From NCBI GenBank assembly GCA_038208605.1, contig JBBQYO010000001.1:1408-65407 (forward strand): DNA of 64,000 nucleotides, read 5' to 3'. Source of the DNA: Gemmatimonadales bacterium (GTDB taxonomy: Bacteria; Gemmatimonadota; Gemmatimonadetes; Gemmatimonadales; Gemmatimonadaceae). The position numbers and the translations under genes are program-made. The notes beneath the pieces were generated by a model. The model had not been told where the DNA came from. It saw nothing but the letters and a program-made list of their open reading frames with translations, and made no database searches. Below, piece by piece: positions 1 to 64,000 of this stretch (the first letter of the stretch is position 1; every line of letters begins with the position of its first letter).

Positions 1-47
1 CGATGCTCGTCCGCAGCGAACTCCGCCGCCCGCAACACTGTTGACAT
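1..47 (-). CDS. 5' end of a probable HD-domain (Mesh1/SpoT-hydrolase-like) protein, running off the window
   Basis: AGGAGG RBS (cctcct 61-66 on +), then ATG at 47 giving MSTVLRAAEFAADEH. This resembles the 'AxxFAxxxH' start of HD/Mesh1 proteins. Only 15 codons are visible. Confidence 0.5.
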   Translation of the reverse strand, partial: MSTVLRAAEFAADEH

Positions 48-406
48 GCTGGAAATAGATCCTCCTGTGTGAGGTTCTTATCTCTCCCTTGAACCTATGA
101 CGTGAATCTGCCGGCCTGGTCTGACACTGCAATACCAATTGTCAGGCGCCCATTGTAAGGTTCGGGTGCAGGATCTACTCAACCATTTCAAGGAGGATTT
201 GCAGATAAACTCGACGTTCTAATACCCAACCCGTTCACACGGCCCTTCGAAGACATCGCTCCAACCGACTGGATCTTCGAACGAGGCCAGGGCTTCATGA
301 TTTCATCCGGAGACGACCACCAAGTCTGGCTCGACTTCGACTCCGGCAGCGCCGTTACGATGTTCAATGAGATACCTGATCCTCGAGCCTCTAGCCGGAG
401 GCCGCT

Positions 407-826
407 ATGAGCGAAGAACGCGGTCGCGTCCTCCACGATCTCGAGACCGCACGGTGTGCCGATACGGAGAGTCGCGGAAGGGGCCGCATGACTCTACGAT
501 TCAAGTCGTCTCGCATCGAGCGGTCAAAGATTCGGCTCGGCCCTGCAGCCATAGCCGGCTCCAGCCTTCATCAGCTCGGGATCCGAGAATTTGATCCCGC
601 GTTCGGCGGACGATGGAATGCTGGCTCTAACACGCCGAATCTCGGCACGTCCATACATCCCGAGGCCTACAAAGCAGAACTTCTCAAGCGTCTTAAACGT
701 CTCGGCACACACTTCACGTTGTGCAAATCGACGCTTGCGGTGTTGAAGGATGACTGGCGGAAGGCGACGATGACGGTGCAGTCGTCGCCGTTTAGAGATT
801 CCGGGATCCGCTCTCATATATTCTAA
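407..826 (+). CDS. hypothetical protein (possibly a degenerate remnant)
   Basis: 139-aa ORF with GGAGG upstream; no family recognised. Confidence 0.3.
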   Translation: MSEERGRVLHDLETARCADTESRGRGRMTLRFKSSRIERSKIRLGPAAIAGSSLHQLGIREFDPAFGGRWNAGSNTPNLGTSIHPEAYKAELLKRLKRLGTHFTLCKSTLAVLKDDWRKATMTVQSSPFRDSGIRSHIF

Positions 827-837
827 TTCTTAATATC

Positions 838-872
838 TTGACGTTATGACGTCACAACGCTTACGTTCCATC
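838..872 (+). promoter_or_regulatory. putative sigma70 promoter/operator of the RelBE-like TA pair
   Basis: TTGACG at 838 and TACGTT at 862, with a TGACGTCA palindrome (847-854) between them; ATG at 873. Confidence 0.45.
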
Positions 873-1103
873 ATGACCGGAACTAGACGCTCGACTATCT
901 ACCTCGAAGAGCCGCTTCACAAAGCCCTTCGCCTCAAAGCCGCCGAAACGGATTCGAGTATCTCCGATTTGGTCAACACTGCCGTTCGTTTGTCGCTATC
1001 CGAGGATGCTGATGATCTAAAGGCGTTCCGCGATCGCGCAAAGGAACCGAGAATGGAGTTTGAAGATCTCGTACGCGATATGAAGCGCCGTGGCAAGCTA
1101 TAG
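873..1103 (+). CDS. ribbon-helix-helix (CopG-like) antitoxin
   Basis: RSTIYLEEPLHKALRLKAAETDSSISDLVN RHH pattern, acidic C-terminal half, overlaps the downstream toxin. Confidence 0.85.
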   Translation: MTGTRRSTIYLEEPLHKALRLKAAETDSSISDLVNTAVRLSLSEDADDLKAFRDRAKEPRMEFEDLVRDMKRRGKL

Positions 1104-1347
1104 CCTGCTCATTACTAAGAGCGCGGCGAAAGAACTGGAGGCGGTCCCGCGAAAGGACCGCCTTCGCATTGTTGACAAGATTCAGCGCCTTGCCCTAGAC
1201 CCTCGGCCATTTGGTGCCGAAAAATTGAGTGGCGAGGACAAGTACCGTCTCCGCCAGGGTGACTTTCGAATTCTGTATGAGATTCGAAATCGTGAGTTCG
1301 TGGTTACAGTCACTCGCATCGGCAATAGACGTGACGTGTATCGGTAG
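1090..1347 (+). CDS. relE: type II TA RelE/ParE family toxin
   Basis: 85 aa; AAKEL...RIVDKI..LA.DPRP.G.EKL.G...YRLRQGDFRILY......IGNRRDVYR. Confidence 0.9.
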   Translation: MASYSLLITKSAAKELEAVPRKDRLRIVDKIQRLALDPRPFGAEKLSGEDKYRLRQGDFRILYEIRNREFVVTVTRIGNRRDVYR

Positions 1348-1388
1348 ATCGATTGCGCATTTCCGCTGAGGCGCCTCCTAGAGAGATG

Positions 1389-2285
1389 CTAGCTAAGTGC
1401 ATCCAGCAGCGTCAGGCGATGCAATGCAACCAGATCGTCCCTGCTGAGTGAGGGGGAGACGTATCCACCGGCCAGCACAAATGCGATCGGAATGCCCCGC
1501 TTCCGACACCACTCGAAGACGAATCGCTCCCGCTCGGCAAGCATGTCGTTGTCGATTCCCTGCAACCCGCCAATCGAGCAATTCTCGTGTGGATCCATCC
1601 CTGCGTTATAAATGCAGAGACTGAATGTCAGTCCATTCTCATCGAATGCGCCAAACCTTCGCTTGATCGTCGCCAGGTAGTCCGTCGATGACCGGACAAC
1701 ATTGATAGTCATCCGCGGGGTTGGATCGTAGCCGTCGTAATCCGCGACTGACACATCGAGCTGCCAGATTCGTTCGTCATCGCTCAGCAGCGAGTGAGTT
1801 CCACCGCCGCAATGTGCGTCGAGATCAGCGATCAGGACCGTTTCCGCCCCCGCTGATATCATCTCCTTCGCAGCGATCGCCAGCCCGTTGAAGGTGCAGT
1901 TCCCTTCTCCGCGGTCTCTTTTCGCGTGATGCAATCCGCTCGACAATGAGCCGGCGACGCCGCTTTTCATCGCCGCGCGAGCCGCAGCAACAACACCACC
2001 ATTCGACGCGAGTACCATTTCCCACAAACCCGAGTCCCACCTGAATCCCTGCGACTCCGCGACGGACCGCGGCTCACCTATTTGAACCGCCCTGACGTAC
2101 TCCTCATCGTGAACACGCGCGACGTCAGCGAACACAAGCGAATCAGGCACAGCCAACTCGATACCTACGATCGGATCGCTCGCCAGAGACTCCGCAATCC
2201 ACCCGGACTTCCGAGTGGTGGAATACTCGTGCGTCGCCCGGATGTATGACGGTGAGTAGAACACCGACACCGGGGATGACTCCAT
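1389..2285 (-). CDS. histone deacetylase (Zn-dependent HDAC/AcuC) family protein
   Basis: RVHDEEYV, GLHHA, CTFNG, DLDAHCGGGT, YNAGMDPH and AGGY motifs; AAGGAG RBS. Confidence 0.88.
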   Translation of the reverse strand: MESSPVSVFYSPSYIRATHEYSTTRKSGWIAESLASDPIVGIELAVPDSLVFADVARVHDEEYVRAVQIGEPRSVAESQGFRWDSGLWEMVLASNGGVVAAARAAMKSGVAGSLSSGLHHAKRDRGEGNCTFNGLAIAAKEMISAGAETVLIADLDAHCGGGTHSLLSDDERIWQLDVSVADYDGYDPTPRMTINVVRSSTDYLATIKRRFGAFDENGLTFSLCIYNAGMDPHENCSIGGLQGIDNDMLAERERFVFEWCRKRGIPIAFVLAGGYVSPSLSRDDLVALHRLTLLDALS

Positions 2286-2299
2286 TGTGTCTCCTTGGT

Positions 2300-2327
2300 T
2301 CCTGGCTCCTGGCTCCTGGCTCCTGGC
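2300..2327. repeat. heptamer tandem repeat (TCCTGGC)x4 with degenerate flanks
   Basis: Read directly between the vWA stop and the HDAC RBS. Confidence 0.9.
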
Positions 2328-2351
2328 TCCCGAGCTTCGAGCCCCGTGAAC

Positions 2352-3614
2352 CTAGCTCCGCGACCGCCTCGCCCTTCCATCCTGCGCGCGTCCTTTCATT
2401 CCCATCTCCGCGACGTAGTAAGCACGCTTCATTGCCATCGGCTCCATTACGGCTTCATCGTACTGCGGCCGCTCGGCAGCAAGCTCTCTCCAGCAATCGT
2501 TGAGCATCTGATCATCTCCAGCATAGCTGCGAATCCTCGCAACCGTTCGATCGATCACGTTCTTCGCGGCCGCAAAATCTCCACGGCGATTCGCCTCCGT
2601 CGCTTCGGCTCGCGCGCGCGCGGCGTAAATCGCCGCAACCGCACGATCCACTTCAATATCCCGCGGTTGCCTGTCGTTCTCGGCATGCCCGGCATACGTC
2701 CATTCAATTGCTTCCGGTCGAATGGAGCCCGGCATTCCACCTGTCAGGTGCGCACGTGTCGCAGCGTGTGATCCGGCCTCCCCTCGCGGAAAGTTGATCC
2801 TCACCAGTACATCGACGTCCTGCGACGATACCACGTCGCCGAGCTCCACGTGCAGCATGTTCCCGCCAGTAGATGAACGGAATCCGCTCAACACTTCCGC
2901 ATCACCGTTCCGCGGAATCTCAACCTCGATCACGGCGTTCGGCATCACCACCTCGAGTGCTTCGCCAAGCTCGCTCGTGATGAGATCCGGAATCTGCAGG
3001 GCATTCTCGAGGAAATAGAAGTTGCCGCCGCCCTCGTGCGCCATGTTGCGGAGCAGGCGCTCGTCGAAATCGGCGCCGACGCCAAATGTCGAAGTTGAAA
3101 CTCCCCGAAGTCGCAGCTCCGATGCATGGCGCGCGAGCTCTCCCGGATTCGTGATTCCGTGATTCGCCAGCCCGTCCGTCAGCAGCAGCACTCGGCTCAC
3201 CCTCTCCCTGTCAACGAATTCAGCCACTTCGTTGCAGCCGTGCATCCAGCCAGAGCAAAGATCAGTGTTGCCGCGAGGCGCGATCGCGCTCAGCACGTTG
3301 AGCGCGGCACGAATTGCGTTTTGTGTTGCGAGCGAGGATGCCGCCAGCACATCGACGTGATTGTCGTACACGACAAGGGAGAATCGATCCTCCGGCCTCA
3401 GCATTCGAAGCGACTGCTCTACCGCCTGTCTCGCAAGGTTGAACTTGTTCTCGCCCGACATCGACCCCGATCGGTCGAGAACGAACGAGACGTTGACAGG
3501 AGTTCTCGCTTCGCGGCGCGGCGCTGCCGGCGCTGTGAATTTCAACAGTACATACCGGTTGCTGCGCGCATCGGCCCTGATGAGAGCTCTGTCTGTTCTG
3601 ATGGAAAGTCTCAC
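2352..3614 (-). CDS. von Willebrand factor A (vWA) domain protein
   Basis: MIDAS motif VLDRSGSM, GNTDL, LLTDGLAN, FGVGADFDE and GGNFYF; helical C-terminal region. Confidence 0.92.
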   Translation of the reverse strand: MRLSIRTDRALIRADARSNRYVLLKFTAPAAPRREARTPVNVSFVLDRSGSMSGENKFNLARQAVEQSLRMLRPEDRFSLVVYDNHVDVLAASSLATQNAIRAALNVLSAIAPRGNTDLCSGWMHGCNEVAEFVDRERVSRVLLLTDGLANHGITNPGELARHASELRLRGVSTSTFGVGADFDERLLRNMAHEGGGNFYFLENALQIPDLITSELGEALEVVMPNAVIEVEIPRNGDAEVLSGFRSSTGGNMLHVELGDVVSSQDVDVLVRINFPRGEAGSHAATRAHLTGGMPGSIRPEAIEWTYAGHAENDRQPRDIEVDRAVAAIYAARARAEATEANRRGDFAAAKNVIDRTVARIRSYAGDDQMLNDCWRELAAERPQYDEAVMEPMAMKRAYYVAEMGMKGRAQDGRARRSRS

Positions 3615-4165
3615 GGCAACTCCTCCTTGAAAATCTCACGTGCGGATTCGAGCAGTCGCTCGATCCTGCGGTTTTCTTCCCTGGATACCGGCCTCCTGAC
3701 GTGAATCTCGACGTCAGTAGATAGAGCGAACCGCTCCCATTGAGAGCGTTGTTGTATTGCGTGACTTGACTGTTGAGTGTCCCGTATGATCGCAGGGGGG
3801 ACTGACATTGCCGGCTCACGCAGCTTTGCGCTCCCGACACCTTCGCTCAGAACCTTTCGCACGTAGTCGCTGGCCGAGTCGGGGTAGCGATCCGGGCGGG
3901 TGCGAAGTAGTTGGCTGATCTGCTCCGGTTGGAGGGCGTCGATGCGTTTCCTGATTTCGGAAAGCGGGAGATGCTCGCTTTGTAGTCTCCGAATCAACCG
4001 AAGCCGGTTTACGTGGTCGAGCCCGTAATGCGCACCGGGTCCGCGTGTCTCTGGAGCGGGCAACAGGCCTTGCTGGATATAGTAGCGGATGGTTCGCGGG
4101 CTGACCTTTGCCTGTTCACTCAGCTCGAGGATGCCAATCGGATCGGAGTCGGAAGAGTCGGCCAT
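3611..4165 (-). CDS. MerR-family HTH regulator with a C-terminal W-x-R beta domain
   Basis: ELSEQAKVSPRTIRYYIQQGLLPAP...HY...H..RL.LIR.LQ...LPLSEI; C-terminal QWERFALSTDVEIHVR; 4-bp overlap with the vWA gene. Confidence 0.88.
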   Translation of the reverse strand: MADSSDSDPIGILELSEQAKVSPRTIRYYIQQGLLPAPETRGPGAHYGLDHVNRLRLIRRLQSEHLPLSEIRKRIDALQPEQISQLLRTRPDRYPDSASDYVRKVLSEGVGSAKLREPAMSVPPAIIRDTQQSSHAIQQRSQWERFALSTDVEIHVRRPVSREENRRIERLLESAREIFKEELP

Positions 4166-4200
4166 CGCGGGATTATAGCAGCTGACATGTCAACTGTCAA
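4166..4200 (-). promoter_or_regulatory. perfect-consensus sigma70 promoter, probably leaderless, with an embedded operator
   Basis: On the minus strand: TTGACA(4200-4195)-17 nt-TATAAT(4177-4172)-6 nt-ATG(4165). A second TTGACA (4193-4188) and a TGACATGTCA palindrome (4183-4192) lie in the spacer. Confidence 0.8.
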
Positions 4201-4315
4201 CTTCTGCAGTCCGGCAGTTAGACGCAGTTGGGATGAGGAATCTGCGATCCGCGAATTCCTTCGCATTCCGTCCACGTGCCGAGTGGCACCATAGCCATTG
4301 CGCCGCCCTATTTAG

Positions 4316-4333
4316 TGTTACTTTTATGTAACA
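4316..4333. promoter_or_regulatory. inverted repeat, likely the antitoxin operator
   Basis: TGTTAC-N6-GTAACA in an AT-rich stretch upstream of the AbrB gene. Confidence 0.55.
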
Positions 4334-4357
4334 ACACTTGGTTAGAGGAGACAGCGA

Positions 4358-4588
4358 GTGGTATTGACCAGCAATGCACGCATTCAAGGCGGGTCGATGG
4401 TGACCTCCATACCAAACGAGGTCGCCCGTCGTCTCGGCGCGACCGCAGGCAGCGCCCTGTACTGGGTGGAAAATGGAGCCGGCCGATTCGTCGTGACGAC
4501 CATCGACCCCGAAGCTCTGGAAGCGCTCAACCATCACGAAGAAGTGGTCGCTCAGTACCGCGAGGTGTTTCAGGCACTCGCTGAGTGA
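4358..4588 (+). CDS. AbrB/MazE/SpoVT family antitoxin
   Basis: RIQGGSMVTSIPNEVARRLG...G; C-terminal 'VVAQYREVFQALAE' typical of Doc-associated antidotes; GTGA overlap with the toxin. Confidence 0.82.
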   Translation: MVLTSNARIQGGSMVTSIPNEVARRLGATAGSALYWVENGAGRFVVTTIDPEALEALNHHEEVVAQYREVFQALAE

Positions 4589-4974
4589 ACGAGCCTCGGT
4601 GGATCACCGCCGAACTGCTCCATCTTATGCACGTTCGACAAGTGGAGCTTTTTGGTGGAAGGCACGGGGTGCTCGATGAGAACGCAGTAGAGTCAGCACT
4701 TCACAAACCGCAGAATCTCAATGCGTACGAACCAGATTCAGATCTCCCTGCACTCGCCTCAGCGTATCTGTGCGGCTTCGTTCAAAAGCAGGGGTTCGTT
4801 GACGGGGACAAGCGCACGGGCCTCGCCGTAACTCTCATTTTTCTGCGACTGAACCACTACGAGCTGAACGTTCAGCAGGCAGAGCTGTTGGCGTTCGTTC
4901 TCGCAATCGCGCGCAACGAGATGAATCAGGAAGCGGCGACAAAATGGCTACGCCAGCGAATTACTTCGAGATGA
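4585..4974 (+). CDS. doc: death-on-curing (Doc/Fic) family toxin with a variant active site
   Basis: H...V..FGG.HGVLD...VESAL.KPQN; Fic motif reads QGFVDGDKRTG; FL.LN. Confidence 0.85.
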   Translation: MNEPRWITAELLHLMHVRQVELFGGRHGVLDENAVESALHKPQNLNAYEPDSDLPALASAYLCGFVQKQGFVDGDKRTGLAVTLIFLRLNHYELNVQQAELLAFVLAIARNEMNQEAATKWLRQRITSR

Positions 4975-5060
4975 AGTTTGGCATTAGCGTTTCGCACCGA
5001 GTTTGAGACTTCTTACCCGTTACTTCGCGACCTTGCTCATCCACATATCGCGCCGGTCAC

Positions 5061-5126
5061 CGGTCTCTCGGTGAGCAGCTTTGCGATCATGGCCTGAGCA
5101 GTCGCACCGGTTACCGGCGGTTCACT
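5061..5126 (-). pseudogene. fragment of a Hanks-type Ser/Thr kinase
   Basis: Translates SEPPVTGATAQAMIAKLLTERP, matching the GEPPFTG.TAQA.IAK..TE.P segment after kinase subdomain IX. Confidence 0.6.
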
Positions 5127-5203
5127 GTGTGATCGGGTGAAAGTTTACAGTTCCGCCGGTTCCCGCGGCTTTATCGGACCGTTCCTGAAATCCCTGCCAC
5201 TTC

Positions 5204-5355
5204 GCGTCGCTCATGCGTGCATACACGTTCCAGTTATGAATGGCCACGATCTAAATGCGGCTGAGATCGACGTCGTCAGGACGATTGAGTGCCTGGCGGC
5301 GGGCTCGCTCAGCGAAGGAAAACTTGCCGATTGGTTTCATGTGCACCTAGCTTAA
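5204..5355 (+). pseudogene. degenerate C-terminal half of a second Doc toxin
   Basis: RVA..(AYTF in a shifted frame)..MNGHDLNAAEIDVVRTIECLAAGSLSEGKLADWF parallels the Doc C-terminus. Confidence 0.6.
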
Positions 5356-5375
5356 TTCTTCCTTTCACCGGCCGC

Positions 5376-7820
5376 ATGGACCTCGACGCGCAGTTGCGGG
5401 AATCGCTCGGCCGGGACTACACGATCGAGCGCGAGCTCGGACCGGGCGGAATGGCCCGCGTCTTTGTCGCGAGTGAAGTCGCGCTCGGACGGCGAGTAGT
5501 CATCAAGGTGCTGCCCCCAGAGATGGCGAGCGTCGTACTCTCCGAGCGCTTCAGGCGAGAGATCTCGCTGGCCGCGCAGCTGCGACATCCTCACATCATC
5601 CCCGTTCTCACGGCTGGCGGCACGAATGAGCTTCTCTATTACACAATGCCTTTCGTCGAGGGAGAAACGCTTCGCGCTCGCCTCGATCGCAACGATGCCA
5701 TCCCGCTTCGCGGAGGCATCCGGATGGTGCGCGAGATTGCGGATGCTCTCGCGTACGCGCATAGCCATGGCGTTGTCCACCGCGACATAAAGCCCGATAA
5801 CATCCTGATTGAAAACGGACACGCAGTTGTAGCGGACTTCGGCGTCGCCAAAGCGCTCGCGAGCGCGACAGGAACCGAACCAGCGTCGGGGCCAGTCACT
5901 GCAGCGGGAGTCGTCATGGGAACCGCAGCTTACATGTCGCCTGAACAGGCGGCGGCTGACCCGGCAACGGACCATCGAGCTGACATTTATGCCCTCGGTG
6001 TAGTCGCGTACGAGATTTTTTCTGGAGCGTTGCCATTCAAGGGAAGCTCCTACCAGATGATCGTGGCACACATGGTCGAGCAGCCTCAACCCCTGCAAGT
6101 GCGCTGTCCACAACTCCCTCCGGCGCTTGCCGAGCTCGTCATGCAGTTGCTCGCGAAGAATCCGGATGACCGTCCCCAAAGTGCAGCTGACGTTGCTGCC
6201 CGCCTCGACGGCGTTTTCGCCTCGCTCGAAGGAGTGCCAGCCACTACTGGTTCCCAGCAGATACTGAACAGCGGATTGGCTCCTGGTGTTCCGCGGAGCC
6301 AGGCGATGCCACGCCTGCGGCGGGCAGCAGTGGCCGCGGGAGCTCTGGTCGTGCTCGCCCTTGGCTATGCGGGTTACAAGTTGTCCCACACCGTCAAAGG
6401 AACATCATCCGCGTCGGAGCCCGCTGGCGCTGCAGCAGCATTGCAAGCGAATTCTATAGCCGTTCTTCCGTTCGTGAACACGAGTGGCGATGAAGAGAAC
6501 AAGCATTTTTCTGATGGACTCACCGACGAGCTGATTAGTGCATTGGGTCAGGTTCGCGGCTTGAAGGTCGCCGCCCGCACATCCGTCTTTGCGCTCAGCG
6601 GTAAAGGCCTCGGTGCCCGCGCCATCGCCGATACGCTCGGCGTCGCGAAGGTCATCGATGGAAGCGCACGCCGCGCCGGCAAGCGGTTGAAAGTGACGGC
6701 TGAGCTAGTCAACGCCGCCGATAATACGGTTCTGTGGTCGCAGACGTTCGATCGCGAAATGGTGGACGTTTTCGCCGTGCAGGAGGAAATCGCTCGAGCC
6801 ATCGTTGGCGCATTGAACGTGCGCCTCACAGAAGATGAGGGAGCGCGTCTGGGCAACCGTCCGACGACTGACCTCGAAGCGTATGACCTGTACCTGAAAG
6901 GCCGCTTCAGCTGGACCAAGCGCACCAGGGAGGGAATGGAAGCGGCACTGACTTACTTCCAGAGTGCTGTCGAGCGCGATCCGAAATTTGCGCTGTCCTA
7001 CGCAGGAATCTCCGATGTGTACGTCGCAATGTCGAATTTCAATTACATACCAACCTCTCAGGCACTCGCGAGCGCGCAGATCGCGGCTGACCGTGCATTG
7101 GAAATCGATAGTTCGCTCACCGAGGCCCGCGCGTCGAAAGGCTATGTACTGGCGTCGCGGGGCGACTACCAGGAATCCGAGAATGAGTTCCGGCGGGCAA
7201 TCCAGCTCAACCCCAGTTATCCGTCAGCTCATCATTTCTACACTCTTCTGTTGATGATCGAAGGCAGGCTGGATGACGCGACAACACAGAATCGCCTCAC
7301 GGTCTCGCTCGACCCTCTCTCTGTTTCTGGTAATGCTACGCGTGGAATCATACTCTGTGAGCGAGGCAGCTACGCTGATGCGCGGCGCGAGTTGGGGAAA
7401 GCTCTTCCACTCGGTTCCGGGAATATTCTTGCGCCGTTCTATCTTGGTACGCTCGAAGCGGCGAGCGGACACTACGCGGAGGCACTTTCTTATCTCGACA
7501 GGGCTGTCGTAATAGCGCCGGGGTTTCACGGCTTGAAAGCAGCACTTGCATATACATATTCACACGTCGGTCGCCGAGCAGAGTCGGATGATATCCTGAA
7601 AAAGTTGCGGGATGCTGCAAGTGACGATCGGGGGCGGGTTGACCTTGCGCTTACCGAAGCAGTAATGGGAGACATGAATCGCGCCTACACGATTCTCGCG
7701 AAGCCAGCGAAGTGGGATATGCCTACGCTTATCGAGCTCCGCACTGACCCGCTCCTCGCCGGCTTTCGCGCCGACCGGCGGTATCCGAAACTTCTCGCGA
7801 CTATCGGGCTGCCAAACTAG
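5376..7820 (+). CDS. Ser/Thr protein kinase with a TM segment, TolB-like domain and TPR repeats
   Basis: GPGGMARV, VVIK, HRDIKPDN, DFG, GTAAYMSPEQ; SIAVLPFVN..FSDGLTDELI; TPRs. Confidence 0.95.
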   Translation: MDLDAQLRESLGRDYTIERELGPGGMARVFVASEVALGRRVVIKVLPPEMASVVLSERFRREISLAAQLRHPHIIPVLTAGGTNELLYYTMPFVEGETLRARLDRNDAIPLRGGIRMVREIADALAYAHSHGVVHRDIKPDNILIENGHAVVADFGVAKALASATGTEPASGPVTAAGVVMGTAAYMSPEQAAADPATDHRADIYALGVVAYEIFSGALPFKGSSYQMIVAHMVEQPQPLQVRCPQLPPALAELVMQLLAKNPDDRPQSAADVAARLDGVFASLEGVPATTGSQQILNSGLAPGVPRSQAMPRLRRAAVAAGALVVLALGYAGYKLSHTVKGTSSASEPAGAAAALQANSIAVLPFVNTSGDEENKHFSDGLTDELISALGQVRGLKVAARTSVFALSGKGLGARAIADTLGVAKVIDGSARRAGKRLKVTAELVNAADNTVLWSQTFDREMVDVFAVQEEIARAIVGALNVRLTEDEGARLGNRPTTDLEAYDLYLKGRFSWTKRTREGMEAALTYFQSAVERDPKFALSYAGISDVYVAMSNFNYIPTSQALASAQIAADRALEIDSSLTEARASKGYVLASRGDYQESENEFRRAIQLNPSYPSAHHFYTLLLMIEGRLDDATTQNRLTVSLDPLSVSGNATRGIILCERGSYADARRELGKALPLGSGNILAPFYLGTLEAASGHYAEALSYLDRAVVIAPGFHGLKAALAYTYSHVGRRAESDDILKKLRDAASDDRGRVDLALTEAVMGDMNRAYTILAKPAKWDMPTLIELRTDPLLAGFRADRRYPKLLATIGLPN

Positions 7821-7831
7821 ACGGCCACGGA

Positions 7832-8848
7832 CTACCCGCGCACCAACGCCACGATTAAGGCGATCACTCCGAGCACTACTCCAAATCCTCCCATCGCGAT
7901 CGCAACCTGCGCAGTCTTTCTCCATCTGAGCTCCGCTGCCTCGACCGCGTGCATCAGGCGATCCTCACTCGATTGCTGCGGCTCGCCAAACAACGACTGC
8001 TGCATGATACCGCGGCCTTCGATGACTTCACCCATCGCTCTATCGAACTCGGCCTGATGAATTCGTTTCGCTGCATCGAACCCCGGAACCGCAGCCGCCA
8101 TCGTCGCAGCCTTCAGCACCGCATTCTTGATATCTCCACCGCTCACCTCATAACGCTCCGCTAACTCGCGAAAGTTCACGTCGTCGGCAAGCGGCGTCCT
8201 GGTGGGATGGATTTGAACCTTCCATATCTGCTCACGCTCTTCTACCCCCGGCATCTCGAATCTCACGTGGGTCCGAATGCGCCGTTCGAACGCAGGATCG
8301 AAATTCACGGCGAGGTTCGTCGCGAAGATCACGACTCCATTGAACGCCTCGAGCTCCTTCAGGAGCACGTTGACGACGGTGTTCGACTCGCGCTGATAGG
8401 CTTGCGCAGTGCCGGTGGTTCGGCGCGACGCGATAGCATCGGCTTCGTCGAAGAACAGAACGGCATCTTCTTCCGACGCCATTCGAAACACCGCTGCGAC
8501 ATTCTTCGGCGTCTCTCCCGCCCACATCGATTCCATCTCGGCGTAGCGCACGGAGAGTAATTTCTTCCCGAGCACAGTCGCGATCGCTTCGGCGCAGATG
8601 GTCTTTCCGGTGCCCGGTGGTCCCGCGAAGTTGAACGCGAGGCCAAGCCCGCTGGAATGCTTTTCGCCCAGTCCCCACTGAGTGAAAATCAGCTCGTGGC
8701 TTTTTACGAGACTGAGTGCCTCATCGAGTGCTGCACGCGTTCGTGGCGGAAGAACCACATCGGCGAACGTACGGTGCGCGATGATTGTCTCAACCGCGCG
8801 CCGGCCGCCAATCCGGCCTGCAAACAAGTCACGAAGTGGGCTTGGCAT
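7832..8848 (-). CDS. AAA+ ATPase with a C-terminal membrane anchor
   Basis: Walker A GPPGTGKT, Walker B LFFDEAD, ATN..FDPAFERR; hydrophobic C-terminal tail. Confidence 0.92.
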   Translation of the reverse strand: MPSPLRDLFAGRIGGRRAVETIIAHRTFADVVLPPRTRAALDEALSLVKSHELIFTQWGLGEKHSSGLGLAFNFAGPPGTGKTICAEAIATVLGKKLLSVRYAEMESMWAGETPKNVAAVFRMASEEDAVLFFDEADAIASRRTTGTAQAYQRESNTVVNVLLKELEAFNGVVIFATNLAVNFDPAFERRIRTHVRFEMPGVEEREQIWKVQIHPTRTPLADDVNFRELAERYEVSGGDIKNAVLKAATMAAAVPGFDAAKRIHQAEFDRAMGEVIEGRGIMQQSLFGEPQQSSEDRLMHAVEAAELRWRKTAQVAIAMGGFGVVLGVIALIVALVRG

Positions 8849-9044
8849 CAGCGGTTGTCTCGTCCAGGGAAGCGCACACGTATCTCATTCGCATGGAACG
8901 CTCCATGTGGGGAGCTATTACACCCCCCGAGTCAGGCTGTTCGACAACATGCTCTGTCAGGCATTCGGCTTCAGCCCAGCTCAGTGAGGAATAACGATTC
9001 AGCGCCGAGGAAAGAACTAACCTCTCAACGGCGATCGAATGTGC

Positions 9045-10529
9045 TCAACGTCTCCATTCGGCCGCGGCGCCGGCGTTGCCGGCCTGATCAACAGCCTGGA
9101 CGACGACGCGGTCGGACTGAGCGCCAACGCTGGACGTGCGCTCGGACCCGAAAAGAATCCGGGTCGTCCACGCGCCGGAAGTGTGAATCCTGAGTGCCCA
9201 CCATCGCACGTCTTCTCCCGCCGACGGAGTGATCTGAAGCACGCCCGAGGCTACCGATATCGACGGTGCCGGCGGCGGAACGGCATCGAGCCACGGTGAT
9301 GCCGGGACAAGTGCAGCTTCCTTGTAAAGATCGCCGGCAAGTATTGTCGCCAACGCTCCGCCATTTCGCTTGAGGGTCGTGTTCGTGTTGTATAGAAGGT
9401 TTCCGGTTCCAGACGTGCGTTGGCGGGTAGCGCGGATCTGATCGGGAATTTCCTGCGCGGAGAAGGCGCTGGCAGTGCCATCACTCACTCGGTATGCGGC
9501 GAGGCCCGGCCAGACATGGCGCCCCATCGTGTTCTGGGAGAACCACCAGTCGAGGAGCGCGGGGTAACTCTGCTGGGGCGCGGAGATCGCCCAATAGAGC
9601 TGAGGTGCGAGATAGTCCACCCATCCCTGTTGAAGCCATTTTCTGGAGTCCGCATAAATACTGGCATACGCGTCGAGTCCTGTCACACCTGGAGGAAAGC
9701 CCGGACGCCATATGCCGAACGGAGAAATGCCAACCTTGAGCGCGGGCTTGATCGCGTGAACTTGGCGATACATCCGCTCGACAAACCGATCGATATTCGC
9801 GCGGCGCCAGTCAGCGAGCGCGAGTCCGCCTCCATACTTCGCGAACGTTGCGTTGTCGGGAAACGGAATCGGTTTGCCTGCGGCGTCGTTCACGACATAC
9901 GGATAGAAGTAGTCGTCGGCATGAATTCCGTCGATGTCGTACCTCCGGACTATGTCGGAGATCACGCTGATCGAGCGATCCTGCACATCCTGCTCGCCGG
10001 GATCCATCCAGATATCCGATCCGTACACCCGGATGAGATCGCGCCGCGTTTTGAAGAGATGCGGCGCAACCATCTTCGCGGTGTCGGACACGTTGCCCGC
10101 GCGGAAGGGATTTATCCATGCATGCAGCTCGAGCCCTCGCGCGTGCGCTTCCTGAATCGCAAACGCGAGAGGGTCGTAACCGGGACTCTGGCCCTGAGTA
10201 CCGGTGAGAAGAGATGCCCATGGCTCGAGAGAGGACTGGTACACCGCGTCCCCAGCAGGTCGAACCTGAAAGACTATTGTGTTGAGGCCTGCCGCCTTCG
10301 CTTTCGCGAGAATATCGACGAGCTCGGCCTGTTGTTGCGCCGCGGTCAGGGTACGCGCGGAAGGCCAGTCGATATTGGCAACCGTAGCGACCCACAGCCC
10401 TCGCATTTCTCGTGTTAGGGGTGCGGCCGCGGTGTCCGTGGTCACAGGGCTCGGGCCGCTGACGTCAGGGCTCGTCCCGGAGCAGGCAGCCGCACCGAAC
10501 AGGCAAACCGAAAGCGCGATTGCCCGCAT
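9045..10529 (-). CDS. GHL10 (YddW/DigH-like) glycoside hydrolase lipoprotein
   Basis: REMRGLWVATVANIDWPS, QVRP.GDA.Y.S, LHAWINPFR, DDYFYPY, PQLYW; lipobox AAAC. Confidence 0.9.
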   Translation of the reverse strand: MRAIALSVCLFGAAACSGTSPDVSGPSPVTTDTAAAPLTREMRGLWVATVANIDWPSARTLTAAQQQAELVDILAKAKAAGLNTIVFQVRPAGDAVYQSSLEPWASLLTGTQGQSPGYDPLAFAIQEAHARGLELHAWINPFRAGNVSDTAKMVAPHLFKTRRDLIRVYGSDIWMDPGEQDVQDRSISVISDIVRRYDIDGIHADDYFYPYVVNDAAGKPIPFPDNATFAKYGGGLALADWRRANIDRFVERMYRQVHAIKPALKVGISPFGIWRPGFPPGVTGLDAYASIYADSRKWLQQGWVDYLAPQLYWAISAPQQSYPALLDWWFSQNTMGRHVWPGLAAYRVSDGTASAFSAQEIPDQIRATRQRTSGTGNLLYNTNTTLKRNGGALATILAGDLYKEAALVPASPWLDAVPPPAPSISVASGVLQITPSAGEDVRWWALRIHTSGAWTTRILFGSERTSSVGAQSDRVVVQAVDQAGNAGAAAEWRR

Positions 10530-10615
10530 TGCAGGCAGGTTCCGGTTTCCGCAATCAACCCTTCGCTTGAAACCCGATGCAGGAAGATCGGTCATTGTTC
10601 CTCAAGCTAATCCTA

Positions 10616-10911
10616 GTGGTCTGATCAGTCTCTAATGTGAACCGCCCGAGGCCGCCGAGGACGCCGGGGAAAAGCACGTTCTTTTTTTTCAACGTGGTCT
10701 GATCAGCTTCTAATGTGAACCGCCGAGGCCGCCGAAAACGCCGAGGAAAAACACGACCTTTTTTTTTACGTGGTCTGATCAGCTTCTAATGTGAACCGCC
10801 GAGGCCGCCGAGAACGCCGGGGAAAAACACGTCCCTTTTTTTCCACGTGGTCTGATCGGGTTACGATAAAAATGGGCAATCCTCGGCGTTCTCGGCGGCC
10901 TCGGCGGTTAA
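10616..10911. repeat. three tandem ~77-bp REP-like units, a partial fourth, and an inverted core copy
   Basis: Units start GTGGTCTGATC at 10616, 10694, 10770 and 10847. The core AACCGCCGAGGCCGCCGAGAACGCCG has its reverse complement at 10881-10911. Confidence 0.93.
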
Positions 10912-10984
10912 CTAAAGCCGAATTTTCGGTGCGATCTGCACCCATTTTTATCTGTGCATCGTTTTCGTCCTCGCTAGTTACGCA

Positions 10985-12529
10985 TCAGCGTTTCCCGGCC
11001 GTGACGGGCGGCGTATTGGTCCGTCGCACAATTTCCGGGACGTTGCTGAGGACTGTGATACCATTTCCCGCAGACCTGCGGACCATCACGAATGTGCGAC
11101 CGTCCGGAGACACATCGTAATTCGCGTGCGAAAATCCCGGTACCATGTCTTTGATGGGAAACAGAAACTGTCTGCCGAGTACCAGCACTTTGCCCGTGTG
11201 GTTCATTACTGCGCCGACCAGATCCTGTGAAACGCTCTCTCTATAGTAGAGCGTGCCGGCGTCGGGACTCCACACGGGCTCGGTGCCGCCGCGCGCAGAT
11301 ACCATGAACACGTCGCCGCCTCGCATCCACGGTCTGACGTAGACTTCGTCCCTGCCAGTTTCGTTCGAGACGTAAGCAAGCCATTTCCCATCGTGTGACA
11401 CTGTTGGCGATCGCGTCTCGAAACGATCTGCGATGACAGGGATGATTGGTCCCTCGCCCTTCTGGCTGACGAGCGCGACGTCCATCTTCGATCCTGGTTC
11501 GAGATCGGACGCGGTCGTGACGATTCCGCTTCCGTCGCTTAGCCATTCGCCCGAATAGACGAGCGACTGGGCAGTGAGCAGCGAGTCATGCGTTGCCTTC
11601 TGGCCGGGACGCGCCCGGTAAATCCCAAGCGCGCCAAGCCGGTAGGAAGTGTACGTGATCGATGTTCCGTCGGGCGTCCACACTGCATCGTGTGCATCGC
11701 GCTCGAACGTCGCCCGCTCCAGCCGCTCGCTGCCGACTGCGACAGTCCACACGTCGCGACCCTCCGGTGTCGCGAGATCAACGGAGATGCGCTTCCCGTC
11801 CGGAGAGAAGCGGGGATTGCCGAACGATCCGCGCTCCGTCGTCGCGCTGCGCAGAATTCCTTCGTGAGTGACAGTCACGAGAGAGCGCGGCCCTTCCGGC
11901 AGATACGCGACGTTGCCGTTCCTGGAAACCGCGAATTGCGCGATGCCCGTTCCAGTCAGCGAGACGTTCGCCCCGATCTGTACCGGCTTCGCGGTCACTC
12001 TGCCAGAATTCCTGTCGAACGGTGCGGCCCAGAGAGATCCGTCAGACTTCACATATACGATGTGACCTGCGGCATAGCGCATCTCGACCAGACTACCGCC
12101 GACGGCGCGCGTTGCCTCGCCTTCGATTTTCGGCTGACGCGTGTCTGTTTCGTCGGGTATGGAATCAGCCCCGTCCACGATCTCTGACCTGTCGGAATCG
12201 ATGTCCTGCGATTCCACGACATTCTGACCGTTGTCGTTCTGCGTCATGAACAGGACGGCGGAGCCGTCCGACGTCATGCCGATCTGCCGCTGGAATGCGG
12301 CCGCGGCCGAAGCTCCCGGATTCTGAACTCGGAGCTCGATACGGCCGGGCGGTAGTTTCGGCGCGAAACCCAGCGCATTGCGGCCGACGCCGAGGCTGAG
12401 GGTTGCGACCATGACGGCGGTTGCGGACATGCCCGCGATGACTGCGATGCGCCCCAGCTTGAGTGGCTTCGTAATCTCCGCAGCCCGCGGCTCGCCCGTG
12501 TGGCCAAGTCGCAGCCCACCATTGACCAT
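10985..12529 (-). CDS. TolB/PD40 beta-propeller membrane protein
   Basis: N-terminal TM segment; PRFSPDGKRI, WTPDG, SHDGKWLAYVSNETGRDEVYV, GGTEPVWSPD, NYDVSPDG. Confidence 0.82.
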   Translation of the reverse strand: MVNGGLRLGHTGEPRAAEITKPLKLGRIAVIAGMSATAVMVATLSLGVGRNALGFAPKLPPGRIELRVQNPGASAAAAFQRQIGMTSDGSAVLFMTQNDNGQNVVESQDIDSDRSEIVDGADSIPDETDTRQPKIEGEATRAVGGSLVEMRYAAGHIVYVKSDGSLWAAPFDRNSGRVTAKPVQIGANVSLTGTGIAQFAVSRNGNVAYLPEGPRSLVTVTHEGILRSATTERGSFGNPRFSPDGKRISVDLATPEGRDVWTVAVGSERLERATFERDAHDAVWTPDGTSITYTSYRLGALGIYRARPGQKATHDSLLTAQSLVYSGEWLSDGSGIVTTASDLEPGSKMDVALVSQKGEGPIIPVIADRFETRSPTVSHDGKWLAYVSNETGRDEVYVRPWMRGGDVFMVSARGGTEPVWSPDAGTLYYRESVSQDLVGAVMNHTGKVLVLGRQFLFPIKDMVPGFSHANYDVSPDGRTFVMVRRSAGNGITVLSNVPEIVRRTNTPPVTAGKR

Positions 12530-12540
12530 GATGCTCGACT

Positions 12541-13773
12541 TCAGGGCACGAATACAGCCCCGTGCGGCATCATCATTCCCTTCAATCCGTTCGGCCAGAG
12601 CGCTTTCATGAAACTCACGCCCGGCTTCGTTGCACCCGGGTCTCTGAACCGGTCATCCCACGTGAGCCTTCCGGTAGTCGAGTTGAAATGCCCAATCATC
12701 ACGACCGGCAGGCCGTCCCCCTGATCGTCGACAACAACTCTGTCGCTTCCCGGGTCTCGTGCCACCCAGTGTGGATAGAAGGTCGAATCTGTCGAAACCG
12801 AAGACACTTCTTTCGGGTGCTCCGGATCAGCGATATCGATCGTCGCGTAACGATGACCGTACGCGATAGGCATCAGCATGAAGTGACCCGTGATTACCGG
12901 CACCGAGCATCCAAAATCATTTGGCCTGTCGAGCGTCAGGACGCGCTCCAGTTTTGGATCGGCTTCGAGGCCGGAAATTCGGTAGAGTCCGCATGTGTAC
13001 GTGTTCATCATTGCGGTTCGTCCGTCGGCGAGCGTTCGAACTTCGAACGGATATCTGAAGTCCGAGTCTGCAGCTACCTTCTGAACTGCGAGCGTCTTGA
13101 TGAGCTTGAGATCGGAGATGCGCCACACCTGCACCGTCTTTGCAACTGTCTCCGAATCCATTGGAGAGCTCGTTGTAACGATCCTGTCGATTGCCGGAAG
13201 CAGAGTCAGCGCATACGTCCTGATCTTCTCACCGGGAAATGCCGGATCGACGGAGCTGCTGTACCGCAAGAGTTTCCCTTCACTGTCGAACTCCGCGAGT
13301 CCGCCGGAATTTCCCGGCTCGCTCTTGTCGCCGAACTGAATTGTCGCGATCACGTGCCCATTCGACATCCGCGCAAATGAGTGTGCCGTGTGTGCGCCGG
13401 GGACGGGCGCTGTATGGCCGGCAAGCCGGGGACGCACGGGATCAGTGAAATTGATCAGGAAATTGCGATCGGCAGAGAAGTCGTTCACGAACAGCGAGCC
13501 GCGGCGCGGAAGCTCGAACTCGCTGTGATGCGGCATCCTCCCGGCCGTGTCCACCGTCAGTGCATTGATGACAGTTCCATAAGTCGGGCTGGCAGGATCT
13601 GCGTCGAGGACGGCAACAATGTCGACACCGTTTTTTTTCGGCGTTCCGCTACCTGCCCATAAATACAGGTAACGCGAAGGTTTCGCCGTCGACTGATATC
13701 CAGCGGCGCTTGCGAGAAGCGACGCTGCAAGAGTTCCGGCAGCCACAACACTGCCTAGGAAGCGCACGCGCAT
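12541..13773 (-). CDS. secreted beta-propeller, selenium-binding protein (SBP56)-like
   Basis: Signal peptide; AVLDADPASPTYGTV, MPHH, AHSF, YPHW, C-terminal PHG. Confidence 0.6.
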   Translation of the reverse strand: MRVRFLGSVVAAGTLAASLLASAAGYQSTAKPSRYLYLWAGSGTPKKNGVDIVAVLDADPASPTYGTVINALTVDTAGRMPHHSEFELPRRGSLFVNDFSADRNFLINFTDPVRPRLAGHTAPVPGAHTAHSFARMSNGHVIATIQFGDKSEPGNSGGLAEFDSEGKLLRYSSSVDPAFPGEKIRTYALTLLPAIDRIVTTSSPMDSETVAKTVQVWRISDLKLIKTLAVQKVAADSDFRYPFEVRTLADGRTAMMNTYTCGLYRISGLEADPKLERVLTLDRPNDFGCSVPVITGHFMLMPIAYGHRYATIDIADPEHPKEVSSVSTDSTFYPHWVARDPGSDRVVVDDQGDGLPVVMIGHFNSTTGRLTWDDRFRDPGATKPGVSFMKALWPNGLKGMMMPHGAVFVP

Positions 13774-13786
13774 GAAGACCCGTTCC

Positions 13787-15199
13787 TTAGGGGAAAATTC
13801 CCCGCTGAGTGTAAGCCATCGCAACCTTCCCGATCGCATTTATGAATGCAGCTGTTCTCAGGTCGACGCCGCGGTCTTTTTGAATGGTCCGCAGTTCCGC
13901 ATACGCCGCGATCATCGTTTCTTCGAGTCCGGAATTTACGAGCTCCTCCTCACCGGCAGCCTCACTCGCGCGGCCGCGGTCATCGTCGGTGAAATGCTTA
14001 CCAGTCAGATGCTCGACCGCTTCGAGAAGCCGCTCGTTGCTGCGCTCCTGGAACCGCTTCTCCATGCGGCCGTAGCGCATGTGTGAGAGATTTTTCACCC
14101 ACTCAAAATACGATACGGTCACACCACCAGCGTTCGTGTAGATGTCGGGAAGCAGCAGCACATTGCGCGCGAGCAACTTTTCACTCGCGTCGGCGGTCAC
14201 CGGTCCATTCGCACCCTCGACTATGATCTTCGCATTGATGCGATCGACGTTCTCGCCGGTGATCTGATTTTCCAGAGCCGCTGGAACGAGCACGTCGCAT
14301 TCGAGCTCCAGCCCGTCGGTACTCCTTTGAAGATCGGCCGAGCCCGGGAATCCGAGTATCGATCCCGTTTCTTTCCTGTGCTCGATGACTTTGTCTACAT
14401 CCAGTCCGTTTTCGGAGTAGATGCCGCCTTCGCGCTCCAGCAGTGCGATGATGATTCCACCGTATCCTTCAATGAATTTTGCTGCGTGGTATCCGACGTT
14501 GCCGAGTCCCTGCACAACGACGCGTTTTCCATCGACACCGGTGGAGAGGCCGAGCGGCTTCATGTCTTCAGCGTAGCAGACGGCTTCGCGCAGCGCGAAT
14601 GCGACGCCGCGTCCCGTGCTCGCTGCACGTCCGCGAACTCCGCCCTGAGTAACTGGTTTTCCGGTCACGCAGCCCTGCGCATCGATCTGTCCTGGCGAGA
14701 GGGTCGAGTACGTGTCCATGATCCACGCCATCTCGCGCGGTCCGGTGCCCATATCAGGCGCGGGCACATCCATTCCAGGACCAATCAGGTTCTTCGCGAA
14801 CAGCTCATACGTAAACCGTCTCGTCACGCGCTCGAGCTCGTCTACCGAATATTTCTCGGGATCGATGCGGACCGCTCCCTTCGCTCCACCGAACGGCACA
14901 TCGACCAGCGCGCATTTGTACGTCATCAGCGCGGCGAGCGCTGACACCTCGTCTTCATCGACGTTCGCAGCGTAGCGAATGCCGCCTTTCGTCGGCAGGC
15001 GATGAACGCTGTGCTGCGCGCGCCATCCGCTGATGACTTCGATCGTTCCGTCGTCGCGCTTGAGCGGGAAACGCATTCTGTAGACGGAGTTGCAGGCCTT
15101 GATCTGTTCCAGCAGCCCCGGATTGAGATCGAGGTGGGCCGAGGCCTTGTCGAAATACTTGTTGACCTGCGCGAACATCGGGATGTGCTGCGTCGTCAT
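13787..15199 (-). CDS. gdhA: Glu/Leu/Phe/Val dehydrogenase (glutamate dehydrogenase)
   Basis: PTKGGIRY, MTYKCA, PFGGAKG, VPAPDMGT, GLGNVG, EGANGP, NAGGVTVSYFEW. Confidence 0.95.
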   Translation of the reverse strand: MTTQHIPMFAQVNKYFDKASAHLDLNPGLLEQIKACNSVYRMRFPLKRDDGTIEVISGWRAQHSVHRLPTKGGIRYAANVDEDEVSALAALMTYKCALVDVPFGGAKGAVRIDPEKYSVDELERVTRRFTYELFAKNLIGPGMDVPAPDMGTGPREMAWIMDTYSTLSPGQIDAQGCVTGKPVTQGGVRGRAASTGRGVAFALREAVCYAEDMKPLGLSTGVDGKRVVVQGLGNVGYHAAKFIEGYGGIIIALLEREGGIYSENGLDVDKVIEHRKETGSILGFPGSADLQRSTDGLELECDVLVPAALENQITGENVDRINAKIIVEGANGPVTADASEKLLARNVLLLPDIYTNAGGVTVSYFEWVKNLSHMRYGRMEKRFQERSNERLLEAVEHLTGKHFTDDDRGRASEAAGEEELVNSGLEETMIAAYAELRTIQKDRGVDLRTAAFINAIGKVAMAYTQRGIFP

Positions 15200-15272
15200 G
15201 TCCCTCCCCGGGTGGATTCAACGGCCCGTGAACATGCAGAAAGGACGCTAAGGCAACAAGGCGTAAGCGCTG

Positions 15273-15765
15273 CTATGGCGACTGTCTCAAAGCGAGCAGA
15301 GCTTCGAGCTCCGGAATGTGATCGAGGTCCCTCGGCCGGCCAGCAGCACGTTTTGCGTCGATCAGCGATGGAAGATCGAGGATTCTGAATCTTATGTCAA
15401 ACGCGGCGATCTCGACTGACTTAACCAGGCACTTCGGGTAATCCCGACCCCTTTCACGACGTCGAGAACGTCGATCAATCCTTCCCTTGTGGTGAGCGCC
15501 ATGCGCGGTGTCGTTCCGAACTGGCGCTCATCCATAAAAACGGCAAGCCACTCTCGATTCCACGAGGATACGCTTTCCATGCGGCAAGAAGGGCCGATAG
15601 CCTCTTCAGGTTCTGACTGGATGTGTCGTAGCAGAGATCGACGTCGTCAGTCACTCGACGTGAGCCATGGGCCGATGCAGCAAGTCCGCCGATCACGACG
15701 AAGTTTACGCGCTCCCTTTTGAAGCCCCCAAGAATTGTAGGAAGCTCATCGGGCTGCCTGGTCAC
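15273..15765 (-). pseudogene. nucleotidyltransferase (MNT-like) with two frameshifts
   Basis: FVVIGGLAASAHGSRRVTDDVDLCY, then MDERQF...IDVLDVVKGVG, then DYPKC...LDLPSLIDAKRAAGRPRDLDHIPELEALL*. Shifts fall near 15535 and 15443. Confidence 0.8.
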
Positions 15766-15769
15766 GTCA

Positions 15770-16091
15770 TTCAACTTCATGGGCAACGTCGAGATCGACC
15801 TTCGCTCCGCCCACCTCGGCGCCGGCGTTTCGGAGATGGAAGTCAACTGCCTCATGGGCAACATCGAGATCACCATCCCGCCAGAGGTCCGCGTTCTCTG
15901 CGACGGTCATGGGCTGCTCGGCAGCTTCGATGTTGAGCGCATCGGAAATACGACGCCACCGCCCGATGCGCCGACGATCCGGGTTACGGGGACGGCTTAT
16001 CTCGGAGCGATCACGGTGACTGTGGTCGATTCCCAACGCTCCCGGGTGGGCGGAAAAGCTCAAGGCTGGATGGGCGACTCTCAAGGGCTGA
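15770..16091 (+). pseudogene. 5'-truncated LiaF/DUF2154-like membrane-stress protein with a frameshift
   Basis: MGNVEIDLRSA.....E.EVNCLMGNIEITIPP.VRV..DG.GLLGSF...IRVTG.AYLGAITV. The likely true end PNAPGWAEKLKAGWATLKG* needs a shift near 16030. Confidence 0.65.
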
Positions 16092-16253
16092 GAGTCGTCT
16101 CGAAAGCCGGACAAGCGCTGTCCACCGGCTCGGACATTCAACCCGCCCGTCCTTAAGCGGGATAGGTTCGACAGCGTTGCTGCGTAACGACTTGCGTCGA
16201 TTCTTCCGAAAGGGCAGGCATGATGCGTTAGCGATCACCTCCCTCAGGATGCA

Positions 16254-16928
16254 GTGATGCTCGCTCGTCTGTTGATCAGCCTTGGCCTGGCTGTTGGCTG
16301 CGCCTACCCCTTCACGCTCGCCGCACAGATCACACTTTCCGACATCGCCCGCGTAATTCGAGTGAGCTCGGCCGTCATCGACGCGACGGGAGTTGGCCGA
16401 AGAACCACCAGTCGAACATCGACCCGCACATCTGGAAGGACTGTCTCATCACGGATAGCGCGCCGCGCCGTCGAGAGTGGTGACGAGTTTCTTGGAGTCC
16501 CGTACGTGTGGGGAGGCAGCACGCCCCGCGGTTTCGACTGTTCGGGTTTCGTTCAATACGTCTATCGCGAGAACGGAGTAGAGCTGCCGAGGACGTCGCG
16601 GCAGATGTCGCATGCGGGGGCGCGTCTGCCGGTTGATGTTCGCTCTCTTCGCGAAGGCGACTTGATGCTGTTCCGCGGACGCGATGGGACGATCAATCAC
16701 GTCGCACTATATGCCGGCGACAATCAGATACTGCATTCCTCATCGAGCGGTCACGGCGTCAAGTACGATGATCTCGGGACGAAGCGCGGGGCGTATTTCG
16801 TTTCTCATTTTGTCGCGGCGCGTCGCGTGACCGAGAACGGCCGTTCGCTCGTCGAATCTCTCGCTGTGCTCTATAACAAGTATCCGTTCGATCATTTCGA
16901 TCTGCCGGATCTCGCTCCGCCGAGATAG
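16254..16928 (+). CDS. NlpC/P60 (C40) peptidase
   Basis: Signal peptide; GVPYVWGG...GFDCSGFVQY, LPRTSRQM, HVALY, ILHSS. Confidence 0.93.
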   Translation: MMLARLLISLGLAVGCAYPFTLAAQITLSDIARVIRVSSAVIDATGVGRRTTSRTSTRTSGRTVSSRIARRAVESGDEFLGVPYVWGGSTPRGFDCSGFVQYVYRENGVELPRTSRQMSHAGARLPVDVRSLREGDLMLFRGRDGTINHVALYAGDNQILHSSSSGHGVKYDDLGTKRGAYFVSHFVAARRVTENGRSLVESLAVLYNKYPFDHFDLPDLAPPR

Positions 16929-17007
16929 GCGCTGGTGTGACGACGGCCCGTCGAACCACTGCTCGTTGGACCACGGCTCGCCGCATCACTCATAACGGTG
17001 CGCGTTA

Positions 17008-18123
17008 CTAATTCGGCGGAGTGATGAAGAAGAACGCGAGGCCAAGAAGCATGTATACGGCCAGCAGCAGCAGCCCTTCGAACCAGGTCGTTTCTCCATC
17101 CTGAGCAATCGCGTTCACAATGAACGCAACAGCGGCGACGGCGATCAGCTCCAGCGGATTGGAGAAGACCAGATTCATGGGCTTTCCCATGAAATACGAC
17201 ACGAGGACGAGAACGGGAGCGACGAAGAGCGCGATCTGTATCGTCGATCCGACCGTGATGCCGATTACGAGATCCATCCTGTCTTTGCGCGCGAAGTACA
17301 CGGCCGACACGTACTCCGCCGCATTGCCGACCACGGCGAGAACGGTGATTCCGAGGAAGAACGTCGTCACTCCAAGCCGCGTCGAAGTCGCCTCGAGTGC
17401 GCCGGAGACCAGCTCCGCCTCCATCGCTGTGATCAGCGTTGCACCGACGAGAACCGCCATCACCTTCCACATGGGCCAGACCTTGTGAGTCACACTCGAT
17501 TGTTTCTTCTCGCCGCTGGAATCCTCAGCGGGCACCGCTTCGTTGCAGGCGGCGAACGTGTCACGATGCGTGACCAGTGAGTAGGCAAGGTTTGCGATGT
17601 AGATCACGATGAGCAATACAGCGACGCCGAGACTCAAACGCTCGTCGAGAAGCGCCGCGTTGCGGGCTCCTGACATTCCTCGCTCGGTGTAGTCGAAAAG
17701 CGCGGGGACCATTAGCGCGATCACAGCGAGCAGAAGAAGGCTCGACAATCGACCGGCAGTCGCGCGATTGAACTTCTGTTCAGTCCTGCCGAACGTGCCG
17801 ACGACAATCGCGAGCCCAAGGCCGAGGAGACTGTTCCCGATGATCGCGCCGGTAATCTGCGCCTTTACTACGCTCGCGTGTCCGGCCTGAAGAACGAACA
17901 GCGCGAGAATGAGCTCGGCGACATTTCCGAACGTTACGTTCAGCAACCCGCCGATAGCGCTCCCCAGCCGCTCCGCCAGCTGCTCGGTGCTTTTCCTGAT
18001 CCACTCGGCCAACGGGACAATCGCCAGAACAGCGGTCACGAAGATCAACATTGGCGAAGCGTGAACGCCGTATGCGAGAACTAGCGATGCTGGAATGAGC
18101 AGGAGCATCAGCGAGAAGATCAT
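17008..18123 (-). CDS. cax: calcium/proton exchanger (CaCA, ChaA/Cax)
   Basis: [42 protein letters not shown]; multiple TM segments. Confidence 0.93.
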
Positions 18124-18241
18124 GGCCGCATCTTAGCCACTCCGGGTCTCCGTGTCATCCGGCTCGTGTCGTCCTAGAGTTCAGGGAGTCGGCCAACGGT
18201 CGACAGAATCAGAAGCCTGGGTATTTAGTAGCATATCGTTA

Positions 18242-18964
18242 CTATACACCTGCTTCTCTGTAGTACCGATACAGCAACCATGCGGAAACGGCGCCGAGTA
18301 TGTGCCACACAGCATGTCCCTGAATGAGACTCTGAGGCGAGCAAAGAATGCGCTCGTAGTCGAGCACCCAGACAATGAAGGCAACACCGAGTACCGCTAC
18401 AGCACTCCATAACAGACGAGCACTCTGCATTTTTCCAACGTCCCCGCCAACTGTCGCCGCTCGGCTGCGCTGGCTGCCGATAAGCTCCACGAGAATGACA
18501 CCTCCAATCAGTAGTCCGAAAGCGACTCGCCTGATGACGGGCACCCACCAAAGCATAGCGGCGAGCATGAGGTTCGATCCGAGATAGGCCGACACTACGG
18601 TGGCCGCACTGAGTCCTCTGACTCGGTCAATACTATAGATCAGCGCGAACGTGGCGATGAAGTACATCCCGAGCACATCGATGAACTGGCCCTTGTAACT
18701 CAGCTGCGCGTGATAGAAGGCACTGCCGAGCCCAATTACCAGTAAGGCAACAACGAATAGCGGCGGATACGCTCGGCGGGCATTGAACCGATTGGGGGGC
18801 AGATCGGTTCCAGTACGGCGCGACACCCATTGGACCATCACGATGACCGCGACAACCACGAATGCCAGCGACGACAGGCTGTTCGCCGGCTGCATGATAC
18901 CGTGTGACCGCACCGCTTCGCAGAAACACGAGCTCGGCATGCAGCTGGCGGGACGAACTACCAC
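18242..18964 (-). CDS. ceramidase (CREST family) membrane hydrolase
   Basis: FCE...QPANSLSS, GLGSAFYHA, D..GM, QGHAVWHIL. Confidence 0.85.
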   Translation of the reverse strand: MVVRPASCMPSSCFCEAVRSHGIMQPANSLSSLAFVVVAVIVMVQWVSRRTGTDLPPNRFNARRAYPPLFVVALLVIGLGSAFYHAQLSYKGQFIDVLGMYFIATFALIYSIDRVRGLSAATVVSAYLGSNLMLAAMLWWVPVIRRVAFGLLIGGVILVELIGSQRSRAATVGGDVGKMQSARLLWSAVAVLGVAFIVWVLDYERILCSPQSLIQGHAVWHILGAVSAWLLYRYYREAGV

Positions 18965-21147
18965 TTGATCACGCTGAAAACGTTCGAGTAATCATCGGTC
19001 CACAGTCGCGACTCTGTGCCTCCCGGCAAGGTTCTCCACCGGGAATCCGTAGCGATCGATCCGACGTCGGCTTTGTCCCGAGCAAGCACGACCCATTCCG
19101 ATGGGTATGCGAGATCGCCATCGAGTTTCTCGTCAGGCTCATGATCCTGAATCAGCGCGATGAGGCCCGCATCAGCCGCGAGCGCACCAACAACGGGCTT
19201 GAGATCGAGATGCTTGTTGCTGATGTGAACGAACAGCACTCCATGATCGTCGAGAACGCGCTCGTAGAGATGGAATGACTCTCTGGTCAAAAGATGCACG
19301 GGAATGGCGTCAGAGCTGAACGCATCTACAATGAGCAATCCGAACCGCTTGCCCGGCTCCCGGCTCAGTGTGAGTCTCGCGTCGCCAATCACGATCCTCG
19401 GCCGCACCGCACAGTCGCGGAGGTAGGTGAAATAGCGAGGATCACTCGAGATCCGTCTTATCAACGGATCGATCTCGAAGAATGTCCAATTCTGTCCCGG
19501 CTTCGAATAGCAGAGAACCGTTCCGGCACCGAGCCCGACTGCAGCGATTCCCTTTCCAGCCAGCTTTGCATCGAGCGCGGAGAAGACCTGGCCGACCGGT
19601 CCGCTCGGATGATAGTAGGTCTCGGGAGTCAGCCGTCTCAGCGAATCCTGATATTGAGCTCCGTGAGTGGTGGTTCCGTGCACGAGACGATGCGCTGACC
19701 CATAGACCCGCTGAACGCGGTAGGAGCCAAAGAAAGACCTGGCCGCGACGAGGTCGGTATTGTAACGGTTGTCGACGATGAACGTCGCCACGGCCATGGC
19801 GGCAATCGCTACACCGTAACGAGATGCGCTGGAGCTCATCGACGACATCAACAGAATCGCAGCGACCGACGACAGCACCTTCACTGAAACGCCTAGCAGT
19901 CGGTGATCAGTGAATCCATACCAGGCGACGAACCCCAGCAACAACGCGGGCAATACAGATAGCAGCGGCCGTGGAATTACTGCACTCACGTCGACAGTGC
20001 GCGATCTCCAGCTTGGTCTGAGAAAACACGCAGCGACCAGCACGAGCTGGTATTCGGCAATCGACTTGAACAGGAGCGGTGCGAGGATCGCGTTGAACAT
20101 TCCGCCGAGTGCCCCGCCGAATGCCATCCACAGATAGAAGCCCGTCAGGTACTCCGGAGCGGGCCGTGATGCGGCCAGCTCACCATGCAGAACGAGAGCG
20201 GTTGTTGCGAATACCGCGAGGTGCAGAATGTATGTCGCTCGCAGACTCATTTCCGATCCCCAGAACAGGGCTACCATGAGAAGAGTCAGCAGTCCGCCGT
20301 GCAGCGTTACCGCGAAATGATCGACGTTTCGGCCCGATCGCGCGAAGACGATGATAAACGTGATCAGATAGAGCGCGAGTGGAATGACCCACAGCAATGG
20401 CATGGCGGCGACGTCGGTGGAGAGATACGTCGTCACGCCGAGCAGCAGGCTCGATGGGACAAATGCCAATGCGATCCATCGCACTCGCTCGCGAAGCTTC
20501 GGTGGGGGAGACCCGGCATCGATCTCACCCTCGGTCGACATGAAACGGGGACGGTGTGAGCTCTTCCACACGAACAATGCAGACCCCGCCGCCAGTGCGA
20601 TCGCGATTCCGTAACTGATGCTCCACGCCCAGGCCTGCTGTCCGAGCCGAAGATGCGGCTCCATCACAACTGGAAACGCAAGCAACCCGATGAGACTGCC
20701 AATATTGCTCGCGGCGTAGAGTACGTAGGGGTTCGAAGCTGAAGGGTGATCGGAATCAGTCAGCCATCTTTGCACGAGCGGCGCCGTCGCGGCGAGGAGG
20801 AAAAACGGAGCGCCGACTGCGACGCTGAGAAGGCCGGTCAGCCAGAGTATTGCGTTCCCCGAAGCGGGTGGTGTCCATCCGCGCGGGATGCCGACTGGCA
20901 ATGACAGAATTGCGAGGACGAGCAACCCGACGTGTACGATCGCCTGTCGCTTCGAGCTCAGATATTTCGATGTGAGGTGCGCGTAGAGATATCCAAGGAG
21001 AAGCATCGCCTGGAAATACATGAGACAGGTATTCCAGACAGCCGGCGATCCGCCGAGCATCGGCAGCACCATCTTCGCGAACAGGGGCTCGATCCAGAAC
21101 AGCAGGAGCGCGCTGCCGAGGGTCGTCAGAGCGAAAAGCGCTAGCAC
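18958..21147 (-). CDS. fused membrane (MFS-like)/spermidine synthase-like methyltransferase
   Basis: LPMLGGSPAVW, many TM segments, HGTTTHGAQ, GLGAGT, EIDP, GDAR, DAFSSDAIPVHLLT, WTDDYSN. Confidence 0.92.
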   Translation of the reverse strand: MLALFALTTLGSALLLFWIEPLFAKMVLPMLGGSPAVWNTCLMYFQAMLLLGYLYAHLTSKYLSSKRQAIVHVGLLVLAILSLPVGIPRGWTPPASGNAILWLTGLLSVAVGAPFFLLAATAPLVQRWLTDSDHPSASNPYVLYAASNIGSLIGLLAFPVVMEPHLRLGQQAWAWSISYGIAIALAAGSALFVWKSSHRPRFMSTEGEIDAGSPPPKLRERVRWIALAFVPSSLLLGVTTYLSTDVAAMPLLWVIPLALYLITFIIVFARSGRNVDHFAVTLHGGLLTLLMVALFWGSEMSLRATYILHLAVFATTALVLHGELAASRPAPEYLTGFYLWMAFGGALGGMFNAILAPLLFKSIAEYQLVLVAACFLRPSWRSRTVDVSAVIPRPLLSVLPALLLGFVAWYGFTDHRLLGVSVKVLSSVAAILLMSSMSSSASRYGVAIAAMAVATFIVDNRYNTDLVAARSFFGSYRVQRVYGSAHRLVHGTTTHGAQYQDSLRRLTPETYYHPSGPVGQVFSALDAKLAGKGIAAVGLGAGTVLCYSKPGQNWTFFEIDPLIRRISSDPRYFTYLRDCAVRPRIVIGDARLTLSREPGKRFGLLIVDAFSSDAIPVHLLTRESFHLYERVLDDHGVLFVHISNKHLDLKPVVGALAADAGLIALIQDHEPDEKLDGDLAYPSEWVVLARDKADVGSIATDSRWRTLPGGTESRLWTDDYSNVFSVIKW

Positions 21148-21267
21148 TTATGCGGCAGGGACACGACCCTACATAGCACCAGAATAGGCCGATCTCCAGC
21201 CCTTGCCGAGCGGCCTCAACTTCAGCATGGTACGGGTGCAGGGACGACCCGCTCCGGTGTACTTCCA

Positions 21268-22143
21268 ATGACCGATCCATCGATTGCGATAAGGCCGGAA
21301 GACGATGAGCTCGACATGTTCGGCATCACGCACTGCGGAAACGTGCGCGCCGAAAACCAAGATCATTTTCTCATTTCGACGGTTCATCCACAGCTGGTCA
21401 TTCACGGAACAAGCCTGCCCAACGTCGAGGGCCTTCCCTTACGCGGATCGCGTCTCGCTACAGTCATGGTTCTCGCGGACGGAGTGGGCGGCGCTGCAGC
21501 AGGAAGTGAGGCAGCGAGGCTCGCGACGGAAGCTGTAATGCGATATGTGTCCAGCACGCTTCGTTCGTATCACAACGCTGGCTCAGCGAGGGACGACGAG
21601 TTTCTCAATGCACTGAAATCATCTGCCATGGAAGCGCACGCTGCAGTTCGTGCAGAGGCGGCGCTCAGAACTGACGAGCGGCAGATGGCATCGACCCTGA
21701 CAGTTGGTTTCGTGGTGTGGCCATGGCTCTACGTCGTTCAGGTTGGCGACAGCCGCGCCTATTATTTCTCAGAGGGAAATCTCCGGCTTTTGACGCACGA
21801 CCAGACGATCGCTCAGTCGCTCGTCGACCAGGGGATTCTTCCAGCCGACAAGCTCGACCGTTCGCCGTTCAAGCACGTGCTGTCGAGCGCAATCGGTGCT
21901 GATGAAGCAGTTCCTGAAGTCACACGCGTAGATATCACGGAGCGTGGCTCCCTCATCCTGCTCTGCAGTGATGGCCTGACCAAGCATGTGACCGACGAAG
22001 AGATCGCAGGCACGATCGAAAACATGATTTCATCCGAACAGGTTGCGAGAAGTCTGCTCGAGCTGGCGTTGTCGCGCGGCGGACGGGACAACATCACGAT
22101 CATCAGTGCCCGTGCGATGCTCAAGAACCGAGATCGCAGTTAG
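21268..22143 (+). CDS. PP2C-family Ser/Thr phosphatase
   Basis: G.VRAENQD, LADGVGG, VGDSRAY, LCSDGL, GGRDNIT. Confidence 0.93.
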   Translation: MTDPSIAIRPEDDELDMFGITHCGNVRAENQDHFLISTVHPQLVIHGTSLPNVEGLPLRGSRLATVMVLADGVGGAAAGSEAARLATEAVMRYVSSTLRSYHNAGSARDDEFLNALKSSAMEAHAAVRAEAALRTDERQMASTLTVGFVVWPWLYVVQVGDSRAYYFSEGNLRLLTHDQTIAQSLVDQGILPADKLDRSPFKHVLSSAIGADEAVPEVTRVDITERGSLILLCSDGLTKHVTDEEIAGTIENMISSEQVARSLLELALSRGGRDNITIISARAMLKNRDRS

Positions 22144-23674
22144 CTCCGCTCCAGGAACGGCTCCAGGTTCTCGTGTTGCGATAGGCTTTGCGGCACTTGC
22201 CATCGCGATTCATTCCGCGACTAACATCATCACACCGTACGGAATTCATCGCGATGAGTTCCTTTATCTCGCGATGGGCAGGCACCTGCACTTGTGGCGA
22301 ATGGAGTTTCCGCCCGCAATCGCGCTCCTCGCTCAGTTCTCGCACACGCTCCTCGGCGATTCACTCTTCGCAATTCGCTTTCTCCCTGCACTGGCTGCCG
22401 GCGCACTCGTCTATCTATCAGCGACAATTGCCCGTCACTTCGGCGGCGGCAGGGTCAGCCAGATTCTCGCAGCCCTCGCAGTGCTGTGTTCACCGTTGTT
22501 TCTTCGCGCGGGTAACCTGTTTCAGCCTGTCGTATTCGACCAGCTCGCGTGGACCGTCGCGTTCTACGCACTCATAAGGCTCGCCGGGACGGAAAACACC
22601 AAATGGTGGCTCTGGCTTGGTGTCGCTGCTGGTCTGGGCCTTCTCGTGAAATTCAGCGCAGTGTTTTTTGGGACTGCGGCGTTGGCTGCGATCATCGTCA
22701 GTCCGCAACGTCGATGGTTTCTCACCCGTTGGCCGTGGGCCGCTATTGCGATAGCTCTTGCAATCGGAAGCCCGAGCGTGATCGGACAGATAGCTCTCGA
22801 TTTTCCCGTCTTGAAGCAGATGCAGGACTTGAAGGCATCGCAGCTGGATCGAGTCACGCCGGCCGCATTCATTGGTGGACAGTTTCTGTTGGGTCCGGCC
22901 GTATTCCTGGCAATAGCGGGTCTTATTTCGCTGATCGTTTCAGAACGACTGAAGCGCTTTGCAGTTGTTGGATGGATATCGCTATTCGCATTTCTCATCC
23001 TGATGGCTCTTCACGGAAAGTCATACTATCTCGGTCCGGTATATCCGGCGTTGTTCGCAGCCGGTGCCGTGGTGATCGAGGGATTTGCCAATGCGAAAGT
23101 GCGGCGTTCGGTCGAATGGATAGCGGCTGCACTCATTGTCGCATACGGTGCGCTTACCTTGCCGCTCGGCGTACCGATCCTGCCTCCTGAAACAATGGCT
23201 GCGTATTCGACCGCGATCGGTGCTGCTTCCGCATTGCGTAACAATCAGGGTGAGCTCGACCGTCTCCCTCAGGATTACGCCGACATGCTCGGCTGGGAAC
23301 ACCAGGTCGCCGAAGTTGCCAGCGTTTACAACTCACTGTCTCCGTCGGACAAGCAGCAGGCTGTCGTTATCGCCGGGAATTACGGTGAAGCGGGTGCGAT
23401 TGATTATTACGGGCCGAGGTATGGACTGCCGAACGCAATCGCTGCTGCGGGGACGTACTGGTTCTTCGGTCCGGGGACCAAACCCGGAAGCGTGGCCGTA
23501 GCGGTTGGCGTTCCGGAAAAAACAATCAGGGCGTTTTTCCGCGATGGGCAGTTAGTGAAAACGGTTGGCGATCCCTGGTCGGTCGGCGAGGAGCGCAACG
23601 TTCCAATATTCATTGCGCGGAACCCTCTCAGGACGCTGCAGGAAGTGTGGCCGTCGCTCGCCGGGCGAAACTAG
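22112..23674 (+). CDS. glycosyltransferase family 39 (ArnT/PMT-like) membrane protein; start uncertain
   Basis: YGIHRDEFLY, PP, GLGLLVK, GKSYYL, DMLGW, NYGEAGAI. Confidence 0.85.
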   Translation: MRCSRTEIAVSSAPGTAPGSRVAIGFAALAIAIHSATNIITPYGIHRDEFLYLAMGRHLHLWRMEFPPAIALLAQFSHTLLGDSLFAIRFLPALAAGALVYLSATIARHFGGGRVSQILAALAVLCSPLFLRAGNLFQPVVFDQLAWTVAFYALIRLAGTENTKWWLWLGVAAGLGLLVKFSAVFFGTAALAAIIVSPQRRWFLTRWPWAAIAIALAIGSPSVIGQIALDFPVLKQMQDLKASQLDRVTPAAFIGGQFLLGPAVFLAIAGLISLIVSERLKRFAVVGWISLFAFLILMALHGKSYYLGPVYPALFAAGAVVIEGFANAKVRRSVEWIAAALIVAYGALTLPLGVPILPPETMAAYSTAIGAASALRNNQGELDRLPQDYADMLGWEHQVAEVASVYNSLSPSDKQQAVVIAGNYGEAGAIDYYGPRYGLPNAIAAAGTYWFFGPGTKPGSVAVAVGVPEKTIRAFFRDGQLVKTVGDPWSVGEERNVPIFIARNPLRTLQEVWPSLAGRN

Positions 23675-23737
23675 AATCAGCCGTCCTTCGGCCGCTCGTA
23701 GTCGCCACAGGTACCGATCTTTTCGTAGTCGCGCGAA

Positions 23738-24526
23738 TCAAACAATGCTTTCAGACGAGTACTCCACCGGATCCTGTCGATAAAACCCCTGGAGCTCCGC
23801 GTATAGAGCCGGATGTTTCTCCTTCAGCTCGCGTGGCCGCTCAAAAAATGCTTCGGTTGCCACGGCGAAGAACTCGATTGGGTTGGTCGCACCATATCCG
23901 TCAAGAACTGTTGGAACACCATAGGCCTCTGCTGCTCTCAACGCGCCGAACTCAGCGCTCATGACTCTCGCCCAGGCGAGGTATTGTGCGTGCGTTTCGA
24001 GCGCAGGTGTTCCGTCCGCCGTTCGATTTTCAAAATCGAGCTGATGGGCAAACTCGTGGAGCACGACGTTATGCCCGTCGCTCGCGTCGCGTGCGCCGTG
24101 ACTTGCCGCGTCCCATGCCAGCACCAGTGCGCCAAGCCGCTGTGCAGTGTGGCCGAGCCGGTGCTCGGGGCCTTCTTCCCAGATGCCTCCGCCGACATGC
24201 CGAACTGCTTCCTCTGTGTATCCCGAAGGATAGACGAGGATCGACGTAAGCTCGGGATAGTAGTCGGTCTCCCGATGCAGAAGCAGCAGACACGCCTGAG
24301 CCGCGATCGTTACACGTATCTCATCAGTCATCTCGAGACCGCCACATCCCTCGAAATGTTTCTCTTCCAGAAAGACCTGTATGTGGCCGAGGAGTTCCTG
24401 ACGATCCGCTGGTGACAGGCGAAGAAGGACGGGAAAGTTTCGCTCCAGCGGAGCGAGCCACGAGGGGTTGAACGGCTGCGAGCGCAGACGTTCCCGGCGA
24501 CGGTCGGTCAGAAATCCGAAAGGCAT
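23738..24526 (-). CDS. MtfA/M90 family zinc metallopeptidase
   Basis: EKHFEGCGGLE, IAAQACLLLL, NVVLHEFAHQLD, YGATNPIEFFAVATEAFFE. Confidence 0.92.
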   Translation of the reverse strand: MPFGFLTDRRRERLRSQPFNPSWLAPLERNFPVLLRLSPADRQELLGHIQVFLEEKHFEGCGGLEMTDEIRVTIAAQACLLLLHRETDYYPELTSILVYPSGYTEEAVRHVGGGIWEEGPEHRLGHTAQRLGALVLAWDAASHGARDASDGHNVVLHEFAHQLDFENRTADGTPALETHAQYLAWARVMSAEFGALRAAEAYGVPTVLDGYGATNPIEFFAVATEAFFERPRELKEKHPALYAELQGFYRQDPVEYSSESIV

Positions 24527-24627
24527 GTGTCTGAATCTATTGTGATGCGCATGAGCGCAGTTGCCTCGCCAAATGGGGAGCACTACTCTTGCTTCGCGTC
24601 TGTCGTACACCGGGCACAGGAAGACGT

Positions 24628-25692
24628 TTGAAACCAGAGCTTGGCATCATCGAAGGCTTTTACGGAAAGCCGTGGGGCTGGGAGGCGAGGCGCGAGTCAG
24701 TCTCGTTTCTCGCGCCGTATGGTTACCGGCTCTACATGTACGCTCCAAAGGCTGACGCGTTTCTTCGCCGCGAGTGGAAGACACTGCATTCAGATGCCGC
24801 TGCTGATGAAATGAAGGCGTTCGCCAGGCACTGCCGCGAAGCCGGCGTTCGGTTCGGTATTGGCATCAGTCCTTACGAGCTTTTCAATAATTTCGATGGG
24901 CACGCTCGTGAGGCCTTGAGCCGCAAGCTGGCATTTTTCGACGATATGGGCGCGGAGGACGTCGCAATTCTGTTCGACGACATGCGCGGAGACGTTTCTG
25001 ATCTGGCGAGGCGTCAGGCGGAGATCGTCGAATGGGCCGCTGCTCGCACAGAAGCGACTCGCGTCCTGATGTGTCCGAGCTACTACTCGGACGATCCGAT
25101 TCTCGATCGCGTCTTTGGCGCACGTCCGTCTCACTACGTCGAAGACCTCGGCGAAATGCTCGACCCATCGATCGGAATTTTCTGGACGGGCGAGGAAGTG
25201 ATATCACGCCAGTTTTCTCCCGGTCATCTCGAGCGTGTGACCAACCAGCTCGGACGGAAGCCTTTTCTCTGGGACAACTATCCAGTCAACGACGGACAGC
25301 GAATGTCGCAGTATCTGCACCTCCGCGGCTTCACAGGCCGTCCTTCATCGATCTCGGATCACATCGAAGCGCACGAAATAAATCCGGCCCTTCAACCAAC
25401 GCTCGGAAGAATTCCTGCGATCACTCTTTCCGATAGTTACCGCCTGGGCGATGCATACCAGTATGCCGATTCATTCAAACATGCGTGCGTGGATGTGCTG
25501 GGCGATGATCTCGGAACCATGGTGCGAGAGGATCTACTGGCCCTTCAGGACATTGGGCTCGACCGGCTCGACGACAAGGCGAAAACGCTTCGAGAACGGT
25601 ACGAGAGCATCGATCATCCTGGAGCACGGGAGATCGTCGCCTGGTTGAACGGTGATTATAGAATTACGAACGAGATTGTCGAGACGCAGTAG
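24628..25692 (+). CDS. GH84 beta-N-acetylglucosaminidase (O-GlcNAcase-like) catalytic domain
   Basis: GIIEGFYGKPW, YMYAPK.D, ILFDD, CPSYY, FWTG, WDNYPVND; TTG start inferred. Confidence 0.9.
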   Translation: MKPELGIIEGFYGKPWGWEARRESVSFLAPYGYRLYMYAPKADAFLRREWKTLHSDAAADEMKAFARHCREAGVRFGIGISPYELFNNFDGHAREALSRKLAFFDDMGAEDVAILFDDMRGDVSDLARRQAEIVEWAAARTEATRVLMCPSYYSDDPILDRVFGARPSHYVEDLGEMLDPSIGIFWTGEEVISRQFSPGHLERVTNQLGRKPFLWDNYPVNDGQRMSQYLHLRGFTGRPSSISDHIEAHEINPALQPTLGRIPAITLSDSYRLGDAYQYADSFKHACVDVLGDDLGTMVREDLLALQDIGLDRLDDKAKTLRERYESIDHPGAREIVAWLNGDYRITNEIVETQ

Positions 25693-25694
25693 AG

Positions 25695-26768
25695 CTAGTC
25701 TTTAGCCCGCAGATACTGATCGGGCCATCTCACCTGAGCGCCCAGTAGCTTCGCTGCGTGCAATGCGAAGTACGGGTCACGCAACATCTCGCGCGCAAGC
25801 AGCACCAGGTCCGCACGACCTTCAGTGATGATATCGTTTGCCTGTTCCGGAGTCGTGATCATCCCCACAGCGCCCGTCGCTACCTTCACATCGCGTTTGA
25901 TTCGCTCGGCGAAGTGAGCCTGATATCCCGGAAAAGCTGGAATTTTCACGCCGGGAACGAGTGCGCCGGATGAGCAATCGATGAGATCGACGCCCATAGG
26001 AGCGATGACGCGTGCGAGCTCGACCGACTGCTCGATATCCCATCCCCCATCGGCCCAGTCGGTCGCAGAGATACGAACGAAGAGTGGAAGACGTTCCGGC
26101 CATACTTCACGAACGCCCTCGACAATCTTCTTCGCGAACCGAATACGATTCTCGAACGTTCCACCGTATTCGTCGGTGCGATGGTTGCTCAGTGGCGACA
26201 GGAATTCGTGGATGAGGTAACCATGCGCTGCGTGCAGCTCGACCACTTCGAATCCCGCGTCGAGAGCGCGACGCGCAGCGTCTACGAATGCGCTGCGAAT
26301 TCTCTCGATGCCTTTTGAGTCGAGAGCTTCCGGCGCAGGGTTCCCATCGTAGTAGGGAATCGCGCTCGGCGCATGGATCGGCGACCACCCTCCTTCCGCA
26401 GGCGTCAGGTACTTGCTTCCACGCCACGGAACATCGGTGCTCGCCTTTCGCCCGGCGTGCGCCAACTGAATACCTGGCACAGCCTGCTGAGTCTTGATGA
26501 ACGCAGTGCACCGGGCAAGCATCTCGACATGCTCATCTTTCCAGATGCCCAGATCCTGCGGCGAAATTCTTCCGTCGCTTGTTACCGCGGTTGCTTCTGC
26601 TATCACGAGCGCAGCTCCGCCAACTGCGCGGCTGCCGAGATGAACGAGATGCCAGTCGGTCGCGAAACCGTCAGTGCTCGAGTACTCGCACATCGGCGAA
26701 ACCGCGATGCGGTTGCGAAGCGTTATGCCACGGATAGCGAGCGGGGAGAACAGATTTGAATCAGTCAC
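25695..26768 (-). CDS. namA: NADH:flavin oxidoreductase (old yellow enzyme, YqjM/NamA type)
   Basis: NRIAVSPMCEYS, QLAHAGRKAS, ELHAAHGYL, RTDEYGG, LRDPY. Confidence 0.92.
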   Translation of the reverse strand: MTDSNLFSPLAIRGITLRNRIAVSPMCEYSSTDGFATDWHLVHLGSRAVGGAALVIAEATAVTSDGRISPQDLGIWKDEHVEMLARCTAFIKTQQAVPGIQLAHAGRKASTDVPWRGSKYLTPAEGGWSPIHAPSAIPYYDGNPAPEALDSKGIERIRSAFVDAARRALDAGFEVVELHAAHGYLIHEFLSPLSNHRTDEYGGTFENRIRFAKKIVEGVREVWPERLPLFVRISATDWADGGWDIEQSVELARVIAPMGVDLIDCSSGALVPGVKIPAFPGYQAHFAERIKRDVKVATGAVGMITTPEQANDIITEGRADLVLLAREMLRDPYFALHAAKLLGAQVRWPDQYLRAKD

Positions 26769-27994
26769 ATGCAGGCGGTGCCGAACGGGCCGGCCGGTAC
26801 ATCGATTGTCGGCGCGCTGGCAACTGGAATTGTAAGATCGAGCTCGTCCATCAGGTTGTTGGCGTTTGCGTCGCGCAATGCGAGTGGCTGCAGCGACCAC
26901 CGTGATTCGATCAGGCGCAGTATCGATGCGTGATCGTAAATCTTGCTCGACACGGTCTGTCTCTTCACGAAAGGTGACACGAGAACTGTCGGCACTCTGA
27001 ATCCGCGAAGCCCGTCGATATTACCAGCGTCGCGCTCGATTTGCGAAAGCGGGGCGACGGTTGGCGGGACGTGGTCGTAAAATCCGCCCCATTCGTCGAA
27101 CGTGATCACCAGCAGCGACGACTTCCACTGCGGACCGGTCGTTATCGCGCGATAGATACTTCCGAGGAAGGCTTCAGCATTGCGGATGTCGCCAGGTGGG
27201 TGATAGCTGTTGCTGAAATCAGACGACAGCTCGGGATCGACAAACGAGACGTTGGGCAGTGTTCCTGCCGATGCATCGCTGAAGAACGAAGCGATCGGCT
27301 TGATCAGCTACGAATACTTGAAGCCCCACAACGAAGCAGTCGTGAGAGACGTGCCATAATTGGCGCCAGTGAGACTCGCCCCTGCCAGCCGGTCCCAGAT
27401 TGTAGGCAGTGTACTCGCCAGCAGCGTGTTCGATATCCGGTCGGTCTGAGCCGCCTGCGATATGATGCGGTTCGGAAATGTCGGACCGAGAAATGGCGCG
27501 AAGTACCGGTCGAGCACTCTCCACTGCGGTGCCGCCTTGCCGAGGAAAGAGAGGTCTGCCGGTGAGTAGTAGCCGATGGCTGAGATGTCGCTTCCATCAG
27601 CCTTGAGCCAGCCGTCACATGCGCCGCCGTTGTACTGAACGCGGCCGCCCGTTGCTGAATGATTGGGATCCGCCTGTCCGCATCCATCGAGGCTCGTGAG
27701 GTGGTGCGTTGCCCTCATCGTTCCTGTTTTGTCCGGATAGGACAGGCCCGCCTGTCTGCCATCAGCTCCCGGCAGCCATCCGAGCAAATGATCGAATGAG
27801 CGATTTTCCATCGTGACTACGATGACGTTGTCGACCGATCCCGGAACCACGGGGACAATCGGGTCGGGACTGGTACCAATACTCGAATCCTTGCAGCCGA
27901 TAATTCCGGCTCCGGCCAGCACTGCCATCCTGCCAAGAAAATCGCGGCGCGAGAGAGCAGATGGCGAATGGAGCGAGCGAGCGGAATACATCAT
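26765..27994 (-). pseudogene. Tat-exported phosphoesterase/phospholipase C interrupted by an in-frame TAG
   Basis: SRRDFL Tat motif, MENRSFDH, GPTFPNR. TAG at 27310-27308, then the same frame continues LPNVSFVDP..HPP..ITFDEWGGFYDHV..GFRVP..YDHASIL. Confidence 0.85.
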
Positions 27995-28032
27995 CCAAAG
28001 TAATTACAGGATGAGTCGGAGGTATCTATTCC

Positions 28033-28956
28033 TCAGCCCGTGAGACGCGAGGAGCGAACGATCTCAGCCGCAAACTCTTCGAGTCTCGTGAGCGATAACG
28101 GAATTCTCGACAGAAGATTACCCGGATCGAACATCTGGTCGGTCGTCTCGGCGATGATCCCCGAGCTGATCACCCTGCTCACTCCGGGATGAATGCGTTT
28201 CGCCGCAACTGACGCTGCTCGCAACAAGGCGAGAGGAACCGTACTCATCTTGGCTCTCTTTCCGCTTGCCCGCTCGAAGGTTGCGACCACTTGGCGGCCC
28301 GTGAGATTCTCGGGGCCTCCGATCTCGAGGATCTCTCCTCGCGTGCCGAAATCATCGACGACTCGCGTTACGAGCTCCGCCACGTCGCGTGCAGCTACAA
28401 AGTTGCGCGGATTTTTTCCGCCGCCGAACAATGGAACTCGCTTGCCTTGCAGCACCGCTTTACCGATCAGCTCGTACGCGTGCATCTCCATAAACGCGGT
28501 CGGCCTGATGATCGTGAATGCCATCCCGCTGCCCCGAACGTATCTCTCGATGCGTGCCTTCGTCCGCCAGAAGTCTATTGGGTGATCGAGTGACGCCCCA
28601 AAAACCGATGTGAAGATGAAGTTCGCAACACCGAGGCTTTTTGCATTGTCGATCAGCGAGCGCTGCCCTTCGTCATCGACCAGCTCACTCGACGAATCGC
28701 CTTTGCCAAGAATCGAGTGAGTCGCGGAGATGACGGTCGTTACGCCTCTCAACCCGAACTCGAGTGATTCAGGGTCGCGTAAATCGCCCTTTACGATCGC
28801 CGCACCGAGCTTCTTGAGATCGTCGGCTTTCGATTGCATGCGGGTCATCACGCGCACACGATGCCCCGTCTCGAGAAGACGACGGGTTACCAGACTACCG
28901 AGTGTGCCGGTGCCGCCCGTTACCAGAACGAGCGGAGTCGCTGCAGATGCGGTCAG
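28033..28956 (-). CDS. NmrA/atypical SDR oxidoreductase (start uncertain, possibly CTG)
   Basis: LVTGGTGTLG, GDLRD, TK...E, IIRPTAFME, VAARDVA, IGGPE. Confidence 0.88.
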   Translation of the reverse strand: MTASAATPLVLVTGGTGTLGSLVTRRLLETGHRVRVMTRMQSKADDLKKLGAAIVKGDLRDPESLEFGLRGVTTVISATHSILGKGDSSSELVDDEGQRSLIDNAKSLGVANFIFTSVFGASLDHPIDFWRTKARIERYVRGSGMAFTIIRPTAFMEMHAYELIGKAVLQGKRVPLFGGGKNPRNFVAARDVAELVTRVVDDFGTRGEILEIGGPENLTGRQVVATFERASGKRAKMSTVPLALLRAASVAAKRIHPGVSRVISSGIIAETTDQMFDPGNLLSRIPLSLTRLEEFAAEIVRSSRLTG

Positions 28957-29927
28957 TGGCCCCTCACCGCATGCGGCTTGTAGGGCGCCTCGAGTGCGGC
29001 GATTTGATCGTCGCCCAGCTTGACCTCGAGAGCGCGAACCGCTGTTTCGAGATGGTCTATCTTCGTCGCTCCAATGATTGGAGCGACAACTCCAGGACGA
29101 GACAGCAGCCATGCGAGGGCGATCTCTGCCGGCTTCACACCACTGTCGGCCGCGACCCTTCGAGTTGCCTCTATCACGTCGTTGTCGCTCGGAGAATCGT
29201 ACAGTGTTTCGGCGAACTGATCGTTGCCCGCGCGTGTAGTTCCTTCCGTCGCCGAAGGAGTGGTCCTCGCTAAACGGCCGCGCGCGAGGGGCGACCACGG
29301 AATCAAGCCCACGCCCTCCTCGACACAAAGCGGAATCATCTCTCGCTCTTCTTCACGGTAGATCAGGTTGTAGTGATTCTGCATCGTGGTGAACTTCGCC
29401 CATCCCTTTCGCTCCGACAATGACAGCGCCTGCGCCATCTGCCATGCATAACCAGAGCTCGCGCCGATGTAACGCACCTTTCCCTGCGTGACCAATTGAT
29501 CGAGCGCAGAGAGCGTTTCATCGATCGGGACTCTGGAATCGAATCGATGGATCTGGTACAGGTCGATCGTGCTTACTCCAAGCCGTTTAAGGCTCGCCTC
29601 GCACCCCTGCATAACATGCTTCCGCGACAGCCCGCCCATGTTCTGCCCTTCGCCCATGGGAAAGTTGACTTTCGTCGCGAGGACGATCTCCGCCATGTTG
29701 GCCATGTCGCGAAGTGCCCGTCCGGTTACCTCCTCGCTGACTCCCGCCGAGTACATGTCGGCTGTGTCGAAGAAGTTGATCCCGAGGTCGAGTGCCTTCC
29801 TGTAAAATGGGCTGGCATCAGCTTCATCGAGCACCCATGGGCGCCACTTCGAAGTGCCGTAACTCATACATCCAAGGCAGATGCGTGACACCGTCATTCC
29901 CGACCTGCCCAACTGCGCGTATTGCAT
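28953..29927 (-). CDS. aldo/keto reductase
   Basis: LGRSGMTVSRICLGCM, FFDTADMYS.G.SE, IDLYQIHR, GKVRYIG, PWSPLARG. Confidence 0.95.
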   Translation of the reverse strand: MQYAQLGRSGMTVSRICLGCMSYGTSKWRPWVLDEADASPFYRKALDLGINFFDTADMYSAGVSEEVTGRALRDMANMAEIVLATKVNFPMGEGQNMGGLSRKHVMQGCEASLKRLGVSTIDLYQIHRFDSRVPIDETLSALDQLVTQGKVRYIGASSGYAWQMAQALSLSERKGWAKFTTMQNHYNLIYREEEREMIPLCVEEGVGLIPWSPLARGRLARTTPSATEGTTRAGNDQFAETLYDSPSDNDVIEATRRVAADSGVKPAEIALAWLLSRPGVVAPIIGATKIDHLETAVRALEVKLGDDQIAALEAPYKPHAVRGH

Positions 29928-29952
29928 CTTCAGCTCACACCAGAAAATGTCA

Positions 29953-29981
29953 TTGACGAAAAAACCGGGCGCCAATACAAT
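29953..29981 (+). promoter_or_regulatory. putative sigma70 promoter for the lipase gene
   Basis: TTGACG-17 nt-TACAAT. Confidence 0.55.
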
Positions 29982-30012
29982 TTGTTTCCACCTGTCCCCC
30001 GATAAAAGAAAG

Positions 30013-30714
30013 ATGCTCTCAATCTCCCATCTGCGCCGGGCGGCGACTGTCGCCGCGCTCGTGTTTGTCGCTGGCTGTTCGGTCGACAGCGCCACTGGCC
30101 CGAGCACCAGAAAGGCGCTCATCGTACCTCCAGCTCACCACCCGATTCTCTTCGTTCATGGGTGGAACTCGAGCGCGGCTGCATGGAATACGACCGTGAA
30201 CCGCTTTCTCGCCGATGGATGGACGCCGCGCGAGCTCGCGACCTGGAGTTACAAGACATCCCAGTCGAACGCTGTCACCGCGCAGCAGATCAGCGTGAAG
30301 GTCGATTCCATTCTCGCTGCCACAGGAGCCGACAGGGTCGACATCATCACTCACTCCATGGGCTCACTCTCCACTCGCTACTACATCAAGAACCTGGGCG
30401 GCTCCGGCAAGGTCGATGCTGTCGTCACACTCGGCGGACCTGATCACGGAACGAACACAGCGTTTCTTTGCGCGCAGACCGCCTGTGTCGAGATGCGGCC
30501 GGGATCGAGCTTCATCAATACATTGAACAGGCTCGACGAGACACCCGGCTCTCCGAGATATGCAACATGGTGGTCGCCATGCGACGAAGTGATCAATCCG
30601 CTGAAGAGCGCAATTCTCTCCGGCGCGACGAACAATCAGACGTCATGCATGCGCCACTCGGACCTGCACGAGAACAGCACCGTGTACAACCAGTTCAAGG
30701 CCTGGGTGCAATAG
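30013..30714 (+). CDS. secreted lipase (class 2, LipA-like) lipoprotein
   Basis: Lipobox VAGC; PILFVHGW, THSMG nucleophile elbow, D and H of the triad. Confidence 0.88.
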   Translation: MLSISHLRRAATVAALVFVAGCSVDSATGPSTRKALIVPPAHHPILFVHGWNSSAAAWNTTVNRFLADGWTPRELATWSYKTSQSNAVTAQQISVKVDSILAATGADRVDIITHSMGSLSTRYYIKNLGGSGKVDAVVTLGGPDHGTNTAFLCAQTACVEMRPGSSFINTLNRLDETPGSPRYATWWSPCDEVINPLKSAILSGATNNQTSCMRHSDLHENSTVYNQFKAWVQ

Positions 30715-30735
30715 TCGTTTGGCGATTCGCCAATT

Positions 30736-31617
30736 TTGCCGGAGCTTCCCGATGTAACTGTGTACGTCGAGACAATCGCCTCCCATGTTCAGGGGCGAGC
30801 TCTCGAGCGGCTTCGAATCGGGAATCCATTTGTCGTGAGGTCGGTCGATCCACCGATATATGAAGCGGAAGGCAAGATTGTCCGCGACGTGAGGCGGATC
30901 GGCAAGCGCATCGCGATTGGACTCGACGATGATTTGTGGATCGTCGTTCACCTGATGATCGCCGGGCGATTCAGATGGCTTAAACCCGGTGCGAAAATTC
31001 CCGGTAAGCTGGGTCTCGCGTCATTCGACTTCGACAACGGATCGCTGGTGCTTACCGAGGCCGGGTCGACACGACGAGCATCGATCACTCTTGTCCGAGG
31101 GGACGACGCGCTCGCGGAAATAAATCGCGGCGGTGCTGAACCGCTCGAGATCGGCATGACTGCATTTGCCGAACGGCTGCGCCTGGAGAATCACACGCTC
31201 AAGCGCTCCCTGACCGACCCCCGATTGTTCAGCGGAATCGGTAACGCCTACTCCGATGAAATCCTTCATCGTGCACGTCTTTCTCCGGTGAAGCATACGA
31301 ACCGCTTGACCGACAACGAGATAGCTCGGCTATTCGACTCGACTCGCGCCGTGCTGATCGAGTGGACAAACCGGCTCCGCGAAGAGTCGGGTGGCGAATT
31401 TCCCGCCAAGGTCACGGCCTTCCATGACGAGATGGCGGTGCACGGCCGCTTTGGAAAACCCTGTCCTGTCTGCGGCACGCCGGTGCAGCGCATCCGCTAT
31501 GCAAGCAATGAGACCAACTACTGCGCCCGCTGCCAGACTGATGGAAAGCTTCTCGCCGATCGATCGCTCTCCCGCATCCTTCGCCAGGATTGGCCGAAGT
31601 CGATCGACGAGCTCTGA
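30736..31617 (+). CDS. Fpg/Nei family DNA glycosylase
   Basis: MPELPDV, R.GK, HLMIAGR, GIGNAYSDEIL, CPVC...CARC zinc finger. Confidence 0.93.
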   Translation: MPELPDVTVYVETIASHVQGRALERLRIGNPFVVRSVDPPIYEAEGKIVRDVRRIGKRIAIGLDDDLWIVVHLMIAGRFRWLKPGAKIPGKLGLASFDFDNGSLVLTEAGSTRRASITLVRGDDALAEINRGGAEPLEIGMTAFAERLRLENHTLKRSLTDPRLFSGIGNAYSDEILHRARLSPVKHTNRLTDNEIARLFDSTRAVLIEWTNRLREESGGEFPAKVTAFHDEMAVHGRFGKPCPVCGTPVQRIRYASNETNYCARCQTDGKLLADRSLSRILRQDWPKSIDEL

Positions 31618-31620
31618 ATC

Positions 31621-32436
31621 CTAAGCGGGCTTGTTGACTGCTGCAGTCAGCATCTCCGAGAACATGCTGCCGAGTGACTGACCGCCGTCGCAGACCATGA
31701 CGGTGCCGGTTATGAACCGGGCCGAGTCGGAACACAGGAACAAGGCGAGGTCGGCGATCTCCCGCTTTTCGGCGAATCGCCCGAGCGGAATCATCTTCGT
31801 GACGAACGCTCGTGCTTTCTCGTTCGGCGCGAGACGCTTCATTCCTTCGGTGTCGTCGACGGCTCCCGGAGCGATCGAGTTCACACGAATGCCCTGAGGT
31901 CCCCACTCGAGCGCCAGCGTTCGGGTCACCATGTCGACTCCGGCTTTCGCGGCACACACATGAGCCTGCATCGCCATCGGGACGAATGCCTGTGTCGCTG
32001 AGATGTTGACGATCGATGCGCCCGGCTTGCGCAGGTGATCGTACGCAGCGCGACATGTGTTGAAGGTCCCCAGCAGGTCGATGTCGACGACGGCCTTGAA
32101 TCCGTTGGCTGACATTCCCATCGCGGGTGCAGGAAAATTTCCGGCGGCGCCGCAAACGACGATGTCGAGCTCACCGAATTTTTCGCGGGATGCGGCAATC
32201 GCGCCGGCTAGCGCGTCGTATTCGCGAACGTCGGCGGAGAATCCCGCGGCGTTTCCGCCCGCCGCTTGGATTCCGTGCGCAGCGTTGTCCAACTTCTCCT
32301 GCGTCCTGCCGATCAGCGCCACCTTTGCACCCTGCTCTGCGAACCGCTCCGCGATCGCCAGATTGATTCCGCTTCCGCCGCCGGTCACCAGCGCGACTTT
32401 GCCATCGAGAATTCGTTCGCCAAATGCCGTTCCCAT
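31621..32436 (-). CDS. SDR oxidoreductase (2,4-dienoyl-CoA reductase-like)
   Basis: TGGGSGIN, AAGNF, NGFKAVVDIDLLGTFN, HVCAAKAGVD. Confidence 0.9.
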   Translation of the reverse strand: MGTAFGERILDGKVALVTGGGSGINLAIAERFAEQGAKVALIGRTQEKLDNAAHGIQAAGGNAAGFSADVREYDALAGAIAASREKFGELDIVVCGAAGNFPAPAMGMSANGFKAVVDIDLLGTFNTCRAAYDHLRKPGASIVNISATQAFVPMAMQAHVCAAKAGVDMVTRTLALEWGPQGIRVNSIAPGAVDDTEGMKRLAPNEKARAFVTKMIPLGRFAEKREIADLALFLCSDSARFITGTVMVCDGGQSLGSMFSEMLTAAVNKPA

Positions 32437-32465
32437 CCCTGCTCCGTTGGTGAGGTTTACAGTAG

Positions 32466-33620
32466 TTACGACTTGTTCGGAATGCGTGTTCGTCTGATGG
32501 TTTGCCCGGGCGCTTCGTCAGAAAACATTTCTCGCGCTGCCGCACCTGACGCCCTTTCGAGCACGCGGCGGTTCAGCGACAGAACGGTTCCGTTCTCCGT
32601 GTGATTTTCCTCGAGGAGACCGGCCGCGCGTAACACATGCACGTGATGCGAAATGGTCGGCTTCGAGACTCCGAATGCCCGGGCCAGCTCCACGGAGGTC
32701 AGCGGTTTCCTCGCGATCGTCGAAGCAATTGCATAACGAGTGGTGTCCCCAAGCGCGTTGAACACCAGCGAAGGGTTGATCACCATTCGCGTATCGGGCG
32801 ACAATGTCGCGTCGAGCAGCGGAATGAAGAAGCGCGTCTGCCCATCAGCATCTGTATACGCGGCCCAGAGCTTCGCCGTATTGAACGCGGAGGGTATGAC
32901 ATGAATCGCCGCAATCGCATTTCGGTTCACACGTATAGATCCGCTCGCATTCCGTATTTCGTGCGGAGCGATGACGATCGGCAGGCCTGCTGTCTTTGCA
33001 AATTCGGCAGGTCCTTCGATTGCCATTGCCTGGCGAAGACTCCGTGCGCGATCTCTCATTTGGGGCTCGAGGGTGCCCCACGTTTCCGCGAATCCCGATC
33101 CCCAGAACGACATCAGCAGATTGACGACCTCGTCTTTGTATCCGGACGGGTCGTTTACGATCCTTCCGAATGCGGTGACGCTCCGGCTCTTTGCGGAGAA
33201 TGGAAGAAGACCGAGCAGGAAGAGAAGCCGCTCGCAGTTTTTGGGCTCTCTGGAAATCGTCGATGCGAGCGTCTCACCGTTCGACAGGAGGTTATCAACC
33301 GCATCGGGCGTCTTGAACACTCCACTGAGCACAGCACGCTGAAAATCCCCGTCTTTCATCTCGCGAAGCTCTGCCATCATCTCGGTGAAGTCGGGAGCGG
33401 GCGAAATGTCGCGGAGCGAGTCGGCGAGAAGCGGCCAGATGAGCGCCGACGGTGCAACGCGAAGAAGGCTCGACTTGGTCTTTGGCGTAAGCCGGCGCTG
33501 CAGGTCCCGCCGCCAGTTGTTTAGATAATGCGCGGGTGTGCCCTGAAGCGCCTGAATGGCGTAGAACACCTCGAACCTCGGCGTGGCCGCAAAATCGATC
33601 GGGGGAACGGTTTCGGCCAT
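32466..33620 (-). CDS. ArsR/SmtB family regulator with a large N-terminal domain
   Basis: C-terminal FNALGDTTRYAI...ELARAFGVSKPTISHHVHVLRAAGLL. Confidence 0.85.
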   Translation of the reverse strand: MAETVPPIDFAATPRFEVFYAIQALQGTPAHYLNNWRRDLQRRLTPKTKSSLLRVAPSALIWPLLADSLRDISPAPDFTEMMAELREMKDGDFQRAVLSGVFKTPDAVDNLLSNGETLASTISREPKNCERLLFLLGLLPFSAKSRSVTAFGRIVNDPSGYKDEVVNLLMSFWGSGFAETWGTLEPQMRDRARSLRQAMAIEGPAEFAKTAGLPIVIAPHEIRNASGSIRVNRNAIAAIHVIPSAFNTAKLWAAYTDADGQTRFFIPLLDATLSPDTRMVINPSLVFNALGDTTRYAIASTIARKPLTSVELARAFGVSKPTISHHVHVLRAAGLLEENHTENGTVLSLNRRVLERASGAAAREMFSDEAPGQTIRRTRIPNKS

Positions 33621-33622
33621 GA

Positions 33623-33642
33623 GGTTAGATAACGTCCTAACC
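33623..33642. promoter_or_regulatory. inverted repeat, likely the ArsR autoregulatory operator
   Basis: GGTTAG-N8-CTAACC immediately upstream of the ArsR ATG. Confidence 0.5.
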
Positions 33643-35019
33643 CTTTATTTTCAATCCCTCGGAATACCGCTGGCTCTCCAGGAGAAAGAGACCGTTCGTC
33701 GCGTCGATCCGGACCGTGCCATTCTTGCCCACGTCACTCCCAAGCACTCCGTCCAGCGGAATGAACGTCGAAACCTGCGGTGCATAAACGAGCATCTTCC
33801 TGAACAGCAGCCTCTGCCCTGCCATCGACATCCTCATTTCGTCGATGAAGCGACCATGGATAATCTGGATGCCGGCCAGTCCGCCGATCAACCGTCGCTC
33901 ACCTTCGAATGTCCGTGTCTTCGTCTTGCTGACGAGACCTTCCGTTGAATACGTCTCCTGAGCGCCTGTATCGAGGTTGAAGTGGAGCGTCACTCCCTTG
34001 TCGCTCACGAGGCGGACAATTGGCGCGCCTACCCAGAAGAGATTGCGGCCCATCGCTGCCGCCTTGCCACGAAGGGGCTCCGGTTTTGACAGCGTCACCT
34101 TGCCGTTCACATAATCGATCCGTACGTCCATTCTGCTGATGATGTCGAATCCGATGACACCGTCGATGCCGATCGATGCCGGCATATCCCCGCTTTCGCC
34201 GACGCGTACCTGCATCAGATCGGACGACACGATCATCGCCGTCGAATTGCGGATGTCAATTCCGCCAAACTGAATTCGCGCAATCGCGGCCGGCCGGGCA
34301 GGTACGTGTCCCGTCGTCGTCGCCACCTCCAGAGTGTCGCGAACCAGGGCCTTGATTGCGCAGTCTGCCGCCACGTCTGACGAGACAATCGACATGCTCG
34401 AGCCCGTATCGAGCCAGAACACTTTCGGTTTTCCGTTGATCATCACGGTTACCGTCGGCGTGCCCGAAGCCGAGATCAGGAGCGGCAGCACCACGGGAGT
34501 CGAAGGGAACGACACCGATCTCGCTCCAACGTTCTTGAAAGCGGCCGCCCATGACTCGACGTCAGCCTTGTTGATGTCCTCCAAAGCCGAGCTGTCCCTT
34601 TTCGCGCCACTCGTGAGATCGGAGAGGATCTTCCACTTGTCCTGATATTGAAGCATTGCCGTCAGCAGCACGCGCGACGTTGTCTTCACCAGAGAGTCGG
34701 TCGTCGCCAATCCAAGGCTGTCGAGCATGAGCTCGGCCTCATCGGGCTGGCCCGTCATGACCAGTCCCAGGGCGCGCGAAAAGGCGCGCTGGTCATCGCT
34801 AATCGCGTGCTTCGCGGCGTAGCCGGTATCGAGGGCGGACATCGCCTGCCAGAACGTTTTCGCACCCGACGACGTTCGGTTCGACCCTCGCAACGGCGCA
34901 TCGGGATCGATCGAGATGCTCGGCGGAGCATAGATCACGACCGGTTTTGGTGGCGGCAAGCGGCAAGCGAGAGCCCCCGCAACCGAGACGGCGACGACAC
35001 CTAAGAACAGATTTCTCAT
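33637..35019 (-). CDS. tandem retropepsin-like aspartyl protease lipoprotein
   Basis: Lipobox ALAC; FWLDTGSS...DGVIG.D and FNLDTGAQ...DGVLG.D. Confidence 0.85.
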
Positions 35020-35129
35020 GCTTCCCGGACCGTCCACCGCACCCCTTGGATTTCCAGGCTCTAATATGGAGAACTGTTTGCGTTAATGCCCCGTATAATT
35101 CATGCAGGCAACGATCACTTAACGAGACT

Positions 35130-35549
35130 ATGACAGACAAAATTCACAAGACTGACGAAGAGTGGCAGAAGCAGCTCTCTCCCGAGCAGTTTCGCGTCGC
35201 CCGCAAGGCGGGTACTGAGCGGGCCTTCACCGGCGAGTACAATGCGTCGCAAGAGCCCGGCATCTACAACTGCGTTTGCTGCGGCAACGCTCTTTTCGAT
35301 TCCGATGACAAGTTTGAATCAGGAACCGGTTGGCCGAGCTTCACGCGGCCAGTCGCTCAGGAAAATGTTGAGACGGAGACCGATTCCACATTCTTCATGA
35401 AGCGCACCGAAGTTCTATGCGGTCGCTGCGATGCGCATCTGGGGCACGTGTTCGACGATGGTCCGGCTCCAACCGGCCTTCGCTATTGCATCAACTCTGC
35501 GTCGCTGGACAAGACCGACAAGACCGACAAGACCGGGAAACCGGCCTAG
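35130..35549 (+). CDS. msrB: peptide-methionine (R)-S-oxide reductase
   Basis: [45 protein letters not shown]. Confidence 0.97.
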
Positions 35550-37219
35550 CTCTTCTTTCTGCGCCCGGCTTTTTTCGCCGGGCGCCTTGTCTTTCTGGAC
35601 CTGGGCGTCGTCGCCGGTTTCGGCCTGGTTGTCACTGCCGCTGCTCTTGGTCGGGGCCGCGGAGCCAGCGGTGGCAGCACGGTTGCACCTCCCTCTCCCG
35701 CGATGACGATCGGGCTTTCATTACCCGTTCGATCGACTGCCGACACGGCAACTTCGTCAGGCTGAGCTGAGCTCCTCCCGCCTGCGAACATGTGCGTCAT
35801 CTGCGTTCCGGGAAGAAGGACAGTCGACCACTCGGGACCCGTTCGGTACCGAAGCACCCACCTCCAGATTTTTTCGGATCCCTGCGGTGTCATGTCAACG
35901 CGTATCGCACCGGTCGCCGAATCACGCCTGAGCTGCACGAGTGGCGCCCGAGGCGGAATGCTGTCGAGCCATGGCGAAGCCGGCACGAGCGCAGGCCCGG
36001 CGTAAGGCCCACCGACGAGCTTTTCATCTATGCTGTCGCGATCGAGCATCAGGACTTTCGCGCTGAAGTGAACGTTGCCGCTCGCGCCCGCTTCCATTCG
36101 TGTCGCTGATATCTGGTCAAGGATCTCCTGAGCTTTCCATGCGGTCGGGCCGTTCTCTCCGACCTTCGCGGTGAAGTTTCCAGGCCAGATGTTGCGGCCT
36201 TTCGTGTTTTGTGAAATCCACCATCTCAACAGAACAGGATAGCTCTGTTCCTGTTTTGACACCGCCCAGTAGAGCTGAGGAGTGAAGTAGTCCACCCACC
36301 CTTCATTGAGCCATTTCCGCGAATCAGCGTACAGCTCGGCGTATGAATCGAACCCTTTGATCTGATCGGGAAATCCCGGTCTCCAGATGCCGAACGGACT
36401 GATCCCGAACTTCACGTACGGCTTGGCCGCCTTGATTGCAGCGTAGGTGTCCCTGATGAACGTGTCGACATTGCTCCGCCGCCAATCGTCACGGCTCAGC
36501 TTTCCACCCAACGCCACGTACCGGGTCCATGTAATACCGTCCGGAAACTCGATGGTGTTTCCTCGCGAATCCTTTTCCTTGTACGGATAGAAGTAGTCAT
36601 CGATGTGCACTCCGTCGATGTCATATCGCCTTACCACGTCGATCACGACATCGGTCGACAATCTCCGAACCGCCGAGTCGCCCGGGTCCATCCATAGATG
36701 GGTGCCGTAGGCGCGAACGAGGTCTGGCCGTGTATTGCTGATATGCGTTCCCGCAACTTGCGATTTGCTCGACGGATGAAGCGCGCGATACGGATTGAAC
36801 CACGCATGCAGCTCGAGTCCGCGTTTGTGAGCTTCCGTCACCGCGAATTCGAGTGGGTCGTAGTACGGCTCGGGCGGTCGTCCCATTTGTCCGGTGATGT
36901 ATTCGGTCCATGGCTCGATGTTCGATGAATAAAGAGCGTCGGCCGCCGGTCTGACCTGCAGGACGACGGCATTCATGTTCAGCGCCACTGCCTTGTCGAG
37001 AATCGCGATCATTTCAGCCTGCTGTTGCCAGGTACTCAGGCCCGGCTTTGAAGGCCAGTCGATGTTGGATACAGTCGCTACCCACACAGCGCGAAACTCA
37101 CGCGCGATTTCGGGCGGCTCGGGAGACTGCGCCGGGAGAGAGCCGGCCGCGAAAAGTGAAACGGAAAGTGCAAGAAATGATGCTCTGCTTCGCGGATTGT
37201 ATAAACGCATGGGGGTCAA
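35546..37219 (-). CDS. GHL10 (YddW/DigH-like) glycoside hydrolase, second paralogue
   Basis: [40 protein letters not shown]; basic C-terminal tail. Confidence 0.9.
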
Positions 37220-37309
37220 TGTTTCAGAGGTGTGGCGGCTTGACGGAAGGAGCGAATGCGGGCAGAATTGTCACTTCGAAAATGGCTTAAATACCTCAGG
37301 AGAATCCAC

Positions 37310-38194
37310 ATGAAGATGGACATGCGCTTTCTATCACTGGCGGCTGTTGTGAGCGTCGCCGGGTGTTCCGTGAAAGAGGCGCCGAAAACACCAGATACCG
37401 CCGGAGCAGCATCTGCGCCGGCGCCGGCTGCTGCCGCAGCACCCAACGTCGTTAACGTAGTCACGAGCGACTACAAGTTCGACATGCCTGCCGAGATTCC
37501 TGCGGGAATGACGACGTTCCATTTGACCGACGGCGGTAAGGAGCCTCATCAGGCAAGCCTCATCAAGCTCGACAGCGGCAAGACGCTCGACGACATGATG
37601 ACGGGAATGAAGAATATGAAGCCGGGCGAAGCGCCTCCTGGGTGGATCATGGTGGCGGGCGGACCGAATGCCGTTGCTCCCGGCGGCGTAGTCGATCTGA
37701 CGATGAACATGGCCGCGGGCAATTACGCTGTCGTTTGCTTTATACCAGATGCGAAGGGCGTTCCACACATGATGAAGGGAATGACGAAGGCTCTCACTGT
37801 CACGGCGAGCACGACCGCCGCCGCTCCTGAGCCGGCGTCGGATGTCAACGTTACGCTCTCGGATTACAAGTTTGACTTTTCGACTCCTCTTACCGCCGGC
37901 AAGCATACTCTCAAGATCACAACGGCCGCCGGCCAGCCGCACGAGTTCACGCTTTTTCAGCTGATGCCAGGCAAGACTGCAGCCGATGTTTCAAAGTATT
38001 TCGATGGCGGAATGAAGGGTCCGCCGCCAGCGATGCCGCTCGGTGGTGTTGCAGGCATGGGTGCGGGACAGACGGCATTCTTCCCGGTCGACCTCAAAGC
38101 GGGCGAATACGCCCTCGTCTGCTTCCTTCCTGACGGCAAGGACGGAAAGCCTCATTACGTGCACGGTATGATTCAGGCGATCAAGATCGCCTGA
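37310..38194 (+). CDS. lipoprotein with two cupredoxin-like domains
   Basis: AGGAG RBS, lipobox VAGC; EPH...CFIPDAKGVPHMMKGM and QPH...CFLPDGKDGKPHYVHGM. Confidence 0.72.
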   Translation: MKMDMRFLSLAAVVSVAGCSVKEAPKTPDTAGAASAPAPAAAAAPNVVNVVTSDYKFDMPAEIPAGMTTFHLTDGGKEPHQASLIKLDSGKTLDDMMTGMKNMKPGEAPPGWIMVAGGPNAVAPGGVVDLTMNMAAGNYAVVCFIPDAKGVPHMMKGMTKALTVTASTTAAAPEPASDVNVTLSDYKFDFSTPLTAGKHTLKITTAAGQPHEFTLFQLMPGKTAADVSKYFDGGMKGPPPAMPLGGVAGMGAGQTAFFPVDLKAGEYALVCFLPDGKDGKPHYVHGMIQAIKIA

Positions 38195-38212
38195 ACCGGG
38201 CATCATGATGTG

Positions 38213-38248
38213 AAGCGAGCCCGCGAAGTGTTCTGCGGGCTCGTTTTG
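38213..38248 (+). terminator. intrinsic terminator
   Basis: CGAGCCCGC/GCGGGCTCG stem followed by TTTT, between convergent genes. Confidence 0.75.
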
Positions 38249-38251
38249 TAT

Positions 38252-38968
38252 TCAGGTCCTGGTCGCGGTTACGACGCGCGCAGGCGGAAAAATCCACGGG
38301 GTCATTCGCGGACCGGATGTGATCCTGAATCCGGAAGACCGGAGTACTGACGCATAGCGGCTGACATTCGCAATGTCGAGAATACCCACGCGGCCGCCCG
38401 GCTTGATCACACGAGCAATCTCGCGGATGGCAGTATCGCGATCGGCTTCGGTACCGAGATTGTGAATCGCGAGACTGCTGACGACCGCGTGAAAGCTCGC
38501 TGCTTCGAACGGCAGAGATCTCATGTCGCCGTCTCGCACCTCCACTCGCTGCGCAACTCCTTCAGCTTCCGCATTCGCAAGTGTTGCCGTTCGAGAATTG
38601 TTCAGCTGATCGACATTCGACCACAGATCGATTCCGACCGCGCGTCCGTGTGTAGCCCGTTTTGCGGCGCCGATCAGCATCAACCCCCGGCCACAACCGA
38701 TGTCGAGGATGCTGTCATAAGGCTTGAGAGCCATGGCATCGAGCAGGGCATCACGAGCTTTTAGCTTCCCGATCCGGCTGCTTGCGATCATCGCGATCCC
38801 GGACAGCATGAACGACGCTCCCATCCAGAGCGCTGCACTATTGAGTCCGGGTCCAACCGGTGCGAGTGATGCGATCAACAGAAGAACCAGCCCGATGGTT
38901 CCCATCGTCCGCACCACTCCCGGCGCATCGAGGCCGTAGTCGCCTCGCCTTGTCTCCGCCAAATTCAA
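38252..38968 (-). CDS. class I SAM-dependent methyltransferase with N-terminal TM segments
   Basis: YGLDAP, LDIGCGRG, GIDLW, GDMRSLPF, LAIHN, RVIKPGG. Confidence 0.88.
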   Translation of the reverse strand: MNLAETRRGDYGLDAPGVVRTMGTIGLVLLLIASLAPVGPGLNSAALWMGASFMLSGIAMIASSRIGKLKARDALLDAMALKPYDSILDIGCGRGLMLIGAAKRATHGRAVGIDLWSNVDQLNNSRTATLANAEAEGVAQRVEVRDGDMRSLPFEAASFHAVVSSLAIHNLGTEADRDTAIREIARVIKPGGRVGILDIANVSRYASVLRSSGFRITSGPRMTPWIFPPARVVTATRT

Positions 38969-39052
38969 AGCCTCCGCGTCAGCCCAAACGTGAGTGCAAC
39001 GGACAACAGTGCGAGGCGAATTTCTCGTCTTGCACGCATATCTTGGGTCTCC

Positions 39053-39583
39053 ATGCGCATCCTCGCAATTTCCGGCAGTCTTCGAGCGCGGTCATCGAGC
39101 ACGTCTATTGTACACGCGTTGGGGTTGATTGCACCCGTCGACGTCAGCATCACCGTTTACGATGGAACGGGCAGTCTTCCGCATTTCGATCCCGACCTTG
39201 ACCGTGAAGGTGATGAAGCTCCGCCGCTTGTTGCGGAGTTGAAGAGAATGGTCGGCAAAGCGGATGCGCTGATAATCTCTACGCCGGAATATGCGCACGG
39301 GATTCCGGGAAGTCTCAAGAACGCGCTCGACTGGTTAGTGAGCAGTGTCGAATTTCCTGGGATCGCTGTTGGATTGATCAATCCGTCGCTCGAATCGTTT
39401 CATGCGCATGCGGCACTCGTCGAAGTTCTCAAGACGATGTCCGCGCGGTTGCCCGTCGAGGCGTCTGTGAGAATTCCGATCCTGAATCGAAACATCGACC
39501 CTGGGGGAATTGCTGCGGATGCGAAGCTCGCGGATGCCCTTCGGGCCGTCATCGAGGCGCTCCTGAAAGTCGGCCCGCGCTGA
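39053..39583 (+). CDS. NADPH-dependent FMN reductase
   Basis: ILAISGSLR..S, LPHFDPD, STPEYAHGIPGSLKNALDW. Confidence 0.92.
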   Translation: MRILAISGSLRARSSSTSIVHALGLIAPVDVSITVYDGTGSLPHFDPDLDREGDEAPPLVAELKRMVGKADALIISTPEYAHGIPGSLKNALDWLVSSVEFPGIAVGLINPSLESFHAHAALVEVLKTMSARLPVEASVRIPILNRNIDPGGIAADAKLADALRAVIEALLKVGPR

Positions 39584-39609
39584 CAATGGGCAGACCAGGA
39601 TCGGGATAG

Positions 39610-39635
39610 CAAAAGGCACTCGAAAGTGCCCTTTG
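39610..39635. terminator. probable bidirectional terminator
   Basis: AAAAGGCACT-CGAA-AGTGCCCTTT between the FMN reductase gene and the tRNA. Confidence 0.7.
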
Positions 39636-39652
39636 GCAGAGTCATGATGAAG

Positions 39653-39724
39653 AGGCGCCGGTCGGAATCGAACCGACGAGTAGCAGATTTGCAGTCTGCC
39701 GCCTTACCACTTGGCCACGGCGCC
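39653..39724 (-). tRNA. tRNA-Cys (GCA); CCA not encoded
   Basis: GGCGCCGTGGCCAAGTGGTAAGGCGGCAGACTGCAAATCTGCTACTCGTCGGTTCGATTCCGACCGGCGCCT folds as a cloverleaf; TTGTAC-17-TAACTT promoter upstream. Confidence 0.97.
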
Positions 39725-39788
39725 GAAATCGCAAGTTACCCCTCCTCTAAAGGCCGTACAAGCGCGCCATTTGCAATTCATTTCCGCC

Positions 39789-40451
39789 ATGCCGGCCAAA
39801 CTTTCGGGCCCCGAGCGCTGCAAGCGCAAATTCCTCCGCTCGTTTCCACGAGGCTTTCGGGATGAGAAGTACCTGGACTGGGAACGCGGATACAAATGGA
39901 GCGCCCACGAGCGCTGGAACGATGAGCTCGGGCAGGCGGAATTCCGTTCGTTGCTTCAAAACGGGAAGTTTGAGGAAGTAGCGAAGAGAGCGGTCACGAT
40001 CGAATCGCGTACGAATCTTCTTTTCTCCTTCGAGAAGATGGCGATTCGCGACGCAATGAAACCGCCCGAAGGTGCACGCGCATTTGCAACCGGCCTCTAC
40101 GACTTTCTTCATGGCCGCGGGAACATTGAAACAAAATTCGAGAAATGGATCGACACCGTCGGCACTCTACCGCGAAAACAGACGCGCGTGCTGACATGGC
40201 CTGTCGTCACGGTATTCGGCTTCATCGCCCAACCCGACACCCACATCTTTCTCAAGCCAATGGTGACCAAAGCCGCGGCCACAGAGTACGACTTCCCCTT
40301 CGTTTACAACTCTCGGCCAAGCTGGGAGACTTACAACAGTCTTCTCGAGTTCGGGGCACAGGTGAACGAGGATATGCAGGACCTCGGTCCGCGCGACTTG
40401 ATCGATGCGCAGGGCTTCATCTGGGTCCAGGGCTCGAGCGAATACGACTGA
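39789..40451 (+). CDS. hypothetical protein
   Basis: Coding-like ORF with aromatic-rich motifs (WERGYKW, TNLLFSFEKMA, LTWPVVTVF, FLKP, DLIDAQGFIWV); function not recognised. Confidence 0.75.
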   Translation: MPAKLSGPERCKRKFLRSFPRGFRDEKYLDWERGYKWSAHERWNDELGQAEFRSLLQNGKFEEVAKRAVTIESRTNLLFSFEKMAIRDAMKPPEGARAFATGLYDFLHGRGNIETKFEKWIDTVGTLPRKQTRVLTWPVVTVFGFIAQPDTHIFLKPMVTKAAATEYDFPFVYNSRPSWETYNSLLEFGAQVNEDMQDLGPRDLIDAQGFIWVQGSSEYD

Positions 40452-40465
40452 CTACCGTAGCAGTC

Positions 40466-42958
40466 TTACCGCTTGAGCTCGAGAGCGGGCATTCGTGTCA
40501 CGCCGGGAAATGGACGATCAGCGCCCTTGATCTCTCTCCACAGAATCCGGTTGAAGAGATCCTCGTCCGCCTCATCTTCCTTTTTCAACGCAAGTTTTTT
40601 CGAGTCACGCGCCCCGACTCCCGTTCCCGGATTTTTTTCATCGAGCGAGACAGCAGGCGTCAAAGCCGAGTAACCCCTGTTATCGGGATTGGACCTCCAG
40701 ATATCGCGAAGCGGACGGCCAAAATAGTCGAACTGCGACATCGTTCCGAGGTGAAGCAGCTCTTCGATCGTCGCGACTACGTCTGTCGTATTGACGAACC
40801 GGTGAATCACGCCGCCTGCGGCATACGGTGATATCACCATCATCACGGATCGGTGTGAATCGACGTGATCGGGACCGTTCTGCGCGTCGTCTTCGAGGAC
40901 GAACACTGCCGTGTTTTTCCAGAATTGAGTTTTCGACAGAGCCTCAATCATCCGGCCAAGTGCTAGATCGTTGTCAGCCATATATGCCCGCGGGGTCGGC
41001 TTTCCAGCCGCGGCACCTGATGTGTGGTCGTTTGGCAGTCGAACGATCTCGAGCGCCGGCATGTTTCCTTCGCGCGCAAACCTCTCGATGTCTGCGATCC
41101 ACACATCAGCCCGGGACTGATCGCGGACACTCATGGCAAAGCCCGCGTAATCGCGGTTTGTATGTCCGACAAGAGCTGCCTTGTCAGGTGTATAGCCGGC
41201 GGGTTGGGAACCGTCCGGCTGAAACCCGGGATCGACTACGAACTCACCGTAATTGCGGTAAGTGATCCCCGCCTTTTGCGCGAGATCCCATAGATAGCCC
41301 GAGGCCGGACTGGCGACGTCATCGTCAGGCACACGGTCGCGATTCGTCCCTTCGTAGTCATAGGTTCTACCACGATCCGAGTAATTCGCCGGCACCGTCT
41401 TCTGCAGATAATCGGTGGTGTACGCTGCAGTCGACCAGTTGTGACCGTCGGGGCTTACTTCAGCATTAACAAAAAAGCGATCGAAAATTCCGAATCGCTC
41501 GGCAAGCGCGTGATGATTCGGCGAGACCGGTCGCGGGAAGAATAGAAGCGACGTGTCCCCGTCTGCCTGGGTCAGATCGCCGAATACCTGATCGTAAGTG
41601 CGATTCTCCTTGATGACATAGATCACGTGCTCGATCGGTGGATACTTCCGGGATGTGCGGACAGTATTCCAGCCGTTGGCGCGTGCGACACGCGCGTTCA
41701 TCTGCGACAGCTCGGCGCGTGATGCATGTGCGCCGTCGATGAATGACACCGTCCCGGAAAGCTGGCCACGCGTGGTGTTTCGGGGGTCCACTTTACCTGT
41801 CTTGTTTCTCGGATCGAAACGCGCGGTCCAAATCGGTTGCGGCCCCCCTGGATTTGGGCCTGCTCCCTTACCTTTTGCATTCGCGACGAAAAGCGAATCC
41901 CCGCTTGCGGCAATCGCAGCCGGATACCACTGCGTTGGGATTCGCCCGGCGAGCATGTCATCACCGCGAGCTGCAGATACTCCCGACACCTTGTTCGAAA
42001 GATCGAACACTGCAACCGCGTTGTTATCAGCCTCCGTGACGAACAGCCGCGTTTCGTCCGCAGACAGCGCAATACCGCTGGGTGTACTGCCCTCACTCGG
42101 ACCCGCCGGCGCAGGATCGAGAAGCTCGGCGACAACCTTCCGTTGCCTTGTGTCTATTACTGCTATTCTGTCGGTGCTTCCCGAGATGACAAAGAGTCTC
42201 GAGCCGTCACGTGTCATGAGTAGACCTGATGGATGTCTTCCCGCACCGATGCGACCTGCGCTCGTCAGAGTCGCGTTCGCAGCACCGAACACCGAAACCG
42301 TAGAACCACCCCACGACGATACGAATACAGTTCCATCCGGAGACACTGCCACGCCGTACGGATATGCCTCAGTCGGAAGTCTTTGCCTGATCGTCCGCGA
42401 TGTTACATCCACAACGGCAAGCGAATCACCGAGATTTTCCGCAACGTATAGAGTTCTGTCATCGGGGGAGAGGGCCATTCCCGCCGGATACTTGATTCCG
42501 TGCGCGTGCGTCTCTGGAGTCAGCCTGATCGTGTCCGCAATTGCAGCGGACCCATCTTGCCACGAGTAGCGATAGACAACATCGCCATTGCCGCCAGATG
42601 CGTAGAGGGATTTGCCATCGTGACTGAACACGAGACCCAGAAATGCAGCCGGCTGTGCGAGCGTCTGAGTAATTGCCCCGGTTGCTCGATCCAGGACCTG
42701 CACACCCTGCACCCCGAAGCCGTTCAGCAGAAGGACAAGCCGCCGGCCGTCAGGCGACAGCAGCATCGCCAGAGGAAACGCTCCAACATCGACAGATCTG
42801 CCCGCTGGGTCGAGGTGCGCCCCCGTCGGAAGACGACCAGCTTCACTTGACGAGGCAACGTCGTTCGACGGCGAGCGGGTGCATGCAACGGCGGCAATCA
42901 AGCCAGCGAGTCGGAATATCCGCACTGTTTCATCCTGAGTTCGGGATTGGTAACTCAT
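40466..42958 (-). CDS. YncE-like beta-propeller fused to a phosphoesterase/alkaline phosphatase domain
   Basis: YVTN-type blades; YVIKENRTYDQVFGDL, AEVSPDGHNWS, LPNDHT, EDDAQNGPDHVDSHRS. Confidence 0.9.
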   Translation of the reverse strand: MSYQSRTQDETVRIFRLAGLIAAVACTRSPSNDVASSSEAGRLPTGAHLDPAGRSVDVGAFPLAMLLSPDGRRLVLLLNGFGVQGVQVLDRATGAITQTLAQPAAFLGLVFSHDGKSLYASGGNGDVVYRYSWQDGSAAIADTIRLTPETHAHGIKYPAGMALSPDDRTLYVAENLGDSLAVVDVTSRTIRQRLPTEAYPYGVAVSPDGTVFVSSWGGSTVSVFGAANATLTSAGRIGAGRHPSGLLMTRDGSRLFVISGSTDRIAVIDTRQRKVVAELLDPAPAGPSEGSTPSGIALSADETRLFVTEADNNAVAVFDLSNKVSGVSAARGDDMLAGRIPTQWYPAAIAASGDSLFVANAKGKGAGPNPGGPQPIWTARFDPRNKTGKVDPRNTTRGQLSGTVSFIDGAHASRAELSQMNARVARANGWNTVRTSRKYPPIEHVIYVIKENRTYDQVFGDLTQADGDTSLLFFPRPVSPNHHALAERFGIFDRFFVNAEVSPDGHNWSTAAYTTDYLQKTVPANYSDRGRTYDYEGTNRDRVPDDDVASPASGYLWDLAQKAGITYRNYGEFVVDPGFQPDGSQPAGYTPDKAALVGHTNRDYAGFAMSVRDQSRADVWIADIERFAREGNMPALEIVRLPNDHTSGAAAGKPTPRAYMADNDLALGRMIEALSKTQFWKNTAVFVLEDDAQNGPDHVDSHRSVMMVISPYAAGGVIHRFVNTTDVVATIEELLHLGTMSQFDYFGRPLRDIWRSNPDNRGYSALTPAVSLDEKNPGTGVGARDSKKLALKKEDEADEDLFNRILWREIKGADRPFPGVTRMPALELKR

Positions 42959-42969
42959 GAAAAATGACG

Positions 42970-43004
42970 TTGACAGTCTTCTCCGCCAGCTTGATAATCA
43001 CATC
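42970..43004 (+). promoter_or_regulatory. putative leaderless sigma70 promoter for the GNAT gene
   Basis: TTGACA-17 nt-GATAAT-6 nt-GTG(43005). Confidence 0.6.
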
Positions 43005-43523
43005 GTGACACAACAGCCGAACAGGATCAGCATCAGACGTGCATCCGAAGCTGACCTTCCGCTCGTTCTACGGTTCATCGAGTCGCTCGCTGAATACGAA
43101 AAGCTGCGCGACAGATGCGTTGCGACAGAAGCGAAACTTCGCGCGACTCTGTTCTCGGATCGTCCCGCTGCCGAAGTGATTATTGCGAGTATCGCCGACA
43201 ATGCAGTTGGCTTTGCGTTGTTCTTCCACAACTACTCGACATTTCTGGCGCAGCGAGGGCTGTTTCTCGAAGATCTGTTCGTGGATCCTGGCGCGCGCGG
43301 CGCCGGCGTGGGCCGTGCTCTCCTGTCGTCTCTCGCACAAATCGCGATCGACCGCGAGTGCGGCCGGCTCGAGTGGTCAGTGCTCGACTGGAATGATCTT
43401 GCGATATCGTTTTACCGAAGCATCGGCGCCTTTCCGATGAACGAGTGGACGACGTTCCGATTGACTGGCCCCGCACTCCAGACACTCGCGGCCGATTCCG
43501 AAGTGCGCGATTCACAGTCGTGA
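43005..43523 (+). CDS. GNAT acetyltransferase (SSAT/diamine acetyltransferase-like)
   Basis: LAEYEKL, GFALFFHNYSTFL, LEDLFV.P.ARG.GVG, RLEWSVLDWN..AI.FY. Confidence 0.92.
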   Translation: MTQQPNRISIRRASEADLPLVLRFIESLAEYEKLRDRCVATEAKLRATLFSDRPAAEVIIASIADNAVGFALFFHNYSTFLAQRGLFLEDLFVDPGARGAGVGRALLSSLAQIAIDRECGRLEWSVLDWNDLAISFYRSIGAFPMNEWTTFRLTGPALQTLAADSEVRDSQS

Positions 43524-43614
43524 TTTCTTAACGTCTCCGTGCACGCCCCGTCTATCCCAGCAACGGCGCGAGCGACGCGTCGAGAACCAATAAACCTGAT
43601 GCTGGGAGTTCGTT

Positions 43615-43947
43615 ATGAAAGGAAAGACCATCGCCGCAGTTGCGGCACTGATGTTCGCGGGCGCCGCTTCCGCCAGTGCGCAGACCACCCTCGCACACCA
43701 GACCAGATTCTGCCGCAATCACGATGGAACGCGCGTCGAATGCCGCGATCTTCGCCAGGATACGCGCGAGATTCGGAGCGACCGTCATGATGTCGCGTCC
43801 GACAGGCGCGGGATCCGCAAGGATGTCCGACAGGGAGATGACGGCGAGGTTCGTGGTGATGCACGCGAGCTGCGCGACGACCGCGGCGATCTTCGAAAGG
43901 ATGCTCGCGAGCGGCGTCACGACTTCCGGGGCATTCGCCAGAGTTGA
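43615..43947 (+). CDS. secreted hypothetical protein with D/R-rich heptad repeats
   Basis: Signal peptide ending ASA; repeated (D/E)(L/I/V)RxD units. Confidence 0.75.
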   Translation: MKGKTIAAVAALMFAGAASASAQTTLAHQTRFCRNHDGTRVECRDLRQDTREIRSDRHDVASDRRGIRKDVRQGDDGEVRGDARELRDDRGDLRKDARERRHDFRGIRQS

Positions 43948-43968
43948 AGTCACGATAGAATTGTCAGG

Positions 43969-44280
43969 ATGACATCAGCACGTCCTGACAATTCTCCTCG
44001 GCGATCGGTTAGAGCCCTTTTTCATGGCCGCGATCCTGGTCCGCTGCTCGGGCCCTGGCTCGCATGCAGCGTGGTTGCGATCGCGACCTATTTATTCGAG
44101 CGGAAAATGCCGGCCTTCCACGACGTCGTCATCCCGCTTTACTGGCTTCTCCTTATCATCGTTGCGTTCGTCACCTGGCGCTGGGCACGTGCGCGCGCGC
44201 GCGGTCGCGGGGCGGAGCGACGGCACAGCGAGCGCCGCAAGTCAGACAGGGCCGCAGCTCAGACAGGAACTAAGCGGTGA
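43969..44280 (+). CDS. small two-TM hypothetical protein
   Basis: Two hydrophobic helices, basic ERR tail. Confidence 0.65.
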   Translation: MTSARPDNSPRRSVRALFHGRDPGPLLGPWLACSVVAIATYLFERKMPAFHDVVIPLYWLLLIIVAFVTWRWARARARGRGAERRHSERRKSDRAAAQTGTKR

Positions 44281-45646
44281 GGTGCTCGTCTCGGTTCAGA
44301 AATCGTCGCGCCAGCAAGTAGCCCGGCACTCCGATCGCTGCAGATCCCAACGCTGCGATGATCGCGGGGAATCCGTATTCACCGTCTCTCAATTCGAGAC
44401 CCGTGACAATAACGAGAATCACGACGGGTATCGCGGCAAGTACGACCACCCCCGCGGTTCCAGTCGGAATCCGGTACGCGCCTCTAAGCGCGGGCTCTTT
44501 GAGACGAAGAGCGATGAGCGCGCCGAACTCGAGAAAAAGCGCCATCGAATAGAGCAGCACGTCGGCAACGACGAGTTGAGCAAACGACAGGAGCGCGAAT
44601 ACTGAATAGCAGATTGCGGATAGTATGACTGCGCTGCGCGGCGTTCCTCTCGCGTCGGGCCGCGACAGAAATTGCGGAAGCAGTCTGTCTCCTGCCATCG
44701 CGAATGGAATGCGCGAGTACGATAGCAGGAGAGCGTTGAACAGAGCGAGTGCGCTAACCATACCGGCCACGGCCACGCCTACTGCAAGCAGCGGAATTCC
44801 CGTTGCTGCGCGAGCGATTTCCGGCCACCCGCCTTCCCGCCACTTCGTCCAATCACTCGCTCCGAGCGTTGCGGTGAGCGGGATCAGGTAGCCGAGCGTG
44901 ACCAGAGGTAATGTGAAAGCCAGCGCGCGCGGGTAGCTCCGCGTTGCGTCGACGACCTCGCCCTGAACTGTCGACGCGTTATCCCACCCGATGTAGTTCC
45001 ACAATGCGATCGATATTCCCACGCCGAGCCCATTCAATCCGCTCGAACCTTCGACCGTAAACGGCCGCCACGGCACATGATACATGTGCGGCATCGACAC
45101 GATTGAAATGACCAGGAATGTTGCGAGGATGAAGGAGCCGCTGATCACAGAGACAGATCCAACCCGTCCCGCACCCCGCAGGTTGATCAGCGTTGCTCCC
45201 CAGATCACTCCAAGCGCGATGAGCCACTGCGCAACGGGGCCAATGTGCGGAAAGACAAATGCGAGATACTGATTGAACAGCACGGGATAGATCGCCATGT
45301 CGACGAGCGAATACATCCATGTCCACCATCCATTCTGGAACGCCCAGAACGGTCCAAACGCGCGATAGACCCACTTGTAATACCCGCCCTCCTCCGGCAG
45401 CATGCTCGCCAGCTCGGCGACGATCAGAGTTTCGGGAAGCGACCAGAAGATCGGAACGAGGAGCAGGATCAGCAGACCGAGACCCGGGCCAGTGCTGACG
45501 ATCAACGATTCTGTCGTGAACGCGCCACCGGACACGTTGAAGAACATGACGAACACCAGCGACAGAGTCGTCAGTGTTCGGCGCAGTGGAATCGTCAGAT
45601 TTTTCTTGCCTCGCGCTTGCGGAGATGAAAGGCCGATCCGTTCCAT
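44270..45646 (-). CDS. APC family amino acid/polyamine permease
   Basis: FFNVSGGAF..E, AELASMLPEEGGYY.WV, WNYIGWDN, SRIPFAMA.D..LP; about 12 TM segments; alternative CTG start at 45598. Confidence 0.92.
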   Translation of the reverse strand: MERIGLSSPQARGKKNLTIPLRRTLTTLSLVFVMFFNVSGGAFTTESLIVSTGPGLGLLILLLVPIFWSLPETLIVAELASMLPEEGGYYKWVYRAFGPFWAFQNGWWTWMYSLVDMAIYPVLFNQYLAFVFPHIGPVAQWLIALGVIWGATLINLRGAGRVGSVSVISGSFILATFLVISIVSMPHMYHVPWRPFTVEGSSGLNGLGVGISIALWNYIGWDNASTVQGEVVDATRSYPRALAFTLPLVTLGYLIPLTATLGASDWTKWREGGWPEIARAATGIPLLAVGVAVAGMVSALALFNALLLSYSRIPFAMAGDRLLPQFLSRPDARGTPRSAVILSAICYSVFALLSFAQLVVADVLLYSMALFLEFGALIALRLKEPALRGAYRIPTGTAGVVVLAAIPVVILVIVTGLELRDGEYGFPAIIAALGSAAIGVPGYLLARRFLNRDEHLTA

Positions 45647-46575
45647 ATGCTGAACGGACGTTCGCCAGCTACGACCACCTGAAATCCGTATTCCGCAGCA
45701 AGGCGCCTCACATCGGCCTTGTCCGCGTCGTCATCGCCGCTGTACGAATAGTTCAGGATGGCAAAATCACCGATAGGTTTGAGCACTCTCGCGATTTCGC
45801 TGAAATGAGACTCGACCAGTGCGGCGCCTGACTGGTTGATGTACGGTAATGTGTCGACCGCGATGACACTGTCGAACATTGCATCGCCGAAATCCCGAAG
45901 ATCGTGTCCCGTTGTCTTGAGAAGATGAACGTTGGTGAACGGGTCGCATCTCCTGAGCGCAATGTTGATCATCTCTCTCGACACATCGATCCCGTGAACA
46001 TCGCGCACACGCGGTGACAGCTCGACAGCGATGCGTCCGATGCCGCAGCCGAGATCGAGTACCGTCTTCTGTTGACCGAGGACGTTCCAGCGGTCGAGCT
46101 GCTCGATGATCTCTCTCGAGGCGCTCTCCAACAGCGTCGGATTCCCAAGCGAATACAGCGCGACGCTTGCTTCTTCCGACTGCTGGACGGACCAGTCGAA
46201 GAGTCTCTCGCAGAATGCGATGCCGGCCTCGACGGTTGGAGCCATCGACGGCGAATCCATATTGGAACGAAGCATTTCAGCGATCCGCTCGCAGCCGAGC
46301 TCATTTTCCACCATCAGTTGGGTGAGATCATCAACTTTGTCGCGCAGGAGGCTGTCCGTTGCCCTTGAAACCGCAGCGGCACGCTCACCAAGCTCGTTTA
46401 CGATTGACCGTACGACGCCTGCATCCTCCGTATCGATCAGCAGCTGCATCAAAGCGACGGCAGGTGACAATGATCCCGACAGGCAGCGCATCAGGATGTC
46501 GCGGTGCTCCGGCGGCTCGATACCGCTCGTGAGTCTCTTTACCGCTCCATCAGCGAAGTCCGGCTCGTGAGTCAA
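45595..46575 (-). CDS. class I SAM-dependent methyltransferase with an N-terminal helical extension
   Basis: EEASVALYSLGNP, LDLGCGIGR, GIDVS, AVDTLPY, RVLKP. Confidence 0.88.
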   Translation of the reverse strand: MTHEPDFADGAVKRLTSGIEPPEHRDILMRCLSGSLSPAVALMQLLIDTEDAGVVRSIVNELGERAAAVSRATDSLLRDKVDDLTQLMVENELGCERIAEMLRSNMDSPSMAPTVEAGIAFCERLFDWSVQQSEEASVALYSLGNPTLLESASREIIEQLDRWNVLGQQKTVLDLGCGIGRIAVELSPRVRDVHGIDVSREMINIALRRCDPFTNVHLLKTTGHDLRDFGDAMFDSVIAVDTLPYINQSGAALVESHFSEIARVLKPIGDFAILNYSYSGDDDADKADVRRLAAEYGFQVVVAGERPFSIWNGSAFHLRKREARKI

Positions 46576-47873
46576 TCGAGCAATCCCAGCTTCTGCATTC
46601 GTGCGCGATCCTCAGTGATGAACCGCATGCCAATGTCGTTGCGGTAGCGGCAGTTGGGAATCACGACTTTGCCGACACGCTCATATGCCTGCGCTCGCGC
46701 ATCTTCGACCGAGTCGCCCAGACCGGTTACTACCATTATGTAGCCGATCATTCCAGCGGTGACGAGCTGCCCGTTGCTCCTGGACACTTCGCAGAAATGC
46801 AGTGCGTCACGATCGGCATCGGTTAGAGAATCGCGAAAGCAGATCGGCGTGCCTTTTCCAAGCTCCTGGTATCCTTCGGAATACGGGAATGGCGGGACGG
46901 TCAGAACTACTCCGACGGAATAGCCGTCGCGAGTGTCGATCATGGTTTGGCTTCCGTCTGTCATTCCCGCGAAAATCGAGCCCCATCGTTCCCTGTGCAG
47001 CGAATCGAGAATCGGAAATCCCGGATATCCAAAACGGCACGTGAATTCGAGCGGCCAGATTCCATCTTCGTTCACGATCGTGTTGAGATTGATGTAGCCG
47101 CAGTATCCGGACTCTTTGAGCATCGGAGCAATTCGCGCCAGCGTTACATCGAACATCCGCTTCGCGCCGCGATAGGTGACGATCGTTCCCATCTCGCCCG
47201 TCATTTCACCGATGTCTCCGGGAAAGAATTTCTTGTGCTCCCAATCGAGATTCGCGGGTGACAGAAATTGCTTTCCGTTGAAGAACGCGCCCACTCCGAC
47301 TTCCACTCCCGACAGATAGTCCATCAGCACGAAGCTCGGGTCTTCTTCGAGTGTCCACGTGTCGCGCGTGAGAGACAGCATGGCAATCATGTCGGCGCCG
47401 GAGTCCATTTGCCCAACGTACGAACGCGTCGAGGACCAGTTCGTACCATTCAGCTTGAAGACATACCGGCCAGGCGACGTACGCACGAATTCGATAGCGT
47501 CATCGAAGTCCGCAAATACTGTGTTGCGAGCTGTTTTCAAACCCAGCCCGCTCAGGATGTCCTGGCCGAAGTCGCGCTCGATCTCGAGCCGGTCACCGAA
47601 TGCGCTTCCTCCGATAACGTTGAATCCGTCGCGCCTCAGCTCGTCCTGAATCTGTCCGTGTGAGGCTGTCTCGAACAATGCGACCCCATCGCGTCCCGCC
47701 TCGCGAAGCCATCCAAGCTCGTTCTGCCAGTCGCCAGTGAATCGAAGCATGTCCTGCATGACGCCAGCAGAGTTTTCGTCGGACATGAACACGCGAACCT
47801 CATGTCCCTCCTGCATGAGCCGGAGATACATGTCACCAAGATCGTTTGTCTCTCCGATACCGAGAAATCTCAC
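46572..47873 (-). CDS. PurD (GARS)-like ATP-grasp ligase, divergent
   Basis: IGGS...DRLE..R.FG, YVFK, GVEVGVG, EHKKFFPGDIGEMTGEMGT, LEFTCRFGYP, YRNDIG; GTGA overlap with the upstream gene. Confidence 0.85.
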   Translation of the reverse strand: MRFLGIGETNDLGDMYLRLMQEGHEVRVFMSDENSAGVMQDMLRFTGDWQNELGWLREAGRDGVALFETASHGQIQDELRRDGFNVIGGSAFGDRLEIERDFGQDILSGLGLKTARNTVFADFDDAIEFVRTSPGRYVFKLNGTNWSSTRSYVGQMDSGADMIAMLSLTRDTWTLEEDPSFVLMDYLSGVEVGVGAFFNGKQFLSPANLDWEHKKFFPGDIGEMTGEMGTIVTYRGAKRMFDVTLARIAPMLKESGYCGYINLNTIVNEDGIWPLEFTCRFGYPGFPILDSLHRERWGSIFAGMTDGSQTMIDTRDGYSVGVVLTVPPFPYSEGYQELGKGTPICFRDSLTDADRDALHFCEVSRSNGQLVTAGMIGYIMVVTGLGDSVEDARAQAYERVGKVVIPNCRYRNDIGMRFITEDRARMQKLGLLD

Positions 47874-48892
47874 GCCGCAGAAGTAGCGAGACTTGCAACC
47901 TCGCCATGCAGCGATGCCCTCAAGCGCAGCTCGTCCCATCTGTCGAGCAGCCAGGCTCTCACGGGCACCGGGGCGATTGGATTGACGAGAGCCTGAATCC
48001 CCTCCGACGCGAAATCCGAGCAGAGGCGCTCAACAGCATCTCCGCCGCCAGTGTTCTCTCTGCCGGCAGATACCGGCGAGAAATCACCCGCCATCAGCAG
48101 GTACCCAAATCGAGCCGCGCCGTCCGGCGCGACCACCGATCGCAGCTCATCGCTTTCATTGATGTAAGCGTGAGGCAGTGATCTCAGATGCTCGTGAACC
48201 ATTCCCGAGTATTCGCCGTCGGCGATCGCCACGACGAACAATGAGTTCAGCACGTATCCACTCTCTTCTGCCTGTCGGACCACCCGCCCGGGATCAGACA
48301 GACTACACCACGACAACGCCATCGCCCTCGGCTTCACCTTCTCCGCCAGCTCGATCGTTCGCATCAGATGTGCGGTTCCATCTTCTCCAGCACCTGCTTC
48401 GAGCTCGAGACTCCAGTCGGGCGGCTCTGGCACGTACGGTGGATTGCAGATTAGAAGATTCGGCCCGTATGCGCCGAGCATGTTGGCTGTCGCATCGGAC
48501 CAGAGATCGATGCAATCGAATTCGGCGCGATCATGCAACCCGAGAGTGCCGGCATTTCCTCTCGCCGTTTGGACGGCGCCTGGATCGACATCGAGCGCGG
48601 CCAGCCTGCTGCCGTGCTCGATCTTGAGCAGGTGAAGGCCGACGAGACCACTTCCAGTTGTAAGCTCCGCAATTCGCAGCGGTTCGTGGAATTCCTGGCG
48701 AACGCTGCTTCCTGGCGTGCGCGCGTGCGCGAGTGCTGCTTCAGCGGCACACACGCAGAGCAGGGTATCCTCGGGCGAAAAGAACGACGTAAATCGAAAA
48801 GGGGGAGCAAACGCGCGAAGTCGGCTTGCTTCGTCGATGAACGGGGCAAGCGTCTTGTTACTCTCGACTGGACGTCCAAAACGATGTGGCAT
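47870..48892 (-). CDS. HemK/PrmC-like (NPPY) N-methyltransferase
   Basis: PEDT, ELTTGSGLVG motif I variant, LDVDP.AV..A..N, ICNPPYVP, GAGEDG. Confidence 0.82.
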   Translation of the reverse strand: MPHRFGRPVESNKTLAPFIDEASRLRAFAPPFRFTSFFSPEDTLLCVCAAEAALAHARTPGSSVRQEFHEPLRIAELTTGSGLVGLHLLKIEHGSRLAALDVDPGAVQTARGNAGTLGLHDRAEFDCIDLWSDATANMLGAYGPNLLICNPPYVPEPPDWSLELEAGAGEDGTAHLMRTIELAEKVKPRAMALSWCSLSDPGRVVRQAEESGYVLNSLFVVAIADGEYSGMVHEHLRSLPHAYINESDELRSVVAPDGAARFGYLLMAGDFSPVSAGRENTGGGDAVERLCSDFASEGIQALVNPIAPVPVRAWLLDRWDELRLRASLHGEVASLATSAA

Positions 48893-49002
48893 GAATCCGA
48901 GCAGTCCGTAAAAGAAGGCTCATCTTTTGCAAATTGGAGCATTACAGCGCGCCCTGGATGTGCAGCGCTGATCATTGATCTTTGCACAGGCCGAGCCACA
49001 CC

Positions 49003-50127
49003 ATGCTTGAATCCATAGAGATCCCCACCGTTCCTTTACTTCCGCCAGTGGCAGGTGCTGGGTCGACGGCCGAAAGGAGGCTCAGCGGAATGCTCAGAAG
49101 CATTGTCGAAGAGCGGGACCTTGACGGTTTTCTCGAGCGGGAAATCGGCCTCGAAGAGGAGCTTGTCACCGAAGCTCGCACACTCGCACGACGGGCATAC
49201 CCTGCGGATCGCACCACAGACAGGCAGAGCGCCAGCTGGATCGACCACTCAGCACGTGACGAGATGCATCGATCCCTCGTGGTTCTGTATCAGCAGCACC
49301 TGCGGCTTCCTACCGACTCGGCACTCGCGAATCAGTACCACCCGCTTCCCTGTAGAGTGCTTAGAGAGCTCGAGCTTCCGTGGGAGAGCGACATGCTCCG
49401 AAGAATTCGCGCGAGTCATTCATTTTCTCCGGATTCGCTTCCGGAAGGCCCGGCGGAATTCAGTCAGTGGTACAAGACGACTGCGTTCAATCATCCCCTT
49501 TACGAGCATGATCTCTACGCATTCCTGGCCAGCGAAGCGACAAGACCTCAGCTCGAGTGGTTCTTCAGAATGGAGTGCGCTGGCGAGGCTGCCTTCGATG
49601 ATCTTGTCGCACTCGCGCAAGTCGGTACACGAGGCGAAGTGAAGATGGAGATGGCTTCGAATTACTGGGACGAAATGGGAAAGGGAAAAACGCACGCCGT
49701 TCACACGCATCTTTTTCATCGCCTGATCGAGGGCCTCAACATTCAGTCGCCTGATGCATCCGAGCTGCCGTGGCAGGTTCTTTCCGGAGTCAATGTGATG
49801 CTCTGGAGCTGCATCCCGCGACGAAATGCGTTTCGCGCCCAGGGCACCCTCGGCGCAGTGGAGCTGCTTGCCCCGCAGAGATGCACACGCGTCGTTCATG
49901 GTGCGCTTCGAGTCGGGATGAAAAAAAAAGCAGTCGTCTATTACGGTGCCCATGCGATAATCGACATCGGTCACGCCGAAGGCTGGCTGAGCCATGTGAT
50001 CGAGCCGCAGGTCAATGCCTTCCCTGACTCTCGTGCCGGTATCGCCGAGGGATTGTTGATCAGGGCAGACGCAAGTCTCGACTACTTCGACTATTGCCTG
50101 GCGGCAGCCAGGCAGATCGCGGCATGA
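49003..50127 (+). CDS. heme-oxygenase-like diiron oxidase (HDO, iron-containing redox enzyme family)
   Basis: FDDLVALAQ, NYWDEMG.G...VH..LF, AVE, YY.AH..ID.GH..GW: the E/H/E/H/D/H diiron ligand set. Confidence 0.88.
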   Translation: MLESIEIPTVPLLPPVAGAGSTAERRLSGMLRSIVEERDLDGFLEREIGLEEELVTEARTLARRAYPADRTTDRQSASWIDHSARDEMHRSLVVLYQQHLRLPTDSALANQYHPLPCRVLRELELPWESDMLRRIRASHSFSPDSLPEGPAEFSQWYKTTAFNHPLYEHDLYAFLASEATRPQLEWFFRMECAGEAAFDDLVALAQVGTRGEVKMEMASNYWDEMGKGKTHAVHTHLFHRLIEGLNIQSPDASELPWQVLSGVNVMLWSCIPRRNAFRAQGTLGAVELLAPQRCTRVVHGALRVGMKKKAVVYYGAHAIIDIGHAEGWLSHVIEPQVNAFPDSRAGIAEGLLIRADASLDYFDYCLAAARQIAA

Positions 50128-50146
50128 GCCGCACACCACTGAACAC

Positions 50147-50173
50147 AAAAGCCCCGGCACGCCGGGGCTTTTT
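50147..50173. terminator. bidirectional intrinsic terminator
   Basis: AAAAGCCCCGGC-AC-GCCGGGGCTTTTT between convergent genes. Confidence 0.85.
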
Positions 50174-50199
50174 CACATCGTGTTTTCATATCGCGTAGT

Positions 50200-51141
50200 T
50201 CAGGCTGAACCAACGACGACCATCGGACCAGTGGGTGATGGCATTCCACCTTCGGGCTCCTCTGTGATGGCGACGGCCTTCAATGCATCGCGCGCGAGTG
50301 CGTAGTTCGCGTGCATGACGGTTCTTCCCTGCGAGTCTGGACGGAAAGTGCCAGCTGAAATTTTTGCCTTGTCAGTCACCAGCCACACTTGATACGTCTT
50401 CCCGGGTTTGGGGGCTGGCAGGCCGTAGGTCACCATCATCCAGTCGTTGGTCACCCGATTCCAGAACATTCGTCCAAGCGGTTGAGGCGCACTCTTGTCG
50501 GCAAGAGCGACAACCTTCACGTCGGAGCCGGCCATCGCAGTGATCATCGCGTCCTTCTCGGTAAGCAGCGACGCCATGCTGTCGCTCTTCGGCTGCCCGG
50601 TGTCACCGCTCGCCAACTCGGAACGCATCGCGCTGTTTTCTCTCGTCACGCGAAATAGCTGCACACCAGTAATCACGAATGCGACTGTTGCAGCGATCGC
50701 ATACCAGTTCAATCGTCGGGGCACCGGCTCGAACGCGACGTGCCGGCGCGTTGGCGCTGGAGGAGTCACCACTCGCTTCTGCTCGAGAGAAACTGGTCGC
50801 TGCGCACCCGGCGTAGCTTTGTGCCCCAAACCAGTCAGGCTCGCCACTCCTCGAGCCAGATCGGGCGGACCTGGAGTGGGGGCCGCGTGTGACTCACGCT
50901 CATTACGGGCGCGCATGATGAGACGCGAGCGAATTCCGGCGCCGCGACCGAGATTCATTTTCGTGGTGGGCACCAGCTCGCCAAGTGCAGCCACCGTCGC
51001 TTCCATTGCTGCGAGCTCGGGCCCGCACTCGGGACAGACCGACGCATGAGCACGCACGGACTCGGCGACCTCGGCAGAGGCCGAGTCGAGCGCAACCGCT
51101 GCCAGCTCGGAGGACGCCTCCTCGTGGCTCATCTCGGTCAC
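50200..51141 (-). CDS. anti-sigma factor (RskA-like)
   Basis: HxxxCxxC ZAS motif, one TM segment, LPAP..GKTYQVW, ISAGTF, AITEEP.GG..SPTG. Confidence 0.9.
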   Translation of the reverse strand: MTEMSHEEASSELAAVALDSASAEVAESVRAHASVCPECGPELAAMEATVAALGELVPTTKMNLGRGAGIRSRLIMRARNERESHAAPTPGPPDLARGVASLTGLGHKATPGAQRPVSLEQKRVVTPPAPTRRHVAFEPVPRRLNWYAIAATVAFVITGVQLFRVTRENSAMRSELASGDTGQPKSDSMASLLTEKDAMITAMAGSDVKVVALADKSAPQPLGRMFWNRVTNDWMMVTYGLPAPKPGKTYQVWLVTDKAKISAGTFRPDSQGRTVMHANYALARDALKAVAITEEPEGGMPSPTGPMVVVGSA

Positions 51142-51800
51142 TCCGTCACCCTGCGATGCATTGATAGTGGCTCCCTCAGTTTCTGCATTGCCAGACGCAT
51201 TCGCGTTTTGACAGTTCCAAGCGGCTGACCCGTTCTGTCAGCGATTTCCGTTTGACTCAAACCACCGAAATATCCAAGCTCGAGCACTTCTCGCTGCTCA
51301 GCCGGCAGCTCTTTCATGGCTGCCATCACATGCGTCCTGAGCTCACTCCCCTCGGTCTCTTCCGACGGATCGAGACCGGGCGCCGCCATGTCCGCGAACG
51401 TTCTGTCTCCACCTACCGGATCTTCGCGATAGCGGCGCCTGGCACGAATCCGGTCGAGTGCCTTTCGCCGTCCGATAGTCAGCAGCCATGTGGACACCGC
51501 GCCTTTTGAGGGCTCGTACGTCGATGATTTCTTCCAGGCCTGCCAGAACGTTTCTTCAACGACATCTTCCGCTTCATCGGCATCCTGCAACAAATGGAAG
51601 ACCAGCGAATACAGTGAACGAACCCATCGATCGTACAGAGCACCGAGTGCTGTTTCGTCGGCATCGCACATGCGTCGGATCAGCGCCACATCGTCGGCGT
51701 TCGATCTTGTCTGACTGGAATACGATACTTCCCGCTCGGACGGATTCATCGGCCTCGAATCTACCACAGGGTTTTTTTCACTGCCAAGCATATGCGGCAC
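51138..51800 (-). CDS. ECF sigma-70 factor (SigK-like); start may be 51749
   Basis: ALGALYDR, AEDVVEETF.QAW, WLLTI.RRKALD, GLSQTEIA...G.PLGTVKTRMR. Confidence 0.93.
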   Translation of the reverse strand: MPHMLGSEKNPVVDSRPMNPSEREVSYSSQTRSNADDVALIRRMCDADETALGALYDRWVRSLYSLVFHLLQDADEAEDVVEETFWQAWKKSSTYEPSKGAVSTWLLTIGRRKALDRIRARRRYREDPVGGDRTFADMAAPGLDPSEETEGSELRTHVMAAMKELPAEQREVLELGYFGGLSQTEIADRTGQPLGTVKTRMRLAMQKLREPLSMHRRVTE

Positions 51801-51855
51801 AGCGTGATGTGCGCTATTCGGTCAAGGCATTAATCGTGCGAAACCGCCATCGACA

Positions 51856-51894
51856 GAAAAAGAAGAGCCGGGGCAGCGCGTGTCGCCCCGGCTC
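51856..51894 (-). terminator. glnA intrinsic terminator
   Basis: GAGCCGGGGC/GCCCCGGCTC stem with a U-rich tail on the minus strand. Confidence 0.7.
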
Positions 51895-51996
51895 GGTTTG
51901 ATCCTGTCAGCTGTACCGCTGTTCACCGATGACTGTTGACTGTTGACTGAGCTTGGAACCGGATAGCCGTAGCTGCGTTACCCGGTCGTAGCACCG

Positions 51997-53364
51997 TCAG
52001 TACTTCGCTAAGTAATTATCAAGCTCCCACTGCGAAACCTGCGTGATGTACTCCTCCCACTCCTGGCGCTTTGCTGCGAGAAAGTTCGATGTGATGTGCT
52101 CGCCCAGCGCTTCCTTGATCACCGTATCCCTCTCCAGCTCGTTGCACGCTTCTTCGAGGTTGTGCGGCAGGTCGTCGATCTTGAGCCGCCGCTTCTCGCG
52201 GTGTGACATCTCCCAGATGTTGGTGTTCACTGGCTCACGCGCGTCGGTCTTGTTCTCGATTCCGTCGAGGCCTGCGGCAAGCTGAACTGCCAGCGCCAGG
52301 TACGGGTTCGCGGCGGGATCGGGAATGCGCAACTCGCAACGCGTGCCGAGCCCGCGACGATCAGGAATACGAATCATCGGAGTGCGATTGCGCATCGACC
52401 ACGCAACGTTCACCGGTGCTTCGTAGCCCGGCACCAGTCGCTTGTACGAATTCACGAGCGGGTTGGTGATCGCGCAGAATCCGCGCGCGTGACTCAACAA
52501 TCCGCCGATGTAATTCAGCGCCGTCGCGGACAGCTCCCACTGGGCCGACTTGTCCCAGAACGCATTCTCTTTTCCGCGGAACAGCGACTGATGCGTGTGC
52601 ATTCCGCTGCCGTTCTGGCCAAACACCGGCTTCGGCATGAACGACGCCATCAAGCCAAACTGCTGAGCGACATGACGGACGATGAAACGGAACGTCGCAA
52701 TGTTATCTGCAGTCTTCAGCGCATCCGCATAGCGGAAATCGATCTCGTGCTGTCCGTGCGCTACTTCATGATGCGCCGCTTCGACTTCAAAACCCATCTT
52801 CTCGAGTACTTCGACAATCGCTCGTCGTGCGTCCTCACCGAGATCTACCGGCGCCAGATCGAAGTATGCGCCGACGTCGTGCGTCGTTGTCGTCGCTTCT
52901 CCATTCGGCCCCGTCTTGAACATGAAGAACTCCGCCTCCATGCCTGCGTTCATCGTCGAGAATCCCAGCCCGCGGGCACGGTCGAGCTGGCGCCGCAATA
53001 CGCGCCTCGGATCGCCGGCAAACGGCTCGCCATCAGGCGTATTAATGTCGCAGATGAGGCGGGCTACGCGGTTATCATCGTCGCCCCACGGAAAGATCTG
53101 AAACGTGCTGAGATCGGGCGACAGCAGCATGTCCGACTCCTCGATCCGAACGAAACCTTCGATCGACGATCCGTCGAACATGATGTCGCCGTCGAGGGCC
53201 TTCGCGAATTGAGACCGCGGAATCTCGACGTTCTTGTTGACGCCGAGGATGTCAGTGAACTGAAGCCGCAGAAAATGAACGTTGCTGCTCGAAGCAAGGT
53301 CGAGAATGTCTTTCTTGCTGGCTCCGGTCGTGTCCGGAGCAGCGGGACTTTTCTTGGGAGGCAC
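51997..53364 (-). CDS. glnA: type I glutamine synthetase
   Basis: QFTDILG, FDGSSIEGF, HHEVAHGQHEI, FMPKP, NGSGMH, NSYKRLVPGYEAP, ELR.PDP.ANPYLA. Confidence 0.97.
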   Translation of the reverse strand: MPPKKSPAAPDTTGASKKDILDLASSSNVHFLRLQFTDILGVNKNVEIPRSQFAKALDGDIMFDGSSIEGFVRIEESDMLLSPDLSTFQIFPWGDDDNRVARLICDINTPDGEPFAGDPRRVLRRQLDRARGLGFSTMNAGMEAEFFMFKTGPNGEATTTTHDVGAYFDLAPVDLGEDARRAIVEVLEKMGFEVEAAHHEVAHGQHEIDFRYADALKTADNIATFRFIVRHVAQQFGLMASFMPKPVFGQNGSGMHTHQSLFRGKENAFWDKSAQWELSATALNYIGGLLSHARGFCAITNPLVNSYKRLVPGYEAPVNVAWSMRNRTPMIRIPDRRGLGTRCELRIPDPAANPYLALAVQLAAGLDGIENKTDAREPVNTNIWEMSHREKRRLKIDDLPHNLEEACNELERDTVIKEALGEHITSNFLAAKRQEWEEYITQVSQWELDNYLAKY

Positions 53365-53405
53365 TTGAGAATCCGGTAAACGGGAGGGGAGAAACGGAAG
53401 CGCGG

Positions 53406-53434
53406 AAGCTAGATCGTTCTTGTCGAGGTGTCAA
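53406..53434 (-). promoter_or_regulatory. putative sigma70 promoter of glnA
   Basis: TTGACA-17 nt-TAGCTT on the minus strand. Confidence 0.55.
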
Positions 53435-53506
53435 TCAAAATGTGCGTTAGTTGCACTAAACTGACCGCAACATGTAGGAACAAGGCCGAACGTCCGCTGG
53501 ATGTGA

Positions 53507-54640
53507 TTATTTTTCTGCCTGCACAGCAATTTTCGATGGTCGACTCGCGATCGTTGAATTAATCCCGCGTCGATTGCTCTGCACTACGCCGGCGAACATT
53601 TCCTCGTACGCGTCGAGCATTCCGCCAATCGTGAACCGCTCCGCTACCCGGCGCCGCCCCGCATCCGCCATTCCGGACCTCGCCGCCGGATCCGAAGCGA
53701 GCCGGACGACCGCACCCACCAGCGCAGGCGCATCCCGATCCTGCACCAGAGCTCCCTCGATGCCATCTCTCATCAGCTCGGGCGTGCCCGAAACCGCCGT
53801 GGCGACAACCGGCACTCCGGCAGCCATCGCTTCGAGAACGACATTGGGTGCGCCCTCTACGTGCGACGGCAGAATCAGGATATCGAGAGCTTTCAGAATT
53901 CCCGTCACATCCTTTCGGTAGCCGAGCCATTTCACGCGTGGCGCATCTCCGAAAATCGATCTCATCTCTTTCTCTCGCGATCCCTTCCCACACAGGATCA
54001 GATGTGCATCAGGGATTGCAGCGGCTATCTCCGGCCACGCCTTCGCGAGCTCGATCACTCCCTTGCGGCTCTCGAACGCGCCTACGTATCCGATCGCCAG
54101 ATCCCCCGGCGGCACCAGCGACTCATCCGGCTCCGCAGCCTCGTAGCGATCTGCATCGGTACCATTGTAGATCACCTTGATCCGGTCGGCGGACAGCCAG
54201 GGCGCGGAACGAAGGAGCGTTCTCTTCGTCGCTTCGGCATTCACGACGTGAAGAGTGGGAAGCGACCCGTAAAGAGTTTGTCCGTATGGCCCCCGGTGAA
54301 GCGGCCGGTCGTTGGCATGACGAATCACAACCGGGATCTTCATCATCGCCGCGACCATGGCTGTCATCGTCGTGTCCTTCTTCATCAGCGTCAATACGAC
54401 TTCCGGCCGATTCCGGCGCATCGAGCGCATGACATTCCAGAGTACACGCGGATTGAAATCGACACCTCCGACAATTGGCTCGAAGGCCGCGAAGCCCCTT
54501 ACGTGCTCCTCGAGCGTTCCCCCGGGAAAACCAAATACTCTGACCTCGTGCCCCCGGAGCGACAACCCTCGAGCGAGGATTTCCGTCACGGTCTGAACCC
54601 CGCCCCATTTGGTCGACGAGTTGCTCAGTACGATTCGCAT
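53507..54640 (-). CDS. glycosyltransferase family 4
   Basis: WGGVQ, VIYNG, RKG, LPSHVEGAPNVVLEAMAAGVPVVAT. Confidence 0.92.
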   Translation of the reverse strand: MRIVLSNSSTKWGGVQTVTEILARGLSLRGHEVRVFGFPGGTLEEHVRGFAAFEPIVGGVDFNPRVLWNVMRSMRRNRPEVVLTLMKKDTTMTAMVAAMMKIPVVIRHANDRPLHRGPYGQTLYGSLPTLHVVNAEATKRTLLRSAPWLSADRIKVIYNGTDADRYEAAEPDESLVPPGDLAIGYVGAFESRKGVIELAKAWPEIAAAIPDAHLILCGKGSREKEMRSIFGDAPRVKWLGYRKDVTGILKALDILILPSHVEGAPNVVLEAMAAGVPVVATAVSGTPELMRDGIEGALVQDRDAPALVGAVVRLASDPAARSGMADAGRRRVAERFTIGGMLDAYEEMFAGVVQSNRRGINSTIASRPSKIAVQAEK

Positions 54641-54754
54641 TGCCCGCCGGTGCATGCGTACCAGGAGAGATCCATCATTTGAATCTAGACTTCACTGTTT
54701 CTTGGCGGCACCGAAGCCACGCATTCGACCCGCATCGGCTTTAGGTTGTAGGCC

Positions 54755-55594
54755 ATGACGCAGCCATCGACTTCCGAGATCATTTGCCCGGTCTGTTCCA
54801 CCCCGGGCACGGGGCGATTTTGCGCCAGCTGCGGCGCCACGCTCGAGACTTCCAAGTGCGCCGGGTGTGACGCTTCGCTTTCCCCCGGCGCCCGCTTTTG
54901 TCATCGTTGCGGACGAGCCGTTGGCGCAGGAGTGCGACCGAATACGGCTGACTCTGCAATGCCTCCGGCACCGGCGTCTTCCCTGCCCTGGATTGTCGCA
55001 GCGATCGCACTCGTCTGCATGCTCGCGTTTTTTGCTGGCAGCTTCTATCGCTCCCGGCGCAGCAGCACGCTCGACGCTCCGCAGAACGCACTTCCGCAGG
55101 CAGGTCTCGACGATCGTGGCCAGCAGGACGCGGGCGGTGAACCGGTTCGCGCACCGGACATCTCGCAGCTGTCGCCGCAGGAGCGCGCCGACCGGCTCTT
55201 CAACCGAGTGATGATGCTCAACAGCCAGGGCAAGAGCGACAGTGTGCTGTTTTTCGCACCGATGACGCTCGAAGCGTACCGAATGCTGAGTCCAATGAAT
55301 GCGGATCAGCGATATGACATGGGCCGCATCGCCGAGGTGGCGGGGGCGATTCCGCTGGCGCACGCGCAGGCCGATACGATTCTTCAGCAGAACCCCACCC
55401 ACCTGCTCGGGCTGATTCTCGCCGCGCGCGTGGCGAGTCTCGAGAAGAATTCAGCTGGCAAGGCCGCGTTCACGGCGAGGTTTCTTTCTGCACTGAAGGC
55501 TGAAACCGCCAAGGCGCTGCCGGAGTATGAGCGGCATCAGGATGACATTTCAACTGCAGCTGCCGAGGCCCGCCAGGGTCCGTCAGGCAGGTGA
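54755..55594 (+). CDS. double zinc-ribbon membrane protein
   Basis: CPVC..CASCG..CAGC..CHRCG, one TM segment, helical C-terminal domain. Confidence 0.85.
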   Translation: MTQPSTSEIICPVCSTPGTGRFCASCGATLETSKCAGCDASLSPGARFCHRCGRAVGAGVRPNTADSAMPPAPASSLPWIVAAIALVCMLAFFAGSFYRSRRSSTLDAPQNALPQAGLDDRGQQDAGGEPVRAPDISQLSPQERADRLFNRVMMLNSQGKSDSVLFFAPMTLEAYRMLSPMNADQRYDMGRIAEVAGAIPLAHAQADTILQQNPTHLLGLILAARVASLEKNSAGKAAFTARFLSALKAETAKALPEYERHQDDISTAAAEARQGPSGR

Positions 55595-55602
55595 AATAAA
55601 TA

Positions 55603-55620
55603 GGCGGATCGAGATCCGCC
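55603..55620. terminator. hairpin (terminator-like) abutting a TTGACG -35 element
   Basis: GGCGGATC-GA-GATCCGCC just after the zinc-ribbon gene stop. Confidence 0.5.
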
Positions 55621-55773
55621 CTTGACGTGCTGCGCTCGATATCGTATTCGCTCACATTCACGGGCTCTTCGCAGTCTTGCGCTGGAGCAGGGCACGCGTC
55701 GTGCAGCGTGGCGCACGAACAATTGCAGGTGGTGAGTTTACGGGAATGATGAAACTGTCAAAGGGGGACGAGC

Positions 55774-56607
55774 ATGCCGAGTGACGAGGTAAGAGAGACG
55801 TTCAGGTTCGCCGACGATGATGACTCGGATGACCTCGGCGGCGGTGGTGGTGGTGGTGGCGGCTTCGGCCGCGGGAAACGGTCGTACGATGATGACGACG
55901 ACGAAGAGAATGGCGGATGGGCGATCAACGAGGATCACAGCGACCGTCTCTGGGACAGTGCTGACGATGTCGATGACGATGATGAGGATGCCGTCGCTAC
56001 GGGCGACGCTGACGAAGCAGAAGATGAAGAGGAAGAGGAGGATCTCTTCGGAGGCGGAGCACCACGCGGACGTCGCGGCCGGCCCAAGGGCTCGACCGCC
56101 GCGAATCGCGAAAAGCAGCTGCTCGCCACCACCCGTCCCGCAAAGGAAGCTCAGACCGAGTTGATGGGCGATGACGAGATGGATCTCGATGACGACGACA
56201 TGAGCGAAGAGCCGCCGAGTGCGCCGCCATCGGGAAAGAAGAGCGCGTCACCTGCGTCGTCTTCTGAGTCGGCGTCTGCGAAAAAAAGCTCTTCCTCGGG
56301 CGCCGCCAAGACTTCAAAGCCGCCAGTAAAACCTCCGGCTAAGAAAGCTTCGAGCGCTCCGCCGGTGAAAAACAAGTCATCGATGGCGAAGAAGTCAGTG
56401 CCGAAAGCCTCGAAGCCGAAGCCGGCGATGAGCAAGAAGACGACATCGAAGAGCAAGCCGGCCGCGAAGAAGTCGGCACCGGCAAAGAAGTCGTCGTCCG
56501 CTGGCAAGGGAATGTCAAAAAGCGCGAGCAAGAAGACGACTTCGTCGAAGAGCAGCGCCAAAAAAGGCAAACCAGCAGCGAAAAAGTCGGGTAAGGGTCG
56601 CCGCTAG
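55774..56607 (+). CDS. low-complexity protein: acidic N-terminus, AT-hook, histone H1-like K/A/S/P C-terminus
   Basis: D/E runs, poly-G, RGRRGRPKG, PAAKK/PAKK repeats. Confidence 0.8.
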   Translation: MPSDEVRETFRFADDDDSDDLGGGGGGGGGFGRGKRSYDDDDDEENGGWAINEDHSDRLWDSADDVDDDDEDAVATGDADEAEDEEEEEDLFGGGAPRGRRGRPKGSTAANREKQLLATTRPAKEAQTELMGDDEMDLDDDDMSEEPPSAPPSGKKSASPASSSESASAKKSSSSGAAKTSKPPVKPPAKKASSAPPVKNKSSMAKKSVPKASKPKPAMSKKTTSKSKPAAKKSAPAKKSSSAGKGMSKSASKKTTSSKSSAKKGKPAAKKSGKGRR

Positions 56608-56610
56608 GAG

Positions 56611-57252
56611 TTACTTCAGCTCTCGCGCGATCTCGGCGTCGAGTGCATCGAGCTCGCGTTGGAGATGTTGTTCGAGCCGGCGTGTGTACTGAGGATTTGA
56701 CTCCTCGGATCGCACGACCGGCTCTCCTATTCTCACGAGGCAGTCTGGCTTTTCTTTTTTCAGGAATTCGTAGCGGAACCCGATTGGTACCATCGTCGCC
56801 TCCGGTACGGCCCCGGCGATTCGAGCCAGTCCCGATTTGAATCTCATGGGCGACCTCGAAGGAAAGATTGCTCCCTGAGGACAAACCCACAGGATTGTAC
56901 GAACCCCGGATCGAAGCACCTTTGCAGAATGCTCGACTACCGCGCGCGCGTCTGCCAGGGCGCTCTCGGTGGGACCAAAAAATCCGAGGTGGCGAAAGAA
57001 GGGGTATTTTTTGATCTGTTCGCCCTCCATGAGAGCGTGCAGCTCGCGCCGGAATAAGTCGTGCGTTAGATGTACCGGGACCACGGCGTCCCACCATGCG
57101 CTGTGGTTCATGTAGGCTATGATCGGACTGTCTGTTTGCGGGAAGCGTGCTCCGCTCAGACGCACACCGCTGAATTGTTTTCGAATCAGCCGCCGCGCGT
57201 ACGCAGTGTAGATACTTTCCAGAACTGAATTTTTTCTGGCTTCGATCAGCAT
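56611..57252 (-). CDS. lysophospholipid acyltransferase family protein
   Basis: NHSAWWD, FF..LG.F, CPQG, FKSG. Confidence 0.85.
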   Translation of the reverse strand: MLIEARKNSVLESIYTAYARRLIRKQFSGVRLSGARFPQTDSPIIAYMNHSAWWDAVVPVHLTHDLFRRELHALMEGEQIKKYPFFRHLGFFGPTESALADARAVVEHSAKVLRSGVRTILWVCPQGAIFPSRSPMRFKSGLARIAGAVPEATMVPIGFRYEFLKKEKPDCLVRIGEPVVRSEESNPQYTRRLEQHLQRELDALDAEIARELK

Positions 57253-57272
57253 CAGACTCGGGGTGTGGACAG

Positions 57273-58301
57273 ATGGACCAGAACGATAACCGCTGGAGAA
57301 AGGTGCTGGTGTCGGGCGGGGCTCTCATCGGCGCCGCTGCCGCTTATAACGCATTCGCCAGAAAGGGCGTCGACCAGCTCGCTAACCTCATCGGCGGAGA
57401 AGATGGCGGGTTCGACTGGAGAGGCCGCCGTATCGCGTTCACGAAGCGCGGCAGCGGGCCGCCGCTACTGCTCATTCACGGCATTCATGCGGCAGCATGG
57501 TCGTACGAATGGCACGACAACGTGGACTACCTCTCACGGGGCAACACCGTTTACACGATCGACCTGCTCGGCTTCGGCAGATCCGACCGGCCGGCAGTTC
57601 GCTATTCCGCGCGTCTCTACATCTCGCTGATCTCGGACTTCGTGCACCAGGTGATTGGAGAGCCGTGTGTCCTCGTAGCGAGCTCACTGTCTGCTGCATA
57701 CGCAATCGTGCTCGGCGCTCGCGATCCGGAGAGATTTCCTGCGATTGCGCTGATCGCGCCGACAGGTCTCACCCGGCTGAACAAACCTGCCGGTGTCGGT
57801 GGTGAAGCAGAAAGACTCGCTGTCGAAGCGCCGATCGTTGGAACCGCGATGTTCAATGCGCTCGTGTCGCGCAGAAGTCTTCGCTATTACCTCGAAAAGA
57901 TTTACGCTGATGACACAATCGTCACCGACGAGCTCGTCGACATCTACTATTGGACATCGCACCAGCGTGGAGCTCGCCACGCTCCAGCAGCATTCATTTC
58001 GGGCAGTCTCAACGTCGACGTGCGCACTGCCCTTCGCCGCCTTAGCCAGCCGGCACTCCTTATCTGGGGAGAGGAAGGCTCAGCTGCCCCGATCGAAGAG
58101 TTTCGCGGATTCACAGCGATCAAGCCTGACTTCGAGCTTTCGGTGCTCACGCCTGCGGGCGATCTCCCGCACGACGAGCGCCCCCAGGACTTTAATGTTA
58201 TCCTATCAACATGGCTGACTCGCCTGTCTCTCTCCTCCGCGCCCACTCTCGCCATGCTCCCTGGAACGCAAGAGGTCTCGCAGCCCACGTCACAGCTTTA
58301 G
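57273..58301 (+). CDS. alpha/beta fold hydrolase
   Basis: LLLIHGI, DLLGFGRSDRP, ASSLS elbow variant, LLIWGE, PHDE. Confidence 0.88.
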   Translation: MDQNDNRWRKVLVSGGALIGAAAAYNAFARKGVDQLANLIGGEDGGFDWRGRRIAFTKRGSGPPLLLIHGIHAAAWSYEWHDNVDYLSRGNTVYTIDLLGFGRSDRPAVRYSARLYISLISDFVHQVIGEPCVLVASSLSAAYAIVLGARDPERFPAIALIAPTGLTRLNKPAGVGGEAERLAVEAPIVGTAMFNALVSRRSLRYYLEKIYADDTIVTDELVDIYYWTSHQRGARHAPAAFISGSLNVDVRTALRRLSQPALLIWGEEGSAAPIEEFRGFTAIKPDFELSVLTPAGDLPHDERPQDFNVILSTWLTRLSLSSAPTLAMLPGTQEVSQPTSQL

Positions 58302-58756
58302 TTGACGCCGCCGGCATGCGTCCGACCAATGCGTCGGCGCGTGCGGCACCGACTGCGCGGTCGGTGAGATTCTATGTTGCCAACGGTCTGCTCGACCGGC
58401 CCGAAGGAACGGGCACTGCAGCGACATACAACTATCGCCATCTGCTTCAGCTTCTTGCGATCAAGGTTCGACAGCGCGAAGGGCAGAGTCTCGAAAAAAT
58501 CAAGGTCGAGATGAAGGACGTCACGGGCGACGCACTCGAGCGGCGCATTGCGACATCGCTTGCCCCTGCGCTCACCTCAGGGGCGGACACGACGGCAGAA
58601 CGAGAGGACGGAAACACGCATTCATGGCGTCGTGCTCCCGTTGCGGATGGCATCGAGCTTCACATTCGCGAGGACAGCCCCGCTGCCCGCGAAGAAGCGG
58701 TTATCGCGATGCGCGAGGCGGTGCGCGCGGCCCTCGGCCGCGCTGACATCCGTTAG
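58211..58756 (+). CDS. MerR-like HTH protein with a C-terminal W-x-R beta domain
   Basis: RSVRFYVANGLLDRPEG.G..A.Y.YRHLLQLLAIK..Q..G.SL..I; SWRRAPVADGIELHIR. Confidence 0.82.
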   Translation: MADSPVSLLRAHSRHAPWNARGLAAHVTALVDAAGMRPTNASARAAPTARSVRFYVANGLLDRPEGTGTAATYNYRHLLQLLAIKVRQREGQSLEKIKVEMKDVTGDALERRIATSLAPALTSGADTTAEREDGNTHSWRRAPVADGIELHIREDSPAAREEAVIAMREAVRAALGRADIR

Positions 58757-58757
58757 G

Positions 58758-59960
58758 TCAGATGTAACTCAGCCATCTGTCGGTGCGCCTCGCTTTCACG
58801 TTCGCGAACCAGCGGCACGGCAGGTACATGATCAACACAACCGTTGCCCACGCCAGATAAACGCCTGGCAGAGTTGTTCCGTACCAGGCCGGAAACGACG
58901 ATACGTCGAGGCTGAGGAAGCTCGCATCGGCGCCCTGCCAGAGCGCGAAGATCGCTGCCAGCGTGTGTATCACGTACAGGTGCAGGAGATAATAGAACAT
59001 CGGCACCCTTCCATATACGCTGAACGCCCGCGCGATCGGCCCGCGAACATTCTCCAGTAACGCGAGCGCGACGAAAGTCGGGCCGAGCGTCATCAATAGA
59101 TAGTCGAGCGAAGGCGGATACTTCACTGCATTGAGAAAAGACGCGACCGTCAGCGCACCCGTTCGCTGTAGCTCCCACGGAGCCGGATTGCCGTAGTGAT
59201 TCAGAAATCGAATCGCAATGAATGCTGCAATTGAGACGGCTCCGGCACGAAGCAGAAAACTCCGTCGTCGTTCCGGTTCCCAGCGAAACACATCTCCAAA
59301 TGCGTAGCCGAGCGCCATCACGGCGAACCATGGAATCAGTGGATAGCCGACGATGATGAGCGGTTTGCTGGTTACCAATCCCGGCTGATGAAGCAGATGC
59401 CAGACAGGACCGCCTCCGGCCATCGATCCCGCGCCAATGCTATCGAGAAGATTGTGGCCTGCGATCGTAATGAGCGCGATTGCAGCGACCACTTTCTGCG
59501 GAAGAAATACGAGGCCGGACAATACCACCATCGACCAGCCAAGGGCCCAGATCACCAGCAGGATGAGGGGAAATCCGAGCTTGAAGTTCCACCCGAATGC
59601 GGAAACCGTCAGCTCGAGTACGACGAGCCAGAGTCCGCGTGTGAGAAGAAACCGGCTTACCTCATTTTTTGGTTTTCCTCCGGACACAGCCAGTGCAGCG
59701 CCAACTCCCGCGAGCAGAAAGAAAGTCGGTGCGCAGAAGTGCGTCACCCATCTCGTTGCGAAGAGGAACGGTGTGGCTTTCGACAGATCTTCGGGCTGAA
59801 AGCGAAGCTTGCTGAAATAATCACGGGTGTGATCCAGTGCCATGAGAATCATGACGATTCCGCGGACAAGGTCGACGGATGTGACACGCTCTCTGATTCC
59901 CGCTTTGGTCCTGGATGTCGGTGCCGATTCCTGCAGACTGCCCGCAATTGAAACGCTCAA
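58758..59960 (-). CDS. DUF1624/HGSNAT-like acyltransferase membrane protein
   Basis: SVDLVRGIVMILMALDHTRD, RWVTHFCAPTF, YPLIPW, KYPPSL. Confidence 0.9.
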   Translation of the reverse strand: MSVSIAGSLQESAPTSRTKAGIRERVTSVDLVRGIVMILMALDHTRDYFSKLRFQPEDLSKATPFLFATRWVTHFCAPTFFLLAGVGAALAVSGGKPKNEVSRFLLTRGLWLVVLELTVSAFGWNFKLGFPLILLVIWALGWSMVVLSGLVFLPQKVVAAIALITIAGHNLLDSIGAGSMAGGGPVWHLLHQPGLVTSKPLIIVGYPLIPWFAVMALGYAFGDVFRWEPERRRSFLLRAGAVSIAAFIAIRFLNHYGNPAPWELQRTGALTVASFLNAVKYPPSLDYLLMTLGPTFVALALLENVRGPIARAFSVYGRVPMFYYLLHLYVIHTLAAIFALWQGADASFLSLDVSSFPAWYGTTLPGVYLAWATVVLIMYLPCRWFANVKARRTDRWLSYI

Positions 59961-62900
59961 GCTTCTCCTCCAATGTCTGGGAGCATGAGATAACGCGCAT
60001 TTTTCTCCCCGCGTAAATGCAGGGCGAGCACTTCTTTCGCTTCTCTGACATTCTCTTTCGTCATCCAGTCGGCCGTGACAACTCGTTTTCCTCTGCCTTC
60101 GACCGCCAGTCCGACCCTCCCCCCGCGCGTCACGATCAATGCACCGGAGCCACGTGGTCGCGATAGAGGATCGCGATCAGGGAGATCGAGCTGAAGGTTA
60201 TAGACGTTGGCAGGATCGCTCGCCGCCAATGCCACAAACGGCTTAGCGGCGTCGTCTTCGCCGGCGATAGCTCGCAGCTGCTCAATTGCGCCGCTTGACG
60301 CGAATTGCGCTCCGGCGAGGCCTTTTACGAAGTAGCCGCGACGGACCTCTCCCCTGAACTCCATCCTCTTGAGCTCGTGATAGATACTTCTCCACCCCAT
60401 GGTGGGTCTCTCCCGCCTCCATATTTCTCGCGACACTATTGCGTATCTATCAAGCCAGTATCGCGCGATTTCTGCCGACTTCTCCTCAATCGAGCCCGAT
60501 CTCCCCAAAGTGCCCACGCGGTGGACCAGAGACCAGCGGCCACCCCAGTTGGAAGGGATCGCGCCCGGGTGATCGGGCCTTCGCCACTTGGGGATACGCC
60601 GCAGATTCGGACGCCGTTGCACTACATGACGGTTCGAGGATGGGCGATAGTCTGCCGGCAGCCATCGTGTAGGATCGGGTCCCGAGGTTGGCGCGCCGAG
60701 GGGACGCCAACGAATGATTTCGCGCATGGCTTCGACCGTGTCGTTTGTTACCAGCCCTGCAGCCGCCAGCTCCCGCAGAGCTTCTTTCACGGAGAGCGGG
60801 GTGAGACCAGTCACCGCTTCGAGGTCGAGCGTGAACGATGCGCCTTCTTCGGCAATCACTCCCCTGACCGCCCGCGCCTGCTCGCTCAACCTTTCTTCGA
60901 TGTCGCCCCTCTGTTCTTCGCCGATCCACAGTGATCCCGTACCGCGCCGAAAGAACCGCATTCGAGTCAGCATCATCGTCTCGGCGCTCGAGTCGGCGTT
61001 TGCTTCGCCAACCCACACCGTCTCGCCGCTCGAAAAGAACTGGGAAAGCCACGCGGGGTCGTAGCCGGGTACGCGAGCCCGCAGATAGTCGCGCTCCCAG
61101 GATTTGGCCGGGCGGACAAGACCGTACAATTGCCTCATTACGGTCGACACGCCGTCAGCGCCCTGAACAGCATCTCGAGGATCGAGATGCTGCCACCTCT
61201 GTACGAGCTCCGCGTAAACCGGCAGGTCGACTGCCTGTATCTGTTTGCGAAGTGCGGCAAGCGCCCGTCGCCTGCCGACTTCGGCAATACGCCGCGATAC
61301 CCATTCAGGCTCCGACACATTTGCACGGAACCTGCCCCGCACAAGCTTTCCCGTTCGCTGCCATTCGCTAAGGCGCGATTCCACCCAGCGTTCTTCCCAA
61401 CCGTACCGCTCGCGTATCTCGCCGATCGTCACCGGTCCTGACAGCGCGAGAAACCGAGCGAGGATTTCACGCCTTGCTGCTCCCGCTGTCATCGCGCCGG
61501 TGAGAAGTGCAGACGGGATTCCCTCACTCGCCGGAACTTCCGCCTGGTTTCCGGCGAAACCCGCCCCGCTTCCACCCGACGTCGATACGCGTACGGCACG
61601 CATCGCATCCGGACCGAACGCCGACACGTACCGCGGATATGATTCGGTCAGGATGTAGCGCCATTCCGGCTCGCTGCCGAACGGAACGAGTATCGCGCGG
61701 CGAGTCGATACGATCTCGTTAAACGGATCCCCTCGAAGACCTTCATCCGCCGTCGCGATGCGCGCACCCAGCTCGGCCTCGCTCAAGTCGCCAGCGCGAT
61801 CCAGGATGTGTGCGAGCTCATCGACACTTCTTGCGCGCCTTCGCGGAGCGTAACCGCTGCGTTCCGCGACAATCTGGCGAATTGCATCGAGTGTCAGATC
61901 GTCGCCCGCTTCCTCGCCCATCACTTCGCCAAGCAGAGACCGGTCGATTGACAACAGGGCGGCTGACTGCTCGGCGCGTGGTGTATCGTCGCCATAGAGC
62001 CAATCCATCACGAACCCGAATTGCAGACTCGCCGCAAAAGGCGATGGCACTTCGGTCTGTACTACCTGAATGGCAATCGCCCCGCTCTCGATGTCGTTCA
62101 ACACGCTCTTCAGTCCGTTCATGTCGAACGCATCCTGAAGCACGTCGCGATAGGTCTCGACAAGTATTGGAAAGCTCGGAAATTCCTTGACTGTTTGAAG
62201 GAGATCGAGCGCTTTCAAACGCTGCAGCCACAGCGGCATCCTGCGACGCGGATTCCCCCTCGGAAGAAGCAGCGATCGGGCTGCGTTCATGCGAAACCGT
62301 GCGCCGAACAGCGATGTGGACCCGACTTCTTCCATGACCAGCTGTTCCGCCTCGAGCGCGGACAGACCAAGCAGATTCGCGACGGGTACCGGCCGGCCCA
62401 TGTCAGGCATTCGGAGCATCACGCCATCGTCGGTCGTCTGCACCTGCACTTCAACACCTTGCAATGCTTCTCTCGCTCGCTGAGCGAGAGCCATCCCCCA
62501 CGGCGCGTTTACTCTGCCGCCAAACGCAGCATGAATCACGATTCGCACAGATCCCGTCTCGTCTCTGAAGTGCTCGATGACAATCGTCTTGTCATCCGGG
62601 ACCACGCCGGTCGCGGCTCGTTGTGCACCGATGTACTGAATCAGTGAGTTCGCCGTCGCCGCATCACAACCGTATTTAGCCTCCAGCACTTCAGCCGACG
62701 TTCCCTCGGCAAGCTCGCGCCGCAGCGCGCCAACGCGATGACTCAACTCGAGCGATCGCGCTCCGTACTCCCCGTGCCAAAACGGCATTCGTGCAGCCAT
62801 CCCGGGGGCCGGATTGACGATCACTCTGTCATGCTCGATCGCCGCTATACGCCACGTTGTAGATCCAAGCTGGAAAACATCTCCGACTCGGGACTCGTGC

Positions 62901-64000
62901 ACGAACTCTTCGTCGAGCTCACCCAGCCGCGTGCGGTCTGGAAGGTTGACCGAATACAGACCGCGGTCGGGGATCGTTCCGCCGGATATCACCGCGGTCA
63001 TGCGCGCTGCGCGATCACCCGTCACGCGGTCCGTGACTCTGTCCCATGTCACTCGCGCTTCGAGCTCGCTCGCGATGTCGGAAGGATATTTCCCCGAAAG
63101 CATCGACAGCACTTCGTCGAATGCGCTGCGGGTCAGTCGATGGTACGGATATGCTCTTCGCGCGAGTCGGAACAAGTCATTCGCGCTCCAGTCGTCAATC
63201 GAAGCAGCCGCGACAATTACCTGCGCGAGGACGTCGAGAGAATTCTGAACGACTCGCGTCGGCTCTACTTCTCCCGCTCGCATCGCTGCGACGATCGCGG
63301 CGATCTCGACTGCATCATCGCGAAACGTCGGCACGAGAATGCCCTTGCTCGCGACTCCAAGAGTGTGGCCGGCGCGGCCAATCCGTTGCAGCGCAGCAGA
63401 CACTCGCTTGGGCGACTGCAGCTGAATCACGAGATCGACTGAGCCGATGTCGATTCCAAGCTCGAGTGAGCTCGTCGTCACGAGCGCGCGAAGCTCGCCG
63501 GCCTTCAATCTTTCCTCGAGCATGTGTCTTCGCTCGCGCGACAACGAACCGTGATACGGCTGCGCGATTTCCTCCTCGGCCAATGCGTTCACTTTCCCGG
63601 CGATCTTCTCAGCCTGCGCGCGGTTGTTCACGAATACGAGTGTCGTCTTTGAAGCACGCACGTGGTTCAGAACGAGAGGAACAACCGACGGCCACACGCT
63701 GCCGCCGACATTGCCCAGATCGGGAACCGGGGACTCGACGGAGATCTCCATTTTCTTTACAAGGCCGCAGTCGACGACGGTGACCTGACGGTATACAGGC
63801 TCACCGTCGGTCGCCGCTTCACATCCTCCCAGGTAGCGTGCTACTTCATCGAGCGGGCGCTGGGTTGCCGACAGGCCGATCCTCTGCGGCGGACGCGACG
63901 TCAGCGCCTCGAGTCTTTCGAGCGTTAACGCCAAATGCGCTCCGCGCTTGCTTCCCGCGATCGCATGAATCTCATCGACGATAACCGCGCGAGTTGAGCT
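59957..64000 (-). CDS. lhr: Lhr family ATP-dependent helicase (5' end outside the window)
   Basis: IVDEIHAI, GLSATQRP, FVNNR, HGSLS, TSSLELGIDIG, QRIGRAGH, GELDEEF, RRGYFV. Confidence 0.95.
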   Translation of the reverse strand, partial: SSTRAVIVDEIHAIAGSKRGAHLALTLERLEALTSRPPQRIGLSATQRPLDEVARYLGGCEAATDGEPVYRQVTVVDCGLVKKMEISVESPVPDLGNVGGSVWPSVVPLVLNHVRASKTTLVFVNNRAQAEKIAGKVNALAEEEIAQPYHGSLSRERRHMLEERLKAGELRALVTTSSLELGIDIGSVDLVIQLQSPKRVSAALQRIGRAGHTLGVASKGILVPTFRDDAVEIAAIVAAMRAGEVEPTRVVQNSLDVLAQVIVAAASIDDWSANDLFRLARRAYPYHRLTRSAFDEVLSMLSGKYPSDIASELEARVTWDRVTDRVTGDRAARMTAVISGGTIPDRGLYSVNLPDRTRLGELDEEFVHESRVGDVFQLGSTTWRIAAIEHDRVIVNPAPGMAARMPFWHGEYGARSLELSHRVGALRRELAEGTSAEVLEAKYGCDAATANSLIQYIGAQRAATGVVPDDKTIVIEHFRDETGSVRIVIHAAFGGRVNAPWGMALAQRAREALQGVEVQVQTTDDGVMLRMPDMGRPVPVANLLGLSALEAEQLVMEEVGSTSLFGARFRMNAARSLLLPRGNPRRRMPLWLQRLKALDLLQTVKEFPSFPILVETYRDVLQDAFDMNGLKSVLNDIESGAIAIQVVQTEVPSPFAASLQFGFVMDWLYGDDTPRAEQSAALLSIDRSLLGEVMGEEAGDDLTLDAIRQIVAERSGYAPRRRARSVDELAHILDRAGDLSEAELGARIATADEGLRGDPFNEIVSTRRAILVPFGSEPEWRYILTESYPRYVSAFGPDAMRAVRVSTSGGSGAGFAGNQAEVPASEGIPSALLTGAMTAGAARREILARFLALSGPVTIGEIRERYGWEERWVESRLSEWQRTGKLVRGRFRANVSEPEWVSRRIAEVGRRRALAALRKQIQAVDLPVYAELVQRWQHLDPRDAVQGADGVSTVMRQLYGLVRPAKSWERDYLRARVPGYDPAWLSQFFSSGETVWVGEANADSSAETMMLTRMRFFRRGTGSLWIGEEQRGDIEERLSEQARAVRGVIAEEGASFTLDLEAVTGLTPLSVKEALRELAAAGLVTNDTVEAMREIIRWRPLGAPTSGPDPTRWLPADYRPSSNRHVVQRRPNLRRIPKWRRPDHPGAIPSNWGGRWSLVHRVGTLGRSGSIEEKSAEIARYWLDRYAIVSREIWRRERPTMGWRSIYHELKRMEFRGEVRRGYFVKGLAGAQFASSGAIEQLRAIAGEDDAAKPFVALAASDPANVYNLQLDLPDRDPLSRPRGSGALIVTRGGRVGLAVEGRGKRVVTADWMTKENVREAKEVLALHLRGEKNARYLMLPDIGGEA

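Follow-up and report, generated by a model that had tools for sequence, protein, structure and literature searches.

Which genes of this locus form a biosynthetic unit, and what might that unit make? The window analyzed here is a stretch of 64,000 nucleotides from the Gemmatimonadaceae, and its host is a soil and sediment bacterium. The initial annotation had singled out five open reading frames as an NRPS-independent pathway for a methylated, oxidized amino-acid amide or peptide with its own transporter. All five are present in the window, with the following features.

49003..50127, plus strand: HDO, predicted diiron enzyme, 374 aa from ATG 49003; core gene
47870..48892, minus strand: MT1, NPPY-type (HemK-fold) SAM methyltransferase, 340 aa; core gene
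46572..47873, minus strand: PurD-paralog ATP-grasp ligase, 433 aa from GTG 47873; frequent, deletable
45595..46575, minus strand: MT2, class I SAM methyltransferase, 326 aa; accessory, usually after the ligase
44270..45598, minus strand: APC amino-acid permease, 442 aa from CTG 45598; lineage-level neighbor
48917..48931, plus strand: sigma-54-type -24/-12 motif (GG-N10-GC), toward HDO
48983..48997, minus strand: sigma-54-type -24/-12 motif, toward MT1-ligase-MT2
50147..50173: intrinsic terminator hairpin, probably bidirectional, where HDO and rskA converge

Organization of the locus and its conserved core

The observations of the initial annotation were confirmed as a whole. The minus-strand genes overlap through the tetramers GTGA, TTGA, and CTGA, as originally read. 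For the ligase, a GTG or ATG occupied the same place as GTG 47873 in 12 of 12 relatives with the pattern (14 examined), and the CTG start chosen for the APC gene (45598) is supported by its alignment with an ATG in locus L018 and a CTG in L015, the latter lacking the upstream ATG. The HDO frame is open from TTG 48982 (381 aa), and the start is most likely ATG 49003, which leaves the 110-bp gap to the divergent MT1 that had been described. The strong terminator reported after HDO is a real hairpin (folding z = -4.4, with 0 of 200 shuffles as good), although it was missing from the output of a simple terminator scan, and it is probably shared with rskA because A/T runs flank it on both sides. 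No other pur gene was apparent on reading the ORFs of at least 80 aa at 38000-56000, nine of which were covered by the profile scan. Contigs from two public DNA runs, which belong to one study and may be the source sample, cover the stretch without any indel or joint, and no RNA runs holding it were listed among the sequencing runs.

HDO, MT1, the ligase, and MT2 occur together widely, but the proposed unit of five genes was not borne out. Among loci that are kin and partly near-duplicates, HDO and MT1 were divergently arranged in 57 of 58 informative cases, and 16 of the 18 family genomes with HDO or MT1 have both. Of 68 loci, 58 have the ligase immediately downstream and the other 10 lack it, and it was not found by profile in any of five genomes that keep the pair (92-100% complete). 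Since the ligase is optional, the core is the HDO and MT1 pair, which is inseparable, while the ligase and MT2 are frequent but deletable add-ons. MT2 follows the ligase in all 36 informative loci, and is found also unlinked and without the ligase. MT1 itself was present in 16 of 300 genomes of the family sample and in none of 400 other genomes of the phylum sample. In 73 of 88 ligase loci, drawn from many phyla, there was an equivalent HDO/methyltransferase/ligase trio, hereafter the canonical trio; the environmental isolate Rhodopseudomonas rhenobacensis (L089) is one of its carriers.

The APC permease (PF13520, 147 bits) had been taken as the dedicated transporter of a five-gene pathway, a reading that we consider very improbable. 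In the window its first codon overlaps the stop of MT2, 9 of 23 informative loci have it close to the module, and its absence from five of five same-genus genomes without the cluster would, taken alone, be compatible with linkage. However, orthologs of APC are spread over 91 of 301 family genomes against 17 for HDO, and only 10 of those 91 have HDO; in genomes G079, G129, G073, G125, and G164, APC and HDO are on separate contigs, another survey placed APC near the module at 4 of 88 loci, and it was found near none of 71 non-Gemmatimonadota loci. A cluster-dedicated transporter is therefore rejected on distribution, and the permease is probably a recruited neighbor.

The divergent HDO-MT1 gap carries two motifs that fit GG-N10-GC, the sigma-54 promoter consensus. 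These were present on both strands in 10 of 11 discovery loci. In held-out loci, the HDO-facing motif was found in 61 of 64 (2.25 expected), the MT1-facing motif in 58 of 64 (1.9 expected), and both face to face in 55 of 64 (about 2 expected per strand). The genome encodes RpoN (428.6 bits, above cut-off), the promoter scan returned no sigma-70 promoter, and the module is predicted to be under sigma-54 control, with transcripts expected to begin near 48942 on the plus strand and 48972 on the minus strand. Scanning the genome for the motif revealed no clear regulon (59 matches, 14 of them outside long ORFs), and the strict pattern was not enriched genome-wide (6 found vs 12-19 in shuffles). The motif was weak or absent in the canonical trio (6 of 63 vs 3.2, 5 of 51 vs 1.2, and 4 of 71 vs 3.4 expected), and was rejected as a general feature of it; upstream regions of that trio carry a GGAAC..GTT motif in 7 of 63 cases, with 1.3 expected.

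Predicted families of the enzymes

The HDO matched PF14518 (112 bits), and HrmI (PDB 9n1a) was its sole meaningful PDB match (E 9.9e-40). The full diiron ligand set that had been noted is real, and is invariant or nearly so in both the Gemmatimonadaceae and the canonical HDO groups. It comprises E231, H241, E294, H324, D328, and H331 (numbering from TTG 48982), which, together with Y320, match E205, H215, E269, H299, D303, H306, and Y295 of BelK, and from this set a diiron cofactor is predicted. In HDOs of the SznF/RohS type (3His/4carboxylate), a seventh ligand, Glu, precedes the first Glu of the core by 26 residues (E189/E215 in SznF, E98/E124 in RohS). Judged by this spacing alone, the position is F205 in the HDO, a Phe conserved in both groups, and the seventh Glu was not found. 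PF14518 was the only domain in the 381-aa ORF, with no C-terminal cupin. Among solved structures HrmI ranked first for each of the two groups (160 and 164 bits); SznF scored 29 bits with the canonical HDO profile and did not appear among the matches listed with that of the Gemmatimonadaceae version. Membership with SznF was rejected, given the missing seventh Glu and cupin and the far higher HrmI scores, and the HDO appears to belong to the HrmI/BelK subfamily, of the 3His/3carboxylate type.

All 70 aligned sequences keep the NPPY motif of MT1 unchanged, and NPPY enzymes methylate planar nitrogens. The predicted structure of MT1 (pLDDT 92.9) matched the folds of TrmM, HEMK2, PrmC, and AerE (Z 16.3-17.5). 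MT1 shares this fold and motif with HemK/PrmC, HEMK2, AerE, and TrmM at only 15-22% identity, scored 51.7 bits against TIGR03534 (PrmC; cut-off 199.1), fell under every NCBIfam cut-off, and, unlike those enzymes, is genetically tied to an HDO. It appears to represent a Gemmatimonadaceae-specific clade of NPPY methyltransferases. MT2 has Methyltransf_25/11 domain matches and begins with a helical domain of some 105 aa; the nearest folds to its model (pLDDT 89.1) are small-molecule and N-methyltransferases (Z about 20), a comparison that barely probed the N-terminal domain, for which an atlas search gave leads all below 0.9.

The ligase matched GARS_A and GARS_C, with no GARS_N, and scored 111.6 bits against TIGR00877 (PurD), below the cut-off of 288; PurD structures were its only PDB matches. 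A separate canonical purD is present on contig C29 of the same genome, so the ligase is a paralog, and its identity as the housekeeping purD was rejected. It shares with PurD the ATP-grasp A and C domains and the HK, GD.G..TG.MG, and E.xxRFG motifs, but has lost GGxREH and carries WEHK for QDHK, (L/M)TGEMG for NTGGMG, and EFTCRFGYPG for EFNCRFGDPE. The patterns QDHK, EFNxRFGDPE, and GG[RG]EH were each absent from all 89 ligase ORFs, the last pattern being too narrow, since the genome's own PurD reads GGAREH (with QDHK and EFNCRFGDPE), so that alignment is the better motif test. We take the changed motifs to belong to the phosphoribosylamine site of PurD, and the substrate site of the ligase appears to have been rebuilt. 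Our literature search found no role for a PurD-fold ligase outside purine synthesis.

Substrate clues from the canonical trio

Identity between the Gemmatimonadaceae and canonical versions is 55% for the ligase vs 32% for HDO and 24% for MT1, which implies that the substrate may have changed. In quick unrooted trees, the Gemmatimonadaceae HDO forms a clade apart from the canonical HDO, a separation that may reflect either replacement or fast evolution. The Gemmatimonadaceae version thus seems to have HDO and methyltransferase clades of its own, a distinction that appears to be new.

An arginine dihydrolase domain (ArgZ/AgrE type, E 1.3e-82) lies in or beside 10 of 71 canonical loci, in Gammaproteobacteria, Myxococcota, and Alphaproteobacteria, and in one of these (L140) it is fused to the methyltransferase. 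This linkage suggests arginine or ornithine for the canonical trio. Beside the Gemmatimonadaceae version no dihydrolase was found (0 of 80 loci), the source genome (79% complete) gave a best score of 23 bits, and two of five relatives have unlinked copies only. One canonical pair sits inside an operon for cyanophycin synthesis and breakdown, canonical pairs occur also on replicons without the ligase, and in other phyla the equivalent genes are also found naturally fused into a methyltransferase-HDO protein (P0273, with 5 members in its cluster). Neighbors of the canonical trio include catalase, peroxidase, Ku, and LigD, which, like its upstream GGAAC..GTT motif, point to a stress context, and by analogy the product probably serves stress physiology.

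The dihydrolase bears on a streptozotocin-like reading, in which arginine is methylated on its guanidino group by MT1 and hydroxylated there by HDO, yielding an N-hydroxy-N-methylarginine that is ligated or broken to reactive nitrogen species. The planar-nitrogen chemistry of NPPY enzymes would suit such a reaction, as would the linkage and fusion of the canonical trio to a guanidino-processing fold. Furthermore, SznE, the partner of the HDO SznF, methylates the guanidino group of arginine (PMC11705231). However, the cupin-free HDO with its Phe at the seventh-ligand position, scoring far closer to HrmI than to SznF, and the lack of a dihydrolase beside the Gemmatimonadaceae version make this reading unlikely. 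The streptozotocin analogy drawn initially is therefore loose, holding for the methyltransferase/HDO pairing but not for the type of HDO.

Alternatively, the target of the enzymes might be a macromolecule (a protein, a ribosomal peptide, or a nucleic acid) rather than a free small molecule. The nearest folds to MT1, including TrmM, HEMK2, PrmC, PrmA, and the peptide amide N-methyltransferase AerE, would fit such a role, as would the SET-domain genes that flank some canonical loci and the role of an HDO in ribosomal peptide modification cited in PMC13108848. On the other hand, no recurring family of small ORFs (at least 70 aa) accompanies the module across phyla, the nearest HDO relative acts on a free amino acid, and the dihydrolase and cyanophycin neighbors supply free amino acids, so that we regard a macromolecular substrate as improbable.

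Proposed pathway and comparison with known systems

We give roughly even chances to a reading in which the four enzymes make a small N-oxidized, methylated derivative of a basic amino acid of the lysine/ornithine type, possibly derived from arginine. HDO would use O2 to convert a side-chain amine into a hydroxylamine, oxime, or nitro group, as its kinship with HrmI and BelK suggests, and MT1, judging by its NPPY fold, would methylate a planar nitrogen of the same molecule before or after this step. The ligase might then activate an amino-acid carboxylate with ATP and join it to an amine or hydroxylamine, so linking the modified amino acid to a second small molecule, and MT2 could add a further methyl. 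Several points weigh against this scheme: the clue to arginine comes from the canonical trio and not from the Gemmatimonadaceae version, HDOs sharing this ligand set also desaturate or cleave C-C bonds (PMC13108848), the nearest NPPY folds act on proteins, peptides, and RNA, and MT2 is not confined to ligase-bearing loci.

The deletions inform the order of these steps: loci without the ligase retain the core, so the ligase probably comes in later. The reverse order would resemble mangotoxin biosynthesis, with the ligase building a dipeptide first and HDO then desaturating or cleaving it. The substrate of MboA is a tripeptide built by ATP-grasp enzymes, and at least 25 types of HDO and ATP-grasp clusters are reported (PMC13185094). 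Yet the intact pairs in the 10 loci and five tested genomes without the ligase, the ligase-free canonical pairs on some replicons, and the absence of MboA from the PDB matches all argue against a ligase-first order, which we consider quite unlikely.

More tentatively, and with considerable doubt, the locus may encode a widespread, regulated soil-bacterial pathway to an undescribed N-oxidized, N-methylated basic-amino-acid metabolite, such as a small hydroxamate or reactive-nitrogen carrier, formed via a PurD-fold ligase recruited from purine synthesis. In this reading the toolkit is modular, and the Gemmatimonadaceae retained the ligase but exchanged the HDO/methyltransferase pair for another, under the two face-to-face sigma-54 promoters, and so would make a different product. 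What stands of the original interpretation is a conserved, NRPS-independent HDO/MT1/ligase/MT2 module that is uncharacterized, as had been supposed; no characterized pathway was matched in our searches, and the module was not described in the literature searched, while the 25 cluster types in PMC13185094 may include the trio. The module joins an unassigned HrmI-type HDO, an unassigned NPPY methyltransferase, and a PurD-fold ligase, and its recurrence in many phyla looks like common physiology rather than a rare antibiotic cluster. The dihydrolase, the cyanophycin operon, the fusions, and the deletions narrow the candidate substrates and suggest a step order. For a soil family that has received little study, the module would also supply a defined pathway of biosynthesis together with a regulatory motif. 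Each new HDO subfamily has tended to bring new chemistry, and only about a dozen HDOs have been functionally validated (PMC13108848).

Among known systems, streptozotocin biosynthesis likewise sets a methyltransferase and an HDO, SznE and SznF, on a basic amino acid (PMC11705231), but SznF has the cupin and seventh Glu that the window HDO lacks. The mangotoxin mbo system shares the NRPS-independent logic of an HDO, MboA, with ATP-grasp ligases (PMC13185094). It differs in its HDO subfamily, and the window has a PurD-fold, deletable ligase and two methyltransferases. HrmI and BelK, of hormaomycin and belactosin biosynthesis, share the HDO subfamily, the six ligands, the essential Tyr, and the seventh-position Phe, with ECAGEAAFDD in the HDO for the helix motif ETNLDPKFDD of HrmI, and they N-oxygenate the lysine side-chain amine (PMC13108848, PMC11611017). 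None of the nine profile-scanned window ORFs is a 2-oxoglutarate oxygenase of the HrmJ/BelL (cyclopropanase) type; unlike in those pathways, the partners of HDO here are methyltransferases and a PurD-fold ligase, although belactosin assembly likewise uses discrete amide ligases (PMC11611017).

Locus architecture and promoter-type motifs

The five ORFs, three four-base overlaps, 110-bp divergent gap and hairpin described in the initial annotation were all found in the window sequence. Named relatives assign the host to Gemmatimonadaceae. GC content was even across the module region, and contigs from two DNA runs of one study spanned the stretch with no indels and no joints. Three start codons were corrected, and the intergenic gap between the genes for the diiron oxidase (HDO) and the NPPY methyltransferase (MT1) contained two GG-N10-GC motifs, face to face.

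48917-48931, plus strand: GG-N10-GC motif towards HDO
48997-48983, minus strand: GG-N10-GC motif towards MT1
49003, plus strand: corrected HDO start, ATG
47873, minus strand: corrected start of the PurD-like ATP-grasp ligase, GTG, 433 aa
45598, minus strand: corrected start of the APC permease, CTG, aligned with ATG in locus L018 and CTG in locus L015

The pattern was derived from 11 loci, 10 of which carried both motifs, and then tested on 64 later-fetched loci, of which 61 had the motif towards HDO, 58 had that towards MT1 and 55 had the two together, compared to approximately 2 per strand in shuffles. The HDO-facing motif also recurred in 8 of another 10 intergenic regions, ligase-less pairs among them. 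GG-N10-GC is the spacing of the sigma-54 consensus, by which the pair is predicted to represent sigma-54-type promoters, and rpoN was found in the host genome. In other phyla the sigma-54-type motif was weak, and 7 of the 63 regions upstream of the methyltransferase held a general-stress-type GGAAC..GTT motif, against 1.3 expected. The sigma-54-type matrix also scored 13.5 bits upstream of an ORF on host contig C20 (about 14593, plus strand), presumably dnaK judging from its N-terminus.

Only the close clade has genes for an RskA-type anti-sigma factor, an ECF sigma factor and GlnA (50200-53364) beside the module; these genes appear to mark an insertion site and share the terminator rather than to be part of the pathway. 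A 103-aa small membrane-type ORF (43969-44280, plus strand), convergent with the APC gene and kept in close relatives, had no Pfam match. An unannotated membrane-type ORF of ~270 aa follows the second methyltransferase gene (MT2) at L020:10273-11088, with equivalents in L007, L018, L023 and L046, and sits between MT2 and APC in L007, L018 and L020; MT2 and APC are adjacent in the window because this ORF is missing there.

Conserved core and accessory genes

A ligase-centred set of 88 loci (8 plus the best 80 of 595 matches listed) had hosts in Gemmatimonadota, Myxococcota, Acidobacteriota, Pseudomonadota, Planctomycetota, Verrucomicrobiota and Fibrobacterota. Among these, mostly best-matching, loci, an NPPY methyltransferase was present at 79, an HDO-type gene at 76 and both at 73, confirming neighbourhood co-occurrence for the enzymes; MT2 lay within 4 kb at 17. 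In one sample of 301 Gemmatimonadaceae genomes, HDO and MT1 were each found in 17 (16 common to both), MT2 in 14, and a close ligase in 6, plus one cut at a contig end; three further ligase matches were a distant subtype without HDO. MT1 was not found in 400 other genomes sampled phylum-wide.

In a separate MT1-centred set of 80 metagenome loci (best of 283; kin, partly near-duplicates), HDO was divergent upstream at 57 of 58 loci with adequate flank, and the ligase lay directly downstream at 58 of 68; at the other 10, that place was taken by MT2 or a remnant of it. MT2 followed the ligase at 36 of 36, and APC was present at 9 of 23. The ligase is optional, its profile having no match in five 92-100% complete genomes that retain HDO and MT1, and an order in which ligation comes first and the peptide is then tailored seems improbable. 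Among plasmids, 21 records carried the canonical methyltransferase of other phyla and 4 carried the ligase, none of them both, and protein P0273 is a natural methyltransferase-HDO fusion. From these locus and genome counts, the plasmid pattern and the fusion, we therefore conclude that the core is HDO plus the NPPY methyltransferase, with the ligase and MT2 as add-ons and APC as a neighbour. The permease had initially been taken for the pathway's own transporter, but it occurred in 91 of the 301 family genomes (two of these unpublished) compared to 17 for HDO, and within 4 kb at 4 of the 88 ligase loci (mostly the best 80 of 595), and a five-gene unit including it is very improbable.

At L116:2960-3307 and L023:9302-9607, a 5' remnant alone is left of MT2, and the ligase is also missing in L116; spacing suggests similar MT2 loss in L154, L155, L162, L166, L172, L173 and L210.

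Enzyme families and predicted chemistry

By sequence, the window HDO belongs to the HrmI/BelK subfamily. HrmI was its sole meaningful PDB match (E 9.9e-40) and the top match of both HDO profiles (Gemmatimonadaceae version, 160 bits; other phyla, 164 bits), while SznF scored 29 bits on the latter. The full diiron ligand set noted initially was upheld, and the six ligands and a conserved Tyr agree with the BelK set (PMC11611017). In contrast, SznF and RohS carry a seventh Glu (PMC13133933) 26 residues ahead of the first core Glu, where the window HDO appears to have Phe205; it also lacks the cupin of SznF. According to PMC13108848, HrmI converts the lysine side-chain amine to N6-hydroxylysine and then to nitro, and HDOs bearing identical ligands also cleave or desaturate carbon.

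Several HDO variants were also observed. In Comamonadaceae and Methylotenera loci (L037, L039, L047, L050, L052, L055, L059, L064, L065, L079), HDO is replaced by a different protein of ~500 aa that has no PDB match and whose E..H, E, H..D..H pattern resembles that of HDOs. HrmI-subfamily domains are fused to cNMP-binding, PNPOx, DAG-kinase and ArgRS-like domains (P0254, P0303, P0376, P0385), and a Klebsiella variicola plasmid (L135:4956-7696) carries HDO, a weak PhyH-type 2-oxoglutarate oxygenase and a LysE exporter, resembling an hrmI/hrmJ-type pair.

NPPY was invariant in MT1, whose confident structure model had TrmM, HEMK2, PrmC, PrmA and AerE as nearest folds (Z 16.3-17.5, 15-22% identity); it passed no NCBIfam cut-off. 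Modification of a macromolecule is one role to weigh beside these folds, albeit a rather unlikely one. In fold, the class I domain of MT2 is close to small-molecule methyltransferases and to N-methyltransferases (Z about 20); the helical N-terminal domain of MT2 was scarcely covered by the fold search.

The window ligase is a PurD paralog. It scored ~111 bits on the PurD profile (cut-off 288) and matched GARS_A and GARS_C but not GARS_N, and the separate canonical purD sought since the initial annotation was located on contig C29 (462.6 bits). Aligned with the host's own PurD, the ligase has lost GGAREH and has WEHK for QDHK, MTGEMG for NTGGMG and EFTCRFGYPG for EFNCRFGDPE, replacements that are the family norm (89 ligase ORFs). 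These segments of PurD bind phosphoribosylamine, glycine and metal; the ligase may thus retain ATP-dependent acyl transfer with an altered amine acceptor. Farther PurD-like ligases (30-43% identity) were found at L012-L014 and L119-L121 and in phage MW202796.1, with an archaeon among the hosts; neither HDO nor an NPPY partner adjoins those at L012-L014 and L119-L121.

We propose that HDO would N-oxygenate a lysine/ornithine-type amine and MT1 would N-methylate, that ATP-dependent ligation would be a later step, that MT2 would add further methylation, and that the role may be stress-related. We give this scheme as a whole an even chance of being correct.

Substrate clues and known systems

Canonical sets of other phyla whose ligases are 52-62% identical shared 56% identity in HDO and 49% in the methyltransferase, compared to 32% and 24% between the Gemmatimonadaceae version and canonical sets at the same ligase identity (58 loci); MT1 and the canonical methyltransferase are alignable over the catalytic core only. 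In a quick tree, ligases of the Gemmatimonadaceae version branched within the canonical ligases; the Gemmatimonadaceae HDO formed a separate clade in quick, unrooted trees of 34 and 60 selected rows. The HDO-MT1 pair may have been exchanged or may have evolved fast.

Pfam scans of 230 ORFs flanking 71 non-Gemmatimonadota loci identified five DDAH-family genes. A profile from these and L140 then added another five loci, with scores of 170-201 bits for four of them and 74 bits for the fifth. This gene frequently lies between HDO and the methyltransferase, and at L140 the dihydrolase domain is fused to the methyltransferase, immediately ahead of HDO. The nearest structures to the dihydrolase were Alr4995 and Sll1336 (E 1e-82 to 1e-77), which we take to be AgrE and ArgZ, arginine dihydrolases that convert arginine to ornithine. 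In Sphingobium yanoikuyae, the HDO-methyltransferase pair comes after cyanophycin synthetase, isoaspartyl peptidase and cyanophycinase. Chemistry at the arginine guanidino group, in the manner of SznE/F, is the alternative on which these neighbours bear, and we regard it as possible but doubtful. The dihydrolase was absent from all 80 loci of the Gemmatimonadaceae version (best 80 of 283) and from the host genome (78.9% complete), and the copies seen in 2 of 5 relatives were unlinked, so transfer of the arginine clue to the window is weakened. Catalases, Ku, LigD and glycogen-debranching-type enzymes were frequent stress-gene neighbours at the 71 loci. At a gammaproteobacterial locus (L026:9292-11615), genes for a histidine-methyltransferase (Methyltransf_33) and a PLP lyase adjoin the canonical module and share the strand of the module's HDO and methyltransferase genes.

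The module is real and uncharacterised. In keeping with the initial view that it is not a characterised cluster, record-level literature searches returned no description of it; the catalogue in PMC13185094, of 25 or more types of cluster that combine an HDO with ATP-grasp enzymes, lay outside this comparison. Although the module falls outside streptozotocin, belactosin and mangotoxin by the membership tests of each, it shares the HDO + methyltransferase logic of streptozotocin (PMC11705231) and the HDO + amide-ligase logic of belactosin and mangotoxin.
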